A DNA stretch of 62,270 nucleotides from NCBI GenBank assembly GCA_028718225.1, contig JAQUMI010000003.1, forward strand, positions 1-62,270, written 5' to 3'. The position numbers and the translations under genes were made by a program. Below, piece after piece: positions 1-62,270 of the stretch (positions within the stretch are counted from its first letter, which is position 1; every line of letters begins with the position of its first letter). Source of the DNA: Candidatus Omnitrophota bacterium. GTDB lineage: Bacteria; Omnitrophota; Gorgyraeia; Gygaellales; Profunditerraquicolaceae. The notes under the pieces were generated by a model, which was not told where the DNA came from, did no database searches, and saw only the letters and a list, made by a program, of their open reading frames with translations.

Positions 1-403
1 GGCGCGAAAGGGTCAGGCTCAAATCAATGGCCAGGCGCGGGATCTTATTAATTACCGCATTAAATGCTTCTTTATCGATAACCAGGATCAGGCAATCATT
101 GGTGGCCTGGGCCGTTACCGAATGCGGTTCATTCGTTAATAGGGAAATTATCCCGAAATATTTGCCACGGTGCAGGTACTCTAAGGTTGTTTGGTTACCC
201 TGGCTATCCTGGACGTAAGTTACTACCCTGCCTGAGCCTAAACAGTAGAAACCACTGGGGCCAGAACCTTCCTTATAAATAATATCGCCTTTTTTAAAGG
301 GTAAGACGCTGGAATTTTCCCGGATAATCGCGCGTTCTTTCGGCGATAAATCGCTGAAAAGAGGAAATTCCTGAATGATTAAATTTTTATCCAGCCCTTC
401 CAT
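1..403 (-). CDS. cyclic nucleotide-binding (Crp/FNR-type) domain protein, 3' end cut by window edge
   Basis: Absent from the ORF track because it runs off the edge. Manual translation from ATG at 403-401 gives MEGLDKNLIIQEFPLFSDLSPKERAIIRENSSVLPFKKGDIIYKEGSGPSGFYCLGSGRVVTY...GKYFGIISLLTNEPHSVTAQATNDCLILVIDKEAF, a typical cNMP-binding beta-roll pattern. Confidence 0.6.
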   Translation of the reverse strand, partial: MEGLDKNLIIQEFPLFSDLSPKERAIIRENSSVLPFKKGDIIYKEGSGPSGFYCLGSGRVVTYVQDSQGNQTTLEYLHRGKYFGIISLLTNEPHSVTAQATNDCLILVIDKEAFNAVINKIPRLAIDLSLTLSR

Positions 404-405
404 AG

Positions 406-1593
406 CTATAACCTATTAGTTAAGCAAACCTCGGAGAATTTCCGGGCACTTTCCCTGATTGTGCGTTGGTAAGTATGATAGTCTACCTCAATCAGGCCAA
501 AGCGCGGCCCAAAACCCTTGTCCCATTCAAAATTGTCCAGCAGCGACCAGTATACATAGCCTAAAACTTTCACCCCCTTCTGCATTGCCCGGTTTAGGCT
601 CTCAAGGTGTTCTTTGATATAATCCCATCTTAAAGAATCATTATCGGTACAGATACCGTTCTCCAGAATAAAAACAGGTAAATTATAATTTTTAAGGTCC
701 ATCAGTAAATCGTAAAGGCCTTGTGGGTATATATCCCAACCCATGGAATTCTTTCTTAAAACGCCGGGCTCAGCCTTACGGCTGCCTTTGCCGACCCAGC
801 TGGGACTATAATAATTCATCCCGATAAAGTCAATCGCCTGATGCGCGATTAATTTTTCTATGAATTCAAGGTTGTAAAACTTATGTTTTAAATAAACGGC
901 GATTTTATTCGCCAAAGACGGCAGCCGCGGGATAAATGCCTGCATATTCTGGGCGATACTGATCTTAGGATAGGATAAATTATTTTTTTTATAGATATCG
1001 CGGATCAAATGGTAGGTCTGAATGTGGGCATTAACCAAATTACGCGTTACCTGCCTGGCCCTAAAAAAAGACTTGCCCTGCGGCGGCCATAACCCCAACA
1101 GATAAGAATGGTACGCGTAGACATTCGGTTCATTGATAGTCACCCAGAAAGGCACCTCGCCGGCTAAGACGCTGACAACCTTCTCGACATAACGCAAAAA
1201 ATATTTATCCGCTCTCCTATTGCGCCAGGCTCCGATTTTGGCAAACCAAATCGGGTTAGTGAAATGGTGCAGGGTTACTATGGGCCTAAGCCCGCGCTCT
1301 TTCAGGGCCAGAATCACTCTGCGGTAATGCTCAAGTTCCTCTCCGGAAAATTTACCTTCTGCGGGCTCAACGCGGGCCCATTCAATCGAGAGGCGGTGGC
1401 AATTATGATTTAATCCTTTGGCCAGGTCAAAATCTTGGGCGTAAAACTCATAATGCCGGCAGGCCAGGCCGGAGAGGTATTTAAGGGAAATGCGCTTTTC
1501 CCACTCCCACCAGTCGCTGAACATATTATTACCTTCAACCTGATAGGCGGAGGTAGCCGCGCCCCAGAGGAATTCTTTAGGGAATTCAATCAT
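406..1593 (-). CDS. glycoside hydrolase family 1 beta-glucosidase/beta-galactosidase (short form)
   Basis: N-terminal FLWGAATSAYQVEG. Acid/base motif TINEPNVYA and nucleophile motif ILENGICT. Confidence 0.85.
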   Translation of the reverse strand: MIEFPKEFLWGAATSAYQVEGNNMFSDWWEWEKRISLKYLSGLACRHYEFYAQDFDLAKGLNHNCHRLSIEWARVEPAEGKFSGEELEHYRRVILALKERGLRPIVTLHHFTNPIWFAKIGAWRNRRADKYFLRYVEKVVSVLAGEVPFWVTINEPNVYAYHSYLLGLWPPQGKSFFRARQVTRNLVNAHIQTYHLIRDIYKKNNLSYPKISIAQNMQAFIPRLPSLANKIAVYLKHKFYNLEFIEKLIAHQAIDFIGMNYYSPSWVGKGSRKAEPGVLRKNSMGWDIYPQGLYDLLMDLKNYNLPVFILENGICTDNDSLRWDYIKEHLESLNRAMQKGVKVLGYVYWSLLDNFEWDKGFGPRFGLIEVDYHTYQRTIRESARKFSEVCLTNRL

Positions 1594-1609
1594 TGCGCTT
1601 TTTATTATA

Positions 1610-1653
1610 ACACCAAAAACAAGAAAGTCCCGACAAAAAATGCCGGGACTTTC
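1610..1653 (-). terminator. rho-independent terminator after the PG-binding lipoprotein gene
   Basis: Perfect 10-bp stem GAAAGTCCCG (1623-1632) / CGGGACTTTC (1644-1653) with an 11-nt loop, followed on the minus strand by TTGTTTTTGG. Confidence 0.55.
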
Positions 1654-1675
1654 TGTTATTTAATACTGGTTAAAT

Positions 1676-2113
1676 CTATCTGGCTTGGGGCGGGTTTTCC
1701 GGATTAAGATATCTATTTAACACGTTCCAGGTTTTCGGTCCGACCTTGGCGTCGGCTGTTAAACCGTTGGCTTTTTGGAATTCGACGATTGCTTTCTTGG
1801 TTTTGGGGCCGATCTTACCGTCTATTGCTCCGGTATAAAAATTCGCGTTTTTAAGCGCTGTCTGAATTTCTACAGGCGTAGGTTTATACGGCCCGGCCGG
1901 AGGTAATGCTTCCAATTTTGCCCCTCTCACAACAATAGGAGTACCCACTTCCACTTTAGCTTCGGGCGCTTTTACTTCCGGTGCCTGCATGGTTGTAAGC
2001 GTTTCCATGGATATCGGTTGTTGCATCTCTTCTAAAGTCTGCTGTTTTTTACCGCATCCGAGAACTGCAGTTGCTGTTATGAAAGCTATAATGATAAATA
2101 CCAGGCTCTTCAT
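1676..2113 (-). CDS. lipoprotein with C-terminal peptidoglycan-binding (PG_binding_1-like) domain
   Basis: Start moved to MKSLVFIII..., which is preceded by GGAGGTG. Lipobox LGCG. C-terminal FYTGAIDGKIGPKTKKAIVEFQKANGLTADAKVGPKTW matches the PG-binding repeat. Confidence 0.6.
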   Translation of the reverse strand: MKSLVFIIIAFITATAVLGCGKKQQTLEEMQQPISMETLTTMQAPEVKAPEAKVEVGTPIVVRGAKLEALPPAGPYKPTPVEIQTALKNANFYTGAIDGKIGPKTKKAIVEFQKANGLTADAKVGPKTWNVLNRYLNPENPPQAR

Positions 2114-2154
2114 TTCTTCACCTCCTTGGGGTCTGATTAATTTTAACAAATTAT

Positions 2155-2179
2155 TTTAAAAAAGCAACTAAAATTGCTT
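2155..2179 (-). terminator. weak AT-rich hairpin plus T-run at the end of the hydrogenase operon
   Basis: AAGCAA (2162-2167) / TTGCTT (2174-2179) with a 6-nt loop, followed on the minus strand by a T-run. Confidence 0.35.
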
Positions 2180-2187
2180 AAGTTCTT

Positions 2188-2802
2188 TCAGGATTTGATT
2201 ACGGCCTCCCGCCGGCAGCGCGGGCAAAGAACCTTTAGGCGTGTAGAACGGTTAAATGCAGCGGCCTTGCCAGCGGGATTAATTTTTTCTTTTAAAGCCA
2301 ACCCTATGCTCCTTAAATAAAACAAAAGCAGGGAAGCATTGGTAAAAACCAACGTCCCTAACCTTTTAGCCACCCATACGTATTGATCATAAGGCACGAC
2401 CGGCTCACCGCAACACTCGCAAAGCACCAGCTCCTTTTCTATCGTCTGTTTTAAATCCTCTCTTTTTGCGGTAGTCGCCAGGTCAAATTCCCGCGAGAGC
2501 ATAATACCTTTAGCCGTCAGGCAATTCGCTTCGCACTGGCCGCAGAATATGCAGATATCCCAGTGGATAGTTAACTTCCTCCTGGCTCTTCCGCCCTCTA
2601 TCTCATCGTTAAACTCTATGGCTTTTGCCGGGCAAACCTGGGCGCAAGCAGCGCAACCCGTGCAATCTTCTTCATGAAAATAGGGCCGGCCGCGGAAACG
2701 TTCATACGGTTCATGCGCCCTGCGCGGAAAATCGCGGGTGTAAGCAGGGCTAAACAACGACTTTAACGCTTCTTTTAATTCCCGTAATTTTGGTCTGCGC
2801 AT
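2188..2802 (-). CDS. group-4 hydrogenase 2x[4Fe-4S] ferredoxin subunit (EchF/NuoI/HycF-like) with Cys-rich C-terminal extension
   Basis: CTGCAACAQVCP and CIFCGQCEANC cluster motifs. Extra CECCG...CPRC in the C-terminal ~100 aa. Confidence 0.75.
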   Translation of the reverse strand: MRRPKLRELKEALKSLFSPAYTRDFPRRAHEPYERFRGRPYFHEEDCTGCAACAQVCPAKAIEFNDEIEGGRARRKLTIHWDICIFCGQCEANCLTAKGIMLSREFDLATTAKREDLKQTIEKELVLCECCGEPVVPYDQYVWVAKRLGTLVFTNASLLLFYLRSIGLALKEKINPAGKAAAFNRSTRLKVLCPRCRREAVIKS

Positions 2803-2808
2803 ATTTTT

Positions 2809-4566
2809 TTATCTTTTAGGCTTAAAAATCCACTTTAAGGAAAAAATAAAACCCAAACTCTTCAGGATTCCGCTCAAGATGTTATAAATATCCCATTTTT
2901 CAGACCTTAAGAAACGGTAGGCCCCGCGTAATAAAGGGAGCTTTTCTATTGTTTTATAAAATTCCGTAGCCGGGAAATCCGGATAAGCGTAAGCAGTTTC
3001 TCCGCCGGTAAAAAAGTTGTCCTGCCTTGCCTTCTTGACTGCCATAACCCGCCATAATAATAAACCCAATAATAGCGCTGCCGCTATAAATAACGCGACA
3101 AAACCGCTGTTCCACTTGCCGCCGTATTCTAAAACGAATGAAAAAGAAGGAGCGAGGGCATCCCGGATAAAGATATTGGAAAATATACCAAGGATAATGC
3201 AGAGCCCGGAGAGGACCAACAAGGGAGTAAGCATCCTCCAGGAAGTTTCCTTTAATGGCTTCTTAAGATTATTATCCTGGCCCAGGAAGATAGCGTGAAT
3301 AAATTTTATAAAACTGGCCAGGGTCAAGGCGCTGCCGAACATCGCCGCGATTAAAGCGAACATATAAACAAAACGCAGTAAAATTCCACCGGATGAAACC
3401 AGGCCTAAAAGCGCAGCCTGGTAAATCATCCACTTAGAAGCAAAACCATTCAAAGGGGGGATGCCGGAGATGGACAAGGCTAAAATCAGGCCGCTGGCAA
3501 AAGTAAGCGGCATATAGCGGGCCAAGCCCCCTAATTTATCCAATTCAAAAGTCCCTTTCTGTTTCTCTACTGCCCCGCCAACCAGAAAAAGCCCGTTTTT
3601 ATATACGGCATTATTAAACATATGGAATATTGCGCCGATTATTCCTATCGGATTTGCCGTGCCTAGACCTAAAACCATATACCCTGCCTGGCTTATGGCG
3701 TGGTAAGCCAGCAGCTTCCTTAAATCATGCTGCGTAAGCGCCATCATCACCGCAAAAATAATGGTCAGGCTGCCGATAATCAGTAAAAGCGCGATGATAA
3801 AACTGTTTAAAATAAAGAAATCTAAACAAATCCGCGATAAGATGTAAACCCCGAGCAGCTTATCCAGAGACGCCGGTAATATGGCCATTACCGTAACCGG
3901 CGCGCTTTCGCTGGCCGTAGGAATCCAGGTATGGAAAGGGGCTGACCCCAGCTTAGCCAGGCCGCCGATGAGCATAAGGCTAAACACCATCCAGCAAACC
4001 GGCCGGTTTAAGACCATGCTCGTTCCACCGGACATGCTAAAGGAACCTCTAAACAGGCAATAAATATATGTACCGATGATAAAACAGATGCAGGAAAAAC
4101 CCAGGATAGTCGCGGCTTTTCTGGCGCTGAATTTTGAACCTAAACTAAGCAAGGCATAAAGCATAAATATTGAACCAACCCAGGAGAATATAAAGACAAC
4201 AAAATCTGCCGCCAATATCTCCAGGTTAGAGAAGGCTAGCAACCCAAGGAGCCAGGAAAAATAATTGCGCTTTGCGGCCATATAATCCTTGGAATAAAGA
4301 CAGACTAATACGCCAAAAAAATTGGCAAAAATAAGTACCAGGCGGCTTAAGCGGTCCAGCCCGAGCGTAAGCGTATATCCGCTAAAAAGCTGCCTGTTCC
4401 AGGAAAATTGGGGCCGGGAAAATAAAAATATAGCGGCGCACAGGCTAAGCAGGAATATAACCAGGCTTATGTTTTTTTTGAGGCTCTCCTGTTGCCTGAA
4501 GAAAAATAAAACTAAGCCTCCAAGGAGGGGCAGTGTAAAAAGAAAAAACAAGCTCGTATTCATCAT
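2809..4566 (-). CDS. antiporter-like membrane subunit (EchA/NuoL/HyfB/MbhH-like)
   Basis: 585-aa polytopic protein with NuoL/Mrp-type patterns (GSAPFHTWIP, HAISQAGYM). Start overlaps the upstream stop in an ATGA overlap. Confidence 0.8.
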   Translation of the reverse strand: MMNTSLFFLFTLPLLGGLVLFFFRQQESLKKNISLVIFLLSLCAAIFLFSRPQFSWNRQLFSGYTLTLGLDRLSRLVLIFANFFGVLVCLYSKDYMAAKRNYFSWLLGLLAFSNLEILAADFVVFIFSWVGSIFMLYALLSLGSKFSARKAATILGFSCICFIIGTYIYCLFRGSFSMSGGTSMVLNRPVCWMVFSLMLIGGLAKLGSAPFHTWIPTASESAPVTVMAILPASLDKLLGVYILSRICLDFFILNSFIIALLLIIGSLTIIFAVMMALTQHDLRKLLAYHAISQAGYMVLGLGTANPIGIIGAIFHMFNNAVYKNGLFLVGGAVEKQKGTFELDKLGGLARYMPLTFASGLILALSISGIPPLNGFASKWMIYQAALLGLVSSGGILLRFVYMFALIAAMFGSALTLASFIKFIHAIFLGQDNNLKKPLKETSWRMLTPLLVLSGLCIILGIFSNIFIRDALAPSFSFVLEYGGKWNSGFVALFIAAALLLGLLLWRVMAVKKARQDNFFTGGETAYAYPDFPATEFYKTIEKLPLLRGAYRFLRSEKWDIYNILSGILKSLGFIFSLKWIFKPKR

Positions 4567-5180
4567 TTTATCTGAAGCAGGCTTTTAGCTATTTTTTTTA
4601 TATGGTAATAAACCGCGGCGGTAAAATCCAGCATGTTCAAAAACATATTACAGCCCATAGGCGTACATTCTCCGGCGAGCATCCGCTGGTCGTGGTTATG
4701 GCGGTATTTATCCACTAGACTATCAATATGCTCCTCTTTCCTTAAGACTTCCTTGATTAGAGCGGGATTATCCTTTTCTAAAACAAAGACAACCTCTTCT
4801 AAGGCCTCCTTGGTTTTGCTGTAAAGATCTTTATATTCTTCCACAGCTCCTTCACTAAAAAGAAGCTTTTCTTCTATTTTGATCTGGATCCTCTCCAGAA
4901 TATCTTTGCAATAATCTCCGATTAACTCAAAATCCGCGGCTATGTCAGCATAGACGATAACCCGTAATTTTTCCTTTTGCGGCGCATCAGCATGCCCCAA
5001 GTCAATTACGCTCTGATTGATTTCATCTTCCAGGGCATTTAATTTGCTTTCCTCTTCCAGGGCTTTAGAGATCAGCTCCACGTCGTGCTCAATAAAGGCA
5101 TCGTAAGTAAGCTTCCACATACTGGTAGCGCTCTGGGCCATCTGGTTGACTTTTTCCTTAATACTATTCAGGTCTGCCAT
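4563..5180 (-). CDS. PhoU-domain-like protein embedded in the hydrogenase operon
   Basis: All-helical 205-aa protein. FELIGDYCKDILERI resembles the PhoU ERIGDhatNI helix, with ELIGD matching E/DxxxD. The C-terminal half resembles the PhoU-like tail of Na/Pi cotransporters. Overlaps both neighbours (17 nt and 4 nt). Confidence 0.5.
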   Translation of the reverse strand: MADLNSIKEKVNQMAQSATSMWKLTYDAFIEHDVELISKALEEESKLNALEDEINQSVIDLGHADAPQKEKLRVIVYADIAADFELIGDYCKDILERIQIKIEEKLLFSEGAVEEYKDLYSKTKEALEEVVFVLEKDNPALIKEVLRKEEHIDSLVDKYRHNHDQRMLAGECTPMGCNMFLNMLDFTAAVYYHIKKIAKSLLQIK

Positions 5181-6372
5181 AGTAACCCTCCTTTAGCTTA
5201 AGGGTCTTCTCCTGGGATAGTTTAATCAAATCCCAGCCATTCATGACTCTACGCTTATCTATCTTATTAATCACCGCTACTCTCTCCGTGCAGCAATAAC
5301 AGGGATCAACCGCCGCCAGGGTAAGGGTCGCGTCGGAAATCGTACCCCCCACAGCAGAAACTTTATCCGACGCTACATTCATAAAACTCGGAGAACGGAT
5401 CTTATGCCGAACTGGGCGGTTTGTCCCATCACTCTTTAGGTAGTGAAAACACTCCCCTCTGGGCGCTTCGACCCTGCCGATGCCTTCTCCGGCAGGTATA
5501 TCTTTGACCCCGGCATCAATCGGCCCGTCTTTAGGCATCTTATTCAAAGATTGGCGAATAATGCTGATGCTTTCGTATAGTTCCAGGATCCTGACTATCG
5601 TCTTACAAAATATATCCCCGTCTTTCTCCAGGATCACCTTCCAATCCAGCCTGTCTGATACACCATAAGGTTCATCCCGGCGTATATCCATGTTTACGCC
5701 TGAGGCGCGGGCAGTCGGTCCCACAACACACCAGTCAACTACCTGCTGACGGGTTAAAATACCCACGCCCTTTAACCTCATTTTGATTACCGGATCATCC
5801 ATAATCGCGCCGCGGAATAAATCTATCCCCGGCCTTAATTCGTCCAGCGTCTTTTTTAATACCGGTATATCTTCGTCTTTTAGGTCGCGCCTCACACCGC
5901 CGACCTTAAACATAGCGTAATTATTCCGGTTTCCGGTAACCATCTCAAACATATCCAGTACCGGTTCGCGGTATTTCCAGGCCCACATCCAAACCGTATT
6001 ATAACCGATAAAATGCCCGGCCAAGCCCAGCCAAAGAAGATGGCTATGTATCCTCTGCAGTTCATCAATGATTGTGCGGATATACAACGCTCTCTCCGGG
6101 ACAATATTCGCTTCTCCCCCGAGGATATTTTCCACGGCTAAACAATAGGCGTAAGGATGGCTGGATGAACAGATACCGCAGATACGTTCAACCAAGAACG
6201 GCACCTGGTCAAAATGCTTGGATTCAGAAAGTTTTTCTATGCCGCGGTGGTTATAACCGATAATGATATCTATATCAACCACCTTTTCGCCTTCAACATA
6301 AAGCTGGAAATATTCCGGTTCTTCCTGTAAAGGGTGGTAGGGGCCTATAGGTACGATAATTTTATGGCTCAT
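5164..6372 (-). CDS. group-4 [NiFe]-hydrogenase catalytic large subunit (EchE/MbhL/HycE/NuoD-like)
   Basis: N-terminal Ni-Fe ligand motif RICGICSSSH and C-terminal DPCYCCTER, followed by a 38-aa tail. Confidence 0.9.
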   Translation of the reverse strand: MSHKIIVPIGPYHPLQEEPEYFQLYVEGEKVVDIDIIIGYNHRGIEKLSESKHFDQVPFLVERICGICSSSHPYAYCLAVENILGGEANIVPERALYIRTIIDELQRIHSHLLWLGLAGHFIGYNTVWMWAWKYREPVLDMFEMVTGNRNNYAMFKVGGVRRDLKDEDIPVLKKTLDELRPGIDLFRGAIMDDPVIKMRLKGVGILTRQQVVDWCVVGPTARASGVNMDIRRDEPYGVSDRLDWKVILEKDGDIFCKTIVRILELYESISIIRQSLNKMPKDGPIDAGVKDIPAGEGIGRVEAPRGECFHYLKSDGTNRPVRHKIRSPSFMNVASDKVSAVGGTISDATLTLAAVDPCYCCTERVAVINKIDKRRVMNGWDLIKLSQEKTLKLKEGYYGRPE

Positions 6373-6797
6373 TTTTTGTTCCTTAAAGGATAATCGCTTT
6401 CCGGCCAGTCTTCGTTAAGCAGGAGTTTCTTTAAATTCGGATGCCCCTTAAAATTAATCCCCAGCATCTCCCAAGACTCGCGCTCGATCCACTCGGCTGC
6501 CGGAAAGAGTGGAGTAATAGATTGAATTTCGGGCTTAAGCTTATCATTCAGCGTAACGCGCACGGAATAAATTTCGCCGGCCGGATCATTACTAAAATGG
6601 TAAATAACCTCAAAATAGTCCGGCATATCTGTAGCCGAAATCGTAATAAACCTCAGCTCTAAGCTCCTGAATAATACTTGCGTTACTTCAAGAATATCTT
6701 TTTTATCTATGCTAAAGTAGACCCTTTTTATGTATTTCTCCTGCCAGTCTTTTATTTTATCCCGCAGGCTTTCTTTTATTCTATCCCGCATATCCAT
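6369..6797 (-). CDS. NuoC/EchD/MbhK-like 30-kDa-type subunit
   Basis: Start moved to MDMRDRIKE..., because the longer ORF would overlap the small-subunit gene. PLFPAAEWIERESWEMLGINFKGHP is the NuoC signature region. Confidence 0.7.
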   Translation of the reverse strand: MDMRDRIKESLRDKIKDWQEKYIKRVYFSIDKKDILEVTQVLFRSLELRFITISATDMPDYFEVIYHFSNDPAGEIYSVRVTLNDKLKPEIQSITPLFPAAEWIERESWEMLGINFKGHPNLKKLLLNEDWPESDYPLRNKK

Positions 6798-6801
6798 AAG
6801 C

Positions 6802-7227
6802 TTACTTACCTTTCTTGATTTTATCCAGAGCCTTGACAATACCGGCGATGATTGCTTCGGGCTTAGGCGGGCAGCCCGGAATATAGACATCCACCGGTAA
6901 TATTTTATCCAAGGGCTCAGCGACGTTATAACTATATTTGAACATATGCTGCGAACAGGCGCAGGTACCGCAGGCAACGACCACGCAAGGCTTAGGTACC
7001 TGTTCATAAACCTTTTTCATTCTCAAAACAGCTTTTTTATTCATTGCCCCGGTAATTAAGAGCGCGTCCGCATGGCGGGCTGAGCCAATAAGTTGTACGC
7101 CAAAACGCTCCAGGTCAAACCTGGGAGTAAAACAATCCAGCGTTTCAATATCGCAGTTATTGCAGGAGCCCACGCTCATATGAAATACCCAGATTGATTT
7201 AGTGAACGCTTTTTTTATTATATCCAT
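6802..7227 (-). CDS. group-4 hydrogenase small subunit (EchC/MbhJ/NuoB-like)
   Basis: Four Cys of the proximal cluster: GSCNNCDIE, GTCACS, IPGCPPKPE. Confidence 0.85.
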   Translation of the reverse strand: MDIIKKAFTKSIWVFHMSVGSCNNCDIETLDCFTPRFDLERFGVQLIGSARHADALLITGAMNKKAVLRMKKVYEQVPKPCVVVACGTCACSQHMFKYSYNVAEPLDKILPVDVYIPGCPPKPEAIIAGIVKALDKIKKGK

Positions 7228-7228
7228 A

Positions 7229-8140
7229 CTATAATCCCAATAATGCTAATATAACCGCTATTACCCCTAACAACGTCGGGATCCTCCAAAAGAACTTTAA
7301 GGCCTGGTCAATGCGTAGGCGCGGGTTGGTATTTTTAATCAAAATGATTATGGCCAACAACATCAGGTATTTAGCGATTAAAAATAACGGACTTAAAGAA
7401 CAGCCCAAAAATAGGACGATGATAAAGAGCGGCAGGGCATAAAACATTACCGCCTTGGTCAATTTAAATACGGCTAGGGGCAAACCCGAATATTCAATCA
7501 GGGTTCCAGACATAATCTCCTGATCGGCCTCGGCGATATCAAAGAGCCCGATGCCTAACTTTGCCTGTATACAGAATAGGGCGACGAGAAAACTTAAAGA
7601 ACCGGAAAAAGAAAAAATATTTGAGCCGAAAAATAACTGCTGCCGGATTATCTGACCCAGCTGTATTGCGCCGTTGCTCCTGATAATGATGGTAATTATC
7701 GCCAGGATAAAAGGAAGCTCATACGCCAAAACCAGCTTCATCTCCCGCGCCGCTCCCAATGAAGCCAGCGGATTCCTGGAGGCCGAAGCGCCGATCATTA
7801 AAGCCAGCGCAGGGACGGTTAGAAGATAAAAGAGTACGAGCAAATCTCCGCTAAAGCTATCTAAAGGTGCAATTATACTCCTGCCTAAATAAGTAGCGGC
7901 TAATACCGCGCTGATTAAGCCAATGTACGGCGAGAACAAAAATGTGTACCTGGCGCCTGCGGGGATAATGGTTTCTTTGCCTAATAATTTTATTAGATCG
8001 GTAAAATTCTGGTGCCAGGGAGGGCCGATGCGCCACTGCAGCCGCGCAGTAATCTTCCTGTCAACCCAGCCGGCTAAAAGTCCGATTACGGCACTGAATA
8101 AAAATCCCGGAAATATCAGACAATAAAAAATTTGTTTCAT
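7229..8140 (-). CDS. NuoH/EchB/HycD-like membrane subunit
   Basis: Start moved to MKQIFYCL... (ATGA overlap with the upstream stop). Polytopic, with RKITARLQWRIGP typical of the NuoH family. Confidence 0.8.
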   Translation of the reverse strand: MKQIFYCLIFPGFLFSAVIGLLAGWVDRKITARLQWRIGPPWHQNFTDLIKLLGKETIIPAGARYTFLFSPYIGLISAVLAATYLGRSIIAPLDSFSGDLLVLFYLLTVPALALMIGASASRNPLASLGAAREMKLVLAYELPFILAIITIIIRSNGAIQLGQIIRQQLFFGSNIFSFSGSLSFLVALFCIQAKLGIGLFDIAEADQEIMSGTLIEYSGLPLAVFKLTKAVMFYALPLFIIVLFLGCSLSPLFLIAKYLMLLAIIILIKNTNPRLRIDQALKFFWRIPTLLGVIAVILALLGL

Positions 8141-8631
8141 CTTTTCCTCGGCGGCTGAACATCTTCCCTGGACCATCTGCATGAATGTACCGCCAGATGT
8201 TCACCTACAAAATAAATATCCTTTTCCAGGCTTTCCTCCACTTCTCTAATCTCAATGGCTTTTTCGGGACAACTGCTTATACACCTAGGAAGCTGCGTGC
8301 TCCTGCCTACACAATAATCGCAGGCTGAATCAAGATAAGGAATAAAATCCTGAAAGATGATCCCGAACGGGCAGGCCACGGAACAGGATTTACAACTCGT
8401 ACAGAGCATTTTGTGGCGCCGGATATGCCCGTCACTGGCACGTTCCAGGGCATTATGGTAACAAGAATCCACGCAAGGCGCTTCTTCGCAATGCCGGCAG
8501 ATAGTGGCAAAAGTCGCGTATTCACGTAAAGAGGTAATCCCGTTATTCTGCGGATGATAAAAATAATCGCAGGCAACGCGGCATTCCTTGCATTTATTAC
8601 AGATATCTAAATCTATAAATAATCTTTTCAT
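8137..8631 (-). CDS. HycB/HydN/DmsB-type polyferredoxin (four [4Fe-4S] motifs)
   Basis: CNKCKECRVAC, CRHCEEAPCVDSC, CTSCKSCSVACP, CDYC...CISSCP. Confidence 0.75.
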   Translation of the reverse strand: MKRLFIDLDICNKCKECRVACDYFYHPQNNGITSLREYATFATICRHCEEAPCVDSCYHNALERASDGHIRRHKMLCTSCKSCSVACPFGIIFQDFIPYLDSACDYCVGRSTQLPRCISSCPEKAIEIREVEESLEKDIYFVGEHLAVHSCRWSREDVQPPRKR

Positions 8632-8642
8632 CCTCTTATTGC

Positions 8643-8695
8643 CACGCTGGCTGATCTAAAGCGGACACAGTGTCCGCTTTGGCTGAGGCAGCGTG
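8643..8695 (-). other. nested perfect inverted repeat (intercistronic hairpin) between asrB-like and hycB-like genes
   Basis: Inner arms AAAGCGGACAC (8658-8668) / GTGTCCGCTTT (8670-8680) with 1 nt between them. Outer arms CACGCTG (8643-8649) / CAGCGTG (8689-8695). Confidence 0.5.
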
Positions 8696-8703
8696 ACAAG
8701 CAC

Positions 8704-9522
8704 TTAATCCCAGATATCGTGGATATCTTTCAGCTGTTCGTAAGTAAAAACCGGGCCGTCTTTACAGGCGTAGAATTTACCGACCCGGCAATGCCCACAT
8801 TTCCCCAGGCCGCAGGACATACTTTTTTCCATAGACAGGTATATATCCGGCGGTTGAAATCCCAAATCCAGTAGTTTTAAGGTGACAAATTTCATCATAA
8901 TCGGCGGGCCGCAAACTATTGCCGCAGCGCTGGAGTAATCTACCCCGGTATTATCCAATACCGTAGTCACCAGACCCACATTTCCCGACCAACTGCTATC
9001 TCCCACATCTACGCTGACTAAAACATCCACCTTGTCCTTCTTGCTCCATTCAGGAAGAAGGGTTTTATAGACTATATCCCCGGAAGTACGGCTGCCGTAA
9101 CGCAAGACAACTTTATTATAACTATCAATGCCGGAAAATAAACTGAATAATAACGAGCGCAACGGCGCCAGGCCTACCCCGCCGCCGACGATTAAAATAT
9201 CCCTTCCTTTAAATTTATCCAGAGGATAGCCCTGGCCGTAGGGGCCGCGGATACCTACCATATCACCCTTTTGCAGCGTGTGCAATTTAGAGGTGACTTC
9301 TCCCACATTCATTACGGTGAGTTCTAAACTCTCCTTTATTCCCGGATCCGACGATGGGGTAAAGGGCGCCTCTCCTATTCCGGGCACAGTCAATTCAATA
9401 AATTGACCGGTGGCGAAGTTAAAATCCGCCTCGGGCCTAAGGCGGAAAGTCTTTATCGCGTGCGTTTCTTCAATTATTTCTTCAATAACGGCCTTAACCG
9501 GCTGGTATATATTTTTCTTCAT
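8704..9522 (-). CDS. FAD/NAD(P)-binding [2Fe-2S] flavoprotein, AsrB / sulfhydrogenase gamma (HydG) / PyrK-like
   Basis: FNR-like fold motifs (APFTPSS, GGGVGLAPL) and C-terminal CGLGKCGHCRVG 2Fe-2S motif. Confidence 0.75.
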   Translation of the reverse strand: MKKNIYQPVKAVIEEIIEETHAIKTFRLRPEADFNFATGQFIELTVPGIGEAPFTPSSDPGIKESLELTVMNVGEVTSKLHTLQKGDMVGIRGPYGQGYPLDKFKGRDILIVGGGVGLAPLRSLLFSLFSGIDSYNKVVLRYGSRTSGDIVYKTLLPEWSKKDKVDVLVSVDVGDSSWSGNVGLVTTVLDNTGVDYSSAAAIVCGPPIMMKFVTLKLLDLGFQPPDIYLSMEKSMSCGLGKCGHCRVGKFYACKDGPVFTYEQLKDIHDIWD

Positions 9523-10564
9523 ATAATTTCCGTAATATCCGGCGGATATCTATTTTCCCGGGGCAAACCTCAATGCACCTTCCGCATCCACAGCAGGCCT
9601 GATAACCCAAATTAGCAATAAAAAAATCAAATTTCTTCAAATAGCGGTTACGCAGCCTCATGTAGCGCAGGCGCAGGGGATTGGCCCCACCGGCAACCTT
9701 GGTAAAATTTTTTAAGAGACACCCGTCCCAGAGGCGTAGGCGCCGGGAATTGCCCGACGGAGAATCTTCGCTGAGTAAAAAACAATGACAGGTATCGCAC
9801 ATAAATACGCAGCCGTTACATTCAACGCAAGTGTGCATTTCATCCTGCCAGATCTCTGAATTATAGCCTGATAAGACTACCTCCTGTAAGACCTCTTTTT
9901 TAGGAATCTTATGCTGCGCCAAATGCTCATCCATACGCCGGTTTACCGATTCCCTCTTGGCTGTCCTTCCGGAAAGCTGACCTAAGGTCGCCGGCGTTAA
10001 TATACCTTTTAAAGAAAGAGCGATCATTTTTGCCTTTTGCGAAGCTACATCCAACAGATAACCGTTGTTCAGCGGCGAAAGGTTGAAATCAAAACCCTCG
10101 GCCGGATAGGGGTTAATATCAAATGCCCGGCAGAAACAAACTTCTTTAAAATGCGGGCAGTCGCCGGAAATAACTAACGTATTGTCCCTTCTTGCCTTAT
10201 AAAGCGGGTCTACTTCCTTGCCTCCCAGGAATACGAAATCCTGCACTTTTAAAGAAAAAATATCGCAATTCTTTATACCGCAGAGCGCCTGGGGCCTTTC
10301 CTTATAATTGCCGATATCTTCTTTGTAATGCGTAAGGAACGCGCGGGTCGGTTCTGCTACGCGGTATTCATTAAAAACTATCTCTTCCCTGTTAACCTGA
10401 GAGAATTTCTTTAAGAAATAATCTGCGGTAGGAAGCCTGGCCTTGCCTTCGTATTCATACTTAAGCGCAGATTCGGCTTTAACCGGGACATACAGGTCAT
10501 ATTCCTGCTCTATACGCTCATAGAATTTAAGCAGGTCATCGTTTTTGAAAAAATAGGTTTCCAT
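9494..10564 (-). CDS. Fe-S subunit, AsrA / sulfhydrogenase beta (HydB)-like
   Basis: CVECNGCVFMCDTCHC and CCGCGRCIEVCPGKIDI motifs. Size and architecture match the AsrA/HydB family. Confidence 0.7.
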   Translation of the reverse strand: METYFFKNDDLLKFYERIEQEYDLYVPVKAESALKYEYEGKARLPTADYFLKKFSQVNREEIVFNEYRVAEPTRAFLTHYKEDIGNYKERPQALCGIKNCDIFSLKVQDFVFLGGKEVDPLYKARRDNTLVISGDCPHFKEVCFCRAFDINPYPAEGFDFNLSPLNNGYLLDVASQKAKMIALSLKGILTPATLGQLSGRTAKRESVNRRMDEHLAQHKIPKKEVLQEVVLSGYNSEIWQDEMHTCVECNGCVFMCDTCHCFLLSEDSPSGNSRRLRLWDGCLLKNFTKVAGGANPLRLRYMRLRNRYLKKFDFFIANLGYQACCGCGRCIEVCPGKIDIRRILRKLYEEKYIPAG

Positions 10565-11014
10565 TTATGGCTTTAAAAGCCTTTCCCTTACCAGATCGCT
10601 GACTAGTTTACCGTCTGCCTGGCCGGCTATTTTTACGTTGACTTCTTTCATAACTCTGCCCATATCCTTCAGGCCGCTTGCGCCGGTAGCAGCCATAGCC
10701 TCCTCGATTATCTTCTTAATTTCGTCACTGGAGATCTCGGGAGGAAGGTAGGTCTTTAATACTTCCAGCTCTTGCTTCTCTTTTTCGGCCATCTCAAGGC
10801 GTGCGCCTTTGGTGAATTGTTCGATGGAATCCTGGTGCTGTTTTATCTGTTTCTTGATTACGGTAATTACTTCACTATCATCGAGCACCGCCTTCTTTTT
10901 AGCAACCGCCAAGTTCATCATATCCGCCCTTAAAAAACTCAGCACCGAACTCTTTAAAGTATCCCTGGATTTCATCGCCTCTTTGTAATCGTTAAGAACT
11001 TTCTCTTCCAGCAT
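10565..11014 (-). CDS. yqeY: GatB/YqeY domain protein
   Basis: Typical YqeY N-terminus (LNDYKEAMKSRD...) and C-terminal GKLVSDLVRE pattern. Confidence 0.8.
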   Translation of the reverse strand: MLEEKVLNDYKEAMKSRDTLKSSVLSFLRADMMNLAVAKKKAVLDDSEVITVIKKQIKQHQDSIEQFTKGARLEMAEKEKQELEVLKTYLPPEISSDEIKKIIEEAMAATGASGLKDMGRVMKEVNVKIAGQADGKLVSDLVRERLLKP

Positions 11015-11026
11015 ATAGCCTCCCGT

Positions 11027-11929
11027 CTAAAGCAGAATACATTTTTTAAAGTTCACCAGCCTCTTGTTTAAATCCCTCATCGCTAGCCTGCAGGTCCTCT
11101 CCAGGCCAAAGCCTTCAATATTAAAAGAAGCGGCGATAGTCCCGAAAACAAGCCCCTTTCTTATATTTTGCATATTGACTGACTTGGTTTTAGCCAAATA
11201 CCCCATAAAACCCCCGGCAAAAGTATCCCCTGCCCCGGTAGGGTCAATTACCTTATCTGCCGGGTACGCCGGAAGCGAGAAGATGAACTTATCATTATAA
11301 AACAAAACTCCGTGTTCTCCTTTTTTAATCAAAACCATCTTAGGACCGAAGGAGCGCAAAGCGCGGGCTGCCTGAATTAAATTATGTTCCTGGGATAAAG
11401 AGCGCGCCTCTTGGTCATTGGCTACATAGATATGTACTTGCCTTAACAGACGCAGAAGTGATTTACGTTTATTATTAATCCAGTAATTCATGCTATCCAG
11501 AGCAATAAGCTTAGGCGAACGCATATGCCCCAGCAGATGCCGCTGGATGTCCGGGTCAACATTAGCCAGGAAAACGTATTCTATCCTTTTCTGTTCTTCT
11601 GAAATCTTAGGCTTAAATGTACTCAAGACCCCTAATTCGGTATTCAAAGTAATAGCGGTATTTAAATCGCCTTGATATTCTCCTGACCATTGAAAGGTCT
11701 TGCCTGAGGCCTCGCGGATAAGCGCGCTAAGATTAATGCCTTTAGCCTCTAAAAAATCTATATGTTTCTGGGGAAAATCCTTTCCTACAATGGCGACGAG
11801 ATTTACTGGAGTGAAGATGCGCGCGGCCATGGAAAAATGCGCGGCTGAACCGCCAAGCATCTTTTTCCTTTGGCCAAAAGGAGTCTTCACATTATCCAGC
11901 GCCACTGTCCCCAAAACCAGTATACTCAT
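11027..11929 (-). CDS. PfkB-family carbohydrate/nucleoside kinase
   Basis: DPTGAGDTFAGGF anion-hole/ATP motif and overall ribokinase-like pattern. Confidence 0.75.
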   Translation of the reverse strand: MSILVLGTVALDNVKTPFGQRKKMLGGSAAHFSMAARIFTPVNLVAIVGKDFPQKHIDFLEAKGINLSALIREASGKTFQWSGEYQGDLNTAITLNTELGVLSTFKPKISEEQKRIEYVFLANVDPDIQRHLLGHMRSPKLIALDSMNYWINNKRKSLLRLLRQVHIYVANDQEARSLSQEHNLIQAARALRSFGPKMVLIKKGEHGVLFYNDKFIFSLPAYPADKVIDPTGAGDTFAGGFMGYLAKTKSVNMQNIRKGLVFGTIAASFNIEGFGLERTCRLAMRDLNKRLVNFKKCILL

Positions 11930-11938
11930 TCTTCTCCC

Positions 11939-12709
11939 TTAGCGGAGCTTCAACCAAAACACCGCTGCTATAAGTATTCGGTATATCCCAAAAGGGATAA
12001 ATGTATGTTTCTTTATGAAAACAAGGAGGAACTTTATGGCTAAAAGCGCAACCAATAATGAAACAATGAACCCGGCACCTAAAACCAGGAACTGGCCTGT
12101 TTTGAAAGTTCCGGCGCTCTTAACCAGGTCCAGGGCAGTTGCAGCGCACAGCGTAGGGATAGCCAGCAAAAAAGAAAATTCCACTATTGTTTTGCGTTTT
12201 AAGCCAACCGCCAGGCCCCCGACAATTGTTGCTGCGGAGCGCGAAACTCCCGGGATAACGGCAACTGACTGAAAAAGACCGATTAGGAAAGCCTGCGGAT
12301 AAGATATTGACGTTAATTCATCTGAAGAGCCCTGCTTTTCCCCGTGAAAAATTTCAAAAAGAATAAGCGCGATCCCTCCCAAAAATAATGCCCAAAGCAC
12401 TACTGAATCGCTGCTTAAGAAGAAGGTTTTAATAACCTTATACAGCAATGCCCCGATTACCATCGTCGGTAGAAAAGCCGTAAAGATCTTCTTCCAGATA
12501 TCCAGGCCCTTGGACAACTCTTTCCAATAGAGAATAACCACGGCCAGGATCGCGCCGCTTTGGATAGCGATCTCAAAACTTTTGACAAACTCTGTCTGAC
12601 TAATTCCTATACTGCGGCTGGCCAGCATCAAATGCCCGGTAGAAGAAATAGGCAGAAATTCTGTAATTCCTTCAATAATCCCGAGAAAAATAGCTTGTGT
12701 TAAATCCAT
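11939..12709 (-). CDS. uppP: undecaprenyl-diphosphate phosphatase
   Basis: EFLPISSTGHL signature and 8-TM pattern. Confidence 0.9.
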   Translation of the reverse strand: MDLTQAIFLGIIEGITEFLPISSTGHLMLASRSIGISQTEFVKSFEIAIQSGAILAVVILYWKELSKGLDIWKKIFTAFLPTMVIGALLYKVIKTFFLSSDSVVLWALFLGGIALILFEIFHGEKQGSSDELTSISYPQAFLIGLFQSVAVIPGVSRSAATIVGGLAVGLKRKTIVEFSFLLAIPTLCAATALDLVKSAGTFKTGQFLVLGAGFIVSLLVALLAIKFLLVFIKKHTFIPFGIYRILIAAVFWLKLR

Positions 12710-13308
12710 TACCGTCCCTGACTATGCTTGTCCAAAAAATCCCTGAAATCTCTAGGTAAATCGCTTTTTAACTGTAATGATTTTCCGCTTACCGGGTGCG
12801 TAAATTCTAACTCGGCGGCATGCAACATAAGTCTTTTAGCCTTAATCTTAAAATCGCGCCGGAAGGCATATTTAGCCTCGCCTAATATGGGATACCCCAG
12901 TTGCTTAAAATGAATCCTTATCTGGTTAGTGCGGCCGGTTAAGGGATTAACTTCTACAATAGCAAAATCTTTTCTTTTTGCAATAACTTTATAACGGGTT
13001 ATAGCGCTTAAACCCTCGATCCTGTTCTTAATCTCTCCCTGGTTTTTAAAAGGAATACCCCGCACGCAAGCGATATAAGCCTTCTTGACCTTTCTCTGCC
13101 TGAACTCATCCATCATCTTCTGCTGGATATTCTTAACTTTGGCGTAGATGATCAAACCGGACGTTTCCCGGTCAAGCCGATGGCAGGGGTATAAATTTAA
13201 AATACTGGTAAGTGTGCGCTGTTCGTTTTTAGGGGTAGGTACGGTTAAAAGCCCGGATGGCTTATCTACTACCAGAAGCCATTGGTCTTCGTAGATTATG
13301 GGGATCAT
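12709..13308 (-). CDS. RluA-family pseudouridine synthase (short, no S4 domain)
   Basis: HRLDRETSGL catalytic motif and TGRTNQIRIH. Confidence 0.8.
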   Translation of the reverse strand: MIPIIYEDQWLLVVDKPSGLLTVPTPKNEQRTLTSILNLYPCHRLDRETSGLIIYAKVKNIQQKMMDEFRQRKVKKAYIACVRGIPFKNQGEIKNRIEGLSAITRYKVIAKRKDFAIVEVNPLTGRTNQIRIHFKQLGYPILGEAKYAFRRDFKIKAKRLMLHAAELEFTHPVSGKSLQLKSDLPRDFRDFLDKHSQGR

Positions 13309-13327
13309 CCCGCTTTAAACTCTCCGC

Positions 13328-14245
13328 TTAGACTATCTCAAGCATCCGGTCAATCGCTTTTTTAGCGCGCTTACGGATATCACCAGGCACCTTTACTTCT
13401 TCTTTTAATTCCTCCAGCGACCAGAGTATCTTCTCCTGTGTTGTGCGCTTCATATTCGGACAGATCGCCCGTTCAGAAGCCGGATAAAACTCTTTCCCGG
13501 GATTATCTTTTTTCAAACGGTAGATTAACCCTACCTCTGTTCCGACAATCATCTCCTTGGCTTCTGTCTCCCGGGCAAATTTAGCCATCTGACTGGTAGA
13601 TAAAACCGCATCCGCCATCGCCACAACAGACGGCAGGCATTCCGGATGCACAATAACCTTGGCAAAGGGATGGAATTTTCTTTCGCGCTTGACATCTTCA
13701 GGAAGGATCTTGATATGGCTAGGGCAGAATCCGTTCCAGGTAACTAACGTCCGGCCTGTTCTCTTGGCGACGAAATCCGCCAGGTATTTATCCGGTACAA
13801 AAATTATCTCCTTCTTATTTTTCAGGTAATTAACCACCGCGACGGCATTGGTTGAAGTGCAGCAATAGTCCAGTTCAGCCTTAACCTCCGCCGAAGAATT
13901 CACATAGCCTACGACTGCCGCGTCCGGATGCTCTTTTTTCAGTTTTCTTAAATCCCCGGCGCTAAGCATGTTCGCCATCGGGCAACCGGCATTGGCATCC
14001 GGCATGATCACTTTTTTGTCCGGAGAAAGGATCGAAGCGGTCTCAGCCATAAAATAAACTCCGCAGAAAACAATTACCTTAGCTTCAGTCTTGGCGGCAA
14101 TGCGGGAAAGTTCCAGGGAATCTCCCCTGTAGTCCGCTACCTCCTGGACTTCGGGAAGCTGATAATTATGCGCAAGGATCACGGCGTCGCGCTGTTTTTT
14201 AAGCTCTTTGATCCTGCCTTCCAAAACAGAAATATTTTTAGGCAT
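13328..14245 (-). CDS. nadA: quinolinate synthase
   Basis: Length and motifs typical of NadA type 2 (ILAHNYQ, GCPMA, VVHPEC). Confidence 0.9.
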   Translation of the reverse strand: MPKNISVLEGRIKELKKQRDAVILAHNYQLPEVQEVADYRGDSLELSRIAAKTEAKVIVFCGVYFMAETASILSPDKKVIMPDANAGCPMANMLSAGDLRKLKKEHPDAAVVGYVNSSAEVKAELDYCCTSTNAVAVVNYLKNKKEIIFVPDKYLADFVAKRTGRTLVTWNGFCPSHIKILPEDVKRERKFHPFAKVIVHPECLPSVVAMADAVLSTSQMAKFARETEAKEMIVGTEVGLIYRLKKDNPGKEFYPASERAICPNMKRTTQEKILWSLEELKEEVKVPGDIRKRAKKAIDRMLEIV

Positions 14246-15313
14246 TTAACTTATAACCTCATCAATGATCGCTCCGCCTATGACCCTGTTCTTATCATAG
14301 AAAACTGCTGATTGACCGGGAGTTACAGCGAATTGCGGTTTTTTAAAGATTACTCTGGATTTGTTGCCGAAGGAAAACAAATCTGCCTTAGCTTCTTGGT
14401 GATTATACCTTATTTTTACCTTGAGGGCAACCTTTTTTAGCGGGGGTTTGGTGGTAAAATGTAAATCTTCGGCCAGGAACCCAAAGGCGCTGGCTTCATC
14501 TTTCGAGCCGATATGAATACTGTTAGACTTAGGGTCAATCCGGGTTATGTAAACCGGATAGCCCTTAGCCACTCCTAAGCCTTGGCGCTGTCCAACTGTA
14601 TAATAAGCAATACCTTTATGTCGGCCGACAATATCCCCCTGGGCATCTATGATCGGCCCCGGCAGCAGCTCTTTATTAAACCTGCTTCTTAGAAAAGAAC
14701 GGTAATCGTCATTCGGGAGAAAGCATATCTCCTGGCTAGCTTTTTTTTCAGCTACCGGCAACTTAAACTTCCGAGCTAGTTTCCTTACTTCCTTTTTAGT
14801 GTAATTACCCAGCGGAAAGAGTGCATGCTTAAGCTGGGACTGATTTAGACGGTATAAAAAATAAGACTGGTCTTTCTTGGAATCCTTGGCCTTCTTAAGC
14901 AAAAAACCCGCAGGGGTTTTGGCTATCCTAGCGTAATGCCCGGTCGCCAAAAACCGGGCGCCTAAAGCTTTTGCCCGCTCCAGGAGCTCGCCGAATTTAA
15001 GGTATTGATTACAAGTTATACAAGGATTGGGCGTGCGGCCGGTAAGATACTCCCGGCAGAAATCCCGGATTACCCGCTCTTCCAGGGATTTTTGCATATT
15101 CAAGACATAATGCTTTATCCCTAATTTATGCGCTACTCTCCGGGCATCCTCCAGGCCTTGCCTGCTGCAGCAGCCGATTTTTTTTCGGCTTGACTGCGCA
15201 AGATTAAAACACATAGTAATCCCGATAACTTCATAGCCTTTAGCCTTTAAAAGTGCTGCGGCTACCGAAGAATCCACCCCTCCGCTCATCGCCACTAATA
15301 CGCGCTTTTTCAT
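14246..15313 (-). CDS. mnmA: tRNA 2-thiouridine(34) synthase
   Basis: Start moved to MKKRVLVAMSGGVDSS (PP-loop at the N-terminus; the longer ORF starts at TTG). NPCITCN and QSYFL motifs. Confidence 0.9.
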   Translation of the reverse strand: MKKRVLVAMSGGVDSSVAAALLKAKGYEVIGITMCFNLAQSSRKKIGCCSRQGLEDARRVAHKLGIKHYVLNMQKSLEERVIRDFCREYLTGRTPNPCITCNQYLKFGELLERAKALGARFLATGHYARIAKTPAGFLLKKAKDSKKDQSYFLYRLNQSQLKHALFPLGNYTKKEVRKLARKFKLPVAEKKASQEICFLPNDDYRSFLRSRFNKELLPGPIIDAQGDIVGRHKGIAYYTVGQRQGLGVAKGYPVYITRIDPKSNSIHIGSKDEASAFGFLAEDLHFTTKPPLKKVALKVKIRYNHQEAKADLFSFGNKSRVIFKKPQFAVTPGQSAVFYDKNRVIGGAIIDEVIS

Positions 15314-15411
15314 TTTTATTATTATAACATAGTAAATGGATATAGACAAACTTAGACCGGCCTAGCGTATAAAGAGCACCTAGGGAAGCGGTCCCTATTC
15401 TTGTCCTCCTA

Positions 15412-15450
15412 TAACAAAAAAGGCCCAACACTTGCGCGTTGAGCCTTTTC
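15412..15450 (-). terminator. rho-independent terminator after cspA
   Basis: GGCTCAAC/GTTGGGCC stem (one mismatch) followed by TTTTTTGTT on the minus strand; A-run on the other side. Confidence 0.5.
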
Positions 15451-15466
15451 TTTTTTCTTTTTTAGG

Positions 15467-15667
15467 TTATAACTTGACTACTTTTGTAGCTTGCTCGCCC
15501 TTCGGACCTTTTTCAATTTCAAATTCTACTTCCTGGCCCTCTTCTAAAGTCTTATAGCCATCACCCTGTATAGCTGTATGATGCACGAAGACATCATTAC
15601 CATTCTCAGGAGTAATAAATCCATAACCTTTCTGGTTGGAAAACCACTTTACTTTACCTTTTGCCAT
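15467..15667 (-). CDS. cspA: cold-shock protein (CSD)
   Basis: Start moved to [18 protein letters not shown], preceded by GGAGGAA. RNP1 (KGYGFI) and RNP2 (VFVHH) motifs. Confidence 0.9.
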
Positions 15668-15817
15668 TACTGCAATTCCTCCTTCCTTCTGAAATTTTAG
15701 TAAACTTTGCGCAATAGAAAAACCGTAAGGTATGTCGTTCTTTCTCCTTACGGTCAAGACCTTCTACTACCTCGTTCACTATGAGTGTAATTGTACACTA
15801 AATTAAGCGTTTGTCAA
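15668..15817 (-). promoter_or_regulatory. cspA promoter and long structured 5' UTR
   Basis: TTGACA (15817-15812), 16-nt spacer, TACAAT (15795-15790). UTR of roughly 120 nt contains a 9-bp hairpin ACCGTAAGG (15722-15730) / CCTTACGGT (15746-15754). Confidence 0.5.
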
Positions 15818-15824
15818 CTAAAAT

Positions 15825-16115
15825 TTACCTGACTTTATCCATCCTTCTAAGGTTATAATAACCCAATACTTTTACCTTGGCCTTGGATTTAGTTACCAAC
15901 CAAGCATGGTACTTCTGCATAAAGCGGTCATGGTCGCTCTTTTTATCCCATTCATACACGGAAGCATACTGATTAAGATAGCCGTAGCGTTTCATGGTAG
16001 AGTAAGCCACAAAACCTTTGGCTTTTTTGGCGAAACCCGCCCACATCAGGCTGTCCTTGCGGTATTTAACCACTTCTTTAGGTTTAATTTGGAATAAGAC
16101 AACGTGGGTGAACAT
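15825..16115 (-). CDS. small ferredoxin-fold (ABM/Dabb-like) protein
   Basis: 96 aa; MFTHVVLFQIKP... beta-alpha-beta pattern resembles ABM/Dabb domains. Weak call. Confidence 0.35.
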   Translation of the reverse strand: MFTHVVLFQIKPKEVVKYRKDSLMWAGFAKKAKGFVAYSTMKRYGYLNQYASVYEWDKKSDHDRFMQKYHAWLVTKSKAKVKVLGYYNLRRMDKVR

Positions 16116-16140
16116 TAGTCAATATTATAGCAATATTTTA

Positions 16141-17940
16141 TTACCATTCAAGCTTAAAACCAGAACCAACCCATCTCCCGGGTTGAGGAATACCTTCTAT
16201 TTCTTGATACCCGACATTAAGCAGGTTTGTACCGGAAAGAAATAACGACATATCTTTGTTTAAACGGAAGTTGGCGCGGGCATTAAGCAGGAACCAGCCT
16301 GAGCGTCCGGGTTTCTGCTTGTAGGTAAAACCCATGGATTGGGAGCCAAAAGGTAATTTCAATTTCAATTCGGAATTCCACAGGTGCCGGCTATAATTCT
16401 CCCCGTATTTAAAAAGATACCCGGCCTTATTCGCGGATTTATTAATATAGGTATAATTGCTGTTAACGCTCGTAATTCTATTTATTTCCCACTCGAATTT
16501 AGCCTCTATCCCAAATACATCCGCCCCGGGGATATTTTGAGCTTGCCATGGCTGGCTAGGATCGGTCCTTACCCAGTCAATAAAATCATCTTCCCGCCTT
16601 AAGAATAGCGTCAGGCCCGAAAATAATTTCTTTCTTTTCATTTCATAACCGATTTCGTAATTCAGGGATTCTTCGGCGCTAAGGCTAGAGTTGCCTATAG
16701 TTGTAGGGTCACTATAATAAAGCTCGGTGAAGGAAGGCACGCGCATATTCCTGGAGACGGCGCAATGCAGGAAATTCGCAGGGTTAATCTCATAACGTAA
16801 AGCTGCTGCTCCGGTATAAACATTTTTAAATCCGGCATAGTCATCCAAGCGAAAAGATAGATCTATATAAATTTGCGGAGCTAGAGCAAGCGTATCATCA
16901 ATAAATATGCTCTTGTGTTCCCTGGTATGCCGTCCTAAGGTAGTGGAAGTAATCCGTTCATTTCCATATTCGGCGCCAAAGCCGGCTTTCCCCAATTTCA
17001 AGAAATCTTTTTGAAAATAAATACTCGGGGTATAGGTATCGTTGCGGTGATTTGCGACAAAGTTACTGCGTAGGCCCGTTTTATCAAGCGTAAACTTATC
17101 AAAGTGCCTGCGCCAGATAAAATTCGGCTTAATAATTAATCCTTCTTTATCTAAATTTAAGCCGGCGTCTAAAAGATAGGTTCGCGTCCGCTCTTTCGAA
17201 GGATAACCCTGCCCCGGAGTATAAAAATCATACGCGCCAAAATCCTTCCTCTGATACCCTATATTTAAATCCAACGATCCCAAGGGCAAACCTAATGACG
17301 AAACTGCGCTCGCGGTGAATTTCTTATAATCCGTATCTTCATGGAAACCGCCTGATTCCTCATTTTCTACGGATAACCTAACGCCTAAATCCCTGATTTT
17401 ATCGCTTACGCTCAAAAGCTGGGAGAAACTGCCGTATTGGCCGCCGGATAATTCCAGGATGCATTTTTTTTCATCGGGCTTGCGGATAACAAAGTTGATT
17501 GCCCCGCCTATCGCATCCGGGCCAAACATCGATGAAGAAGCTGCTGGCAATACCTGCAACCTGGAAATATCCGCTCGGGTAAATGGAATATCCGAATTAA
17601 AATGGGCGGTCTGGGGATCATTAACGCGTTCACCATTAAGTAAAATCAGCACATCCTGGAAACTCGAGCCGCGCAGGGAGTAATCCGTTTGTATCGCATC
17701 CTGCGGAGAGCGGCTCTGTAAGTCTACCGGAAGAATACTTAATCCTTCTATGAATGAATTATAGGGGAGACTTACGAAATCTACAGAATCCAGGGAATAT
17801 TGCTCGAGGAAAAACTTCCTGTTCTTGGCAACGACAATTTTCTCTAACCTGGATAGGGAGTTATCCTCTCCAAGAGCAGGCGAAAATAATCCCAGCATAA
17901 TTACTAAAAAAAATAAAACGCGCCGCTTTATCTTTTGCAT
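16141..17940 (-). CDS. TonB-dependent outer-membrane receptor
   Basis: Signal peptide, plug-region motif LRGSSFQDVLILLNGERVNDP and C-terminal ...GFKLEW aromatic terminus. Confidence 0.8.
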   Translation of the reverse strand: MQKIKRRVLFFLVIMLGLFSPALGEDNSLSRLEKIVVAKNRKFFLEQYSLDSVDFVSLPYNSFIEGLSILPVDLQSRSPQDAIQTDYSLRGSSFQDVLILLNGERVNDPQTAHFNSDIPFTRADISRLQVLPAASSSMFGPDAIGGAINFVIRKPDEKKCILELSGGQYGSFSQLLSVSDKIRDLGVRLSVENEESGGFHEDTDYKKFTASAVSSLGLPLGSLDLNIGYQRKDFGAYDFYTPGQGYPSKERTRTYLLDAGLNLDKEGLIIKPNFIWRRHFDKFTLDKTGLRSNFVANHRNDTYTPSIYFQKDFLKLGKAGFGAEYGNERITSTTLGRHTREHKSIFIDDTLALAPQIYIDLSFRLDDYAGFKNVYTGAAALRYEINPANFLHCAVSRNMRVPSFTELYYSDPTTIGNSSLSAEESLNYEIGYEMKRKKLFSGLTLFLRREDDFIDWVRTDPSQPWQAQNIPGADVFGIEAKFEWEINRITSVNSNYTYINKSANKAGYLFKYGENYSRHLWNSELKLKLPFGSQSMGFTYKQKPGRSGWFLLNARANFRLNKDMSLFLSGTNLLNVGYQEIEGIPQPGRWVGSGFKLEW

Positions 17941-17975
17941 AATGCCTATTATAAATGGGCGCGCCTAACTGTCAA
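17941..17975 (-). promoter_or_regulatory. sigma70-like promoter placed for a leaderless TonB-receptor mRNA
   Basis: TTGACA (17975-17970), 16-nt spacer, TATAAT (17953-17948), then only 7 nt to the ATG. No Shine-Dalgarno. Confidence 0.45.
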
Positions 17976-18004
17976 CCAGTTTTATATTTTCAGTTTACAA
18001 TTGT

Positions 18005-18961
18005 CTACCTGCAGTGAACAACATCCCCGGACATAACCTTTTGGGTTATGCCGTTATCCTTACGGATGAGTAACCCTCCGTCGGTATCTATATCCAATGC
18101 CTCTCCTTCAATATGTTTATGTTGACAATATACCTTTACCCGCCGGCCTAAGGTAGCGTTACTCTGGCGCCATTTTTCCAGAATTTGGCTAGCTCCTTTT
18201 TTCTCCAGAAACAGGTAATTTACTTCGAGTTCCCGCAATATCTCCTGCAACAGACTAACCCGGCTTACTTCTTCCTTTTTTTGCTCCTTTAAGGACGTAG
18301 CGGTGCTAATCAAGGACTTTTTATCATTATTCACATTTATCCCGGCGCTGATAATCACGAAGTCTATCCTATCGGTTTCAGCGATTACCTGCGTCAATAT
18401 ACCACAGAGTTTTTTATTGTTTACCAGCAGGTCGTTGGGCCATTTTATCTGGGAAGTAATGCCGGTTGAGTTTTTCAGCGCAGTACAGATACTTACCGCT
18501 GCCAGGAGGGTCAGGATAGACGCCTGCGTAGGAAGCATACTGGGACGTAAAATTAAAGACATATATAAACCTTTATACTTGGGAGAAAACCAATCCCTGC
18601 CCAGCCTTCCCTTGCCTTTAGTCTGGGATTCTGCCAGAATAAGTGTACCGCTGGCAGCGCCCTTTACCCCCAGGTCCATCGCCATATCTATAGTTGAAGT
18701 TAATGTATCGTAATAGAATATCCTCCTGCCAAAGGTCTTAGTGTTCAGAGAGCGGGAGACTTCAAATTCAAATAACCTGTCGGGGCTGGAAGCAAGACGA
18801 TAGCCCAAGTGCGGAACTGCCTCGATATCATAACCTTTGTCTTTTAATTCCTGTATATGCTTCCAAAGAGCCTGCCGGCTGATGTTTAAATAACTGCTTA
18901 TGTCTTCGCCGGAAACATAAGCTTCTTTTTTCTTCAAGAGATTTAAGATTTTATCCTGCAT
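18005..18961 (-). CDS. birA: bifunctional biotin-[acetyl-CoA-carboxylase] ligase / biotin operon repressor
   Basis: N-terminal wHTH, GKGRLGRDW biotin-binding loop and C-terminal SH3-like tail. Confidence 0.9.
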   Translation of the reverse strand: MQDKILNLLKKKEAYVSGEDISSYLNISRQALWKHIQELKDKGYDIEAVPHLGYRLASSPDRLFEFEVSRSLNTKTFGRRIFYYDTLTSTIDMAMDLGVKGAASGTLILAESQTKGKGRLGRDWFSPKYKGLYMSLILRPSMLPTQASILTLLAAVSICTALKNSTGITSQIKWPNDLLVNNKKLCGILTQVIAETDRIDFVIISAGINVNNDKKSLISTATSLKEQKKEEVSRVSLLQEILRELEVNYLFLEKKGASQILEKWRQSNATLGRRVKVYCQHKHIEGEALDIDTDGGLLIRKDNGITQKVMSGDVVHCR

Positions 18962-19995
18962 TATTTTTTAAGGTACTCCTCGAATTTTTGCCAAAATGGA
19001 TCTGTCCCGGGATGGGTCAGCTTAAACTTATTTTTTCCTTCAACGACAGTAATTCCTTTTTCCTTCTCCACTACTTCTCCGGCGATACTCGCGGGGATAC
19101 CCTCCCTGCTTAGAGCATCTACTGCTTTTTGGGCGTTGGACTTATCAATCGTAGCCAGTAAAGTTCCTTCGCTTATTGCCCGATAAGGATCAATATTAAA
19201 GCATTCACAAGTTTTCTTAACTGTCTCCTGGATTATTATCTTATCCAGCCAGATATGCATACCCACCTGGCTGTGGCCGGCAATTTCATAAAGTCCGCCA
19301 AAAACCCCGCATTCGGTGGCATCATGCATAGCCGTGACTTTTCCGGCTTTTGCTACGATAAGCGCGTCTTTTACCGTAGACATCTGGTAATAAACATCCT
19401 GGGCGCACCTTACGAATTCTTTTCCGAAACGCTTTTCCAGATATTTAGGGAAATACGCCGCCATCAATCCGGTAGTTTCGATTGCCGCTCCTTTAGAGAT
19501 AATGACCGCGTCCCCTATTTTTGCCTGGGGCCTGACCAGTTTTTCTTTTTTATCAATACCAAAAACGGTTGCTCCGCCGACAAAAGGATAATTACACCCT
19601 GCGTAGCGGGCAGTATGCCCGGTCACTATGGAGATGCCCAGTTTTTTGCACTCGCTATCCACCGTATTCCACATACGGATTAATTCATCTTCCGTAATTT
19701 CCGGGGGAAGATTTAAATCCACGGCTAAATATCTGGGCGCGATACCGCTAACCGCTACATCGCTGGCTAATATATGCACGGCAAACCAGGCCGCTTTTTC
19801 CATACCCAGACCAGCAGCGATATAAAAAGGATCTGTAGATAGAACCATGACCCTATCTCCCAGGTCAACCACGCCAAAGTCAACCCCGGAAAAAGGCTTA
19901 ACTATGACCGACGAATCAGGATTACCTAGTTTCGGATAAATGAACTTAGTGAAAAATTCAGGATGGATTTTACCTAACGCGGGCAACTCGCTCAT
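18961..19995 (-). CDS. AIR synthase-related protein (PurM/ThiL/HypE/SelD superfamily)
   Basis: DFGVVDLGDRVMVLSTDPF and ...VTGHTARY... PurM-fold patterns. Lacks the C-terminal Cys motif of HypE. Confidence 0.7.
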   Translation of the reverse strand: MSELPALGKIHPEFFTKFIYPKLGNPDSSVIVKPFSGVDFGVVDLGDRVMVLSTDPFYIAAGLGMEKAAWFAVHILASDVAVSGIAPRYLAVDLNLPPEITEDELIRMWNTVDSECKKLGISIVTGHTARYAGCNYPFVGGATVFGIDKKEKLVRPQAKIGDAVIISKGAAIETTGLMAAYFPKYLEKRFGKEFVRCAQDVYYQMSTVKDALIVAKAGKVTAMHDATECGVFGGLYEIAGHSQVGMHIWLDKIIIQETVKKTCECFNIDPYRAISEGTLLATIDKSNAQKAVDALSREGIPASIAGEVVEKEKGITVVEGKNKFKLTHPGTDPFWQKFEEYLKK

Positions 19996-21155
19996 TTTTT
20001 TTCATACAGCGGAGACATAGCGCGCAGCTTTTCAACTACTTTAGGCAGGTTCTCCAGTAAAAATTTTATATCCTGCTCTTTGGTCCATCTGCCCATACTG
20101 ATTCTAAGAGAACCGTGAGCAGTCGCATGGTCCAGGCCAATAGCCAAGAGCACGTGTGATGGCTCCAAAGAACTGGAAGTGCAGGCTGAACCGGTGGAAA
20201 CGGCAATCCCGAGCATATCCAAACTTAAAAGGATAGACTCCCCTTCTATATATTTTATGGAAAAATTGACGTTATTGGGCAGCCGCAGCTGAGGATGACC
20301 GTTAAGCCGGACATCGGGAATTTTTTCAGGTATTTCTTGGATTAATTTACCACGTAAAACTGCCAAGGTTTTTGCTTCTCTGCCCATATCCTTAGCGCAT
20401 AATTCTACTGCCTTGGCTAAACCGACTATACCGGGAACATTGTGCGTGGAAGCGCGCCTGTCTCTCTCCTGGTCTCCGCCGCATAAAAATCTGCCGATAC
20501 GCACCCCTTTTCTAATATACAATGCGCCGACGCCTTTCGGGCCGTAAAACTTATGGCTGGAGAGCGATAGGAGGTCAACACTCAGCTCATTAACATTTAC
20601 CGGAATGTGGCCGACAGTCTGCACCGCATCGGTATGAAAATAAATTCCCCTTTCCCTAGCGATCTTACCGATTGAGGAAATAGGCTGGATTGTCCCGATT
20701 TCGTTATTGGCGTGCATAATGGAAATAAGGATTGTTTTATCGGTGATCGCTTTTTTGACTTCATCGGGAGAAACCAATCCGTCTCTATCCACTCCCACAT
20801 AAGTGATCTGAAAACCCTTTTTTTCCAATACCTTACAAGGCTCAATTATGGCGTGGTGTTCTACGGCGGAGGTGATAATATGGTTACCTTTATCCGCTAA
20901 GGCATCGGCCACTCCGAAAATAACATTATTATTGGATTCGGTGCCCCCGGAAGTAAAGATTACTTCTTCAGGCCTGGCTCCTAAAAATTCAGCAGTCGCT
21001 GCGCGGCTATCTTCCAGCGCCTTTTTAGCCTCTTGCCCATAAGCGTGCAGACTGGAGGCATTACCGAACTTCCCAAAAAAATACGGCTCCATGGCTTTTG
21101 CTACTTCCGGGTCACAGGGAGCGGTGGCCGCGTAATCCAGATAAACCTTTTTCAT
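19992..21155 (-). CDS. nifS: cysteine desulfurase (NifS/IscS class)
   Basis: PLP-lysine motif SSHKFYGPKG and active-site loop GSACTS. Confidence 0.9.
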   Translation of the reverse strand: MKKVYLDYAATAPCDPEVAKAMEPYFFGKFGNASSLHAYGQEAKKALEDSRAATAEFLGARPEEVIFTSGGTESNNNVIFGVADALADKGNHIITSAVEHHAIIEPCKVLEKKGFQITYVGVDRDGLVSPDEVKKAITDKTILISIMHANNEIGTIQPISSIGKIARERGIYFHTDAVQTVGHIPVNVNELSVDLLSLSSHKFYGPKGVGALYIRKGVRIGRFLCGGDQERDRRASTHNVPGIVGLAKAVELCAKDMGREAKTLAVLRGKLIQEIPEKIPDVRLNGHPQLRLPNNVNFSIKYIEGESILLSLDMLGIAVSTGSACTSSSLEPSHVLLAIGLDHATAHGSLRISMGRWTKEQDIKFLLENLPKVVEKLRAMSPLYEKK

Positions 21156-21958
21156 CTCCTAATCACCTCGTTTAAACTGCCGGTGCGATAACCTTCCATA
21201 TCCGCAGTTATATAATTATAACCTAGTTTTTTTAATTTGTCGACTATGCTTTGGCGCTTACTGACCAACCGGCCAATTTCTTTTTCCGGCACTTCCAGAC
21301 GGCAAAGACCGTTGTAATGCCTGACCCTGACCTGGCTAAAGTTTAACCCCCTTAAAACCCCCTCTGCCTTATTGATGCGTTCAAGTATGGGTTGAGAAAT
21401 CCGCACTCCGTAAGGAATGCGCGAAGCTAGGCACGCCTGAGCCGGCTTATTCCAGGTCTTCAGGCCCAGCTTTTTACTTAAAGCCCGGATATCCGCTTTA
21501 GTAAACCCCGCTTCCTGCAGCGGAGAACGCACCTGCAATTCTTTTTTCGCTCTTTCGCCCGGTCGAAAATCGGTTTTATCCGAAAGGTTGCTTGCATCAA
21601 AAATAAATTTAAGCTTACCTTTACGGGCCAGAGTTTTTAACTTTATAAAAAGCCTTTTTTTACAGAAATAACAACGGTCAGGGGTATTGGAAACAAATTT
21701 TTTATCTTTTAGTTCGGATGTCTTGATTATCTTATGTTTTGCCCCGAATTTACGCGTTATTTCCTGCGCCAACAATAGTTCTTCCTTTGGGTACGTTAAA
21801 GATCTGGCGGTAACCGCAAGAATCTTATTCTTCGGGAGAGCGGATAAAGCGGTTTTCAACAAAAGCGTGCTATCTACGCCACCGGAAAAAGCTATCAGGC
21901 AAGAACCGCTCTTCTTAAGTATTTTCCTAAGTTTGAATAATTTATTTTTAAGCTGCAT
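21152..21958 (-). CDS. LarE-like PP-loop ATP-dependent sulfur transferase (TIGR00268-type)
   Basis: Start moved to MQLKNKLFKL..., because the longer ORF overlaps the upstream gene. SGGVDSTLL PP-loop and QACLASRIPYG Cys motif as in LarE. Confidence 0.7.
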   Translation of the reverse strand: MQLKNKLFKLRKILKKSGSCLIAFSGGVDSTLLLKTALSALPKNKILAVTARSLTYPKEELLLAQEITRKFGAKHKIIKTSELKDKKFVSNTPDRCYFCKKRLFIKLKTLARKGKLKFIFDASNLSDKTDFRPGERAKKELQVRSPLQEAGFTKADIRALSKKLGLKTWNKPAQACLASRIPYGVRISQPILERINKAEGVLRGLNFSQVRVRHYNGLCRLEVPEKEIGRLVSKRQSIVDKLKKLGYNYITADMEGYRTGSLNEVIRR

Positions 21959-21965
21959 TGAATCC

Positions 21966-22373
21966 TTAAAAATGCACTTCCATCGCGCGCGGCGGACAAA
22001 TCTTGACGCAGAGCTCACAGGCAATACACTTTTTATTATTAAAGAGTACCTTGCGCGTCTGGGGATCAACTATCAGGGCCTCAGTCGGGCAGATCGGCAC
22101 GCATACACCGCAGTTTGTACATTTTTTATCGTTCCTGACTACATCCTGGCTTAAGGACTGGATGCGCACCCCGCAGGATTGCAGGTATTCTACTCCTTTG
22201 TCAAAGTTTTCTCTCTTACCGGTCAATTCCAAGACCATCAACCCTTCTTCGTTCGGGGTGACAAAGGCCTTAAGGATATTAAACTGCAGGTTAAATTCTT
22301 TGACCAGATTATATACTATAGGCTGGTCAACCAAGCGATGCGGAAAATGCAAGACTATTCTCTTAGAGACCAT
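21966..22373 (-). CDS. NIL domain - 2x[4Fe-4S] ferredoxin fusion (MA1822-like)
   Basis: N-terminal NIL-like pattern (QPIVYNLVKEFNLQFNILKA), C-terminal CTNCGVCVPICP and CIACELCVKICP. Confidence 0.75.
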   Translation of the reverse strand: MVSKRIVLHFPHRLVDQPIVYNLVKEFNLQFNILKAFVTPNEEGLMVLELTGKRENFDKGVEYLQSCGVRIQSLSQDVVRNDKKCTNCGVCVPICPTEALIVDPQTRKVLFNNKKCIACELCVKICPPRAMEVHF

Positions 22374-22375
22374 GC

Positions 22376-23590
22376 TTACACCTCTTTTTTAACAATTTGA
22401 CGCTCCTTAAGCATTTTAAAAGTATAACCGGACTCCTTCCCCGGTAATTTTGCTACCGGCTCGGTTAAGAGAAAATCGCCTTTTTTGATCCAGGACTTTA
22501 ACTCTTCGGAAATTTCACGGGCTTTAGAATAACTGGAAAGGTTCCCGGTGGCAACCTCTTTACCTTTAACAACTATTTTACCGGTCTTAAGCTGCGCATA
22601 ATTGACCTCACCTAAAGATTGGGCCAGGCACTGCGGATAATTCTGGCCGTAGTCTACGATTTGAGTATAAATATCCTCGTCTTTTGCCGCAGCCGCTAAA
22701 AGCGTCTCTTCATCAAGGATGGGGATCGGTACACCGATACCCACAATAAGCGTAACCCCGTAGCCAAGCATACTCGTTCCTACGAGCCACTCTGGTTTCA
22801 TTTGTTTTAAATCGCCGATAACTGCCAAGGTCCCGGCAGGGGCTTGCGGTATTCCGTTTTTTTTACGCGCTACTTGCGGGTTATGCTGGGTTCCCTGCCA
22901 GACAACGTAACCTATGCCGCCGCCCAAGAAAATCTTGGTCCCGATGCCGATTTGGCGGTATCCGGGATCTTTAAGCAGCGGGGAAAGTTGCCCCGCTGAA
23001 CAGTAATTGGCATTACCCAGGCTGGGTTTAAGCATGCCCATATAAGTATAAATAGTCTTATCCGATAAATTTACCGCCACATTATAATTTTGATAGGCGT
23101 TGCGGATATTAAATAAGACTGCCTCATTTAAATCTTTTATATTGATAAGTGTTTCGATCTTTTTACGCGGATAACAATCCGTGCCGTAAGCAGTGGCTTC
23201 TAAACGGACGTCGCTGCCCGCTACTAATTCCTGGATGACATGGGCCCCTCCGTATTTAAATTCCCCCGGATAGACTTTATTGCGCGGGTCATCATCAGGA
23301 AGAGCGGTCGCACCGAGGTAAACATCCACTGCCGCAAACCCGGTATAGGCCGGGATATCATTAAAAGTGCAGGTTCCGCCGCCGACTTTTATCCGGGGCC
23401 TGGAGTGCCCGATATTAAAATAAGCTCCGCTTGAACACATCGGACCGAAAGTGCCGGTAGTAACAACATCCACTTCCTGCGCCGCTTTTTTTGCGCCCTT
23501 TTTTTCAACCAGGTCAATGACCTCTTCGGCGGTGACTACGGCTACTTCGCCTTTTTTAATTTTTTCGTTTATTTCTTTAATAGTTTTCAT
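22376..23590 (-). CDS. COG1900 (DUF39/HcyBio) homocysteine-biosynthesis protein (MA1821-like, no CBS domains)
   Basis: 404 aa. N-terminal KTIKEINEKIKKGEVAVVTAEE...VDVVTTGTFGPMCSSGA pattern is characteristic of COG1900. Sits adjacent to the NIL-ferredoxin gene. Confidence 0.75.
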   Translation of the reverse strand: MKTIKEINEKIKKGEVAVVTAEEVIDLVEKKGAKKAAQEVDVVTTGTFGPMCSSGAYFNIGHSRPRIKVGGGTCTFNDIPAYTGFAAVDVYLGATALPDDDPRNKVYPGEFKYGGAHVIQELVAGSDVRLEATAYGTDCYPRKKIETLINIKDLNEAVLFNIRNAYQNYNVAVNLSDKTIYTYMGMLKPSLGNANYCSAGQLSPLLKDPGYRQIGIGTKIFLGGGIGYVVWQGTQHNPQVARKKNGIPQAPAGTLAVIGDLKQMKPEWLVGTSMLGYGVTLIVGIGVPIPILDEETLLAAAAKDEDIYTQIVDYGQNYPQCLAQSLGEVNYAQLKTGKIVVKGKEVATGNLSSYSKAREISEELKSWIKKGDFLLTEPVAKLPGKESGYTFKMLKERQIVKKEV

Positions 23591-23616
23591 CAGTTACCTC
23601 TAATAAAAAATTTTGA

Positions 23617-23838
23617 TTATATTGCCACGACCTCTTTTACCTCCGGGACCTCCTGCTTAATGATCCGCTCAATCCCCATTTTTAAAGTCATTGAACTCAT
23701 CGGACAACATCCGCAACTGCCTTTAAGTTTTAATTTAACCACGCCGCCATCGGTTACCTCAATTAACTCTACATTGCCTCCGTCTGCCTGAAGCATCGGG
23801 CGAACCTTCTCTAACGCCTTTTCAATCCTCTCTCTCAT
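23617..23838 (-). CDS. NifU C-terminal-domain-like Fe-S scaffold/carrier protein
   Basis: 73 aa. ...ADGGNVELIEV...LKGSCGCCPMS... CxxC motif typical of Nfu/NifU-C. Confidence 0.8.
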   Translation of the reverse strand: MRERIEKALEKVRPMLQADGGNVELIEVTDGGVVKLKLKGSCGCCPMSSMTLKMGIERIIKQEVPEVKEVVAI

Positions 23839-23850
23839 TTTAGTCTCCTT

Positions 23851-24774
23851 TTATACGCTAAATAACCCTGTGCTTAAATAACGCTCGCCTGTGTCCGGCA
23901 AGATCACAACGATTAATTTTCCCTTATTCTCTTTCCTCGCGGCAACTCCTAAGGCAGCCGAGACAGCTGCGCCGCTGGAGATTCCGGCTAAAATCCCTTC
24001 TTCTTTGGCCAGCCTTCTGGCGGCTTGCGCAGCGTCAGCATTAGAGACCCGGATTATTTCATCAACAATCTTTAGATTCAGGACCCCGGGGATAAATCCG
24101 GCTCCTATACCCTGGATCTTATGCGCCCCCGGCTTACCTCCGGATAAAACCGCCGAGTCTTCCGGCTCAACCGCAACAGTTTTAATCGACGCCTTTTTCT
24201 TTCTTAAAGCCTCGGCAATACCTGTAATTGTACCACCTGTACCAACTCCTGCAATTAAAATATCGATTTTCCCGTCCGTATCGCGCCAAATCTCCTGTGC
24301 TGTTGTGCGGCGATGGATATCCGGGTTTGCCGGGTTCTCAAATTGCTGCAAAATAAAATAACGTTTATCGCTTTTAGCCAGATCTTCTGCCTTCTTTACC
24401 GCCCCGGGCATGCCTTCTGTCCCGGGAGTAAGGATAATCTCGGCACCAAAAGCGCTAAGGAGCTGGCGGCGTTCAATGCTCATTGTCTCCGGCATAGTTA
24501 AAATCAACCTATACCCCTTGACTGCCGCAACAAAAGCCAGGGCAATCCCGGTATTGCCGCTAGTCGGTTCAATGAGAACCGTATCTTTTTTAATCTTTCC
24601 TTCAATCTCCGCCCGCTCAATCATGCTCAAGCCGATCCTGTCCTTTACCGAAGAACAGGGATTAAAAGATTCAAGCTTTACGGCTATGGCCGCAGGAAGA
24701 TCTTTAGCTAAACGGTTAAGCTTGACCAGAGGGGTATTGCCAATCAGTTCAGTAATATCTTTAGCTATCTTCAT
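23851..24774 (-). CDS. cysK: cysteine synthase A (O-acetylserine sulfhydrylase)
   Basis: PLP-lysine [21 protein letters not shown] loop. Confidence 0.9.
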
Positions 24775-25215
24775 TTAAATTTGATAAGTAAAAGCCTTAT
24801 TCATCTTCTTAGACTTCTTAAGCAGGTCTTCAAAAGTCACGTTGTCTATAATCCTGGAGGCAGAGCGGTTCACTTCTTCCCAGACATCCCTAAAGACGCA
24901 TTTTCCTATATCCTGGCAACCGGAATATTTTTTATCCACGCAGGCAATCGGCTCAACCGGTCCGGCGATAAAACGCGTTACTTCTCCCAGCGTAATTTTC
25001 CCCGGATGCCGGCCTAGAGAATATCCCCCTACCTTACCGCGCCTGCTCTCCACGAATCCCGCCCGTTTTAAATCCAAGAGAATCTGCTCCAGAAACTTGG
25101 TCGGTATATCCAGGCGCTGAGATAAATCATTGATCGCTACCGGGCCATTTCCGAAATGTGCGGCTAAATCCAGAATTGTCTTTAAGGCATAGTCGCTTTT
25201 GTAGGTAATCTTCAT
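24775..25215 (-). CDS. Rrf2-family transcriptional regulator (CymR/IscR-like)
   Basis: N-terminal Rrf2 wHTH pattern (YALKTILDLA...). Directly abuts the cysK start. Confidence 0.85.
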   Translation of the reverse strand: MKITYKSDYALKTILDLAAHFGNGPVAINDLSQRLDIPTKFLEQILLDLKRAGFVESRRGKVGGYSLGRHPGKITLGEVTRFIAGPVEPIACVDKKYSGCQDIGKCVFRDVWEEVNRSASRIIDNVTFEDLLKKSKKMNKAFTYQI

Positions 25216-25223
25216 CTTATTCT

Positions 25224-25275
25224 ATATAATCTCTATTATATTAGTAGAGTATACCTAAAAAAATAAATTTTGTCA
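25224..25275 (-). promoter_or_regulatory. promoter plus candidate Rrf2 operator of the sulfur operon
   Basis: TTGACA (25275-25270), 16-nt spacer, TATACT (25253-25248). Inverted repeat ATATAAT-ctct-ATTATAT (25224-25241) lies between the -10 and the start codon. Confidence 0.45.
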
Positions 25276-25289
25276 AGTAAAAAATATAT

Positions 25290-26189
25290 TTAATGCCGGG
25301 CTACATAACGAAAGGCAGCTAAGCAGGCCTTGGCGCCTTCGCCGGCGGCGATGATAATTTGTTTCTCCGGGACATCCGTGACATCGCCGGCGGCAAAGAT
25401 TCCCGGGCTGCTTGTCTCATTACGGCTATTGACCTTTATTTCACCGCGGCTATTCTTTTCCACGCCTTTTACAAAATCCGCATTGGGGATAAGGCCGATC
25501 TCGACAAATATCCCCTCTACGGGGAGTATCTTTTCTTCTCCCTTATAATTTACTTTTACGGCATTCACCATTTCTGCCCCAAAAACAGCAGTAACTTCAG
25601 TATTATTCAGTATCTCGACATTACGCGCTCCTTCTATTTTCTGGCGCATAAGCGCATCCCCTCCGAGTTTAGGCGTATTATTGATGATATAGGTATATTT
25701 TGCGATCTTTATCAGTTGCAGGGCCGCATCCAGGGCAGAATTGCCCCCGCCGATGATAGCCACATTTTTAGCGCTAAAGAGCGGGCCGTCACAAGTCGCG
25801 CAATAACTGATACCTTTGTTTTTATATTCTTTCTCCCCCGGGACACCGAGTTCTCTTGACCGCTTACCGGAAGCAACAATTACCGCCTTAGCCTGGTAAC
25901 TGGCTTTATTGGTCTTAACCAGTATACCCTCTCCCGCCCCGGTTACTTCAATTACCTCCTCGCCTCCTTTGACACTGGTATTGTAGCTAAACATATGCTC
26001 TTCAAATTTTTCTACCAGGTCCGGACCGGTAATGAATTGATAACCGGTATAATTCCCGATATCGCCGCTCCAGGCGGTCTGGCCTCCGATATCGCCGGTC
26101 ACAACTAAAAAATCCATCTTTTTACGTGCTGCGTATACGCTGGCGGTAATCCCCGCGGGCCCTGCGCCAACAATAATCAAATCATACAT
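25290..26189 (-). CDS. trxB: thioredoxin-disulfide reductase-like flavoprotein
   Basis: GAGPAG FAD motif, CATCDG redox-active disulfide, GGGNSALDAA NAD(P)H motif. Confidence 0.85.
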   Translation of the reverse strand: MYDLIIVGAGPAGITASVYAARKKMDFLVVTGDIGGQTAWSGDIGNYTGYQFITGPDLVEKFEEHMFSYNTSVKGGEEVIEVTGAGEGILVKTNKASYQAKAVIVASGKRSRELGVPGEKEYKNKGISYCATCDGPLFSAKNVAIIGGGNSALDAALQLIKIAKYTYIINNTPKLGGDALMRQKIEGARNVEILNNTEVTAVFGAEMVNAVKVNYKGEEKILPVEGIFVEIGLIPNADFVKGVEKNSRGEIKVNSRNETSSPGIFAAGDVTDVPEKQIIIAAGEGAKACLAAFRYVARH

Positions 26190-26191
26190 AG

Positions 26192-26428
26192 CTATACTCC
26201 CAAGGACTGTTTGATTTTTTCCCGGTCGAAACCCACGATTATCTCGCCTTCAATATCCAATACCGGCACAGCCATCTGCCCGGATTTTTTAACCATTTCA
26301 TCGGCCCTGAGCCGGTCGCTAGAAACATCATAATCTTCAAAAACGATATTATTATCTTTTAAAAACTGCTTGACCCTGATGCACCACGGGCAGGTGGGCG
26401 TGCTGTAAATTTTTACGTTTTTAGCCAT
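26192..26428 (-). CDS. glutaredoxin-like protein (YruB/NrdH-like)
   Basis: 78 aa, TCPWC active site, thioredoxin-fold pattern. Confidence 0.8.
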   Translation of the reverse strand: MAKNVKIYSTPTCPWCIRVKQFLKDNNIVFEDYDVSSDRLRADEMVKKSGQMAVPVLDIEGEIIVGFDREKIKQSLGV

Positions 26429-26439
26429 AGCAATCCTTT

Positions 26440-26916
26440 CTAAAGCAGCTTTTTAGTCTCGATAAGCTGTTTTAAATGACCCTCCTCCTGGACAATCAGG
26501 GTCTCTATTATCTTCACATCATAGTCGGGAACGATTTTCTTTAAACCTTCGTAAAAAACGACTGAATCTTCCTCAAAACGGATGGCTTTTTCTATTGCCT
26601 CCTTATCGGTCTTAACAGCTTTGGCGATTTTTTCGCCTTCATCCTTCTGTGTAAATATATGCTCCCTGGCTAGCGCGCTCATATAAGCATAATATGCATC
26701 GGCATCCTGCCCTTGAGGCTTGAATTCTTGAGTTTTATCCAGTATGCCCTGAAATACCTTAATGTGTTTTTCTTCTTCACCCGCTAAAAACCTAAAAACC
26801 TCCTTAGCTTTCAATACTTTTGATTGCTCAGCCAGCCGGTTATAGAAATCCCTGCCGTTCTTTTCGATCTGGATACCGAGTGCCACGACTTCGCTGCCCG
26901 CAAAAATATTTCCCAT
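26440..26916 (-). CDS. rubrerythrin-like ferritin-fold diiron protein (no rubredoxin domain)
   Basis: Two E...ExxH half-sites: EKNGRDFY...GEEEKH and EEDSVVFY...QEEGH. Confidence 0.65.
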   Translation of the reverse strand: MGNIFAGSEVVALGIQIEKNGRDFYNRLAEQSKVLKAKEVFRFLAGEEEKHIKVFQGILDKTQEFKPQGQDADAYYAYMSALAREHIFTQKDEGEKIAKAVKTDKEAIEKAIRFEEDSVVFYEGLKKIVPDYDVKIIETLIVQEEGHLKQLIETKKLL

Positions 26917-26939
26917 GCTCCCCCCCCTTACCTGCCAGG

Positions 26940-27404
26940 CTACTTTAAATGCTGTGGCGTAAGGTCAATTACTTCTGACACCTCAATAATAATCATATGT
27001 TCGGGATCAGGGAGTAGGACCTCCGGATGCCTGGGATGCCCTTTTACTTCACCGCGGATATTTTTAAGTAATCTCTGGGTCAATCTCCCCGTAATTCTAT
27101 CTTCCCAGGCCTGGAGCGTCTCCGCATCAAGATCCGCTTTGCCTAAGATCCTGGCCTTCCCTTTAAGACAGTAACCGATGAATTTATGCTCATCAAAAGC
27201 AGTAATATTGACGCAAGGGTTGCTCTTGAGATTCTGTAAGGTTTGCCCTCTATAGGCATCCAATAAGAAAATACTCCCCTTCTTATTAATTTTTACTATC
27301 CCCTTACAAGCACTGTGGGGAAAACCCTTACTGTCAATGCTGGAGACAACGACACAACCCTGTTTCTGGAAAAATTGGATAATGTCTTCGCTCAGCGGAT
27401 GCAT
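26940..27404 (-). CDS. pyridoxamine 5'-phosphate oxidase-related FMN-binding protein
   Basis: Split-barrel pattern (GCVVVSSIDSKGFPHSACKG...). Confidence 0.6.
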   Translation of the reverse strand: MHPLSEDIIQFFQKQGCVVVSSIDSKGFPHSACKGIVKINKKGSIFLLDAYRGQTLQNLKSNPCVNITAFDEHKFIGYCLKGKARILGKADLDAETLQAWEDRITGRLTQRLLKNIRGEVKGHPRHPEVLLPDPEHMIIIEVSEVIDLTPQHLK

Positions 27405-27581
27405 CTAACTTTCCAGCTCCACGATCTTCTTTTCAATAAGCTGTTTATGCTTCTCTTCCTCATTCATCAGGAAGGTAAAAATTTCTTTTGTCTGCGGGAA
27501 CCGCGCAATAAAATTCTCGTAAAGGTCCCTTGCTTCAATCTCTTTGCCTAACGCCAGTTCCAAAGCTTCTACCGGGCCCAT
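27405..27581 (-). CDS. 58-aa half-ferritin/rubrerythrin-like two-helix protein (not in ORF track)
   Basis: Manual translation: MGPVEALELALGKEIEARDLYENFIARFPQTKEIFTFLMNEEEKHKQLIEKKIVELES. It parallels the N-terminal half of the 158-aa protein (IEKNGRDFYNRL...FRFLAGEEEKH). ATG overlaps the FDP stop (TAATG), and its stop abuts the next ATG. Confidence 0.45.
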   Translation of the reverse strand: MGPVEALELALGKEIEARDLYENFIARFPQTKEIFTFLMNEEEKHKQLIEKKIVELES

Positions 27582-28777
27582 TATTTACCCCCTTTTATTA
27601 CTGCCGCGAAATTCCGGCCGAACTTAAAACAAGCCTCTAAATCGTTTTTATCGGGCATATACTTTACTTCCAATCCTGTTCCTGCCAATTCTATGCCGGC
27701 TTCTTTTAAAATGTTTTCTATCTGTTGTACGGCCCCCCCTGCCCAGCCGTAAGAGCCGAAAGCAGCGGAAAACCTATTTCTTGGCTTAAACCCTCTTATA
27801 AAATCAAGAAAGCCGGCTAGATTAGGAAGTATGTTGTTATCATGAGTTGACGAGCCAAAAATAAATCCCCGGGCATCCAGCATCTCTTTAACTACTTCGG
27901 TACGGTCAGAGCCGGTTATCTCAAACAATTTTATGCTCAAACCTTCTTCTTCAACACCTGCAACAATTTTACGCGCCATCTTTTCGGTCGCCCCCCACAT
28001 AGATTCATATGCTACTACTACTTTAGGCAGGGTTTCGTTCTGCGCCCAGCTGGCATATCTATCCACTATTTGCAGGGGGTCTTGGCGCCAGATAACGCCG
28101 TGGCTGGGAGCGATGATTTTAAGCGGGATATTTAATTTTTTGACTTCTTCGATTTTTTTTAAGATAACCGCGCCTAACGGCCAGAGTATATTGCCGTAGT
28201 ATTTGGCTGCTTCATCCCATAGCGCGCACTGGTCAACTTCGTCGGCAAACCTCTCTTTGGTCGCCAGATGCTGGCCGAAGGCGTCATTGGGCATAAGCAG
28301 TTCTTCTTCAGGGCAATAGGTAAACATGCTGTCCGGCCAATGGATCATCGGCGCCTCTAAAAACGTTAATGTCCTCTTGCCCAGCTTTAATTTATCCCCG
28401 GTCTTGACCACCTGGAAATCCCAATCCCGGTAGTAATAGCGGTAGAGGCCCTCCTTGCATTTCTCCGTACCTAAAATTTTTGCCTTAGGGCAAAGCTTCA
28501 TGATTTCAGGGAGCGCTCCGGAGTGGTCTGTTTCCACGTGATTAGCGACGATGTAGTCTATTTTGTTGACCGGCACAACCTGCTGGATATTTTCAATCAA
28601 TTCCGAGGAAAACGCTCCGTATACTGTATCTACAAGAGTAACCTTCTCATCAATAATCAAATAGGCATTATAGGTTGTGCCCCGTTTTGTAGTATAGGTA
28701 TGGCCGTGGAAATTACGCACGCTCCAGTCCACTACGCCGACAGAATAAATATCCGGTAATATTTTTAAAACTGGCAT
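27581..28777 (-). CDS. fprA: flavodiiron protein (FprA / rubredoxin:oxygen-NO oxidoreductase)
   Basis: Metallo-beta-lactamase-like HVETDHSG diiron motif plus C-terminal flavodoxin domain. Confidence 0.9.
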   Translation of the reverse strand: MPVLKILPDIYSVGVVDWSVRNFHGHTYTTKRGTTYNAYLIIDEKVTLVDTVYGAFSSELIENIQQVVPVNKIDYIVANHVETDHSGALPEIMKLCPKAKILGTEKCKEGLYRYYYRDWDFQVVKTGDKLKLGKRTLTFLEAPMIHWPDSMFTYCPEEELLMPNDAFGQHLATKERFADEVDQCALWDEAAKYYGNILWPLGAVILKKIEEVKKLNIPLKIIAPSHGVIWRQDPLQIVDRYASWAQNETLPKVVVAYESMWGATEKMARKIVAGVEEEGLSIKLFEITGSDRTEVVKEMLDARGFIFGSSTHDNNILPNLAGFLDFIRGFKPRNRFSAAFGSYGWAGGAVQQIENILKEAGIELAGTGLEVKYMPDKNDLEACFKFGRNFAAVIKGGK

Positions 28778-28805
28778 AGGCTCTCCCTGATTGCCTCCCG
28801 GCAGT

Positions 28806-28825
28806 CCTGCCTGCAGGTAGGCAGG
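28806..28825 (-). other. intercistronic GC-rich hairpin directly after the reductase stop codon
   Basis: CCTGCCT (28806-28812) / AGGCAGG (28819-28825) with a 6-nt loop. Confidence 0.4.
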
Positions 28826-29530
28826 CTAGTATCCTTGAAAGTTTTCGGTAATTATATTTTCTTTAGCTAAGCTCAGCTCTTCCATTAATATTTTACTCAT
28901 TGCCTCCACCATCTGCGGAGGGCCGCAGAGGTAAAATTTTCTTCGCGGGTAATTGCCTATTTCCTGCTTAATCACTTGGGCGTTAATCCGGCCGGGGATA
29001 CATTGGAAACCTGCCGCTGGCTTGCCCAATACATGGACTACTTTTAATTTAGGATAGGCCTTCTGCATCACTTCAAAATCTTCCTTGAATATAATATCTT
29101 TTAGCGAACGGTTGGCATAAACCAAAACCATATCCGTGCCTAAATTCTTATCTACGATATATTTGGCGATGCTTCTGATGGGAGTGATACCGATGCCTCC
29201 GGATAAAAACGCTATATCCGTTTCCGCCCCATCCAGAGTGAACTTACCGAATGAATATTCGATCTTAAGGTTATCCCCGGGCTTTAACTGGCTAAGCGCT
29301 TTTGAAAAATTGCTGTCCGTAAGCTTTTTGGTAAACTCCAAATAGCCTTGCTCCGTGGGCGAGCTGGATATGGAAAGATACCTTCTTAAAACAGGGTCGC
29401 CCGCAAGGGTTACCGAAAGAAACTGACCGGCTTTAAAATCTATTTTTCCGCCGGTATCCAGACGCACGCTTCTGACATTATAAGCCCTTTGGATAATCTC
29501 TTTAACTCTTGCGGTTAGCTCCTGCGCCAT
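28826..29530 (-). CDS. FNR-like FAD/NAD(P)H oxidoreductase (candidate rubredoxin reductase)
   Basis: RRYLSISSSP (RxYS FAD motif), GGIGITP NAD(P) motif, 234 aa. Confidence 0.75.
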   Translation of the reverse strand: MAQELTARVKEIIQRAYNVRSVRLDTGGKIDFKAGQFLSVTLAGDPVLRRYLSISSSPTEQGYLEFTKKLTDSNFSKALSQLKPGDNLKIEYSFGKFTLDGAETDIAFLSGGIGITPIRSIAKYIVDKNLGTDMVLVYANRSLKDIIFKEDFEVMQKAYPKLKVVHVLGKPAAGFQCIPGRINAQVIKQEIGNYPRRKFYLCGPPQMVEAMSKILMEELSLAKENIITENFQGY

Positions 29531-29689
29531 TTAAATCTTCTCAAACATATCTTTGCCTACGCCACACTCGGGGCAAACCCAATCATCAGGCAGTTTTTCA
29601 AAAGGTGTCCCTGCCGGAATCCCTCCCGCAGAATCACCTTTGGCCGGATCATAGATATAGCCGCATACCGTGCATCTATACTTATCCAT
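29531..29689 (-). CDS. rub: rubredoxin (52 aa; not in ORF track)
   Basis: Manual translation: [52 protein letters not shown]. Canonical CxxCG...WxCPxCG. AGGAG lies 6 nt upstream, and the stop abuts the reductase ATG. Confidence 0.9.
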
Positions 29690-29703
29690 CCGCATCTCCT
29701 TTC

Positions 29704-30030
29704 TTAACGCTGCTTTTCTGAACCCTGCATCCTTGGAGGCATCGGCAGGCCAGGGGCCTGCTCCCTATTCATAAGAGTGCGCCTGCCCTTGAGCATCTCC
29801 ATCATCGGGCATCTAGAAAAACCCCTGGTAGAGCCAGAAGCATAGATACCTGAAGAAAAAACTAAAAGCGCGCTAAGCCAAAGCAAAATAACAACAACTG
29901 CCCCAAAAAGCTTCAACTTTCCCGATACTATCTTTTGTAAACTAACTAAAACAAAAAAACTTATAGTTAGCAATACCGTCGCAGGTATCAAAGCAAAATA
30001 AAATCCCAATCTACCCATCATCATACACAT
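29704..30030 (-). CDS. hypothetical two/three-TM membrane protein with Met/Cys-rich tail
   Basis: AGGAGGG SD. Hydrophobic helices, then ...[14 protein letters not shown].... No family recognised. Confidence 0.45.
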
Positions 30031-30094
30031 CGCTCCCTCCTTTTGAGATTGAACTCCTGTTGGTCAATCTCCCGGCTTTGTCCATCCCTTGCTT

Positions 30095-30130
30095 AAAACC
30101 AGCCGGGCGCCGCTTAGAAAACGGCGCCCG
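30095..30130 (-). terminator. rho-independent terminator after the tiny Cys/Lys ORF
   Basis: GGGCGCCG (30105-30112) / CGGCGCCC (30122-30129) 8-bp GC stem with a 9-nt loop, followed on the minus strand by GGCTGGTTTT. Confidence 0.5.
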
Positions 30131-30139
30131 CGCCAAAAG

Positions 30140-30202
30140 CTACTTCTTCTTTGCCTTCTTCTTTTTCTTCTTTGAACCAGAGCCGCATCTTCCGCAACCC
30201 AT
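30140..30202 (-). CDS. candidate 20-aa peptide MGCGRCGSGSKKKKKKAKKK
   Basis: ATG 6 nt after GGAGGTG. CxxC followed by 9 Lys among the last 10 residues. A terminator follows immediately. Coding status unproven. Confidence 0.3.
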   Translation of the reverse strand: MGCGRCGSGSKKKKKKAKKK

Positions 30203-30261
30203 TTTTCACCTCCTGCCTGCCTAAAGCAAGCTGTTTTACCTGCTTAAAATATACTTCGAAT

Positions 30262-30370
30262 CCTCTTCGGGAGAACCAATAAGCCTTAAAATTAAACTTC
30301 TCCTTCGGGATAACAAAAATATTTTAGAAATAAAAACCGGAGGTATCGGCCCGTTACAAGCTCCTTCGGG
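30262..30370 (-). repeat. three dispersed copies of a 10-nt motif in the leader (plus strand CTCCTTCGGG; minus strand CCCGAAGGAG)
   Basis: CCTCTTCGGG at 30262-30271, CTCCTTCGGG at 30300-30309 and CTCCTTCGGG at 30361-30370. The SD of the tiny ORF supplies a fourth AGGAG. Confidence 0.6.
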
Positions 30371-30452
30371 GTTAAGATACACCAAACTAAGCAATATAGC
30401 AACTGCTTTTTGCTCATATCCAGAGCGTTGACCAGTTGCCTGAATATCCCGC

Positions 30453-30851
30453 CTACTCCAGTAAAGACTCTAGAGTAATAGAATTAAGCTCTCTTAAAAC
30501 ATACCTCTCAATCCCGGTGATCTTTTTCCTCAAAAGGCAGGTTTTTTTATGCGGGCAGGCAAGTTTCTGCAAAAAACATTCATTCAGCCTCAATGTGCCC
30601 TGGAATATCCGCATTATATCCGTTATAAATATTTTTGCCGGCTCTTTAGCCAAAGTGAACCCGCCACCCTGCCCCTTAAGGGACGTGAGTATACCTTTCC
30701 CGTTCAAGGCCTGAAGTATTTTTCTTAAAAATGGCTGCGGCACGCGTAACTTCAGGGCTAATTCTGAAACAGAAACTATTTTTCCTTTGTATTTGGCAAT
30801 AAAGCATAATGCCCTCAAGGCGTAATCCGTACTCCTGGTGATTAATTTCAT
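30453..30851 (-). CDS. Rrf2-family regulator with three-Cys Fe-S-type motif (NsrR/IscR/RsrR-like)
   Basis: Rrf2 wHTH N-terminus. ECFLQKLACPHKKTC gives a Cx6Cx5C spacing. Confidence 0.85.
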   Translation of the reverse strand: MKLITRSTDYALRALCFIAKYKGKIVSVSELALKLRVPQPFLRKILQALNGKGILTSLKGQGGGFTLAKEPAKIFITDIMRIFQGTLRLNECFLQKLACPHKKTCLLRKKITGIERYVLRELNSITLESLLE

Positions 30852-30997
30852 CTTATCCTTTGGAAGGGGTGGGCTTAAAAAATTTGGGCAGTTTAACGTC
30901 TTGCCCGGGACAGCCTACTACAACCCTCTTTACAGTGGGCTACCGGTCGAAGCATATACTTTACGGTTATATTCATACGCCCTCCTTTTATAGATTA

Positions 30998-31025
30998 ATG
31001 ATACCATAATTGTATCATTTGTCAA
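30998..31025 (-). promoter_or_regulatory. promoter with overlapping perfect palindrome (candidate autoregulatory Rrf2 operator)
   Basis: TTGACA (31025-31020), 16-nt spacer, TATCAT (31003-30998). ATGATAC-N7-GTATCAT spans 30998-31018 and covers the -10. Confidence 0.4.
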
Positions 31026-31043
31026 GAAAAAATTTTCTTGCGC

Positions 31044-31424
31044 CTAGCTTAAACTAACCAGCGCTATGCCTACCACAATAAGAACTATCCCCATCCAGCG
31101 CTTAAGGCTAACCCTCTCTTTTAGTATAAACCTGGAGGCTAAGGCGATAAATATATAATGCATACTGTCCGCGGAAAAGGCAAAGCTTAAATCTACTTGG
31201 GATAAAACAAACAGCCATATACACAAAGAAATTAGACTAAAGAGAAAACTGAGCCAAACCCGCGGTACCGCAATCAATTTAATAATAAACCTCAATACTG
31301 CCCTGACATTGCCTCCCGGAGGGATTAAAGAATTAATGGCGGATTTTAAGAATAACTGGTTTATGGTATCGCAAATACTGGTTAAGGCGATCAGGAATAA
31401 AATAAAAACGAGTTTTTCTCTCAT
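31044..31424 (-). CDS. small EamA/SMR-like 4-TM transporter subunit (ArnE/ArnF-like)
   Basis: Start moved to MREKLVFILF... (ATGA overlap with the upstream gene). ~126 aa, four hydrophobic helices. Confidence 0.55.
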   Translation of the reverse strand: MREKLVFILFLIALTSICDTINQLFLKSAINSLIPPGGNVRAVLRFIIKLIAVPRVWLSFLFSLISLCIWLFVLSQVDLSFAFSADSMHYIFIALASRFILKERVSLKRWMGIVLIVVGIALVSLS

Positions 31425-31837
31425 TCTAGAGCCCGCCCTTTCTCTGAGGTGCTTAAGGAAACAAGGACGACTCCGAGCAGTATAAACAAAACCCCTCCCC
31501 ACCTAAAAAAGCTTACCTTTTCATGCAGAAAGATGATAGAAGCTAAAGGTATGAGGATATAACTAAAACTACAGATGGGAACGGCGACGCTTAAATCAAC
31601 CCTAGAAAGCAGGCTAGACCAGAGAATAAATGTACCTACAACTAATACCAGGCCGATCAAGAGAAAAGGGGATGAAAAAACATTCTGCAGGAAAACAAAA
31701 AGTTCAAAAGGGCTGGTTATAACTACCCCCTCCTCAAGAAGAGTGCTTTTCTTAAAACAAAGATGAATAAACGTTTCCAGGAAGTCGGTCAGGACAAGGA
31801 AGAATAACAGTTTAAGGGTAAGCTTGTTTTTGAACAT
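31421..31837 (-). CDS. small EamA/SMR-like 4-TM transporter subunit (ArnE/ArnF-like), paired with the next gene
   Basis: 138 aa, four hydrophobic helices, translationally coupled to its paralogue. Confidence 0.55.
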   Translation of the reverse strand: MFKNKLTLKLLFFLVLTDFLETFIHLCFKKSTLLEEGVVITSPFELFVFLQNVFSSPFLLIGLVLVVGTFILWSSLLSRVDLSVAVPICSFSYILIPLASIIFLHEKVSFFRWGGVLFILLGVVLVSLSTSEKGRALE

Positions 31838-31943
31838 TTATACCGGTTTCCAATGGATGATTACAGCCTGAACTTGAAGATTAAATAACTCCGCTTGCTT
31901 TTGGAAGTATTCTAGCATAAAATGTATAAAAAGATAATGTAAA

Positions 31944-33161
31944 ATGAGTTTATTTCGAGAGATACCACCCACAGCCGGCCTGCCCATTTATGCCAGAGAA
32001 CTTTTCTCTGCTTTCTTTAAAAGAAACCAGCGCGGTTCTTTAGAGGAAGACTTCAAAAACTACCTGAGAGTGCCCTATGCGGCTGTCACTTATTCGGGGA
32101 CAGCTGCTTTTTACCTTATCCTGGAGGCCCTGAAAACCCTCTCTCCCAAAAGGACCCTGGTTATCCCTTCTTTTATCTGCCCTCTTGTCCCATTGGCTAT
32201 AAAAAAAGCGGGATTAAAAATTTTAGTCTGCGATATTAATCGGGATAACTTTAATTTTGAAGCTAACCAGATAAAAGAATTATGTTCCGGGAACCGGGAT
32301 ATCCTGGCAATTGTGCCCGTCCACCTTGCCGGTATACCCGTGAATGTGGCAGCGCTACAAAAAATAGCCCGGGAAAATAATTTCTTCATCATTGAAGACT
32401 GCGCGCAGAGCTTAGGCGCACTTTATCGGGATAAAAAAACGGGAACTTTTGGAGATTTTGCTTTTTTCAGCCTTTGCCGGGGTAAAGGGCTGACTATCTA
32501 TGAAGGCGGGGTATTAGTTTGTAAGCCCGAATTTATCCCCGCGGTTAGCGCCGCAATCAAACGCTTCGTAAAAGACGATTTTTTTTCTGAAAATATAAAA
32601 ATCCTGGAGTTATTCGGATATTGGATTTTCTACCGGCCGCTGCTTTTTTGGTTCGTTTTCAGTCTGCCGCAAATTTTTTGGGAAATGCAGGGTAAGGCTG
32701 AAAAAGCGTTCATTGAATATTTTACTATTGATTTTTCCTTACATAAGGTATCCGAAATAAGGAAAAGGCTGGGCCAGGCGATCTTCCCGCGTCTGGAAAC
32801 GCAAATCGCTCAGCAGAGACAGATTGCCTCTGGTTATATATCGGGTTTAAAAGACAGAGAGGGTATAAAATTAATTACTGAGGCTGACGGCGACTCTTCA
32901 AATTACCCTTATCTTACCCTGCTCTTTGACGATCCGGCGAAGCGCGACAAAGCACTGCATATTTTTAAAGGCTCCGGCCTCGGGCTGGCACGGATTTATC
33001 TCTCGGCAATCACGGATTATGGCTATCTGAAAGATATCGTCGGGGTTCAGCCCTGCCCTAACGCCCGCTATGTCGCCAGAAACCATATTACCCTAAGCAC
33101 AAGTACTTTCCTCAGGCCTAAAGAGCTGGATTCCGCAATAGACAAACTAAAGAAAATATAG
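31944..33161 (+). CDS. DegT/DnrJ/EryC1/StrS-family PLP-dependent sugar aminotransferase
   Basis: IIEDCAQSLGA...GDFAFFSLCRGKGLT (PLP lysine)...GGVLV pattern. One of only two plus-strand genes. Confidence 0.8.
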   Translation: MSLFREIPPTAGLPIYARELFSAFFKRNQRGSLEEDFKNYLRVPYAAVTYSGTAAFYLILEALKTLSPKRTLVIPSFICPLVPLAIKKAGLKILVCDINRDNFNFEANQIKELCSGNRDILAIVPVHLAGIPVNVAALQKIARENNFFIIEDCAQSLGALYRDKKTGTFGDFAFFSLCRGKGLTIYEGGVLVCKPEFIPAVSAAIKRFVKDDFFSENIKILELFGYWIFYRPLLFWFVFSLPQIFWEMQGKAEKAFIEYFTIDFSLHKVSEIRKRLGQAIFPRLETQIAQQRQIASGYISGLKDREGIKLITEADGDSSNYPYLTLLFDDPAKRDKALHIFKGSGLGLARIYLSAITDYGYLKDIVGVQPCPNARYVARNHITLSTSTFLRPKELDSAIDKLKKI

Positions 33162-33183
33162 GGATTGGATAAATTAACCGCGG

Positions 33184-34110
33184 CTAAATCAGGGCTTCCA
33201 GTATCCTAAGGTTAGTTGATTCATTGAGCCTGGTTATCTCTTCTTCGGGGAATTTATCTGCCCCGACCTCTTTCGGATGGTCCAGCCGGGAGAGGACACC
33301 TTTTAATCTTCCGGAAACAGAAATTTTTGAATAATCGCCGGTAATATCCAAGCCCGCTATATCCAGGTTTTCTTTGATTAATTTAAGCAGCATGAGAAGC
33401 TCCTCCAGCGCCAATCTGCCTTCTTCCCAATTAGTCAAGGCATATTCATTTTTGAGGCAATCTTTATCTATAGAGACATAAACATTCTTTACGGCCAGCC
33501 TGCCGATAGCTTTAAGGAAAAAATCCTTTAAATTCTTTCCCCTAAGCTCATCCCAGTAAATCCTGCTGCGCAGGAAACTTTTTTCTACCCTTAAAGAGAT
33601 GTTTGCGGGGATTTTTCTTAAAAAAACCAAAGAAGGGCTGTGGCTGTAAGGATAGATTTCTAACCTATCTTTGCTAAGCGCATTCAGGTTAGCGCTTTGG
33701 ATCCAGGGGCAGGAAATATCCTCGGACGCTATGCCGAGCAGCAGGCATTTCAGGATATTTTTTCCCCTTAAGGCCTCGGTAACCCAAGAACCGCAGCCAA
33801 AACGGGGAGGCAGAATATCCCAGTCCGGATGCAGGTCAAAAACAATGAGCGAAATGGGTCTTTTAAATTCAGCCAATAATAGCGGGGTTAGATGATGAAA
33901 ATCCCCTGACCCGATAAAAGTAACACTCTGACCGGATGTTCCTCTTATGCGCTCGGCAACAGTATCCTTCGTGCGGCCGTTCATCCAAAGCCGGGCCTGG
34001 GGAGCTAAATCTCGCAGATTAACAACCTGATGCGGATATTTTTGCAGTAAATTCTTTTGTTTGCTTACGCTTGCGTCAAAATCCAGGATACGAATATTTT
34101 GGCTTAGCAT
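33184..34110 (-). CDS. divergent arginase/ureohydrolase-fold metalloenzyme
   Basis: GSGDFHH, FDLHPDW (DxHxD) and VSIDKDCL (DxD) line up with the arginase-family Mn-ligand motifs. Confidence 0.5.
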   Translation of the reverse strand: MLSQNIRILDFDASVSKQKNLLQKYPHQVVNLRDLAPQARLWMNGRTKDTVAERIRGTSGQSVTFIGSGDFHHLTPLLLAEFKRPISLIVFDLHPDWDILPPRFGCGSWVTEALRGKNILKCLLLGIASEDISCPWIQSANLNALSKDRLEIYPYSHSPSLVFLRKIPANISLRVEKSFLRSRIYWDELRGKNLKDFFLKAIGRLAVKNVYVSIDKDCLKNEYALTNWEEGRLALEELLMLLKLIKENLDIAGLDITGDYSKISVSGRLKGVLSRLDHPKEVGADKFPEEEITRLNESTNLRILEALI

Positions 34111-34224
34111 AAAGGAAGGGATTTTAAGATTTATTTAAAGCCTTGGGAAGAATCTTCTCTAATCCCGTTCTTCTGCCGGAAGAAGGTGTTTTCTGTTTTG
34201 TTTTTTTATTGATTAATTTTTCAC

Positions 34225-34887
34225 TCACGTAAAACTCCTTTTGAAATAATCATACACATCCTTTAAAGATTCATAGGCAAAACAGGTAAGCTTTTTATCC
34301 TGGAAGTACTTAAGCAGCTGATCTTTGGCAAAGACTATGTCTGCGTATTGCGAAGGGCATATGTCTGAACGGCCGTCGCCTATATATATTATTATAGAAT
34401 CCGCAGTTATGTTTGCCAAGAGGTTTTTTGTCTTGCAGTGGGCACAGGCCTGGCATTTTTTACTCCGGAAAGGAAAATAAGGAACCAGCCTATCTTTAGC
34501 GAATTTCAACTTATTGGAATAAACCTTTAAATTCCTTATGGCATTAAAACCTAATACGCGTTTTAAGATATAATCAAAATTATCGCTCAATACGAGCACC
34601 TTGATCTTGCTAGCGGAAAGCACTTTTACTATTTTTTTAAAATAAGGGTCTAACTTTATACTGGATAAATATTTATCCAGCGCGCGCCTGGTAATGCTTA
34701 TACCGCTTATCTGGCCCTTTAGGCAGGCGTGCGAACCAATCTTACCCTTTTGCCAATCTTTTTCCAGTTTTACCCATAAGTCATTCCGGGAAAAACGGGG
34801 CAGCATATTGTCAAAGACATCACAGGTGGCGATAGTGTTGTCAAAATCAAAAAAAACTACGCACTTTTCCGGGTTGATTAATTTCAT
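34225..34887 (-). CDS. HAD-IB phosphatase (MtnX/PSPase-like) with CxxCxxC insert
   Basis: FFDFDNTI (DxDxT), LSDN..., GDGRSD motifs. KKCQACAHCK Cys cluster. Confidence 0.7.
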   Translation of the reverse strand: MKLINPEKCVVFFDFDNTIATCDVFDNMLPRFSRNDLWVKLEKDWQKGKIGSHACLKGQISGISITRRALDKYLSSIKLDPYFKKIVKVLSASKIKVLVLSDNFDYILKRVLGFNAIRNLKVYSNKLKFAKDRLVPYFPFRSKKCQACAHCKTKNLLANITADSIIIYIGDGRSDICPSQYADIVFAKDQLLKYFQDKKLTCFAYESLKDVYDYFKRSFT

Positions 34888-34901
34888 TTTAGGTCTTTAA
34901 G

Positions 34902-35912
34902 TTAGTTGAACCTGCCTGGTAATTCCTCCTGGCAATAAATACATCTATTTATTTTTATATTATACTCCGAAATATTAAAATATTCCCGCTTAACCAATCT
35001 TTTCTTGCAGGCAGGGCAATAAGTATCATTCCCCCAGCCGGAGACATTACCCACATAGATAAAATTTAAGCCTGCCTGAAGCCCTATGGCTAAAGCCTTC
35101 TTAAGCGTTACTTCAGGCGTGGGGCCGTATCCGGTGAATTTGTAATCCGGATGAAAACGCGATATATGCCAGGGTATATTTTTATCCACGCCGGCGATAA
35201 ACCGGGCAATACCGGAGAGCTCTTCCTCGGAATCATTCTCTCCCGGAATAACCAGAGTAGTCAATTCTACCCAAATTCCGGATTCTTTCATCAACCGGAT
35301 AGAATCTAATACCGGTTTTAGGCTTCCCGCGCAGTTCTTTTTATACGCAGCCTCGTTGAAAAACTTCAAATCCACGTTGGCAGCGTCTAAGTACGGCCGG
35401 ATCATATTAAGGCATTCTTTGGTCATATAACCGTTAGAGACAAAAACATTGCTTAAGCCTTTCTCTTTAGCGATCTTAGCGGTCTCATAGGCGTATTCAA
35501 AGAATATTGTCGGCTCGGTATAGGTATAGGATATGCTTTTACAGCCATTTCTTAAAGCCTCTTCTACTATCTGACCAGGCGAAAACTCATCTTCTCCTAA
35601 ATGAGCGCCATCCTTAAAGGACTGCTGCGAAATCTCCCAATTCTGGCAAAATCCGCAGCGGAAATTACAGCCGAATGTCGCTATGGAGAAACTGCTTGAG
35701 CCGGGTAAAAAATGATAGAGCGGTTTTTTTTCAATGGGGTCAATCTGTGCACTGACGACATTTCCGTAGGCATGGGTGTACAATATTCCGTCAATGTTCT
35801 CCCTCACCCCGCAAAAACCGAATTTCCGGTTGTCAATTTTACAGCGGTGGCTGCATAGGCAGCAATGCACTGCTTTTCCGTCTAATTTTTCATAAAGGAA
35901 AGCTTCTTTCAT
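34902..35912 (-). CDS. AmmeMemoRadiSam-system-type radical SAM enzyme
   Basis: N-terminal CCLCSHRCKI...GFCGVR, DPIEKKPLYHF, CNFRCGFCQNWEIS (CxxxCxxC), C-terminal CPAC...CIYC zinc-ribbon-like end. Confidence 0.8.
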   Translation of the reverse strand: MKEAFLYEKLDGKAVHCCLCSHRCKIDNRKFGFCGVRENIDGILYTHAYGNVVSAQIDPIEKKPLYHFLPGSSSFSIATFGCNFRCGFCQNWEISQQSFKDGAHLGEDEFSPGQIVEEALRNGCKSISYTYTEPTIFFEYAYETAKIAKEKGLSNVFVSNGYMTKECLNMIRPYLDAANVDLKFFNEAAYKKNCAGSLKPVLDSIRLMKESGIWVELTTLVIPGENDSEEELSGIARFIAGVDKNIPWHISRFHPDYKFTGYGPTPEVTLKKALAIGLQAGLNFIYVGNVSGWGNDTYCPACKKRLVKREYFNISEYNIKINRCIYCQEELPGRFN

Positions 35913-36907
35913 AATCTTAAGGCCTTTAACGCAGGCTCGCCAAGAGGAGGAACTTCTAAGGCTAGAGAGCTGTCTCCTTTTTTATGATAAATTATCCTGG
36001 CGCCCTGCGTTGTGTTCAAATCGCAATAACGGCAGGCTATCGCTGAAGAAAGCCGGATTAATTCCGGATTGAATTCTCCCCGGCCCAAACAGGTCGGCCC
36101 GGCCAGCTCTTTACCAGGCATAAATAAATAATCGCCGCTACCGGCCAACCTCTCTAATTCCTGATTTTCTCTCTCGTTACGGCCAACAATTAACTTTGTT
36201 CGTTTAGACAGCCTAAAATGCCTGCCTATTTTTAATAATCCTACATTTTCCATATTGAGCGCCCGGTAGTTAATTAAGTCTTTAAGCCTGCTGGAGAACT
36301 GCGGGTCGGTTAACAGGCAGCCGCCGGCGGGATTAGGATAGTTAGCGATATGAAATTCTTTGGCTAATTTAATCTGCGGCCGGCGTTGCCTACCGCTGAA
36401 TTTAAATAGCCTCTGGCGCTTGACCCACCCTTGTTTTTCCGGAAGAGTCTCCGGGAGTAGCCCGGCGCATAGGGGCCTGAGCAATAAGCCTGCTAAACCA
36501 CTTTCTTTTTCTATAATCTCAAGCGCCTTGCGGTGTTGCGACATGGGCCTCTGGCCCAAGACTTCTCCGGTTACGATAAATTGCGCGCTTAAAGGTTCCA
36601 GTAATTCTTTGGCTTTTTTTAACATAAGAATCCGGCAGTCTATGCAAGGATTCATATTTGCACCAAAACCGTATTTAGGCTTTAAGACTAAGCCTAAAAA
36701 ACCAACACCTAAATCAACGGTCTTTAGATCTTTGCCTAAGCTCTTCTTTGTCAGGGCCTCCGCTCCGGCAACCTTCGAGTCCGGATTTTTACGCTGGCAA
36801 AAAGGAATTTTTAAATTTAAAGGTAAGACGTCAATACCCTGTTCTTGAATAATCCTGGCGGCTAGAATGCTATCCAGGCCGCCCGAAATCAAAGTAATCG
36901 CTCGCAT
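35909..36907 (-). CDS. THUMP-less ThiI-like PP-loop ATP pyrophosphatase
   Basis: SGGLDS PP-loop at residue 8, NPCIDCR, TGEVLGQRPMSQ, LRPL, AGGC. ATGA overlap with the radical SAM gene. Confidence 0.65.
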   Translation of the reverse strand: MRAITLISGGLDSILAARIIQEQGIDVLPLNLKIPFCQRKNPDSKVAGAEALTKKSLGKDLKTVDLGVGFLGLVLKPKYGFGANMNPCIDCRILMLKKAKELLEPLSAQFIVTGEVLGQRPMSQHRKALEIIEKESGLAGLLLRPLCAGLLPETLPEKQGWVKRQRLFKFSGRQRRPQIKLAKEFHIANYPNPAGGCLLTDPQFSSRLKDLINYRALNMENVGLLKIGRHFRLSKRTKLIVGRNERENQELERLAGSGDYLFMPGKELAGPTCLGRGEFNPELIRLSSAIACRYCDLNTTQGARIIYHKKGDSSLALEVPPLGEPALKALRL

Positions 36908-36943
36908 AGTCTTAAATAAGATTTTGGGGAAAAGGGTTTTAAT

Positions 36944-37684
36944 TTAAGAATGTAACAGTTGTTTAACCAGACCCATGAAGATGATTCCGCACAAAAAGGC
37001 GACAAATGCCAGAGTTGCCTTCTTCTGGTTGATTTCCTTATGTATCTCGGGGATAAGGTCAGAGGTAGCGATATAAATAAACCCGCCTGCAGTCAAGGGC
37101 ATAACGAAGCTGGTGAAACCATGCGCAACATCGGCAATAAAATAACCGGTAAGAGCACCCAGGACCGCAGTTAAAGCCGAGATAAAATTAAAGAGCAGCG
37201 CCTTCTTGCGCGTGAACCCGCCGTAAACCAATACTCCAAAATCACCCAGTTCCTGGGGTATCTCATGCAGGATTATCGCCGCCGTTGTCGCCAGGCCCAT
37301 ACTGAAAGAAACAGTAAAGCTTACGGCAATCATAATCCCGTCAAAGAAATTATGCACCGCATCTCCGGCAATATTCAAATAAGTAAAAGCGTGGATCGAA
37401 CAATGCCCTTCATGGCAATGGCGCCAGTGAAAATACCTTTCCATCAGGAAAAATAATACTATCCCCAGGATGGTATAATAGAAAACAACCGTGGCATTAA
37501 GCCTCTCGATTGCTTCGGGCAAAATATGCAGAAAAGCTCCGCCAATAAGCGCTCCGGCGCTAAACCCCAGGAGATAAAAAATAATCTTATGCAACAGCTT
37601 ATCTTTTATTGCCAGGGTGATAACGCCGATAAGCGAGATAATGCTGATAAAAAATGTGCTTAAAAGTATCCATCCTAGAATCAT
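36944..37684 (-). CDS. zupT: ZIP-family divalent metal transporter
   Basis: HEIPQELGDF signature, 8-TM pattern. Confidence 0.85.
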   Translation of the reverse strand: MILGWILLSTFFISIISLIGVITLAIKDKLLHKIIFYLLGFSAGALIGGAFLHILPEAIERLNATVVFYYTILGIVLFFLMERYFHWRHCHEGHCSIHAFTYLNIAGDAVHNFFDGIMIAVSFTVSFSMGLATTAAIILHEIPQELGDFGVLVYGGFTRKKALLFNFISALTAVLGALTGYFIADVAHGFTSFVMPLTAGGFIYIATSDLIPEIHKEINQKKATLAFVAFLCGIIFMGLVKQLLHS

Positions 37685-37776
37685 AACCGTAACTTTGAAA
37701 AATTTCCTTTTAACCTAAATTCGGTTTTCTGCCTTTATTGGCTTTTTTAGAGCGCCAGTTGAGTTTTCCTCTGCGT

Positions 37777-38445
37777 TTACGCTTTCCCATTTTTATCCCC
37801 TTTGTAATAGCTCGCCGGGACATTCTGCACGATGTATGCGGCGGCTTCAATAATGCACTTATTTATTGCCTCTCCCATGGAAGTATTGGTATACGCAGCC
37901 AACCCTTCGTTTAAAGCGCTGCCCCTGCGCGAATGGCTGGCCGAGCCGGTATCAACAGCCTGGCCGGAAACACGCCCTGAAATCAATACCTTGGATGAAA
38001 CGGTATCAACAATACGGACATTTAAGGCAATAGTGGATTTATTGCCGGTAACGCCTAATAAGCTACCCAGCGTACCGCTGGCAGCGCTTCCGCCGCCGCC
38101 GACACCTTCGCTTCCGCCGGAAGCGCGCGGTTCAAAATCTACCACTTCCGTCGCGATAATTAATTTTGCGCTCTTATTAGTATTATCCTTGGGAGAAATT
38201 ATCAGGAAACGGTTAGTTTTATTCAAGCTGGCTATAAGCATGTCCTGTAAGCCTGAGCCTACATCAACAGTGGCCTTGGCCGCTTTAATCTCAAAATCAG
38301 CCACTACAATAGTAGTTTTAGGTCCCGAGTACGGAGGAAAAAACGCCTGGCCGATAAACTGGACAGGTTTATCGAGGATCGCACAACCTGCTAAGTTTAT
38401 GATTAAAAAACCGCAACTGATTACTAAAAAATACTTAGGTTTCAT
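37777..38445 (-). CDS. CsgG/HfaB-family-like outer-membrane lipoprotein with Gly-rich insert
   Basis: Lipobox LAGC. TIVVADFEIKA...GLQDMLIASLNKTNRF resembles the CsgG N-terminal region. GGSEGVGGGGSAASG low-complexity loop. Confidence 0.5.
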   Translation of the reverse strand: MKPKYFLVISCGFLIINLAGCAILDKPVQFIGQAFFPPYSGPKTTIVVADFEIKAAKATVDVGSGLQDMLIASLNKTNRFLIISPKDNTNKSAKLIIATEVVDFEPRASGGSEGVGGGGSAASGTLGSLLGVTGNKSTIALNVRIVDTVSSKVLISGRVSGQAVDTGSASHSRRGSALNEGLAAYTNTSMGEAINKCIIEAAAYIVQNVPASYYKGDKNGKA

Positions 38446-38452
38446 TATGCTA

Positions 38453-38475
38453 AAGGCAGGGCGTAACCCTGCCTT
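38453..38475 (-). terminator. perfect 9-bp hairpin between the secreted-protein gene and the csgG-like gene
   Basis: AAGGCAGGG (38453-38461) / CCCTGCCTT (38467-38475) with a 5-nt loop. Only a weak T-run follows (TTTAGCAT). Confidence 0.4.
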
Positions 38476-38503
38476 GAATCAATTTACCGTATGCCTATGC
38501 TGT

Positions 38504-38917
38504 TTACCGGGCTACAGGGGACTGGAAATCAACGGCCTCGGCCTTTTCTAAACTTATACTCCTGGCGGTATTTTTACCGGCGACGGATATATAATCAATG
38601 CTTACAGAATCTTTCGCCCGTATCTCCTCCAAAGATTTGGCATTTTCGTAGCTGGTCAGATTATCCGCAATTATCAGCAGTTCCTTTTCTTCATCCATAT
38701 CATAATCCAGGTATTTTAACGCAAGTGTTTTATTTTGCGTATCTACGCTGATTACCTCACCCCATACCCATTGCATATCGGATTCATTTTTTTCCTGCGG
38801 GGCTACTGAAGAAAGGGCCTTATCCTCCGGCTCATCCTGGCTTAAGGCTAAGCCCGTATTTAACAGCAGGCCTAAGCCTATAATTCCTGAGATCGCGGCT
38901 ATCCTTCTTTTCATCAA
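38504..38917 (-). CDS. hypothetical secreted protein
   Basis: Signal peptide (MMKRRIAAISGIIGLGLLLNTGLALS), acidic mature part, no family recognised. GGGAGGA SD. Confidence 0.4.
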   Translation of the reverse strand: MMKRRIAAISGIIGLGLLLNTGLALSQDEPEDKALSSVAPQEKNESDMQWVWGEVISVDTQNKTLALKYLDYDMDEEKELLIIADNLTSYENAKSLEEIRAKDSVSIDYISVAGKNTARSISLEKAEAVDFQSPVAR

Positions 38918-38938
38918 ATATCCTCCCGGTCAAAAATT

Positions 38939-38997
38939 ATTTTACCACGCAGGCCTATCTCTGTCAAGTCGGCCGAAAAAGGGCTTGGGCGGCCCTT
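38939..38997 (-). promoter_or_regulatory. bioY terminator followed by the promoter of the secreted-protein/csgG-like pair
   Basis: Hairpin AAGGGC (38979-38984) / GCCCTT (38992-38997) then TTTTCGG. After that TTGACA (38967-38962), 17-nt spacer, TAAAAT (38944-38939). Confidence 0.45.
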
Positions 38998-39563
38998 TAC
39001 AAGATCTCTGCTGCGCGGGTTTTAAGCCTCAGGTAAATGAAAGTTACGGCTAGGGCTTTTAATAAATCTCCGGGAATAAACGGAAGGCAGCCGATGGCCA
39101 GCGCCTTGGCTAAAGATATGCCCAGAGTAACCTTAAGCCAAAAAGAACCGCTTAACAAAATAATTATGCTCCCTACGTAAAAGATTAAAACTAGCGATCC
39201 TAAATTTCCCTGCGTGCGTTTTAGGAATCCGGACACAAAAAAAGTAGCCAGGATAAATCCAAACAGGTAGCCGGCTGTAGGAGAAGCAAAATAGCTTAAG
39301 CCGCCGACGGCATTGGTGAATATAGGCAGACCTAACGCCCCCAGCAATACGTAACTTAATTGCGCGGTTAAGCCTAATCTTCTGCCGAGCAACCCTGCGG
39401 ATAATAAGACAAAAAATGTCTGCAGGGTTAAGGGCACCGGCGTAAACGGTAAAGGTATGCGTACAAACGCACCAAGGCTGACAAAGATTACCGAAAAAAA
39501 TACTGCGGCCAACCTGCAGAGCTGTTTATTGACGATTAACTCTCTTTTTAATATGGCTTCCAC
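38997..39563 (-). CDS. bioY: biotin transporter (ECF S-component)
   Basis: PVPLTLQTFFVLLSAGLLG signature. Apparent GTG start after GGAAGGGAG. Confidence 0.85.
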   Translation of the reverse strand: MEAILKRELIVNKQLCRLAAVFFSVIFVSLGAFVRIPLPFTPVPLTLQTFFVLLSAGLLGRRLGLTAQLSYVLLGALGLPIFTNAVGGLSYFASPTAGYLFGFILATFFVSGFLKRTQGNLGSLVLIFYVGSIIILLSGSFWLKVTLGISLAKALAIGCLPFIPGDLLKALAVTFIYLRLKTRAAEIL

Positions 39564-39630
39564 TTTTGCTCCCTTCCTGTTAATATAAAATAATTATACC
39601 TGAAAATATGCCGCGAGTAAAGATAATAAG

Positions 39631-39669
39631 AAGGGCTGATTCTTCTTTTTAATCCCTGAACCAGCCCTT
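39631..39669 (-). terminator. hairpin after the small membrane-protein gene
   Basis: AAGGGCTG (39631-39638) / CAGCCCTT (39662-39669) 8-bp stem with a 23-nt loop, followed on the minus strand by CTTATTATCTTT. A TTTACT-17-TATAAT promoter for bioY lies downstream. Confidence 0.35.
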
Positions 39670-39690
39670 GCTCTTTAAGTTAATTCAAGT

Positions 39691-39891
39691 TTATTCTTTG
39701 GCTATAGCCAGGGTAATTACCCCTGCCAGAATCAAGAACAAACCGATGCACCCCTGGACTACCATTAAGAGCGATACCCACCATTTTAAGATCGCTGCAG
39801 CACCCAGACCTAAAAAGATTAACCCTAAAACAACCTTAAAAAAAGTAGCCAGTATTTTCTTAGAGCCATTTCTCTTGGTCTCTTCTCCCAT
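39691..39891 (-). CDS. small two-TM membrane protein
   Basis: Start moved to MGEETKRNGSKK..., preceded by AAAGGAGGTG. 66 aa. Confidence 0.35.
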   Translation of the reverse strand: MGEETKRNGSKKILATFFKVVLGLIFLGLGAAAILKWWVSLLMVVQGCIGLFLILAGVITLAIAKE

Positions 39892-39905
39892 TTGCACACC
39901 TCCTT

Positions 39906-40817
39906 TTAAATTGGCCGGCTTTTCCATCTGCGGTGGATCCATCCCCACTCTGCAGGATATTTACGGATATACTTTTCTATAATACCGGTTAATTTCTGAA
40001 TATTTACCAGGACGGTATCTTGCGCATCCCTGCCTTCTTCTAAATTCAATGCCGGCTCAAAGATTATCTTATGCGTATCTCCGGGCTGCCGGATAATAAA
40101 ACAGGGTAAAAGCGCAGCGCCCGTGCGCTGGGAAAGAACTACCGGGCCGGCGGCAGTAGCCGCTTTTTTACCAAAAAAGTTAACAAATATCCCCCCGGTC
40201 CCGAAATTCTGATCGATAGGAATAAAAATCAGTTCATTATTGCGTAACGCCTGTATTGTGTTATCCACGCAGGCTTTACGCGGCTGGCTGTAGATGGTCT
40301 TAACCCCGAATTTTTCGCGTTTTTCCAAAAAAATCTTTTCTATACGTGCATCATGCATCGGCTTCATAATGCCCCCGGCCTTATAACCTTCCATGGCGAG
40401 CCTGGCCAATAAAAGGGGGAAATTCCCGAAATGCGCACTGACTAAAATCACTCCGCAACCTTTGGCTAAAGCCCGGTCTAGATTGTCCCGGCCTTCCAGC
40501 TTAACGCATTCTTTAAGCTTAAGCGGTTTATCCATAAAGAAGATTAACTCTACTCCGGATTTAGCCATAAAGGTAAAACAGTCCTTGGCAATCTGCTCTA
40601 TCTGACCCTTGTTTTTTTCTCTGCCGAAAGCAATATCTAAACTCTCCAGGGCAATCTGCCTCTGTTTGGAGGCAAAACGATAGGCCAGAAAACTCATCCC
40701 ACTGGCAAATTGGTAAAGAAAGCCGGCCGGGATAAACCTGATTATCAAAGAACCCGCAGCTAAACCAATCCAACTGAAGAACCGAACAATGTTTTTACGT
40801 ATTTTTCTAAAATCCAT
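39906..40817 (-). CDS. lipid A biosynthesis (Kdo)2-lipid IVA acyltransferase family (LpxL/HtrB-like)
   Basis: N-terminal TM, SAHFGNFP (HX4-type motif of the family), ...PAEWGWIHRRWK C-terminus typical of LpxL/M. Confidence 0.75.
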   Translation of the reverse strand: MDFRKIRKNIVRFFSWIGLAAGSLIIRFIPAGFLYQFASGMSFLAYRFASKQRQIALESLDIAFGREKNKGQIEQIAKDCFTFMAKSGVELIFFMDKPLKLKECVKLEGRDNLDRALAKGCGVILVSAHFGNFPLLLARLAMEGYKAGGIMKPMHDARIEKIFLEKREKFGVKTIYSQPRKACVDNTIQALRNNELIFIPIDQNFGTGGIFVNFFGKKAATAAGPVVLSQRTGAALLPCFIIRQPGDTHKIIFEPALNLEEGRDAQDTVLVNIQKLTGIIEKYIRKYPAEWGWIHRRWKSRPI

Positions 40818-40869
40818 ATTTCCTTATCCGATTAATTATACCAACCTACTTCGGGATTACAATAAAAAA

Positions 40870-41355
40870 TTATAGCTTATATCCGATTTTTCGCAAGAAA
40901 TCTTTGCGCCAGGCTATATCGCTTTCATTTTCAATCCCTTTGGGGCTTACTCCGTCGATTACCCCTAAGATCCCGGCGCCCTCCTCTGCCCGGGCCACGA
41001 TAACCTTTACGGGATTAGCCGTAGCGCAGTATATGCTGCATACCTCGGGGATATTTTTTATGGCATTCAGGACGTTGATAGGAAAAGCATTGCGGATAAA
41101 GATGCTAAAGCTGTGGCCTGCGCCGATTTCCAGGCTGGTGCTGGCGGAGAGCGACTTTAATTCTGCATCATTGCCTTCAACCCTTACCTTACAGGCCCCA
41201 CTGGATTCAGCAAAGGCCAATCCGAATTTTATGCCCGGTACATTATTCATCAATGTCTCGTATAAATCTTCGACTGTTTTAATAAAATGGCTCTGGCCCA
41301 GTATTAAATTGACCTCCGCGGGCTTATTCACCTCGATTAATTCAAGCTCCAACAT
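40870..41355 (-). CDS. adenosine-specific kinase family protein
   Basis: GQSHFIKTVEDLYE, GAGHSF, AFPINVLNAIKNIPEV, CATANP, FLRKIGYKL match my recollection of this family. Confidence 0.6.
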   Translation of the reverse strand: MLELELIEVNKPAEVNLILGQSHFIKTVEDLYETLMNNVPGIKFGLAFAESSGACKVRVEGNDAELKSLSASTSLEIGAGHSFSIFIRNAFPINVLNAIKNIPEVCSIYCATANPVKVIVARAEEGAGILGVIDGVSPKGIENESDIAWRKDFLRKIGYKL

Positions 41356-41368
41356 AATTACCTCCTTT

Positions 41369-42760
41369 TTATTTTATAATAATCTTCCTGAAACCCGTGG
41401 CATCTGCCGGTAATTTTCCTGCGTAGGCCTTGGCCGAAAGAAGGATAAAATCGGGGTTTCCCAGCATATTCAGCGGTACGCGTAAAATTAATTCCCGGGG
41501 GTGTAAATCCAAACGCAGGAGTGTTCCGTTAAGGCGCTTTCTGCCGTCATAGACCCTGAATCTGGTGTGCCGGGTTACTATGCGTATCTTGGGCATAGAG
41601 GCAAATGGCGCCTTATTACTAAACCCGAAAATATAAAATACTACGCTAAAAGTACGGTTTAATTCTTCATTTTTGGCAACGCGGATAAGCAGCTGATCGT
41701 CCAGGATAGCGCAACTTACTTCTTCCTGGCCCTGAACGAGTTTATTATTGACGGGAGCCCCTTTTTCCGCTACGGCAAACATTTTGGAGAAAGCGAAGAA
41801 CTCCGCTACGCGCTCTTTTAAAGAAGCCTGCCTGTTTAATTCTATTTCGGGGTAATCCCCGAATAACTCATTCCGGCGCGCAAACGATAAAAGATAAGAA
41901 GCGCTTGTTCTGGTCTGGCTCTTAGAACAAAGTATAGCCTGGCGCTTATGTTCCCACTGTTCCGGGGTTAAAGCAATCCTTAACCATTTAATCTGAGAAT
42001 CCCTGAAATTCTGCGGCGGTTCTAAATTTATCTTTGGGTGGTAATTCCTTGGCCGAGGCCAGCCTACCCAATGGATAAGATAGGGGTAGACTTTGACTTT
42101 AGTTATCTGCCCGCCTAAATCCCAGAGAGCTACTTGGAGAAATAAATACAGCGCCCGGTGGTCCGCATTTACATCGGCAGGATGCGAAACAAAAATTTTT
42201 GTCGGTTTATAATCAAAGATTACTTTTTTCAGGTCATTCAGGATACTTTCGCCCGTATAAGGCGCACCGAAAGAAAAATCAGTTTTGTAAGGTACCCGGG
42301 ATATGCGCGTAAGTAAACTGCGAAATGGTTTTTCTGTCTGCCAATACCGGCTGAATATCGTAAATGTCCCGTTATCAGGATAACCTAAAAATGTAAGCTT
42401 ATCCTGGCCCAGGCCCAGCAGCCGCATCGCTTCAATTGCTTCCTGGCGGCGCACCAGGCCCATATGTATAAACTCGGTCCGCCTGAAGGTAAGCCTTTTT
42501 TCATATACGATAAAAGCAAACTGGTTATGGTCACCGTTAGTCAGGTAAACAACCCTCACTTCTGAGCCTGCCTTGAGTGCCTGCTGGATGACTCCCGCGC
42601 AACCTATAGTTTCATCATCGGGGTGCGGGGCAAGGATGAGAATACGGTCGCTTTTCTTAATCGCCTCAATTTCTTCGACGTCCTGGGCCAAAGCTGCGGA
42701 GGCATATTGCCCGAGAATAAATAAGAAAAATAGGACTAGAAGAGACGGCCTTAGGAACAT
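41369..42760 (-). CDS. secreted PIG-L/LmbE-family deacetylase with large uncharacterised C-terminal region
   Basis: Signal peptide. LILAPHPDDETIGCAG zinc motif and HxxH-type ADVNADH. About 230 extra C-terminal residues. Confidence 0.65.
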   Translation of the reverse strand: MFLRPSLLVLFFLFILGQYASAALAQDVEEIEAIKKSDRILILAPHPDDETIGCAGVIQQALKAGSEVRVVYLTNGDHNQFAFIVYEKRLTFRRTEFIHMGLVRRQEAIEAMRLLGLGQDKLTFLGYPDNGTFTIFSRYWQTEKPFRSLLTRISRVPYKTDFSFGAPYTGESILNDLKKVIFDYKPTKIFVSHPADVNADHRALYLFLQVALWDLGGQITKVKVYPYLIHWVGWPRPRNYHPKINLEPPQNFRDSQIKWLRIALTPEQWEHKRQAILCSKSQTRTSASYLLSFARRNELFGDYPEIELNRQASLKERVAEFFAFSKMFAVAEKGAPVNNKLVQGQEEVSCAILDDQLLIRVAKNEELNRTFSVVFYIFGFSNKAPFASMPKIRIVTRHTRFRVYDGRKRLNGTLLRLDLHPRELILRVPLNMLGNPDFILLSAKAYAGKLPADATGFRKIIIK

Positions 42761-42786
42761 ATTTTATACTAACACATCCTTTCCGG

Positions 42787-44346
42787 TTAATTACGCTTAA
42801 ATACCGCGATATATAAAAGAAATAATAAACAGCTGGGGATCAGCAGATCTCCGTAACGCCCGTAAAATGAAGGCTGCTGGCGAGTAAAGATATCCCCGGT
42901 TTTATACCCTGAGGTAAATACCGTTTTCCCTTCTCTGTCGGCTAGAAAAACAATCTTGCCGGCCGGGTCGATAAAACCGGACACGCCGGTATTAGCCGCA
43001 CGCACTAAATGCACCCTGTTCTCTATCGCCCGAAAGACTGACGCGGCCAGATGCTGGCAGGCCTCGGAGGTCCTGCCAAACCAGGCATCATTGGTAATAT
43101 TAACCAGAAAATCCGCTCCCCGGTTGATAAAGCCTCTGGCTAATTCCGGAAAAATATCCTCAAAACAGATTAATACGCCGAATTGATACGGCTTGCCCAA
43201 TCCAAGAGCGGAATTTTCTAAATCCTGATGTCTAATTTTAAAAAGGGTGTATTTTTTACCACGGCTAATATCGCCGATAGGGGCAATAGTCTCTAAAAAA
43301 CTCAAAGTACCCCTTAAGGGGATATACTCACCGAACGGAACAAGATGGAGCTTGTCGTACCTCTCCTGCAATTCACCTTCTTTGGATAAGAGCAGCGCGC
43401 TGTTATAATAAAGTCCATTGCGGCTAGTCACTGCGCCAAAAATCAGAGGCCTGCCTATTGTTTTGGCACGGCTGACCAACCTGGTATAATATAAGGGCTC
43501 TTCTTCCAACACAACCGGCAGGCTGGCTTCCGGCCAGATGATTAAATCCGAGGTATCCTTAAGCGAGGCGGAAGTTAAGTTAAAATACCTGTCCATTACA
43601 AATTCCCTGGCGCTTACCTCCCACTTCAACGCCTGGGGGATATTTCCCTGAATAACCGAAACCCTGAGCAGTCCTTGCGCTGGCGTAACTGTATTTACAG
43701 ATGCCAGGCGGATATAACCGTAAGACAAGATTAAAGAAAAAAGTAAAATTACTGAAATCGTAATTATCTTTAACCGTCCCCATAGCCTTGTCTTTAGCGA
43801 CCAGATTATTTCGACAATTGCCACATTTACCAGCATAACCAAAAACGAGACTCCCCAGATTCCGGTAATATCTGCGATTTGGATTACCGGCAGGTTAAGA
43901 TACTGGGAATAGCCTAAAAGCGCCCAGGGAAATCCGCTCAACAAACGGCTGCGGCTATATTCGAGCAAAACCCAAACCGCAGGGATAAATAACAGGATAG
44001 AGGATGACGAATGCCTGGTAACTGGCCGGATAATTAAACCGAATACGGCAAAGTATAAAGCCAGATATAAAATCAATAGGATCGTTCCGATTAAAGTAAC
44101 GTTGACCAGCCAATAAACAGTACCTAGCCAGAAGACTATCCCCGTAATAAAGGATAAAAGGAAAGTTTGCCTGAGGGACTTATTGTCCAGGGTAAGAAAA
44201 AGCGGGACAAAGGCAAACCAGGAAAAAATCCATAATTTACCGTTACTAAACGCCAGCGTCAACAATGCGCCGGATAAGACACTATTAAGAATGCCCGCTG
44301 ATAGCTGAAAACCGGCAACTGAAAGCTGGTTTACCTTCCGCAACAT
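42787..44346 (-). CDS. lnt: apolipoprotein N-acyltransferase
   Basis: N-terminal polytopic domain plus CN-hydrolase domain (WPE..., [17 protein letters not shown] catalytic Cys). Confidence 0.85.
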
Positions 44347-47258
44347 TTTTTATATTTTTTACCGGAACCGCATGGACAGGGGTCATTCCGGCCGACTTTA
44401 GGGTGGGGTAATCTCACTGTCTTGGGAAGGATTATATCTTCTGCCCCAGAAAAGCCCTCGCCGTTAACCTGTTCGGCCGGGCCGTCTAGTTTGGTAATTT
44501 CAGGATGGGTCAATTCCTGATGCACGGAACTAAAAACCCCGCTGAACCTCTCGGGATGGGCTGCCTGTAGCTTGAAAATCGCTTCCACCGCCTCCTCTTC
44601 AATAGAAGAAACCATCTGCGTAAACATCCCAAAGGCCTCGCGCTTATATTCCACCAACGGGTCGCGCTGGCCATAAGCGCGCAGGCCTATACCTTCCCGC
44701 AGGCTATCCATGGCGTACAAATGGTCTTTCCATTTGGCATCAATGATCTGTAAAAATACCATACGTTCCAGATGCCGCATTAAATCCGTACCGATAGACT
44801 TTTCTTTATCCGCATAAAGCCCGGTGATTTGGGTAAATAATTCTTCCTGTAAATTCATTCCGGGCGGATTATCAATTTTATCCGGAGCAAGTTCTAAGCC
44901 GAACTTTGATTTTACTGCCGTAACCAGGCCTTGCGTATCCGGCTCGCTGCCGGAAGAATTCTCCGGGAAATACATACTGACCAGGTTACCGGCAATAGCC
45001 TCCACTATTTCCAATACCCTTTCCTTAAGGGATATACCTTCCAGAATCTGATGGCGTTGGCCGTAGATTATCTCTCTCTGTTTATTCATTACATTATCAT
45101 ATTCCAGAAGCTGTTTTCTGATTTCAAAGTTATGCTGCTCCACGCGCCTCTGGGCAATTTCAATCGAGCGGCTTACCCAAGGATGTTCGATAACCTGGCC
45201 TTCTTCCAGTCCTAATTTTTCCATAATCCCGATGAGCCGCTCAGAGCCGAACAGCCGCATCAAGTCATCGGCTAAAGAAACGTAGAACCTGGAGGAGCCC
45301 GGGTCACCCTGGCGTCCGGAGCGGCCACGCAGCTGATTATCAATCCTGCGCGCTTCATGCCGTTCAGTACCCAAAACGTGCAAGCCGTCCAGTTCTACTA
45401 CTTTCTGATGTTCGACTTCAGTTTCCTGTTTATACTTATCCAATAATTCCTTATATTCCTTCTGATAATCCGGGCTATCGGATTTAAGCTTTTGCCTGGC
45501 TACGTTTTTAGCCATAAATTCCGGGTTACCGCCTAAGAGAATGTCTGTTCCACGGCCGGCCATATTGGTAGCAATGGTTACGGCTTTAAACCTTCCGGCC
45601 TGGGCGACAATCTGCGCTTCTAACTCATGGTATTTGGCATTAAGCACCTGATGTGCTATGCCGCGACGCTTAAGCATCTCCGAGAGGTGCTCGGATTTAT
45701 CTATGGAAATAGTGCCCACTAAAACCGGCCGGCCCGAATTATAAAGCCCAACGATCTCCTCCACTACCGCTTCGAACTTTTCTTTTTCGGTCTTATAAAT
45801 CCGGTCGGCGTAATTTGCACGGATAAGCGGTTTATTCGTGGGTATGACTACGACATCCAGTTGGTAGATATTCTTAAATTCATTCGCTTCGGTAAAAGCT
45901 GTCCCGGTCATCCCGGCTAGCTTTTCATACATGCGAAAATAATTCTGGAAGGTCACTGTAGCCAGGGTCTGGTTCTCGCGCTCGATCTTCATCCCTTCTT
46001 TTGCCTCTACCGCCTGATGCAGGCCGTCTGACCAACGCCTGCCCGGCATCATGCGGCCGGTGAATTCATCAACGATAATGACTTCGCCTTCTTTAATCAC
46101 ATAATCTACATCCCTCTCGTAAAATTCTTTGGCCCGCAGGGCGGCGATGGTGTGATGGCGGTATTCTATGGTTTCGATATTATGCAGGCTCTCCACTCCC
46201 CAAAGGCCGGCGGCTTTAGTTTCGCCACTATCGGTAAGAGCAACAGTCTGGGCTTTTTCATCCGCAACATAATCAAAACCCTTGCCCAAATCCACACCCT
46301 TGTACTTTGCGTCTATCTCATCTTTTTCCGTGACGCGCCTGCCGGAAAGCTGGTCAGCTATTTTTTTGGCGGTAAAATATTTTCCGGTAGACTCCTCGGC
46401 CGCGCCGCTGATAATCAACGGGGTACGCGCCTCATCAATCAATATTGAATCTACCTCGTCAACGATAGCGTAATAAAACGGCCTCTGGACCAGCTCTTCC
46501 AGGGAATACTTCATGTTATCGCGCAGGTAATCAAACCCAAATTCGTTATTCGTCCCGTAGGTAATATCGCAGGAATAAGCGAGCTTACGCTCTTGGTCGG
46601 ACATCTCGTGCTGGATAACTCCGACGGATAAGCCTAAAAATTCATACACCGGCCCCATCCACTCGCTATCGCGCCGGGCAAGATAGTCGTTTACCGTAAC
46701 CACGTGCACCCCGCAGCCTCGAAGTGCATTTAAATATGCCGGAAGAGTAGCAACGAGGGTCTTTCCTTCACCGGTAGACATCTCGGCGATTCTCCCTTCA
46801 TGTAAAATAACGCCTCCGGCAATCTGGGAATCAAAATGGCGTAGGCCAATAGTCCTTTTGGCCGCTTCCCGCACTACCGCAAATGCCTCTGGCAGGATAT
46901 CTGCAAAAATCCGGTTGCGCGAAAACTTCAATTTCTCTTTCAGCTTCTCTTTCTCTTCCGGTATAGCTACAGAAAGCATTGCTGCTTCCAACTCCTGCAG
47001 TTCCTGCGCATAAGCTTTAGTTTTTTTAAAAATATGCTCCTTAAATTCCAAATTCTTCTCTCTTAACTGGGCGTCGGAAAGAACGCTAACCTTAGGCTCA
47101 AGGGCATTTACCGCGTAGACTATACTGCTCACCTCGGTCATCTTATTCATCGACGGCTGCGGCATCTCCTCGTGCAAGAAGATATTTACGCCCGGGGCTT
47201 TACGCTTAATCTGGTTTTGCTTAGCCCTTAAGATTGACTTTTTAATGAATTTTAACAT
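44331..47258 (-). CDS. secA: preprotein translocase ATPase SecA
   Basis: MSTGEGKT Walker [30 protein letters not shown]-terminal zinc finger [14 protein letters not shown]. Confidence 0.95.
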
Positions 47259-47262
47259 TATT

Positions 47263-48367
47263 CTACTGCGCTTTTTTTTGAAGTTTCAGATGCGCCTCGA
47301 TAAATTCATCCAGGCCGCCATCCATGACTTTGGCCACATCCCCGGTTTCATGATCCGTGCGGTGGTCCTTAACCATATTATAAGGATGCATAACGTAAGA
47401 ACGGATCTGGCTGCCGAATTCTATTTTTTTCTTTCCTCCGGCATAAGCTTTGAGCATCTCTTCTTCCTTTTTTACTCTCTCCAGTTCATAGATGCGCGCC
47501 TTTAAGATTTTCAGTGCTGTCTGTTTATTCTGATGTTGGGAACGCTCATTCTGGCACTGCGCTACTAGACCAGTAGGGATATGCGTAATCCTCACCGCCG
47601 AATCCGTGGTATTAACGCTCTGGCCGCCGGCGCCCTTAGAACGATATACATCAATACGCAGGTCTTTTTCTTCCAGTTTTAGATTAATGTCTTCCTGGAC
47701 TTCAGGGATTATATCTACCGAAGCAAAAGAGGTATGCCGGCGTTTATTGGCATCAAAGGGAGATATGCGCACTAACCGGTGTACCCCGCGCTCTTCTTTC
47801 AGGTAACCGTAGGCGTATTCTCCCTCCACCAGGACCGTAACATTCTTTATACCCGCTTCTTCGCCGTAGAGTATATCCAGGGCTTTTACCTTCCAGCCGC
47901 GCTGTTCGGCAAAACGGGTATACATCCGAAAAAGCATCTCTACCCAATCGCAGGATTCCGTGCCTCCGGCGCCGGCATTAATGCTCAGAATAGCGTTGTT
48001 CGGATCAAATTCTCCGGAAAGAAGGGTTTTAAATTCTAGACTTTCTACCTCGCTTAAGAGGGAATCAATATCCTTATTTAATTCTGAATATAGTGCGCTA
48101 TCTTGGGCGTTAAGTATACCGGCGAGTTCCTGCAGCTCCTGGTGCTTTTTGGCGGAAACCTCCCAGGGCTCAACCGTATTTTTCAATGTCTTTAACTGCC
48201 GGACAATCCTGGTAGATTTTTCGCTATCATCCCAAAAACCAGGCTCGGACATCTGAGCGGATAAATCCGCGATAAGCTTCTTTTTATGATCAATGTCAAA
48301 GATAACCTCTTAGTTGCTCCAGGTTAAGCTGGATACCCTCGAGTTTGGATTTTAACTCATCTAGCAT
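47263..48367 (-). CDS. prfB: peptide chain release factor 2, with programmed +1 frameshift
   Basis: ORF0 is ATG (48367)...[26 protein letters not shown]. After a +1 shift at CTT TGA C it continues [24 protein letters not shown]... into the 329-aa ORF, which carries SPF and GGQ (GAGGQSVN). Confidence 0.9.
48295..48310 (-). other. prfB +1 frameshift site
   Basis: Minus strand AGAGGTTATCTTTGAC: an SD-like AGAGG three nt upstream of CTT-TGA-C, close to the E. coli AGGGGGTATCTTTGAC. Confidence 0.85.
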
Positions 48368-48385
48368 CTTATCTCCTTAAGTATT

Positions 48386-49459
48386 TTAGTTCTTTTTTAT
48401 ACCCCGCAGCGCCAGGAGCAGCTCGTCTTTACTGTCGGCAAAATCAATTGCCTGCTCTTCACTGATCTTAGCCTCTTTTACCAGTCTGACCAGGGACTGC
48501 GTGAAAGACTGCATCCCGAAAACCGAGCCGTCATCAATGAACTGCGGAATTTCCCAAATCTTACCTTCGCGTATTAAGCGGCTGATAGTGGGAGTAAGCA
48601 GCATAACTTCATAAGCAGGGATCCGTCCGGAACCGTTCTTGCTGGGAATCAGCCTTAAGGATATTACGCCCTTCAACAAACTGGCTAATTGGTTCCGGAT
48701 CTCCTGGTGCTGGTGCGGAGGGAAAAAATTGATAATCCTTTCTACGCTCTGCACGGCATTAATAGTATGCAGGGTGCTTAGCACCAATACCCCTGTCTCT
48801 GCCGCGGCCAATACGCTGGACATAGTCTCGGCATCGCGGATATTGCTAATAAACAAAACATCGGGGCTTTGCAGAGTAAAGGCACGCAAGGCTGACGGAT
48901 AGGAAGCGACATCAATGCCCAGCTCCCTCTGATTAATAAGTGATTCCTTATCCTTAAAGGTAAATTCTATCGGCTCCTCAATAGTCAGGATATGTTTTTT
49001 GCTGTTAGTGTTGATATAATCTATCATGCTGGCAATGGCCGTGGATTTGCCGCTGCCCATACTGCCGGTCAAAAGTACCAGGCCCCCTTTTTCCAGGCAC
49101 AGTTTCTTTAAAACATCTACGGGCAGATTCAGCTCCTCGAATGTCTGCGTAACATTATTCACCCGCCTTATAACTATGGAAGGCCAGTTTCTTTGCATGA
49201 ATATACTTACGCGAAACCTCAGGCCCAGCTCTTCCACGTAGACCGCAAAACCCAGGTCTAAATTGTCCTTAAAAAACTCTCTTTGTTTAAGAGTAGTTAT
49301 CTCTTCGGCTGCCTTGATAACATCATCAATGGTCAGCACTTTTTCATCGATAACCAGCAACTTGCCATCGACCCTTAAACGCGCAGAGCCTCCGGCCCGG
49401 TAGAATAAATCCGAGGCGTTACGCTTAACCATCTCATGCATCAGTTCTTTAATGCTCAT
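48386..49459 (-). CDS. pilT: type IV pilus retraction ATPase PilT/PilU family
   Basis: GSMGSGKST Walker A, Asp box, Walker B (DVLFISNIRD) and His-box pattern. Confidence 0.85.
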   Translation of the reverse strand: MSIKELMHEMVKRNASDLFYRAGGSARLRVDGKLLVIDEKVLTIDDVIKAAEEITTLKQREFFKDNLDLGFAVYVEELGLRFRVSIFMQRNWPSIVIRRVNNVTQTFEELNLPVDVLKKLCLEKGGLVLLTGSMGSGKSTAIASMIDYINTNSKKHILTIEEPIEFTFKDKESLINQRELGIDVASYPSALRAFTLQSPDVLFISNIRDAETMSSVLAAAETGVLVLSTLHTINAVQSVERIINFFPPHQHQEIRNQLASLLKGVISLRLIPSKNGSGRIPAYEVMLLTPTISRLIREGKIWEIPQFIDDGSVFGMQSFTQSLVRLVKEAKISEEQAIDFADSKDELLLALRGIKKN

Positions 49460-49483
49460 TTTACCTCCAGCTATTGATTTTTA

Positions 49484-50977
49484 TTATACCACTCTCTTGG
49501 TTTTATGAGTAGGATTAAATTCCATGTACCTGCCTAAGGCCAGGTGCGTCTGGGCATCCAGCGCCGGGAGCGAACCGATGATCAATATTATAAAGGGGAC
49601 CATTACCCACTCCAGGATCATTACCACATTTTTCATCCAGCTGATCCCCTTTGGCCGCGGAGGCAGGATTATACGGCTTAAAACTACCCAGACAAGGCTG
49701 GCCGCAAAGGTGAAGTTAAAGAGCAGCCCGGTTATCTTAGGCAGGTTATAACCTATGGCCATTTGATTGAAAAAAGCCCCTCCCAGGATAATCGGCAATG
49801 GCCCGATAAAAACCAGAATGATCGCCCAGACTGCCCAGGTTACATGGCTCTCTAAAAGATGGAAAGATCTTCTTATTTTTGTTAAGAGGGGTATCTGTCT
49901 TTCGTTTAAAAATCCGCTGATTAAAAACGGAAAATTCTCAACCCCCCAGGCCCACCTGCGCTTTTGCCTGTATTGCATCTCGATTGTTTTTAAAAAGCTG
50001 CTGGAATATGCCACATCCATAGAAACGGTGTTATATAAAGGGATAACCCGGTAATTACCCCCATAAAAAAGGAATGCCTTCCAATAAATCACCGAATCGT
50101 CCGAGACCATGTCCACAGGCCAATAACCTATATCGACCAGGGTTTTAAAGCTCATGCTATGGCTGGAGAATGTAACAAATTTTTCCAGGCGCATGCTTTC
50201 AATCATCTGGCAAAAAGAAGAGCTTATTTCAACCAGCCGCGCAAATGACGGCGCCTGCCATATATTATTATTATAAACCGGTATCGGCTGATAGCTGGCC
50301 TGGTGCGGTTTAGGCGAAGTTAAAAAATGGTAGCTTAAACACCCGAAATATTCTTTATCTACGCAGGTATCTGCGTCGAAACAGGAAACAACCACTTCTT
50401 CATCCTTAATGCCTTCTGCCTGCAATAAGTCTTTTGCTTTTTTGGCCGCCCAGGTCGCGTTAGCGCCTTTAGTCCTGGCCTCAGCCTCAAGCCCGTCCGG
50501 ATGAAAAGTGGACAGGTGCCGGAAAAATTTATCCTTGAATTCTGATTCCAATACTGCGGAATTTTCCCTCGCCCCGGGGTTACGTTCTTCAAATGCCATA
50601 ACGACGATCATTTTTTCTTTCGGATAGTTACATTCCTGCAAGGCCCTCAAAGAAGGCCTTAAGATATCCAGGCCTTCTTTGTAGACGGGGAAAATAATCA
50701 AATGATAGAGGTTATTTAAGATACCTCTTGCCTGCAGCCGATGGCACTCCACCAGCCAATTCTTATCCTTCTGCCGGTAGAGCTTATGGTGCGCCATAAC
50801 CAGTAAGGTAGTCAGGTACACGGTCCGGATAATCCAGTAGAAATCAAAAACAATAATTATAATGGCGCAGGAGACCGGATTAAATATGGCCAATAAAATA
50901 AGCAGGATAATTATGCCCCAGGATAAAAACCCGGGAATAATCTCCAGTACCCTCTTTACTTTTTTATTCTTTTGCAT
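49484..50977 (-). CDS. membrane-integrated processive family-2 glycosyltransferase
   Basis: N- and C-terminal TM bundles, FDADT (DxD), QYRQKRRWAWG (QxxRW motif of cellulose/chitin/hyaluronan-type synthases). Confidence 0.65.
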   Translation of the reverse strand: MQKNKKVKRVLEIIPGFLSWGIIILLILLAIFNPVSCAIIIIVFDFYWIIRTVYLTTLLVMAHHKLYRQKDKNWLVECHRLQARGILNNLYHLIIFPVYKEGLDILRPSLRALQECNYPKEKMIVVMAFEERNPGARENSAVLESEFKDKFFRHLSTFHPDGLEAEARTKGANATWAAKKAKDLLQAEGIKDEEVVVSCFDADTCVDKEYFGCLSYHFLTSPKPHQASYQPIPVYNNNIWQAPSFARLVEISSSFCQMIESMRLEKFVTFSSHSMSFKTLVDIGYWPVDMVSDDSVIYWKAFLFYGGNYRVIPLYNTVSMDVAYSSSFLKTIEMQYRQKRRWAWGVENFPFLISGFLNERQIPLLTKIRRSFHLLESHVTWAVWAIILVFIGPLPIILGGAFFNQMAIGYNLPKITGLLFNFTFAASLVWVVLSRIILPPRPKGISWMKNVVMILEWVMVPFIILIIGSLPALDAQTHLALGRYMEFNPTHKTKRVV

Positions 50978-51911
50978 TTTGCCTCAACCTTATCAGGTCA
51001 TTAAAAAGAACTGCTTTTTTATTCAGTTCAAGCTTATAGATATTATCGTAAGATACGCCGTCCTCGCCAGTCTGGGAATCCATGAAATACAGGGTATCGC
51101 TGTTAGCCTCATAAGAAACTTCGGAGATCCTGCTGTTCAGGTTCACCAGGTTCACCGGGCTGGACTTGGCTTGCATTTCCGTCACTTTGATGCTCCTGTC
51201 GGTAACCAGGACGAGATGATAGCTGTCCGAATGCCAAAATACGTTATTTATCTGCTGTCCGGGAAAATCCAGGAGAACCGGCGGCTGGGTATAGGATAAA
51301 TCCCCTGCAGGCCTCGGATAAAGTACGGCAATTTGATGCGCGTTAAAAATAAGCATCTTCTCTTTATCCGGAGATACCTTTAGCTCTTTGGGGAAAGGAA
51401 TAAACCCGGGAGGGATATTGCCTATTTCCTTGAACTTTTCTCCTTTAAAGTCGGATTCGTAAAGAATGCTCCCTTCCTGGTTAAGGTAATAAATCCTAGC
51501 GTTATCCTTGTCCAGCCAGAAACGCGATACTTTATCCTGGTTCAATTGCTCTATGTTCGAACGCTTAGGGAAAAGGATTATTTTTTCTAAACGCACTACT
51601 TTACGCGGCTCGACATTAACCTGAAAAGACCACGGATAATGGGCTCTCAACTCCAGCTTAAGATTATATGAACCCGGAAGGAGTTCGTTAATAGTCGCCG
51701 GGGTTTTGTCATTCAACAGTTTACCGTCCAGATAAATGCTCGCTCCCTGCGGCTGCGTTTTTAAACTGATAATACCGGTCTTGGCAAATTTAAGGGTGCG
51801 CGGGTTGAATTTATAACCCAGGGAAGAAGACAGGATGGCTGGAAGTCCGGTAAAAAATACCGCTACGCTTAAATAAAAAAGAACGGCCCTTATTCGTTGC
51901 TCATTAGACAC
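50964..51911 (-). CDS. PEGA-domain membrane-anchored protein
   Basis: N-terminal TM, then PQGASIYLDGKLLNDKTPATINELLPGSYNLKLEL (PEGA pattern). The rest is predicted beta-rich. Confidence 0.6.
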   Translation of the reverse strand: MSNEQRIRAVLFYLSVAVFFTGLPAILSSSLGYKFNPRTLKFAKTGIISLKTQPQGASIYLDGKLLNDKTPATINELLPGSYNLKLELRAHYPWSFQVNVEPRKVVRLEKIILFPKRSNIEQLNQDKVSRFWLDKDNARIYYLNQEGSILYESDFKGEKFKEIGNIPPGFIPFPKELKVSPDKEKMLIFNAHQIAVLYPRPAGDLSYTQPPVLLDFPGQQINNVFWHSDSYHLVLVTDRSIKVTEMQAKSSPVNLVNLNSRISEVSYEANSDTLYFMDSQTGEDGVSYDNIYKLELNKKAVLFNDLIRLRQNAKE

Positions 51912-52168
51912 TTCTGTATTTGCCTTTCTAAGCCTAAGATAGCTTTTTTTCTTTTTACGCCGAACCTATACCCGCCTAATATATTATTGCTCTTTATTAC
52001 GCGATGACAAGGAATAATTAGCGGGAAAGGGTTATTTTTTAAAATCGTGCCTACTGCCCGGTAAGCATTCTCGTTCCCTGCCTTTTGGGCCACCCACTTA
52101 TAGGTACGCACCTCTCCCAACGGTATACTTAGTATCGCCCGATAGACTCTTCTCGCAAATGGAGTCAT
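51890..52168 (-). CDS. stand-alone MGMT/Ogt C-terminal (DNA-binding, PCHR) domain protein
   Basis: IPCHRVI active-site motif. 92 aa; lacks the N-terminal Ogt domain. Confidence 0.8.
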   Translation of the reverse strand: MTPFARRVYRAILSIPLGEVRTYKWVAQKAGNENAYRAVGTILKNNPFPLIIPCHRVIKSNNILGGYRFGVKRKKAILGLERQIQKCLMSNE

Positions 52169-53406
52169 CTGCCTATAATTTTCTTACGCCTTAGTATATG
52201 ATGATAGGCAACAGCAAACCTGTGTGCCTCGTCGCGAACGCGACGCAGGAGGTTCAAAGCCGGCGTATCCGCTGTCAATTTTAGCGGCGTTGGTTTATCT
52301 TTAGTATATATATGCTCCTCTTTTTTGGCAATACTTACTAAAGGAATATTTAAGCCGAGACGGGAAATTTCTCTTGCGGCAACCGCCAGGTGCGCTCTCC
52401 CCCCATCAATAAGTACTAAATCCGGTAAAGGAAGCTTCTCTTTGACCAGCCTGGCATAACGCCTCCCGACTACTTCAGCAAGCATCCCGTAGTCGTCAAT
52501 TGAACTAACTGTCTTGATCCGGAACCGGCGATAGCTATTCTTATCCGGTAATCCCCGGTAAAAACTTACCATTGAACCGCAAGCTTCTTTACCAAAAATA
52601 TTGGACAAATCAAAAGCCTCTATTCTTGCGGGAAGCTTTTTAAGCCGTAAAAGATTTTTTAAATCTTCCAATTCACCCTGATTGGCAAGGCCGGCGTAGT
52701 TCTGGGATATCGCGCTTAAGGCATTGACCTGGTCCCTGATCCTGGCGGCCTCTTCGAATGCGTGCGCTTTAGCCTTAAGCTCCATTTCACGCAGCAGTTT
52801 CTTGATAAGCAACTCTGTCTTGCCTTCCAAGATAAAAGAAATATTCTTGATGGTTCTGGCGTATTCCTTTTTATTTATTTTACCGATACAAGGCGCCGGA
52901 GATAAACCGATACGGTAATATACGCAAGCCTTGTCCGGCATCTGTTTGCAGGAGCGATACGGAAAACGCCGGCGGACAATCTTTAATGCCTCTTTAAGAA
53001 GGCAAGCGCTGGTATAAGGCCCGAAGTAAGTCGCTCCGTCGTTTTCTCTCTTGCGCGTAATACAAACTACGGGAAATTCTTCATTGGTAATTTTCACCAG
53101 CGGGAAACTTTTATCGTCGCGTAAAGACACATTGTATTTTGGTGCGTATTTATGTATAAGGCTTGCTTCCAGCAGTAACGCGAGACTCTCGGTAGGAGTA
53201 AGCTTATAGACGATATCGGAGACATGCGACATCAGCATCATCGTCTTGGCATCAAGCGCGCGGCCGAAATAATTACTCAGCCGCGCTTTAAGCGACTTAG
53301 CCTTGCCCACATAGATGACGCGCCCGGCAGCATCTTTCATCAAATATATACCGGAGGCAGGCGGCACCTTTTTAACCTTCTTTTTTAACATCTCAAGATT
53401 ATTCAT
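52165..53406 (-). CDS. uvrC: excinuclease ABC subunit C, short form lacking the C-terminal (HhH)2 domain
   Basis: GIY-YIG (GIYLMKDAAGRVIYVGKAKSLKARL), UVR motif (FEEAARIRDQVNAL), RNase H-like endonuclease region (IEAFDLSN...LIDGGRAHL...RDEAHRFA). Ends ~190 aa earlier than typical UvrC. Confidence 0.8.
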   Translation of the reverse strand: MNNLEMLKKKVKKVPPASGIYLMKDAAGRVIYVGKAKSLKARLSNYFGRALDAKTMMLMSHVSDIVYKLTPTESLALLLEASLIHKYAPKYNVSLRDDKSFPLVKITNEEFPVVCITRKRENDGATYFGPYTSACLLKEALKIVRRRFPYRSCKQMPDKACVYYRIGLSPAPCIGKINKKEYARTIKNISFILEGKTELLIKKLLREMELKAKAHAFEEAARIRDQVNALSAISQNYAGLANQGELEDLKNLLRLKKLPARIEAFDLSNIFGKEACGSMVSFYRGLPDKNSYRRFRIKTVSSIDDYGMLAEVVGRRYARLVKEKLPLPDLVLIDGGRAHLAVAAREISRLGLNIPLVSIAKKEEHIYTKDKPTPLKLTADTPALNLLRRVRDEAHRFAVAYHHILRRKKIIGR

Positions 53407-53412
53407 AACGTA

Positions 53413-55011
53413 TCATAGCGGCTGGCCTGGCTTGTTTTTAAACAGGGCAGCTGGATGCCTGAGCATAATCCAACTCCAAAGCTGGCCCATCTCTTTAACC
53501 CTGAATATAAAACAAAAAACAATATAGGAAATTACCCCCGCCGTAATACTTCCCGCTAAATTCAGGAATTTATTAGTCTGGATTTGTCCCGCGAAGAAAC
53601 AGACCAGCCCCATGCCTAAGGAGGCCGCCAATACGCGCAAAAAACAAACCAGTATTTCCCTCCTTGCAAAATATCCGATCTTTTTTTCCAGGAGAAAAAA
53701 CAGGATAAAAAATGTAATAATCCCTGAAATAGACGTGGCCAGCGCAACACCGGCAATCTTGAGCGGAAAAATTAACACTGCATCAAAAATAATGTTCAAT
53801 ACCAGCGATACGGCAGCGACCTTGGTAGGCGTAACCGTATCTCTAAGGCTGAAAAAACACGCCTGCAACATCTTGGTCCCGCCGTAAGCAAATAATCCCA
53901 GGCTATAGAAAAACAGGGCACTGGCAGTAAGATTAGCGGAATAAGCGTCAAACCTGCCTCCCCCGAACAATGTTACAACTATTGGCTTGGCTAAAACCAT
54001 AAAAGCTACGCCGGCCGGCAGCATGACGAAAAATACCGCGCGTAGACCCCAGGCAAGCGTAGGCTTTAATTTATCTTCTATCTCTCCTAAAGACGCCTGC
54101 GTAGAAAATGTAGGAAGTATTGCTTGAGAGAGAGCGTTACTAAAAATCCCCAGGGGAAATTGGACCAGCCTGTACGAAAAATATAAAACTGCTACGCCCC
54201 CGTCACCCACAATCCAGGCTAACGAGCCAAATATCGAATCAACGAAATTATTTAGCTGATAAATACAGGAACTTAGAAGCCGCGGCAGCATTAGTTTCCC
54301 CATGCTCCTGGCGGCAGGGTGGTTGAGGGTTTGGGGGGCTTTAAGACGGAACCCTTTCTTATAAAGCACCGGTATCTGAATAGCTAATTGCAAAACCCCG
54401 CCGACCAAAACTCCCCAGGCCAGGCCCTTGATCCCTTCTCCGAAAACCAAAGCAAAAACAATTATGGATATATTTAGAAGGCAGGGCGCGAATGCGGAAA
54501 CAGTAAAGTTTTTCAGGGAATTTAATACGCCCATAGAATAGGCGCTTAAACTAACCAAGAGGATATAGGGAAAGATAATCCGGTTAAGTTTAATGGTTGC
54601 GGCGAGTTTTTCCGGAGAAGCGATAAAGCCGGGGGCAATAAAACGCACGATGACGGGAGAAAATATTATGCCCAGTATAGTAATGGACATAAGCACTACC
54701 AATAATATGTTCAGCACGACATTGGCCAGTTCCCAAAATTCTTCTTTTGTGTGCCGGCTGGCGTATTCGCTAAAGACCGGGACAAAGGCGGCGTTAGTTG
54801 CGCCTTCGCCGACTAAATCCCGAAAAAGGTTGGGTATCCGGAAGGCAATAACGAATGCCTGGGCATAGATATAGACTCCAAAAAGCCTGGCGATGACAAT
54901 ATCGCGCAGGAATCCTAATAAGCGCGAGATGAGCGTAGCCAGGCCGATGACGCCTGCCGACCTGGCTACCCTCCGGTTAGTTAATGGCCGCGAATATTTG
55001 TCTGTTGACAT
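53413..55011 (-). CDS. murJ: lipid II flippase MurJ
   Basis: SRLLGFLRDIVIARLFG N-terminus, 14-TM MviN pattern. Confidence 0.9.
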   Translation of the reverse strand: MSTDKYSRPLTNRRVARSAGVIGLATLISRLLGFLRDIVIARLFGVYIYAQAFVIAFRIPNLFRDLVGEGATNAAFVPVFSEYASRHTKEEFWELANVVLNILLVVLMSITILGIIFSPVIVRFIAPGFIASPEKLAATIKLNRIIFPYILLVSLSAYSMGVLNSLKNFTVSAFAPCLLNISIIVFALVFGEGIKGLAWGVLVGGVLQLAIQIPVLYKKGFRLKAPQTLNHPAARSMGKLMLPRLLSSCIYQLNNFVDSIFGSLAWIVGDGGVAVLYFSYRLVQFPLGIFSNALSQAILPTFSTQASLGEIEDKLKPTLAWGLRAVFFVMLPAGVAFMVLAKPIVVTLFGGGRFDAYSANLTASALFFYSLGLFAYGGTKMLQACFFSLRDTVTPTKVAAVSLVLNIIFDAVLIFPLKIAGVALATSISGIITFFILFFLLEKKIGYFARREILVCFLRVLAASLGMGLVCFFAGQIQTNKFLNLAGSITAGVISYIVFCFIFRVKEMGQLWSWIMLRHPAALFKNKPGQPL

Positions 55012-55053
55012 AAATAATGAAGTATGCTAATTTATTGTAAAGGAGAAAATAAT

Positions 55054-55317
55054 ATGCCTAGACGCAGAACTTCAATCAAGAGAACGCGCGCAGATAAAAA
55101 GAAACACCTGCAAAATCTAAAGATAAAACAACAGCTTAAGAAATCAATCAAGCAATTCCATGGCCTGCTTACCGCCAAGAATATTACTGAAGCTAAGAAA
55201 TTCCTGGCTCAGGTATTTTCCCAATTGGATAAGGCAGCAAAAAAAAGAACGATCCATCCTGCAACCGCTAACCGTAAAAAATCCCGGTTAATGAAACGGC
55301 TGGGCAAGGGCGCATAG
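55054..55317 (+). CDS. rpsT: 30S ribosomal protein S20
   Basis: Start moved to MPRRRTSIKRTRADKKKHLQN..., preceded by AAAGGAG. Basic three-helix S20 pattern. Confidence 0.85.
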   Translation: MPRRRTSIKRTRADKKKHLQNLKIKQQLKKSIKQFHGLLTAKNITEAKKFLAQVFSQLDKAAKKRTIHPATANRKKSRLMKRLGKGA

Positions 55318-55959
55318 CCTAACAATTAGCTTTTCCAAGGCAAAAACGGGCCTGAGCTTGCCCGTTTTTATTTCAATATCGCATTCTAAAAGAAATCTAA
55401 TCCTGCATTTGGTTTCCAGCGCATTCAGGCGGCTGTTTTCTACCGCGTACCTTAATCCGCCTAATATCCTTTCCGGTTTTTCCCCGTCTTTCAAAAGCTG
55501 TCCTAATATCTTAAGCGCATTGCCGGCGCTGCGCTGCTCTATCATACGGCTAAGATTAAAGGTATTCAACGCTAAAACCTCCTGAAAACGAAAGGTCTTG
55601 GCATATTTATATATATTCCTTAAGAAGGCTTCTTTCCTACCCTGCCTTTCCATATCCAAAAGCAGCAATATATCTTTAGACGCCTGTTTTGCCCAGTGCA
55701 GGATGAAAGCATCTATGCCCGGGGCTAATTCCTGGGCATTCTTAATTACGATAATCCTTTTGGGCGATTTTACCGGAAGGGCTAAAAGTTTTTCCTGCAG
55801 CTCTTTAAGTTTTAATGTCTCGGCGTAAAGAATATCCAAATTAAAATGCTCTACGCTCTTAGGGAGAAATTCTTCTTTGATTTGTTTTAAACGGGTATCT
55901 TTGGAACTAAGCGGGGTATTGGGGGATTTTAAGTCCTGGCCGATAAATAAATAAATCAT
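55288..55959 (-). CDS. holA: DNA polymerase III delta subunit, short form
   Basis: MIYLFIGQD... N-terminus, position downstream of the lptE-like gene (leuS-lptE-holA synteny as in E. coli). 223 aa versus the typical ~330. Confidence 0.6.
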   Translation of the reverse strand: MIYLFIGQDLKSPNTPLSSKDTRLKQIKEEFLPKSVEHFNLDILYAETLKLKELQEKLLALPVKSPKRIIVIKNAQELAPGIDAFILHWAKQASKDILLLLDMERQGRKEAFLRNIYKYAKTFRFQEVLALNTFNLSRMIEQRSAGNALKILGQLLKDGEKPERILGGLRYAVENSRLNALETKCRIRFLLECDIEIKTGKLRPVFALEKLIVRLCALAQPFH

Positions 55960-55965
55960 TTTTAT

Positions 55966-56526
55966 TTACCACTGCTCAACTGTGCGCTCAACAATCCGGC
56001 GGCTAAGGTCATTAAGGGCGTCGACCACTGCCGCATCTTCACTTTTTGTCTGGGGACCCGCTGCAAAATAGGTAGTGTCTCCGGTAAAATTATTCTCCTG
56101 CCAGAGCAGCTTATCTTCCCGCCTGTCCCAGAGGCTGATGTTTACCACCAGATTGATGCGGTATTCCTTTACATTGTCGCTATCATCATAACGCAAGGGG
56201 TCCTTGCGGAAATCCATTACCTCGCCCTTTAAGATAAGGTCTGCTGAGGCATCTTCTGCCGGCCTTAAGTTCCCGTCAAAAAGATATTTATTGATTACAT
56301 AATCGGTAATATCGCTTTCAATCATCGGCCGGTATATCCGGTATTTGTTGCCGGTATCGACCTCATTGGTGATATTTACTTTATTTACAAAAGGAGCTAC
56401 ATATATCGTCCGGTATTTACTGTTAACCATGGAGCGGGTAGTATAACCGCAGCCCGATACGGCAAACGGTAAATAGCCGATAGCGAATAACAATAAAAAT
56501 ACCTTAAGTGATAAGCGATTTTTCAT
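55966..56526 (-). CDS. lptE: LPS-assembly lipoprotein LptE-like
   Basis: Lipobox VSGC, size and beta-rich pattern, synteny with holA and leuS. Confidence 0.55.
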   Translation of the reverse strand: MKNRLSLKVFLLLFAIGYLPFAVSGCGYTTRSMVNSKYRTIYVAPFVNKVNITNEVDTGNKYRIYRPMIESDITDYVINKYLFDGNLRPAEDASADLILKGEVMDFRKDPLRYDDSDNVKEYRINLVVNISLWDRREDKLLWQENNFTGDTTYFAAGPQTKSEDAAVVDALNDLSRRIVERTVEQW

Positions 56527-57464
56527 TTCTTCTTCTCCATTGCCTGTAAACGTTCCCGCGCCTTGGCTACCCAGGGGCTATCGGAATAATTGGTTATTAC
56601 ATTCCCGTAGTAAATCCTGGCGGCCTGGTAGGCCTTCTGCTTTTCATAAAATACCGCGATATTGTAGCTGGCTGCTGCTTCTTTCTCCTGCAGCTTGTCG
56701 ATATTTTCTTCGGCTTCTTTCGATAAAACGGCATCCGGATGTTCTCTGACGAATTCTTCAAATTTTTGCTTGGCTTCCTGCATTGCGCCCTGGTCATAAT
56801 CCGGCCCGCGCGACACTGCCGAGCGACAGGAGGCGATTTGGAATTTAGCCGGCTCAACCCACTCACTATCCGGATAATTAGTAATTATTTTATTAAAGGC
56901 GTCTTCCGCTTCGTAATAACGCTGAAGGCCTTTTAAGAGCAACCCCAACTTATACTCTGCTTTAGGCGCCAAGGGACCATAGGTTGAGTTCTCCACAACT
57001 TTGGTGAGTATCTCTATTGCCGGATTGTCAACCGGCAGGGCAATTCCTAAGACCTTACGCTTATAGCCGGCTATGAATTTCTCGGCAATATTATATTCTT
57101 TTTCAATGATTTCTTTAATCCGTTCGGAAAAAGGATACTTATCAATGACTTTCTGATAGGCTAGGTATGCTTCGTAGAGGTTATCCAGCTTCTCCTCAAT
57201 CAAACCCAGGTAATACTGGGCTTCCGAGGCCTCAAAGGACTTAGGGTAAGCCTTGAGTAGCTTCTTGAATTCGCGCAGGGCATCAGGGTATTTTTTCTCA
57301 GCATAGAAGCCCAAGGCATAGTCAAACTGGGCCTTCGGGCTATCTTTGGCAGCATTCTTGGGATTAACCCACTTGCCGGTCTTGGGCGTCCAGATCCAAA
57401 AGGGATAGGCAGGGCTGGCTGATAAAGCAAAAATAATACAGAAACTTAAAATTATCCGCCGCAT
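56523..57464 (-). CDS. TPR-repeat outer-membrane assembly factor, BamD/YbgF-like
   Basis: Signal peptide and repeated TPR-like A..Y.LG....G.Y..A...F units, e.g. EAQYYLGLIE and KAEYKLGLLLKGLQRYYEA. Confidence 0.55.
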   Translation of the reverse strand: MRRIILSFCIIFALSASPAYPFWIWTPKTGKWVNPKNAAKDSPKAQFDYALGFYAEKKYPDALREFKKLLKAYPKSFEASEAQYYLGLIEEKLDNLYEAYLAYQKVIDKYPFSERIKEIIEKEYNIAEKFIAGYKRKVLGIALPVDNPAIEILTKVVENSTYGPLAPKAEYKLGLLLKGLQRYYEAEDAFNKIITNYPDSEWVEPAKFQIASCRSAVSRGPDYDQGAMQEAKQKFEEFVREHPDAVLSKEAEENIDKLQEKEAAASYNIAVFYEKQKAYQAARIYYGNVITNYSDSPWVAKARERLQAMEKKK

Positions 57465-57523
57465 AATATTACAACTTTAACACAAGGGGTTAAGTTTGTC
57501 AAACATATTCAAGGAATTAAGGG

Positions 57524-58906
57524 CTATAGATACAGACAGGCGTAAGGCAAATGAATGAAAAAATTATTGGTTTTCAGCAATAAAACTACGAAAAGTTCGT
57601 TGGCCCAGGCAAAAGGCCCGGCAAGGGCCGGAAAGACCAGGGTAATAATAACCAGGCTGAATCCGGAGAGCGTAATTAAGGTGGCTAAAGGCACAATACA
57701 GATATTGGCAAGCACGGTAACCGGAGAAAAAATCTTGAAATAATAGAGGATAAACCCGCAGGTCCCTAGCCAGGCGGACAAAGAAACGAGGCAACCTTCT
57801 GCGATGAACCTTAAAGGCCTTATTTTTATGGTTTCGGCCTTAAAGAAGGCCTTAAGTTGAGGGTAAAGAAAGATTATCGCTGCTACGCTGGCATAAGAAA
57901 GTTGAAAGCTGATGGAAAAGAGCTCCCGGGGATTAATCCAAAGAATGAACAAAGCAGATAAAGCAAGGGAATTGCGCACGTCCGGTTCCCTTCTGAACAG
58001 AAATCCGGTTAAGAAAAATATAGCCATTACTGTTGCCCGTACAACCGGAGGAGAAGCGCCTGTAGCTAAACAATAAATTACTAAACAAGGTATCGCTGTT
58101 ATATACCGTAAGACCCTGGTTAGGCGCAGGACTTTAAGCAATAGCATGATCATAAAAGCGACTATTCCGACATTAAAACCGCTGACTACCAGTATATGCA
58201 CCGTTCCGCTCTTGACCATTGCATCGTAAACCTGCGCCGGGATACCCCTCTTTTCGCCTAAAACCATAGCATCCAGAATACTCGCCGTCAAAGGCGCAAG
58301 TTTCCGGTAAATTATGCCTTCTATCCGGTTTTTAAGATAAAAAGCGATTTTACGTGCAGGCTGGCCGTAATTTTTAGCTAGCTTTACGGCTGAGCTAGAT
58401 ATGCTTACACGCATAATGGCGGATACATTTTTACCATAAAGCTTAAACGGCCTGTGTATGCTCCCTCTTAAGATTAAAGCTTCTCCGTAAGAAAAAACCC
58501 TGTTGTCTTTTAGCTGGACAAGGATATCTCCCGAACATCTATAATTGCTGTTATTAAATTGCAGCTCTTGTGTAGTAAACATAAATGAAATTCGGCCCTC
58601 TTTGGAATACGGCTGGCTGTTGATAAAACCTCTGGCTGTATAGACAAAATTGTTTTTATAAAAGATAAACCTGGAAATATGGGATTGAGGGAGGATATAG
58701 GTATTCTTTAAGAGCAGGCAACCGAGGATAAAAATTAAAGCCGCAAATAATATCTTAAATATAAAGTCCTTTCTTACCAAGAAAACACAGGCAAGAAGCA
58801 AGGTGAAGGCGAGAAAATAGGCCGGCCAGAAAGATATCCTGATAAAATGCGTAAAGACTATTCCGCCGCAAAAATAAAGTCCAAGCTCTGTTAAATTGAA
58901 CTTCAT
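57524..58906 (-). CDS. comEC: ComEC/Rec2-family DNA uptake channel (no metallo-beta-lactamase domain)
   Basis: N-terminal DUF4131-like region plus polytopic competence domain (SGTVHILVVSGFNVG). Confidence 0.75.
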   Translation of the reverse strand: MKFNLTELGLYFCGGIVFTHFIRISFWPAYFLAFTLLLACVFLVRKDFIFKILFAALIFILGCLLLKNTYILPQSHISRFIFYKNNFVYTARGFINSQPYSKEGRISFMFTTQELQFNNSNYRCSGDILVQLKDNRVFSYGEALILRGSIHRPFKLYGKNVSAIMRVSISSSAVKLAKNYGQPARKIAFYLKNRIEGIIYRKLAPLTASILDAMVLGEKRGIPAQVYDAMVKSGTVHILVVSGFNVGIVAFMIMLLLKVLRLTRVLRYITAIPCLVIYCLATGASPPVVRATVMAIFFLTGFLFRREPDVRNSLALSALFILWINPRELFSISFQLSYASVAAIIFLYPQLKAFFKAETIKIRPLRFIAEGCLVSLSAWLGTCGFILYYFKIFSPVTVLANICIVPLATLITLSGFSLVIITLVFPALAGPFAWANELFVVLLLKTNNFFIHLPYACLYL

Positions 58907-59232
58907 TTAACAGCCAGATATTCTTTTATCTTGGCGAATTTGGAATCAGTAATACCCTTTATGGTTCTTAGTTCGTCTATATTACTAAAGCCTACGCGCT
59001 CCTGGCGGTAGGCAATAATCCGGCCGGCTATTTTTTCGCCGATGCCGGGTATCCTCATGAGCATTTTTTTATCCGCGCTATTGAGATTGATTTTAGCCAG
59101 ATCCTGGCTAAGGCAGGCGATACTTTTCGCGGTTGAGAATTGCTTAACCAAAAAATTGCTCCCTATCCCGACCAGGGCAATCGTCACTAAAAACAACATC
59201 ACCTTACGTTCTTCCTGAGTAAGATTAAGCAT
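58903..59232 (-). CDS. comEA: ComEA-type helix-hairpin-helix DNA receptor
   Basis: TM anchor. INLNSADKKMLMRIPGIGEKIAGRIIAYRQ...GFSNIDELRTIKGI. Confidence 0.8.
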   Translation of the reverse strand: MLNLTQEERKVMLFLVTIALVGIGSNFLVKQFSTAKSIACLSQDLAKINLNSADKKMLMRIPGIGEKIAGRIIAYRQERVGFSNIDELRTIKGITDSKFAKIKEYLAVK

Positions 59233-59300
59233 CTTGCCGCCTCCTCCCTTAATAGACGCAGCAGGAGACAGAATCTAACAAAAACCGGGGAGAGTTCTCA

Positions 59301-59330
59301 ATGCAAAACCTGCCGGGCAGCAGGCAAAAG
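59301..59330 (-). terminator. candidate leuS terminator
   Basis: CCTGC (59309-59313) / GCAGG (59320-59324) with a 6-nt loop, followed on the minus strand by TTTTGCATT. Confidence 0.4.
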
Positions 59331-59384
59331 TGCCCCCTAAAGGAGGACATTTTAAGGCTGGTTTGAAAACTGTCTCTGACTGGT

Positions 59385-61784
59385 TTAGACGACGATATTG
59401 ACGAGCTTTTGGGGGACGAGAATGAACTTTTTGACGGGTTTGCCCTGGATCCAGGGGATAAGCCCTTTATCCGCTAAAACAATTTCCTTGAGCTTGTCTT
59501 CTGAAATATCCGCGGCTACTGTAATTTTTGAACGTACCTTGCCATTAACCTGAATTACAATAGTCAGGTTATCTTCGAGCAGCATCTTGGGGTCAGCTTC
59601 CGGCCAGTTTGCCTTAAAGATACTTTCTTTATTCCCCAATACCTTCCAGAGCTCTTCAGCAAAATGCGGGGCAATCGGGCTAAGCATAATAATTAACCGC
59701 GAAAAAGTTTCTTTATCCGCGCCGGTTTGATAGATCGCATTAGTCAGTTCCATTAGGCTGGCAATGGCAGTATTAAATTTAAATCCCTGGTAATCTTCAC
59801 TCACCTTTTTAATGGTTTTATGCAAAGCCCGCGTTAAAGACGGATCAGCTTTTTCTTTCAGGTTATCCTGGATGCGCCAGACGCGGTTCAAGAATTTATG
59901 CGCGCCTTCTAAGCCCCGGTCATCCCACTCTAATTCTGTTTCAGGAGGAGCAGCAAATAAGATAAAGAGCCTTAAGGTATCCGCGCCGTATTTTCCGATC
60001 ATAATGTCCGGGTCAACAATATTTCCCCTGGATTTAGACATAACCTCGCCTTCTTTTAAGACCATACCCTGGGTAAGCAGGCGCTTGAACGGCTCACCAA
60101 AATCAATCATACCGAGGTCTTTAAAAAATTTAGTAAAGAAACGCGAATATAAAAGATGCAGGATCGCATGCTCAATTCCGCCGATATACTGATCCACCCT
60201 CATCCAATAGGCGGCTTCCTTTTGCTCAAACGGGCCATCCTTGAATTTAGGTGAACAAAATCTCAAGAAATACCATGAGGAATCAAAGAAGGTTGCCATG
60301 GTATCGGTTTCCCGGCGGCTAGGAGCCCTGCATTTGGGGCATTTTACCTCCACGAATTTCTTGACCTTTCCTAACGGACTGCCGCCTTCACCGGTAAAAG
60401 GGGCATTTTTAGGCAGCTCCACCGGCAGATCTCTAGACGGTACAGGAATAACCCCGCATTCAGGGCAATAAATAATCGGAATAGGCGTACCCCAATAACG
60501 CTGCCGCGAGATGAGCCAGTCGCGTAAACGCCAGTGCGTCTGGATCTTACCGATCCCTTTTTTCTCCATCCATTCGGCGATCTTAATTTTAGCTTCTATA
60601 TTCGGCAAACCATTAAACTCTCCGGAATTGACTTGCAGGCCATCTCCCTCGTAGGCTTCCTTAAGGTCTTCGACATTGCCTTCTAGGGCTGCAGTATTTT
60701 GGATAACCATTCGCATCGGTAAACCGTGTTCCTTGGCAAAAAGAAAATCGCGCTGGTCATGTGTCGGCACAGCCATAATCGCGCCGGTGCCGTATTCCAT
60801 CAGCACATAGTCCGCTATCCAAACCGGAACCTCTTGGTTATTCACGGGATTAACGGCAAAGCTCCCGGTAAAAACCCCTTCCTTTTTTACATCGGAAGAT
60901 GCGCGCACGACTTTACTCTCCCGGGAAACTTTTTCAATGAATTTTAAGGCCTCACTCTCCTGCGGCTTGCCTTTAATCAACTCTTTAACCAAGGGATGCT
61001 CCGGAGCTAAGACAATATAAGTAGCGCCGAAGATTGTATCCACACGTGTAGTAAAAACCGGAATAACCTTACCCGCGGCCTTGACTTTAAAATAAATCTC
61101 CACCCCCTGGCTTTTTCCGATCCAATTTGCCTGCATGTTTAATACCCGCTCGGGCCAGTCATTTAATTGCTTCAGGTCTTCCAAAAGCCGCTCTTTGTAA
61201 GCGGTTATTTTTAAATACCATTGCTCCAAATCTTTTTGCTCTACCTTAGAGTGGCAGCGCCAACAACCTCCGTCAATTACCTCTTCATTGGCTAAGGTAG
61301 TCTGGCAGCTTGGACACCAGTTTACGGTAGAGGCCTTTTTATAGGCCAGGCCTCTCTCAAACATCTTCAAGAATATCCACTGGTTCCATTTATAATAAGA
61401 GCTGTCGCAGGTAGAGATTTCACGCTCCCAGTCATAGGAAAAACCCATTTTTTTCAATTCATCCTGCATCTGGCGGATACATTTATGCGTCCAGTTGTCC
61501 GGCTTGGTCTTATTTTTTATCGCGGCGTTTTCCGCAGGCTGGCCAAAAGCATCAAAGCCCATCGGATGCAAGACATTATAACCTTCCAGCGTTTTAAAAC
61601 GGCTGGCTACGTCACCGATAGTGTAATTACGCACATGCCCCATATGGATTTTTCCCGACGGATAGGGGAACATTTCTAAGAGATAGAATTTTTCCTTAGC
61701 GGGATTAATTCGCGCGCGGGCAGCCTTATACTTCTGCCAGGCGTTCTGCCATTTTTTCTCTATTTTTTTAAAGTCGTAATGCAT
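59385..61784 (-). CDS. leuS: leucine-tRNA ligase
   Basis: HMGH (HIGH) motif, CP1 editing domain, VMSKSRGN (KMSKS). Confidence 0.95.
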   Translation of the reverse strand: MHYDFKKIEKKWQNAWQKYKAARARINPAKEKFYLLEMFPYPSGKIHMGHVRNYTIGDVASRFKTLEGYNVLHPMGFDAFGQPAENAAIKNKTKPDNWTHKCIRQMQDELKKMGFSYDWEREISTCDSSYYKWNQWIFLKMFERGLAYKKASTVNWCPSCQTTLANEEVIDGGCWRCHSKVEQKDLEQWYLKITAYKERLLEDLKQLNDWPERVLNMQANWIGKSQGVEIYFKVKAAGKVIPVFTTRVDTIFGATYIVLAPEHPLVKELIKGKPQESEALKFIEKVSRESKVVRASSDVKKEGVFTGSFAVNPVNNQEVPVWIADYVLMEYGTGAIMAVPTHDQRDFLFAKEHGLPMRMVIQNTAALEGNVEDLKEAYEGDGLQVNSGEFNGLPNIEAKIKIAEWMEKKGIGKIQTHWRLRDWLISRQRYWGTPIPIIYCPECGVIPVPSRDLPVELPKNAPFTGEGGSPLGKVKKFVEVKCPKCRAPSRRETDTMATFFDSSWYFLRFCSPKFKDGPFEQKEAAYWMRVDQYIGGIEHAILHLLYSRFFTKFFKDLGMIDFGEPFKRLLTQGMVLKEGEVMSKSRGNIVDPDIMIGKYGADTLRLFILFAAPPETELEWDDRGLEGAHKFLNRVWRIQDNLKEKADPSLTRALHKTIKKVSEDYQGFKFNTAIASLMELTNAIYQTGADKETFSRLIIMLSPIAPHFAEELWKVLGNKESIFKANWPEADPKMLLEDNLTIVIQVNGKVRSKITVAADISEDKLKEIVLADKGLIPWIQGKPVKKFILVPQKLVNIVV

Positions 61785-61788
61785 GATT

Positions 61789-62270
61789 TTAATTTTTGCT
61801 TAATTTCCGTACTAAAGCCAGGTTCAGGGAGTCGCTTTTTTCATCATCCTTGGGCGTCTCTAAGATCATGGGTATATTTTTTAATCTCGGATGGTTAATA
61901 ATCCTTTTCATCCCTTCCAACCCTATGCTGCCTTGGCCGATATGATCGTGCCGGTCATAATGCGAAGCTAATTTTCCGCAGGCATCGTTTAAATGGATTA
62001 ATTTTAGCCGTTTTAAGCCGATAAGGTGATCAATCTCGTACATTAATTTATCCAGGCCGGTTTTTGCGGCCAGGTCATAACCGGCTAAATAAGCATGCGC
62101 CGTATCCAAGCATAACCCGACGCGCGCATTATCTTTTAAACCGGCGATAATTTCCTTCTGATGCTCAAATTTATACCCCAGCCACGAACCACTGCCGGAA
62201 GTATTCTCCAGCAATATCCCCACCTTGGACCCTTTGGTTTTATCTAAAATCTTACCCAAGGCACTCGTCA
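61789..62270 (-). CDS. nfo: endonuclease IV (deoxyribonuclease IV), 5' end outside the window
   Basis: LLENTSGSG, CLDTAHAYLAG, IHLND, MILETP motifs. The reading frame stays open to the window edge. Confidence 0.85.
   Translation of the reverse strand, partial: TSALGKILDKTKGSKVGILLENTSGSGSWLGYKFEHQKEIIAGLKDNARVGLCLDTAHAYLAGYDLAAKTGLDKLMYEIDHLIGLKRLKLIHLNDACGKLASHYDRHDHIGQGSIGLEGMKRIINHPRLKNIPMILETPKDDEKSDSLNLALVRKLSKN

Follow-up and report, generated by a model that had tools for sequence, protein, structure and literature searches.

Group-4 [NiFe] hydrogenase clusters that carry asrA and asrB were described in 2019 as the 'Mbh-Mrp-oxidoreductase type' in Saganbacteria and Elusimicrobia, with Omnitrophica sequences named as the nearest relatives (PMC6349859; bioRxiv 10.1101/765248). 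Group-4b clusters with genes for homologues of the beta and gamma subunits of sulfhydrogenase I (SHI) and for an Fdh-like protein were reported later, and in the Pyrococcus furiosus SHI these two are the NADPH-oxidising subunits (PMC13582414). The association of asrAB with group-4 hydrogenases was thus already noted in two papers and known before the window studied here, i.e. the whole analysed stretch of 62,270 nucleotides from a Candidatus Omnitrophota genome.

The initial annotation had placed ten genes on the minus strand, and Pfam and NCBIfam confirmed each of them in position and family. The first encodes an AsrA/SHI-beta-like Fe-S protein of 356 residues (9494-10564, Fer4_22), and its start adjoins the stop of yqeY upstream. 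Its end overlaps by 29 nt with the gene for an AsrB/SHI-gamma-like flavoprotein of 272 residues (8704-9522; FAD_binding_6, NAD_binding_1 and DHODB_Fe-S_bind). After a spacer of 72 nt follow a HycB/CooF-like connector with four [4Fe-4S] clusters (8137-8631, 164 residues, Fer4_11) and a NuoH/HycD/MbhM-like membrane subunit (7229-8182, NADHdh, E 1.9e-59). The latter has 317 residues as an ORF, with a second possible ATG 14 codons inside. The NuoB-like small subunit (6802-7227, 141 residues, Oxidored_q6, E 3.9e-28) exceeds the cut-off of its NCBIfam NuoB subfamily and has the CxxC...C...C(PP) cysteines. The NuoC-like ORF as listed (6369-7007) overlaps nuoB and is too long; it almost certainly begins at the ATG at 6797, giving about 142 residues (6369-6797, Complex1_30kDa), and the nuoC orthologues begin directly 3' of nuoB. 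The hydrogenase large subunit (5164-6372, 402 residues, Complex1_49kDa and NiFeSe_Hases) contains both motifs that had been read in it, RICGICSSSH and DPCYCCTER. Then come a PhoU-domain protein (4563-5180, 205 residues, Pfam PhoU, E 1.8e-20), a NuoL/MrpA-like antiporter-type membrane subunit (2809-4566, 585 residues, Proton_antipo_M) and a HycF/NuoI-like subunit with two [4Fe-4S] clusters (2188-2802, 204 residues, 92.6 bits to the NCBIfam formate hydrogenlyase Fe-S subunit). A strong intrinsic-terminator-like hairpin with a T-run (1622-1654, minus strand, 14-bp stem with 7 GC pairs) sits 3' of a conserved downstream PG_binding_1 gene (1676-2149) and is the likely end of the transcription unit. 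The 50 window ORFs were scanned for AsrC, formate dehydrogenase and CO dehydrogenase and, as the annotation had stated, none was found.

The cofactor sites of the flavoprotein arm are conserved. In the AsrA-like protein, 15 cysteines are invariant in 60/60 orthologues, and in the AsrB-like protein RGPYG, GGGxGxAP and C237/C242/C245/C253 are kept in 62-63 of 63, predicting an FAD, an NAD(P)H site and a [2Fe-2S] cluster held by the four cysteines. Their best solved relatives are the beta subunit (9NEZ_B, E 2e-24) and the gamma subunit (9NEZ_C, E 1.6e-52) of P. furiosus sulfhydrogenase 1. With the NCBIfam models, the AsrA-like protein scored 144 bits for ShyB, 119 for HydB and 96 for AsrA, all under the equivalog cut-offs. 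Each of the 16 cysteines of the HycB-like protein is kept in 62-68 of 68 orthologues, and the protein's best solved relative is HycB of the E. coli formate hydrogenlyase (7Z0S_B, E 5.6e-14).

By its sequence, the catalytic subunit is a group-4 enzyme. All four Ni-Fe cysteines are kept, and the best solved relatives are MbhL (6CFW_L, 2e-83, 283 bits) and HycE (7Z0S_E, 1.7e-75). The large subunit has thousands of relatives; the best 120 are 81-90% identical and every named one among them is from Omnitrophota. The HycF/NuoI-like protein has HycF (7Z0S_F) as its best solved relative over the full length. For the NuoL-like protein, MrpD (7QRU_D) and MbhH (6CFW_H) are the best solved relatives. The NuoL-like protein keeps the lysines of TM7, TM8, TM11 and TM12, whereas SWVGS replaces the TM5 glutamate of MrpD and MbhH. 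Relatives hold a full Mrp module at the position where the window has its reduced core: the long forms have MbhD/E, MnhB, NuoK-like and MrpD/E/F/G genes, and relatives with 64-84% large-subunit identity have at least 13 subunits including Mrp. The Glu-bearing MrpD-like subunit and the remaining Mrp were lost in the window lineage. The term 'Ech-like' therefore fits the count of six subunits and not the ancestry, as the core is secondarily reduced from an Mrp-linked, Mbh-like ancestor. The PhoU-domain protein scores under the NCBIfam PhoU cut-off and has weak PDB matches to PhoU homologues. Its gene overlaps both neighbours; of the 74 Omnitrophota loci that were assessable, 47 have it, and the Kosmotoga, L083 and L084 loci do not.

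Coupling at the operon level was strongly supported. In all 55 species-level genomes that were assessable (those whose contig extends 2 kb or more beyond hycB on the upstream side), asrA and asrB lie upstream of the hydrogenase genes. The arrangement is also found in one Elusimicrobiota genome, and Kosmotoga olearia, whose large subunit is 58% identical, has the same core order, as have three deeper lineages known from metagenomes, L083 (55%), L084 (47%) and L089 (42%). In a neighbour-joining tree, the large subunits of the asrAB-bearing loci form one clade, whereas adjacent archaeal-type clusters of comparable identity have no asrAB. The gap between asrB and hycB has a median of 6 nt and is at most 10 nt in 36 of 59 cases; most species have 1-10 nt there or overlapping genes. 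In the cultured K. olearia, published RNA-seq showed that Kole_0568-0575, which include asrA, asrB, hycB and the large subunit, are one transcriptional unit. Over 15 libraries, the correlation with the large subunit was r = 0.99 for asrA and 0.98 for asrB, and 0.40 and -0.15 for the flanking genes.

The hairpin in the window's asrB-hycB spacer (about 8639-8699, minus strand) is real, with a dG of -33.9 kcal/mol and z = -4.3, and none of 200 shuffles folded equally well. As it lacks a U-tract and is directly followed by the Shine-Dalgarno sequence and ATG of hycB, it does not qualify as a canonical intrinsic terminator; a terminator scan of the window did not call it. On the coding strand of the spacer no promoter-like site was found. 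The hairpin occurs once in the window and is shared with L001 only; in other lineages the spacer is absent or contains palindromes unrelated to one another. It is a lineage-specific insert, and full termination at this site is not indicated.

These findings suggest, with about even confidence, a membrane hydrogenase with a direct link between NAD(P)H and H2. From the homology to SHI beta/gamma, an ion-gradient-coupled NAD(P)H:H+ oxidoreductase is the best reading and a reasonable inference. The AsrB-like, AsrA-like and HycB-like proteins would form one arm of a physical complex. Electrons would pass from NAD(P)H to the FAD and [2Fe-2S] of the AsrB-like protein, to the Fe-S clusters of the AsrA-like protein, and through the four [4Fe-4S] clusters of the HycB-like connector to the two of the HycF/NuoI-like subunit, the [4Fe-4S] of the NuoB-like subunit and the Ni-Fe site. 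The wiring would resemble formate hydrogenlyase with FdhF replaced by AsrAB, and the net reaction, NAD(P)H + H+ to NAD(P)+ and H2, would be reversible. The NuoH-like and NuoL-like subunits may tie it to ion movement: ions flowing inward would aid H2 evolution from NAD(P)H, which is uphill, and in the alternative direction the reduction of NAD(P)+ driven by H2 would export ions. Whether the reduced forms couple to ions is uncertain, as L084 lacks any antiporter-like subunit; this, the missing TM5 glutamate and the lost Mrp subunits count against the proposal. In favour of NAD(P)H, asrA of L089 and of L031 is directly preceded by a gene for Rex, a sensor of NADH/NAD+, and L022 and L054 have one in the vicinity; a search around the window operon found no Rex box, which counts against it. 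So do the weak expression of the K. olearia operon on pyruvate (RPKM 40-140, compared to about 1900 for the [FeFe] hydrogenase) and the soluble group-3 enzymes, which interconvert NAD(P)H and H2 without a membrane.

The flavoprotein had been taken as the only electron input, which claims too much. In the group-4 enzymes that depend on ferredoxin, it docks on the Fe-S subunits and no dedicated input gene is required, so the sole or main partner of the complex is not necessarily NAD(P)H. Reduced ferredoxin might be the main donor at the HycB-like or NuoI-like subunit and AsrAB a second port, an arrangement that we consider possible but rather unlikely. Electrons would then either be split between H+ and NAD(P)+, as in a membrane ferredoxin:NAD(P)+ oxidoreductase with an H2 valve, or ferredoxin and NAD(P)H would jointly feed H2 production in a confurcation-like manner. 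The closeness of the large subunit to the ferredoxin-dependent MbhL and the complete, Mbh-like Mrp module of the relatives argue for this, and published Omnitrophota reconstructions assume ferredoxin coupling, which also counts against NAD(P)H. A branched, bifurcating or confurcating Fe-S network was proposed in a 2026 survey for the group-4b clusters with SHI beta/gamma homologues and an Fdh-like protein (PMC13582414), and exactly such an additional molybdopterin-type gene is present in the sister lineage L083. However, the window lacks this third branch, as do its relatives in Omnitrophota and Kosmotoga. Nor is any ferredoxin gene linked specifically; the NIL-ferredoxin upstream in L072-L077 is part of a homocysteine-synthesis cluster, which lies elsewhere in the window. 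From what is established for the Nfn, PyrK and SHI families, the AsrB/SHI-gamma-type FAD is not known as a bifurcating flavin.

A membrane sulfur reductase dependent on H2 or ferredoxin, with the AsrAB-like arm reducing S0, polysulfide or sulfite, is very improbable. The AsrB-like protein reaches 225 bits on the AsrB model, the AsrA-like protein matches the AsrA model as well, and SHI beta/gamma are classically tied to S0 reduction in the cited literature, but all Asr and Shy scores fall under the curated equivalog cut-offs and the siroheme protein AsrC is absent from the window and all related loci. Unlike the sulfane-reducing Mbs/Mbx type, the large subunit keeps its Ni-Fe cysteines, and it matches MbsL far less well than MbhL (172 vs 283 bits). 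That the asrAB products act on their own as a soluble NAD(P)H:acceptor oxidoreductase next to an ordinary ferredoxin-dependent Ech-type hydrogenase, with the very stable hairpin in the 72-nt spacer parting two transcription units, is largely refuted and hardly credible given the synteny across several phyla, the short gaps elsewhere, the unconserved hairpin without a U-tract and the single transcriptional unit with tight co-expression in K. olearia.

Returning to the proposed NAD(P)H-linked membrane hydrogenase, the published asrAB group-4 clusters share with the window the asrA-like, asrB-like and cooF/hycB-like genes directly upstream of the hydrogenase genes, an architecture also present in L083. 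A molybdopterin/Fdh-like subunit is lacking in the window as well as in its relatives from Omnitrophota and Kosmotoga, and the window lineage differs further in having no Mrp module and a gained PhoU-domain gene. P. furiosus soluble hydrogenase I (group 3b, 9NEZ) provides the closest solved relatives of the AsrA/AsrB-like pair, with the Fe-S, FAD and NAD(P) motifs conserved. Its delta/alpha pair is a cytoplasmic group-3 enzyme, whereas the window has a membrane-bound group-4 module of NuoB/C/D/H/I/L-like subunits and adds a HycB-like connector between the modules. P. furiosus Mbh (group 4d, Mrp-linked, 6CFW) has the closest solved large subunit and shares Mrp-type genes with the long-form relatives. 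Mbh receives electrons from free ferredoxin and has neither a flavoprotein arm nor a HycB-like subunit, both of which the window has, and the Mrp module was lost on the window's side. In E. coli FHL-1 (group 4a, 7Z0S), whose HycB and HycF are the closest solved connector and NuoI-like relatives, a soluble dehydrogenase is likewise wired via HycB to the hydrogenase; the partner there is the molybdoenzyme FdhF instead of AsrAB-like proteins, and the window has one gene each for NuoC and NuoD. All six types of core subunit (NuoL-, H-, B-, C-, D- and I-like) are shared with Ech (group 4e), which has no AsrAB or HycB arm. This likeness is convergent: the relatives with 64-84% identity carry the long, Mrp-containing form, and in published work HydDB placed the membrane hydrogenases of Omnitrophota in 4g and not in 4e. 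The anaerobic sulfite reductase AsrABC of Salmonella shares the AsrA-like and AsrB-like domain architectures, whereas the window has no AsrC and scores under the curated AsrA and AsrB cut-offs. In complex I (Nuo), a homologue of the group-4-type membrane and Q-module is also joined to a flavoprotein module that oxidises pyridine nucleotides. There it is the FMN-containing NuoEFG, compared to the FAD/[2Fe-2S] AsrB-type and the AsrA-type proteins of the window, and the acceptor site of the window retains the Ni-Fe ligands, so that its substrate would be H+/H2 and not quinone.

Pfam and NCBIfam assignments placed ten closely packed genes on the minus strand of the window at 2188-10564, in agreement with the gene list and order of the initial annotation. 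They are transcribed in the order AsrA/ShyB-like, AsrB/ShyC-like, HycB-like, NuoH-like, NuoB-like, NuoC-like, [NiFe] large subunit, PhoU-domain protein, NuoL-like and HycF/NuoI-like. The first gene encodes an Fe-S protein, the second a flavoprotein with FAD_binding_6, NAD_binding_1 and DHODB-type [2Fe-2S] domains, and the third a connector protein with 16 cysteines. The large subunit matched the Pfam families NiFeSe_Hases and Complex1_49kDa and contains the motifs RICGICSSSH and DPCYCCTER. Most of the gene pairs overlap or abut, and the sole sizeable gap is the 72-nt spacer between asrB and hycB. The nuoC ORF from 7007 is overlong, and 6797 is the likely start. Since asrA starts directly after the stop of yqeY, the transcript may begin further upstream. 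A strong terminator-like site was found at 1654-1622, downstream of the PG_binding_1 gene. Among the 50 ORFs of the window that were scanned, no AsrC, formate dehydrogenase, CO dehydrogenase or hyp genes were detected, which bears out the earlier report that the first three are missing.

The flanks of the operon are syntenic in many Omnitrophota (L001-L075), with a PfkB-family kinase and YqeY upstream (10565-11929 in the window) and a PG_binding_1 protein and a GH1 glycosidase downstream (406-2149). The PhoU-domain protein (4563-5180, minus strand) lies within the hydrogenase operon and overlaps the genes on both sides. It keeps a D-x-E-x-I-G-D-like motif and scored below the PhoU equivalog cut-off. 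A gene of this type was present in 47 of the 74 assessable Omnitrophota loci, each time between the large subunit and the first NuoL-like gene, and is missing from Kosmotoga and from the metagenomic loci L083 and L084. We know of no hydrogenase role of PhoU-domain proteins.

The conservation of the link between asrAB and the hydrogenase was analysed in 80 species-representative loci with a large subunit 98-64% identical to that of the window, nearly all from Omnitrophota and one from Elusimicrobiota, onto which the window proteins were mapped by tblastn. In all 55 loci with 2 kb or more of contig upstream of hycB, asrA and asrB were present in the conserved order. The co-occurrence proposed in the initial annotation was therefore found in every assessable locus, and the window analysis adds that the flavoprotein arm (the AsrA-, AsrB- and HycB-like proteins) is universal across the assessable Omnitrophota genomes of the clade. 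Relatives of the large subunit number in the thousands. Among the best 120, at 81-90% identity, the named ones were Candidatus Omnitrophota/Omnitrophica, save a few generic or probably mis-binned labels. Outside this group the core was kept in L083 (55% large-subunit identity), where asrB and hycB are separated by an additional molybdopterin/Fdh-like gene, in L084 (47%), which is without any antiporter-like subunit, and in L089 (42%), where a rex gene lies immediately upstream. No asrAB was found in the archaeal-type clusters L085-L088 of similar identity. The asrAB-linked large subunits formed one clade in a neighbour-joining tree, which is indicative only because the tree carries no bootstrap values.

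Several further features were observed in these loci. The L084 operon (5808-12011 of a metagenome contig) reads asrA-asrB-hycB-nuoH-nuoB-nuoC-large subunit-nuoI and has rnf genes a few kb upstream; across the asrAB-linked clade the membrane arm ranges from the full Mrp set over one NuoL-like subunit to none. Among the Omnitrophota (L001-L080) the identity of the AsrA-like protein to that of the window is bimodal, at 62-77% or 38-51%, whereas the AsrB-like protein (55-83%) and the large subunit (64-98%) vary smoothly, a pattern that points to an AsrA-like subunit that evolved faster, or was replaced, in some lineages. The Omnitrophota MAG locus L004 has a second hydrogenase-like pair (3-1181) about 4 kb upstream of the operon, with a large subunit 27% and a NuoB-like small subunit 42% identical to those of the window.

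When the search was extended among 50%-identity cluster representatives, the next large-subunit cluster was that of Kosmotoga olearia, a cultured Thermotogota species, at 58% identity. The locus lies on chromosome CP001634 (Kole_0561-0575), with overlapping stops and starts, in the order asrA-asrB-hycB-nuoH-nuoB-nuoC-large subunit-nuoL-mbhDE-mnhB-nuoK-mrpD-E-F-G-nuoI-hycI-hypF-hypC-hypD. Kole_0568-0575, which extend from the large subunit through hycB, asrB and asrA, were assigned to one transcriptional unit whose start and stop sites were defined by RNA-seq (Pollo et al. 2017, PMC5674127 Table S2), and Kole_0573 and Kole_0574 were counted among the Kosmotoga hydrogenase genes (PMC5674127). 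We calculated log-scale correlations with the large subunit from the per-library RPKM values of the same study (15 libraries). The correlation was r = 0.99 for asrA and 0.98 for asrB, and 0.40 and -0.15 for the flanking genes Kole_0576 and Kole_0577. Co-transcription has direct evidence in the Kosmotoga orthologue and extends to the window operon by inference. Together with the synteny, this makes the operon-level coupling claimed in the initial annotation solid. Kole_0567, which adjoins the large subunit (L081, 11194-13988), is listed as a pseudogene in the gene tables of PMC5674127. The gene caller found three intact ORFs in this region, NuoL-like (599 aa), MbhD/E and MnhB, and Kole_0567 is expressed as strongly as its neighbours; the pseudogene may be a split MrpA-like gene.

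The asrB-hycB spacer of the window contains a very stable hairpin (-33.9 kcal/mol, z = -4.3) that has no U-run and is directly followed by the ribosome-binding site and the ATG of hycB. It was not called in a terminator scan, and no promoter-like site was found on the coding strand of the spacer. In the related loci the median gap from the asrB stop to the hycB start is 6 nt, and 36 of 59 loci have 10 nt or less. Longer spacers carry palindromes with sequences unrelated between lineages, and the window version is common to L001 only. Since the gaps are mostly short and the palindromes unrelated, we regard the hairpin as a variable insert at a permissive junction and not as a conserved boundary. 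A REP/MITE-like repeated element was rejected, as the hairpin is unique within the window, and so was a conserved regulator, as the spacers of other lineages are missing or have unrelated palindromes. Spacers longer than about 45 nt always had a strong palindrome (window 8632-8703, L004, L005, L006, L007, L026, L035, L047, L050, L054, L055, L060, L061 and L077), which suggests either repeated independent insertion of inverted repeats or selection for an intercistronic stem-loop at this one junction. The asrB-hycB stretch was present in DNA runs of landfill and groundwater metagenomes, and the RNA runs searched for this region gave no match.

All six Ech subunit types (EchABCDEF) are encoded in the window, along with the additional AsrA, AsrB, HycB and PhoU genes, and in this respect the earlier description as Ech-like stands. 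The large subunit was placed by its PDB relatives (MbhL, HycE, Nqo4 and MbsL), a neighbour-joining tree and published calls. Its nearest relatives belong to Mrp-linked complexes of at least 13 subunits, which together with the published 4g calls for Omnitrophota membrane hydrogenases argues indirectly against membership in Ech (4e). The interval between the large subunit and nuoI spans 3.8-8.1 kb in 42 related loci, and where it was annotated (L069 and Kosmotoga) it holds a complete Mrp set of MbhD/E, MnhB, NuoK-like, MrpD, E, F and G. Only in the window and L001-L008 is it 2.3-2.5 kb long, with PhoU and a single NuoL-like gene. This comparison of gene content indicates that the Ech-like core is a reduction from an Mrp-bearing form, and here the description as Ech-like does not hold.

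The retained NuoL-like class has SWVGS or FWGxxG at the position of the TM5 glutamate of MrpD and MbhH, and the lysines of TM7, TM8, TM11 and TM12 are kept. The Glu-bearing MrpD-like paralogue is the one lost from the reduced form. From established knowledge of complex I and Mrp, we take these positions to be ion-translocation residues. Ion coupling of the reduced form is plausible by analogy to Ech with its two membrane subunits, and less secure than the initial annotation held.

The closest solved structures of the arm were the beta and gamma subunits of the Pyrococcus furiosus sulfhydrogenase I for the AsrA-like (9NEZ_B, E 2e-24) and AsrB-like (9NEZ_C, E 1.6e-52) proteins, and HycB of the Escherichia coli formate hydrogenlyase (7Z0S_B, E 5.6e-14) for the HycB-like protein. 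The NuoI-like protein had E. coli HycF as the closest full-length solved structure (7Z0S_F, E 5.7e-16). In 9NEZ, beta and gamma are described as the NADPH-oxidising arm (PMC13582414). The AsrB motifs RGPYG and GGGxGxAP, the four [2Fe-2S] cysteines, 15 AsrA cysteines and 16 HycB cysteines were invariant or nearly so across 60-68 orthologues, and we conclude that purifying selection acts on the arm as a unit that binds cofactors. The best-supported reading of these sequences, and our leading hypothesis for the asrAB-linked operon, is a single complex in which AsrAB would occupy the slot held by FdhF in formate hydrogenlyase. Electrons would pass reversibly between NAD(P)H, FAD/[2Fe-2S], the AsrA clusters, HycB, the NuoI-like and NuoB-like subunits and the Ni-Fe site, and the complex would act as a reversible membrane NAD(P)H:H+ oxidoreductase.

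In the main rival reading, the complex still receives electrons from ferredoxin and AsrAB serves as a second, possibly confurcating port, as was suggested in 2026 for related clusters with an Fdh-like protein (PMC13582414). The initial annotation took the flavoprotein as the sole recognisable electron input, and this exclusion of ferredoxin was unjustified because ferredoxin docking needs no dedicated gene. A NIL-domain ferredoxin upstream of asrA in L072-L077 was considered as a dedicated donor and rejected, since its window orthologue (21969-22373) adjoins a HcyBio gene and is therefore part of another pathway. A sulfur-reducing role of the AsrAB-bearing complex is unlikely; siroheme AsrC was found in none of the related loci either. 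That asrAB are mere neighbours of the hydrogenase genes is also unlikely, with asrA-asrB-hycB contiguous with group-4 genes in the window, in all 55 assessable loci, in Kosmotoga and in L083, L084 and L089.

The window orthologue of the NIL-domain 2x[4Fe-4S] ferredoxin belongs to a sulfur-incorporation cluster (18961-24774, minus strand) with an AIR-synthase-related protein, a class-V aminotransferase/cysteine desulfurase, a QueC-like PP-loop protein, the COG1900 homocysteine-synthesis enzyme HcyBio and a PALP enzyme. A thioredoxin-reductase-like flavoprotein and a flavodiiron protein (metallo-beta-lactamase and flavodoxin domains) are encoded at 25290-28777 on the minus strand, a typical oxygen/NO detoxification kit of strict anaerobes.

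With standard potentials of about -320 mV versus -414 mV, producing H2 from NAD(P)H costs about 18 kJ/mol, and the reaction would be helped by low H2 pressure or an inflow of ions; in the opposite direction, H2-driven NAD(P)+ reduction could export ions. Genes for Rex-like repressors were observed next to asrA on its upstream side, or close by, in four loci of different lineages (L089 5377-6024, L031 2690-3289, L022 3205-3801 and L054 3461-4075), which fits a role in NAD(H) balance. Within the window, matches to the Rex operator had three mismatches, none was near the operon and their count was not clearly above chance.

We give somewhat less than an even chance to the broader proposal that in this clade the group-4 hydrogenase is ion-motive and coupled to pyridine nucleotides, as a "complex I that reduces protons" whose AsrAB module was gained independently of NuoEFG, and that it is the main hydrogenase of many Omnitrophota. 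If so, Omnitrophota and Kosmotoga would vent NAD(P)H as H2 and spend the ion gradient or, alternatively, conserve energy from H2-driven NAD(P)+ reduction. To our knowledge, electron input in the characterised group-4 hydrogenases is always ferredoxin, formate or CO. We know of no biochemically characterised group-4 enzyme with an NAD(P)H-coupled, ion-motive function; our literature search found none, and it found no biochemical work on asrAB-linked group-4 complexes. With an NAD(P)H-linked member, group 4 would gain a new functional class, and complex I, assembled from a hydrogenase-like module and an NADH module, would have an independent parallel. Since the operon is present in cultured K. 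olearia, the NAD(P)H hypothesis is directly testable.

The association of asrA, asrB and cooF with a group-4 hydrogenase was described in Saganbacteria, with Omnitrophica sequences as the nearest relatives (PMC6349859), and in Elusimicrobia as the "Mbh-Mrp-oxidoreductase type" (bioRxiv 10.1101/765248), and in 2026 asrAB was associated with group-4b clusters (PMC13582414). The Omnitrophota papers treat the membrane enzyme as a ferredoxin-coupled, Mrp-linked group 4g and leave the flavoprotein arm unmentioned; in HydDB, 4g is a loosely clustered group to which no function is assigned. New from the window is a reduced variant that has a PhoU-domain gene and lacks both Mrp and Fdh-like genes, and new from the analysis is K. 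olearia as a cultured model for the asrAB-linked hydrogenase. Omnitrophota are a widespread phylum of groundwater, landfill and sediment, and inferences on their redox balance and H2 flux may need revising, as the models assume ferredoxin and the arm is present in every assessable genome. Surveys that use ShyC/AsrB-like genes as markers of cytoplasmic sulfhydrogenases may also count these membrane complexes.

Compared with known systems, the catalytic part is of the group-4 type. The large subunit scored 283 bits with MbhL, 257 with HycE, 212 with Nqo4 and 172 with MbsL, and at most 53 bits with group 3 and group 1, far below MbhL, HycE and Nqo4. It has the group-4 Ni-Fe ligand motifs RxCGxCxxxH (N-terminal) and DPCxxCxxR/H (C-terminal), and one cluster holds the NuoB-like small subunit, the NuoC- and NuoI-like subunits and the NuoH- and NuoL-like membrane subunits. 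From the AsrABC sulfite reductase the operon differs in that the window has neither AsrA/AsrB equivalogs (96 bits with the AsrA model at a cut-off of 323, and 225 bits with the AsrB model at 289) nor AsrC. The likeness to the group-3b sulfhydrogenase is confined to the beta and gamma subunits, of which the window proteins are homologues only, with scores short of the equivalog cut-offs of the NCBIfam models ShyB/ShyC and HydB/HydG. The cytoplasmic delta/alpha pair is not in the window, where the ShyA and HydA models gave 45 and 20 bits. Some other asrAB-type group-4 clusters, L083 among them, contain a molybdopterin/Fdh-like subunit, which was found neither in the window nor in the Omnitrophota loci mapped or annotated. 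The formate hydrogenlyase (group 4a) has an FdhF-type partner, whereas the window is without any molybdopterin enzyme, and the HycE of formate hydrogenlyase is a fused NuoCD-type protein, whereas nuoC and the large subunit of the window are separate genes.

Follow-up and report, generated by a model that had tools for sequence, protein, structure and literature searches.

In Omnitrophota, ultra-small bacteria that form an uncultured phylum, the operon of the membrane-bound, hydrogen-producing hydrogenase includes a conserved gene for a small protein of the PhoU type, a class that normally regulates phosphate transporters; as a part of this operon it has so far gone undescribed. Among living enzymes none is more closely related to respiratory complex I than the group-4 hydrogenases, which serve as models for redox-driven ion pumping, and to our knowledge almost nothing is known about the control of their activity at the protein level. 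A PhoU-fold partner conserved throughout a phylum would be the first candidate for a regulatory or accessory subunit of such a kind, and natural controls for its study are at hand, namely sister operons without the gene and a pair of near-identical enzymes with and without it. The result also extends what is known of the energy metabolism of Omnitrophota, and for several hundred metagenomic proteins it corrects the misleading names 'phosphate:Na+ symporter' and 'Na/Pi cotransporter family protein'.

The hydrogenase operon and the PhoU-fold gene

The window, by which we mean the whole stretch of 62,270 nucleotides analysed here, carries the operon on its minus strand. The first gene (9494..10564) encodes an Fe-S subunit like sulfhydrogenase beta (HydB/ShyB) or AsrA (Pfam Fer4_22; NCBIfam ShyB/HydB, below cut-offs), and the next one (8704..9522) an FAD/NAD(P)-binding subunit like sulfhydrogenase gamma (HydG/ShyC) or AsrB (Pfam NAD_binding_1, FAD_binding_6 and DHODB_Fe-S_bind; NCBIfam AsrB and hydrogenase gamma, below cut-offs). 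There follow a Fer4_11 polyferredoxin of 164 aa (8137..8631; Pfam Fer4_11), a NuoH/MbhM-like membrane subunit (7229..8182; Pfam NADHdh, E=1.9e-59), a NuoB-like hydrogenase small subunit of 141 aa (6802..7227; Pfam Oxidored_q6; NCBIfam NF005012 with 141.9 bits, cut-off 116) and a NuoC-like subunit (6369..6797; Pfam Complex1_30kDa at residues 99-210 of a long ORF). For the latter the listed ORF extends to 7007 and overlaps the NuoB-like gene, and translation is likely to begin further inside, with an ATG near 6797. The [NiFe]-hydrogenase large subunit, NuoD/MbhL-like and 402 aa long (5164..6372; Pfam Complex1_49kDa and NiFeSe_Hases), has the nickel-binding motifs RICGIC and DPCYCCTER and a conserved C-terminal tail of 38 aa; its best solved relative is MbhL (6cfw_L, E=2e-83), followed by HycE. 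After the PhoU-fold gene come an antiporter-like membrane subunit of 585 aa, NuoL/MrpD/MbhH-like (2809..4566; Pfam Proton_antipo_M; PDB MrpD 7qru_D and MbhH 6cfw_H), and, as the last operon gene in the window, a NuoI/HycF-like subunit of 204 aa with a 2x[4Fe-4S] ferredoxin (2188..2802; Pfam Fer4_7; NCBIfam formate hydrogenlyase Fe-S subunit or NuoI, below cut-offs).

With NuoB-, NuoC-, NuoH-, NuoI- and NuoL-like partners all found within one operon by Pfam, NCBIfam and PDB matches, the operon is assigned by homology to the group-4, Mbh-like [NiFe]-hydrogenases, and the earlier note was right to place the gene between the large subunit and the antiporter-like subunit of such an operon. The Mbh of Omnitrophota has been termed 'group 4g' (PMC8542988, PMC10066038), a subgroup of the HydDB scheme that is reported to be polyphyletic (PMC13582414). 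Most relatives have a full Mrp module, which the window operon has lost.

The PhoU-fold ORF occupies exactly 4563..5180 of the minus strand, begins with ATG and encodes 205 aa, in agreement with the earlier note, which had given these coordinates without a strand; its assignment draws on Pfam PhoU, an AF2 model, Foldseek, invariant residues and dN/dS. Both overlaps described there are present in the sequence: 17 nt are common to the 3'-end of the large-subunit gene (TAG at 5164-5166) and the start of the PhoU-fold gene (5178-5180), and the PhoU stop (TGA) forms an ATGA overlap with the start of the NuoL-like gene (4564-4566). The stoichiometric co-translation that the earlier note had concluded from them may take place. 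Inspection of the letters shows a strong Shine-Dalgarno sequence, AAAGGAGGG (5186..5194, minus strand), which precedes the PhoU ATG by 5 nt and falls within the 3'-end of the large-subunit gene. Compared with four relatives of 81-95% nucleotide identity, the frame has a dN/dS of 0.04-0.08, and hence is under strong purifying selection, far beyond chance.

Fold, residues and relatives of the protein

On the evidence of profile searches and of the predicted structure, the window protein is classed as a genuine member of the PhoU fold, as had been proposed from the sequence. Pfam PhoU (PF01895) matches it in two repeats with E=1.8e-20 and 73.5 bits (cut-off 23.5); PhoU_div (PF01865), the other Pfam family that had been considered, gives no match at E<=0.01. 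The AF2 model (pLDDT 91.8, pTM 0.90) consists of six long helices, which bears out the description of the protein as all-helical. The top 17 PDB matches of this model in Foldseek are all PhoU or PhoU-like, and PhoU structures reach a TM of 0.84-0.90: the top match is Pseudomonas 4q25 (TM 0.90, rmsd 1.9 A), and Aquifex 1t72 (TM 0.86) and Thermotoga 1sum have the same two-repeat six-helix-bundle fold.

The two repeats differ in their conserved residues. Repeat 1 retains the acidic signature of PhoU, D/E-x3-D/N...E...E-x3-D, as a canonical site of E44, N48, E51, E85 and D89, all invariant. The helix FELIGDYCKDILERI, in which an E/DxxxD metal-binding motif had been noticed, corresponds to residues 84-98, and E85 and D89 of this motif are invariant in 85 of 85 family members. 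In repeat 2, D185 is invariant in the 85 sequences, the other acidic residue is replaced by A, N or Q, and ExxxD is degenerate. Repeat 2 is remodelled instead, with H163, R166, C172, N178, D185 and H193 invariant in the 85 sequences, and the linker between the repeats reads K101-I-x-E-x-L-L-F-S109. Pfam finds no DNA-binding or catalytic domain in the protein.

In spite of the common fold, the window protein is probably best regarded as something other than a canonical PhoU. It scores 61.1 bits against the PhoU equivalog TIGR02135 (cut-off 130.25) and 27.7 bits against NF008332 (cut-off 342), below the cut-off in both cases. Unlike PhoU proper, its family has the invariant C172, H163 and R166 and the KIxExLLFS linker, has lost ExxxD from repeat 2, and sits in a hydrogenase operon instead of a pst/phoR context; neither the 62-kb window nor the annotated flanks of the relatives contain pst or phoR genes. 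What would still be shared with PhoU, apart from the fold, is the condition of a small, soluble, cytoplasmic partner of a membrane machine.

The closest relatives outside the family are the PhoU tails of NptA/YjbB-type Na+/Pi cotransporters (Na_Pi_cotrans plus PhoU), aligned over both repeats with E of about 1e-15. The earlier note had recognized this likeness in the second half of the protein; the likeness is real, but it spans the whole protein. Both groups have the linker K-I-x-E-x-x-x-F-S and the motif H-x-x-R-L-x-x-G-x-C in common. Unlike these cotransporters, however, the window protein is stand-alone and lacks Na_Pi_cotrans (PF02690), a domain present in the longer relatives P0155, P0160, P0165, P0166 and P0172, and its partner genes are respiratory-complex-like, whereas the cotransporter tails accompany a phosphate carrier.

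As to the enzyme, the window operon has the same core (MbhL-, NuoB-, NuoC-, NuoH-, NuoI- and MbhH/MrpD-like subunits) as the MBH of Pyrococcus furiosus (6CFW) and as Mbh/Mrp, MBS, FHL and Ech, and unlike MBH, MBS, FHL and Ech it belongs to a type with sulfhydrogenase beta/gamma-like and Fer4_11 genes upstream. The statement that none of the characterized complexes contains a PhoU-fold subunit agrees with our searches. The family profile, run against all PDB chains, matches only stand-alone PhoU and PhoU-like proteins, with no chain of Mbh, MBS, FHL, Mrp or complex I at E<=1, and the 50 PDB matches that Foldseek listed include no chain of a hydrogenase, of Mrp or of complex I. Literature searches that paired PhoU with membrane-bound or energy-converting hydrogenases, with Mrp, or with the names Omnitrophota and Omnitrophica gave nothing relevant, and the supplementary files of a paper on an enrichment in which Ca. 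Velamenicoccus archaeovorus predominates contain no PhoU entry.

Distribution and co-divergence

We collected 84 loci, from 80 species genomes and 4 metagenome contigs, nearly all of Omnitrophota, whose PhoU relatives are 30-98% identical. In every one of these 84, a sample picked by the PhoU relative, in which losses of the gene are invisible, the PhoU-fold gene belongs to the same kind of operon, that of an Mbh/Mrp-type group-4 hydrogenase. The order NuoD->PhoU->NuoL-like is found in 72 of the 84, which answers the question of recurrent NuoD-like and NuoL-like flanks in the affirmative; because the position recurs in this way, the gene is no passenger, and in this the earlier note was right. 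The order is MrpG->PhoU->NuoI in ten loci and NuoH->PhoU->NuoB in one, and in a further one the operon is split, with PhoU as first gene of the NuoL-Mrp-NuoI half and thus separated from the large-subunit gene. The clade without the entire Mrp module, which is the window's own, still keeps the gene, and thus it has outlasted one relocation, one operon split and the loss of the Mrp module. In both common arrangements it stands at the edge of the separately evolving NuoL/Mrp cassette, and mostly it lies 3' of the large-subunit gene, often overlapping it.

Outside Omnitrophota the situation is different. Sister 'HydB-HydG-Fer4_11-Mbh-Mrp-HycI' operons in Kiritimatiellae, Latescibacteria, Verrucomicrobiota and others have the same gene content and order, with a NuoD 61-64% identical to that of the window, as close as the Omnitrophota clades C and D, and neither HMM nor tblastn searches found a PhoU gene in them. 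Since operons of the same architecture do without it, the PhoU-fold protein must be counted as an accessory specific to its lineage and not among the core subunits, and on this point the earlier note needs correction. Some sister operons have other inserts at the same junctions, either CbiM with PDGLE or a CMD/AhpD-like gene, which indicates that these junctions tolerate insertions. Two loci, L066 and L091, form a near-identical enzyme pair with and without PhoU (NuoD 93% identical), from which it follows that the complex requires no special adaptation for the protein. A PhoU-linked change in the C-terminal tail of the large subunit was also considered and rejected: the tail (..DLI[KR]LSQEKT..) is conserved whether or not the operon has PhoU, and it hardly differs between L066 and L091. 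Nor does the hydrogenase linkage reach the distant stand-alone PhoU-tail-like proteins (23-29% identity; Planctomycetes and others), for which it was ruled out in the three contexts examined; the linkage therefore defines the orthologous group.

Within Omnitrophota the gene co-diverges with the redox module of the operon, not with the NuoL/Mrp ion-translocating module. Pairwise distances of PhoU correlate with those of NuoD, NuoI, NuoH, NuoC, Fer4_11 and HydG at r=0.78-0.89, the values for NuoD, NuoI and HydG of the redox module being about 0.85-0.89, and the clades of PhoU, NuoD and NuoI coincide. With the antiporter/Mrp subunits r is only 0.11-0.21, so that co-evolution with them is unsupported and a specific co-adapted interface is argued against. 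As the history of the gene follows the redox and not the ion-translocating module, the case for a gate of the antiporter module is weakened.

Role of the protein and competing explanations

Regarding function, we hold with moderate confidence that the protein is a soluble cytoplasmic, dedicated and lineage-specific accessory partner of the Omnitrophota Mbh-type [NiFe]-hydrogenase (group 4, reported as '4g'). Its most likely role would be that of a cytoplasmic regulatory or accessory subunit that docks on the complex. Docking may take place at the cytoplasmic face, close to where the first antiporter-like subunit meets the redox arm (NuoD/NuoI/NuoH), and it may use the invariant inter-repeat loop K-I-x-E-x-L-L-F-S common to the Na/Pi cotransporter tails. 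The ligand of the acidic site of repeat 1 and of the His/Arg/Cys/Asn/Asp cluster of repeat 2 would be a divalent metal, a small anion (phosphate, for example) or both, and under its control the protein could brake or modulate turnover or ion coupling. PhoU is known to bind PstB and the PAS domain of PhoR, to repress the Pho regulon and to modulate PstSCAB, and its domain also occurs fused to Na/Pi cotransporters; by analogy, such a brake would parallel PhoU restraining PstSCAB and the PhoU tails presumably controlling NptA-type transporters. A more specific version, which we regard as speculative and rather improbable, is that the regulatory tail of a Na+/Pi transporter was co-opted and a PhoU-type sensor was thereby recruited as regulatory subunit of a complex-I-like energy-converting hydrogenase, where it would sense a divalent metal or cytoplasmic phosphate, the latter as a proxy of energy charge, and would slow down ion pumping and H2 turnover or uncouple them. 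If true, this would be a previously unknown protein-level control of a respiratory-type ion pump.

An explanation that we consider unlikely is a factor for maturation, assembly or metal handling, which would transiently bind a metal (Ni, Fe or another divalent one) or a subunit precursor and stay outside the working enzyme. The fully conserved acidic metal site of repeat 1 is consistent with it, given that solved PhoU proteins such as 1sum bind multinuclear metal clusters, and so are the usual place of the gene behind the large-subunit gene and its co-divergence with the redox rather than the ion module. The CbiM/PDGLE insert, parts of a Ni/Co uptake system, stands at the NuoH/NuoB junction of a sister operon, which suggests that genes of metal supply can be recruited into the operon. 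However, the dedicated maturation genes HycI and HypA/C/D lie alongside the PhoU gene in many Omnitrophota loci, and the protein therefore replaces none of them. Moreover, the sister lineages mature the same enzyme without it, the gene of the split operon goes with the membrane half and not with the large subunit, and we know of no PhoU-family protein that is a hydrogenase chaperone.

Less probable in our estimate is a signalling adaptor, which would pass on the activity state of the hydrogenase, or the phosphate or energy status of the cytoplasm, to some further protein, for example a kinase, a regulator or a different transporter, and would thereby control expression or some other process. 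Known PhoU acts as an adaptor, between PstB and PhoR, and a PhoU-fold protein free of DNA-binding and catalytic domains, encoded by a lineage-specific gene that is dispensable for the enzyme as such, would suit this part; but no sensor kinase or response regulator is conserved beside the Omnitrophota operons, and translational coupling and strict retention in a structural operon better fit a bound partner. The notion of an ordinary phosphate-homeostasis PhoU or a Na/Pi cotransporter fragment that is merely co-transcribed, to which the Pfam match and the database names (the two given above and 'PhoU domain-containing protein') might lead, is largely refuted and very improbable in view of the low TIGR02135 score (61 bits against 130), the missing Na_Pi_cotrans domain and pst/phoR genes, the loss of ExxxD from repeat 2, and the retention in all 84 loci through relocation, split and module loss.

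Apart from these readings, PhoU as a stand-in for the HycI protease or the Rex regulator in Omnitrophota was rejected, as both are present: Rex is encoded upstream in several clades, and HycI lies 3' of NuoI in clades C and D and about 6 kb downstream in the window's close relatives.

A PhoU-fold protein inside a membrane-bound hydrogenase operon

The PhoU gene, a 205-aa open reading frame at 4563..5180 on the minus strand, lies in an operon of ten genes which spans 10564 to 2188 on the same strand and consists of HydB/AsrA-like, HydG/AsrB-like, Fer4_11, NuoH-like and NuoB-like genes in its 5' half, followed in order by NuoC-like, large-subunit, PhoU, NuoL-like and NuoI-like genes. Upstream of PhoU is the 402-aa [NiFe]-hydrogenase large subunit (5164..6372, minus) with its RICGIC and DPCYCCTER nickel-binding motifs; among solved proteins it is most closely related to MbhL from the membrane-bound hydrogenase of Pyrococcus furiosus (6cfw_L, E=2e-83), and next to HycE. 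Directly downstream lies a 585-aa NuoL/MrpD-like membrane subunit (2809..4566, minus), closest among solved proteins to MrpD and MbhH, and after it a NuoI/HycF-like ferredoxin (2188..2802, minus). The PhoU gene has expression signals and is coupled within the operon: AAAGGAGGG stands in front of its ATG with a spacer of 5 nt, and the two overlaps pointed out in the earlier note, 17 nt with the large subunit and an ATGA shared by the PhoU stop and the NuoL-like start, are both present in the sequence.

The PhoU fold, proposed in the earlier note, is borne out by a Pfam PhoU match in two repeats (E=1.8e-20) and by a confident, all-helical AlphaFold2 model built with 25 homologues (pLDDT 91.8, pTM 0.90), for which the 17 best PDB matches are all PhoU or PhoU-like crystal structures, with TM 0.84-0.90 to 1t72, 4q25 and 1sum. 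When the family profile was compared with all PDB chains, only stand-alone PhoU-type proteins were matched; solved structures of hydrogenases, Mrp antiporters and complex I contributed none. When 1.84 billion cluster representatives were searched exhaustively with HMMER, the family proper came out as some fifteen clusters at 50% identity, with proteins of ~200-206 aa (E<1e-25), and the second tier of matches is formed by the C-terminal 200 residues of 530-580-aa proteins carrying Pfam Na_Pi_cotrans and PhoU. The protein thus resembles most closely the cytoplasmic tails of Na/Pi cotransporters of the NptA type, although it lacks their transporter domain; the likeness noted earlier for its second half holds, but its restriction to that half does not, since the whole protein aligns. 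More distant stand-alone relatives (23-29% identity; Planctomycetes and others) are found outside hydrogenase operons in the three neighbourhoods examined, so the hydrogenase-linked proteins form a distinct orthologous group. In databases the family is named 'PhoU domain-containing protein', 'Na/Pi cotransporter family protein' or 'phosphate:Na+ symporter', and the latter two names are misleading, as no transporter domain is present in those members.

The enzyme type itself is already known, the membrane-bound, Mrp-linked 'group 4g' [NiFe]-hydrogenase of Omnitrophota having been described (PMC8542988; PMC10066038), and SHI beta/gamma homologues adjoin group 4b enzymes (PMC13582414, 2026). No mention of a PhoU component was found in the searched literature, these three papers included; what is new is an undescribed accessory protein, a member of the PhoU family in a setting new to it.

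Several features of the neighbouring genes deserve record. The mechanically called NuoC-like (6369-7007, minus) and NuoH-like (7229-8182, minus) frames begin too far upstream, overlapping their neighbours by 206 nt and 46 nt, and their true starts are likely internal ATGs near 6797 (MDMRDRIKE) and near 8140 (MKQIFY). The NuoI-like ferredoxin (2188-2802, minus) has a C-terminal extension with four more cysteines (CECCG...CPRC), reminiscent of a zinc-ribbon or of a further metal site. HydB/HydG-like proteins (sulfhydrogenase beta/gamma, AsrA/AsrB-like) and the Fer4_11 polyferredoxin form the operon head (8704-10564, minus), as they do in the sister operons L088-L093, and their place at the head of Mbh-type operons in Omnitrophota and sister phyla suggests a hydrogenase linked to NAD(P)H rather than purely ferredoxin-dependent. 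The large-subunit tail after DPCYCCTER (5164-5280, minus; 33-47 aa, ..NGWDLIKLSQEKT..) is expected to be cut off by a HycI-type protease, yet it is unusually conserved across phyla. Neither hycI nor any hyp gene is present in the 62 kb of the window; hycI lies ~6 kb past nuoI in close relatives, and the equivalent position here would be beyond the window edge. Replacement of HycI or Rex by PhoU is excluded, because both coexist with it in many Omnitrophota loci.

Distribution of the PhoU gene and its operon position

Among 5.8 billion proteins searched, 369 relatives were found, and of the matches listed all are ~205 aa long and all named ones are Candidatus Omnitrophota. A scan of 185,579 species, one genome each, gave 105 relatives, and the best 80 of these loci are nearly all from Omnitrophota MAGs, the exceptions being, by the labels deposited with the MAGs, one Nitrospirota, one Patescibacteria, one 'bacterium' and several 'uncultured Planctomycetales' or 'Planctomycetia' assemblies. 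Several loci labelled 'uncultured Planctomycetales/Planctomycetia' or 'Patescibacteria group' cluster with those of Omnitrophota in PhoU, NuoD and NuoI, and their labels may be placeholders or wrong.

Loci were mapped with the operon proteins of the window and the Mrp proteins of one relative. As to the earlier question whether the gene position recurs, PhoU lies within the same hydrogenase operon in 84/84 loci, a sample selected via PhoU, to which Omnitrophota operons without it are invisible. In 72 loci (three ending at a contig edge after PhoU) it stands between the large subunit and the antiporter-like gene; in ten it stands between MrpG and NuoI, and these ten fall into a single clade whether PhoU, NuoD or NuoI is clustered, which indicates one relocation. 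It stands between NuoH and NuoB in one locus (L066), and in another, a closed 1.14-Mb genome (L071), the operon is split: PhoU opens a PhoU-NuoL-Mrp-NuoI unit, and none of NuoBCDH is found within 10 kb of it. In most relatives the NuoL-like and NuoI-like genes are separated by a complete Mrp module (MbhD/E, MnhB, MrpC, D, E, F, G). Unlike L001, L003 and most other loci, the window has lost this seven-gene module and retained PhoU, as have its close relatives, the loss being also seen in L005-L011, L013 and L040; the window operon is a reduced, Ech-like derivative.

With the L066 large subunit as query, many closer relatives were found in other phyla. The sister operons L088-L093, some of them from Kiritimatiellae and Latescibacteria, show the same layout, (Rex)-HydB-HydG-Fer4_11-NuoH-NuoB-NuoC-NuoD followed by NuoL-MbhD/E-MnhB-MrpC-D-E-F-G-NuoI-(HycI), and contain no PhoU gene by family HMM and tblastn. 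Their NuoD is 61-64% identical to that of the window, the same distance as for the Omnitrophota operon clades C and D, and the large subunit of L091, which has no PhoU, is 93% identical to that of L066. PhoU is therefore dispensable for the enzyme type as such, a lineage-specific add-on to a widespread operon whose same junctions admit other accessory genes. In L091, NuoD and NuoL are separated by a CMD/AhpD-like gene of 112 aa (11254-11592), and L088 has CbiM and PDGLE, components of Ni/Co uptake, between NuoH and NuoB (8050-9064). L066 has a pilin-like gene and two ORFs (668 and 310 aa, no Pfam match) between HydG and Fer4_11 (4966-8438).

Co-divergence with the operon modules

Pairwise protein distances, taken from tblastn segments (full matrix of 23 loci, with which larger pairwise sets agree), divide the operon of L001-L084 into two blocks inherited apart from each other. 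The redox block (NuoD, NuoI, NuoH, NuoC, Fer4_11, HydG) shows mutual r=0.83-0.95 and includes NuoI though this is encoded downstream of the cassette; the second block (NuoL-like, MbhD/E, MrpC, MrpD, MrpE) shows r=0.58-0.89, against 0.1-0.3 between the blocks. This incongruence suggests exchange of the NuoL/Mrp cassette among Omnitrophota lineages, and MrpD clusters combine members of different redox-module clades, so that the cassette has a history of its own. PhoU co-diverges with the redox block (r=0.78-0.89) and not with the NuoL/Mrp block (0.11-0.21), values which bear on co-inheritance, not on physical contact, and which argue against a co-adapted interface of PhoU with the antiporter module. 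In both common arrangements, PhoU is located at the cassette border.

Conserved residues and likely role

Compared with four relatives of 81-95% nucleotide identity, PhoU has dN/dS of 0.04-0.08; the frame is translated, under purifying selection and retained in the long term. Among 85 family members (30-100% identity), the (nearly) invariant residues are E44, N48 and E51 in helix 2; E85, G88 and D89 in helix 3; E96, R97, K101, E104, L106, F108 and S109 from the end of helix 3 into the inter-repeat loop; H163 and R166 in helix 5; and C172, N178, M179, D185 and H193 in the following loop and helix 6. Read off the alignment to 1t72 and 4q25, conservation of E44, N48, E51, E85 and D89 means that repeat 1 retains the full canonical acidic site of PhoU, and in repeat 2 ExxxD is replaced by D185-x3-(A/N/Q). 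The family has the linker K-I-x-E-x-L-L-F-S and the motif H-x-x-R-L-x-x-G-x-C in common with Na/Pi cotransporter tails. Since just ~60% of members conserve C91 and C177, a cysteine-based cluster site seems unlikely.

PhoU may well be a cytoplasmic accessory or regulatory subunit which would dock on the hydrogenase complex, its likely contact being the invariant inter-repeat loop that it has in common with transporter tails, and whose conserved polar sites might take up a divalent metal, a small anion or both. The bound protein would then modulate turnover or coupling, by analogy with the phosphate-signalling PhoU, which acts on PstSCAB. A maturation or metal-handling factor is an unlikely alternative, and a signalling adaptor to a partner outside the complex a slightly more doubtful one. 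That PhoU is a passenger phosphate regulator is highly improbable, and the earlier claim that it is no passenger stands: it fails the NCBIfam equivalog test for phosphate-signalling PhoU (61 bits, cut-off 130), pst and phoR genes are absent from the 62-kb window and the annotated flanks of relatives, and the gene is kept inside the operon at all 84 loci.

Two further clusters were seen in the window. At 24775-30851 (minus), two Rrf2 regulators, a thioredoxin-reductase-like flavoprotein, rubrerythrin, a PNPOx-like protein, a flavodiiron-type protein (ODP metallo-beta-lactamase fold with flavodoxin) and an FNR-like reductase form an apparent island for defence against oxygen or redox stress. At 18961-24774 (minus) is a sulfur-incorporation cluster with HcyBio (homocysteine biosynthesis), a PLP-dependent PALP enzyme, an AIR-synthase-related protein, a class-V aminotransferase or cysteine desulfurase and a QueC-like ATPase.
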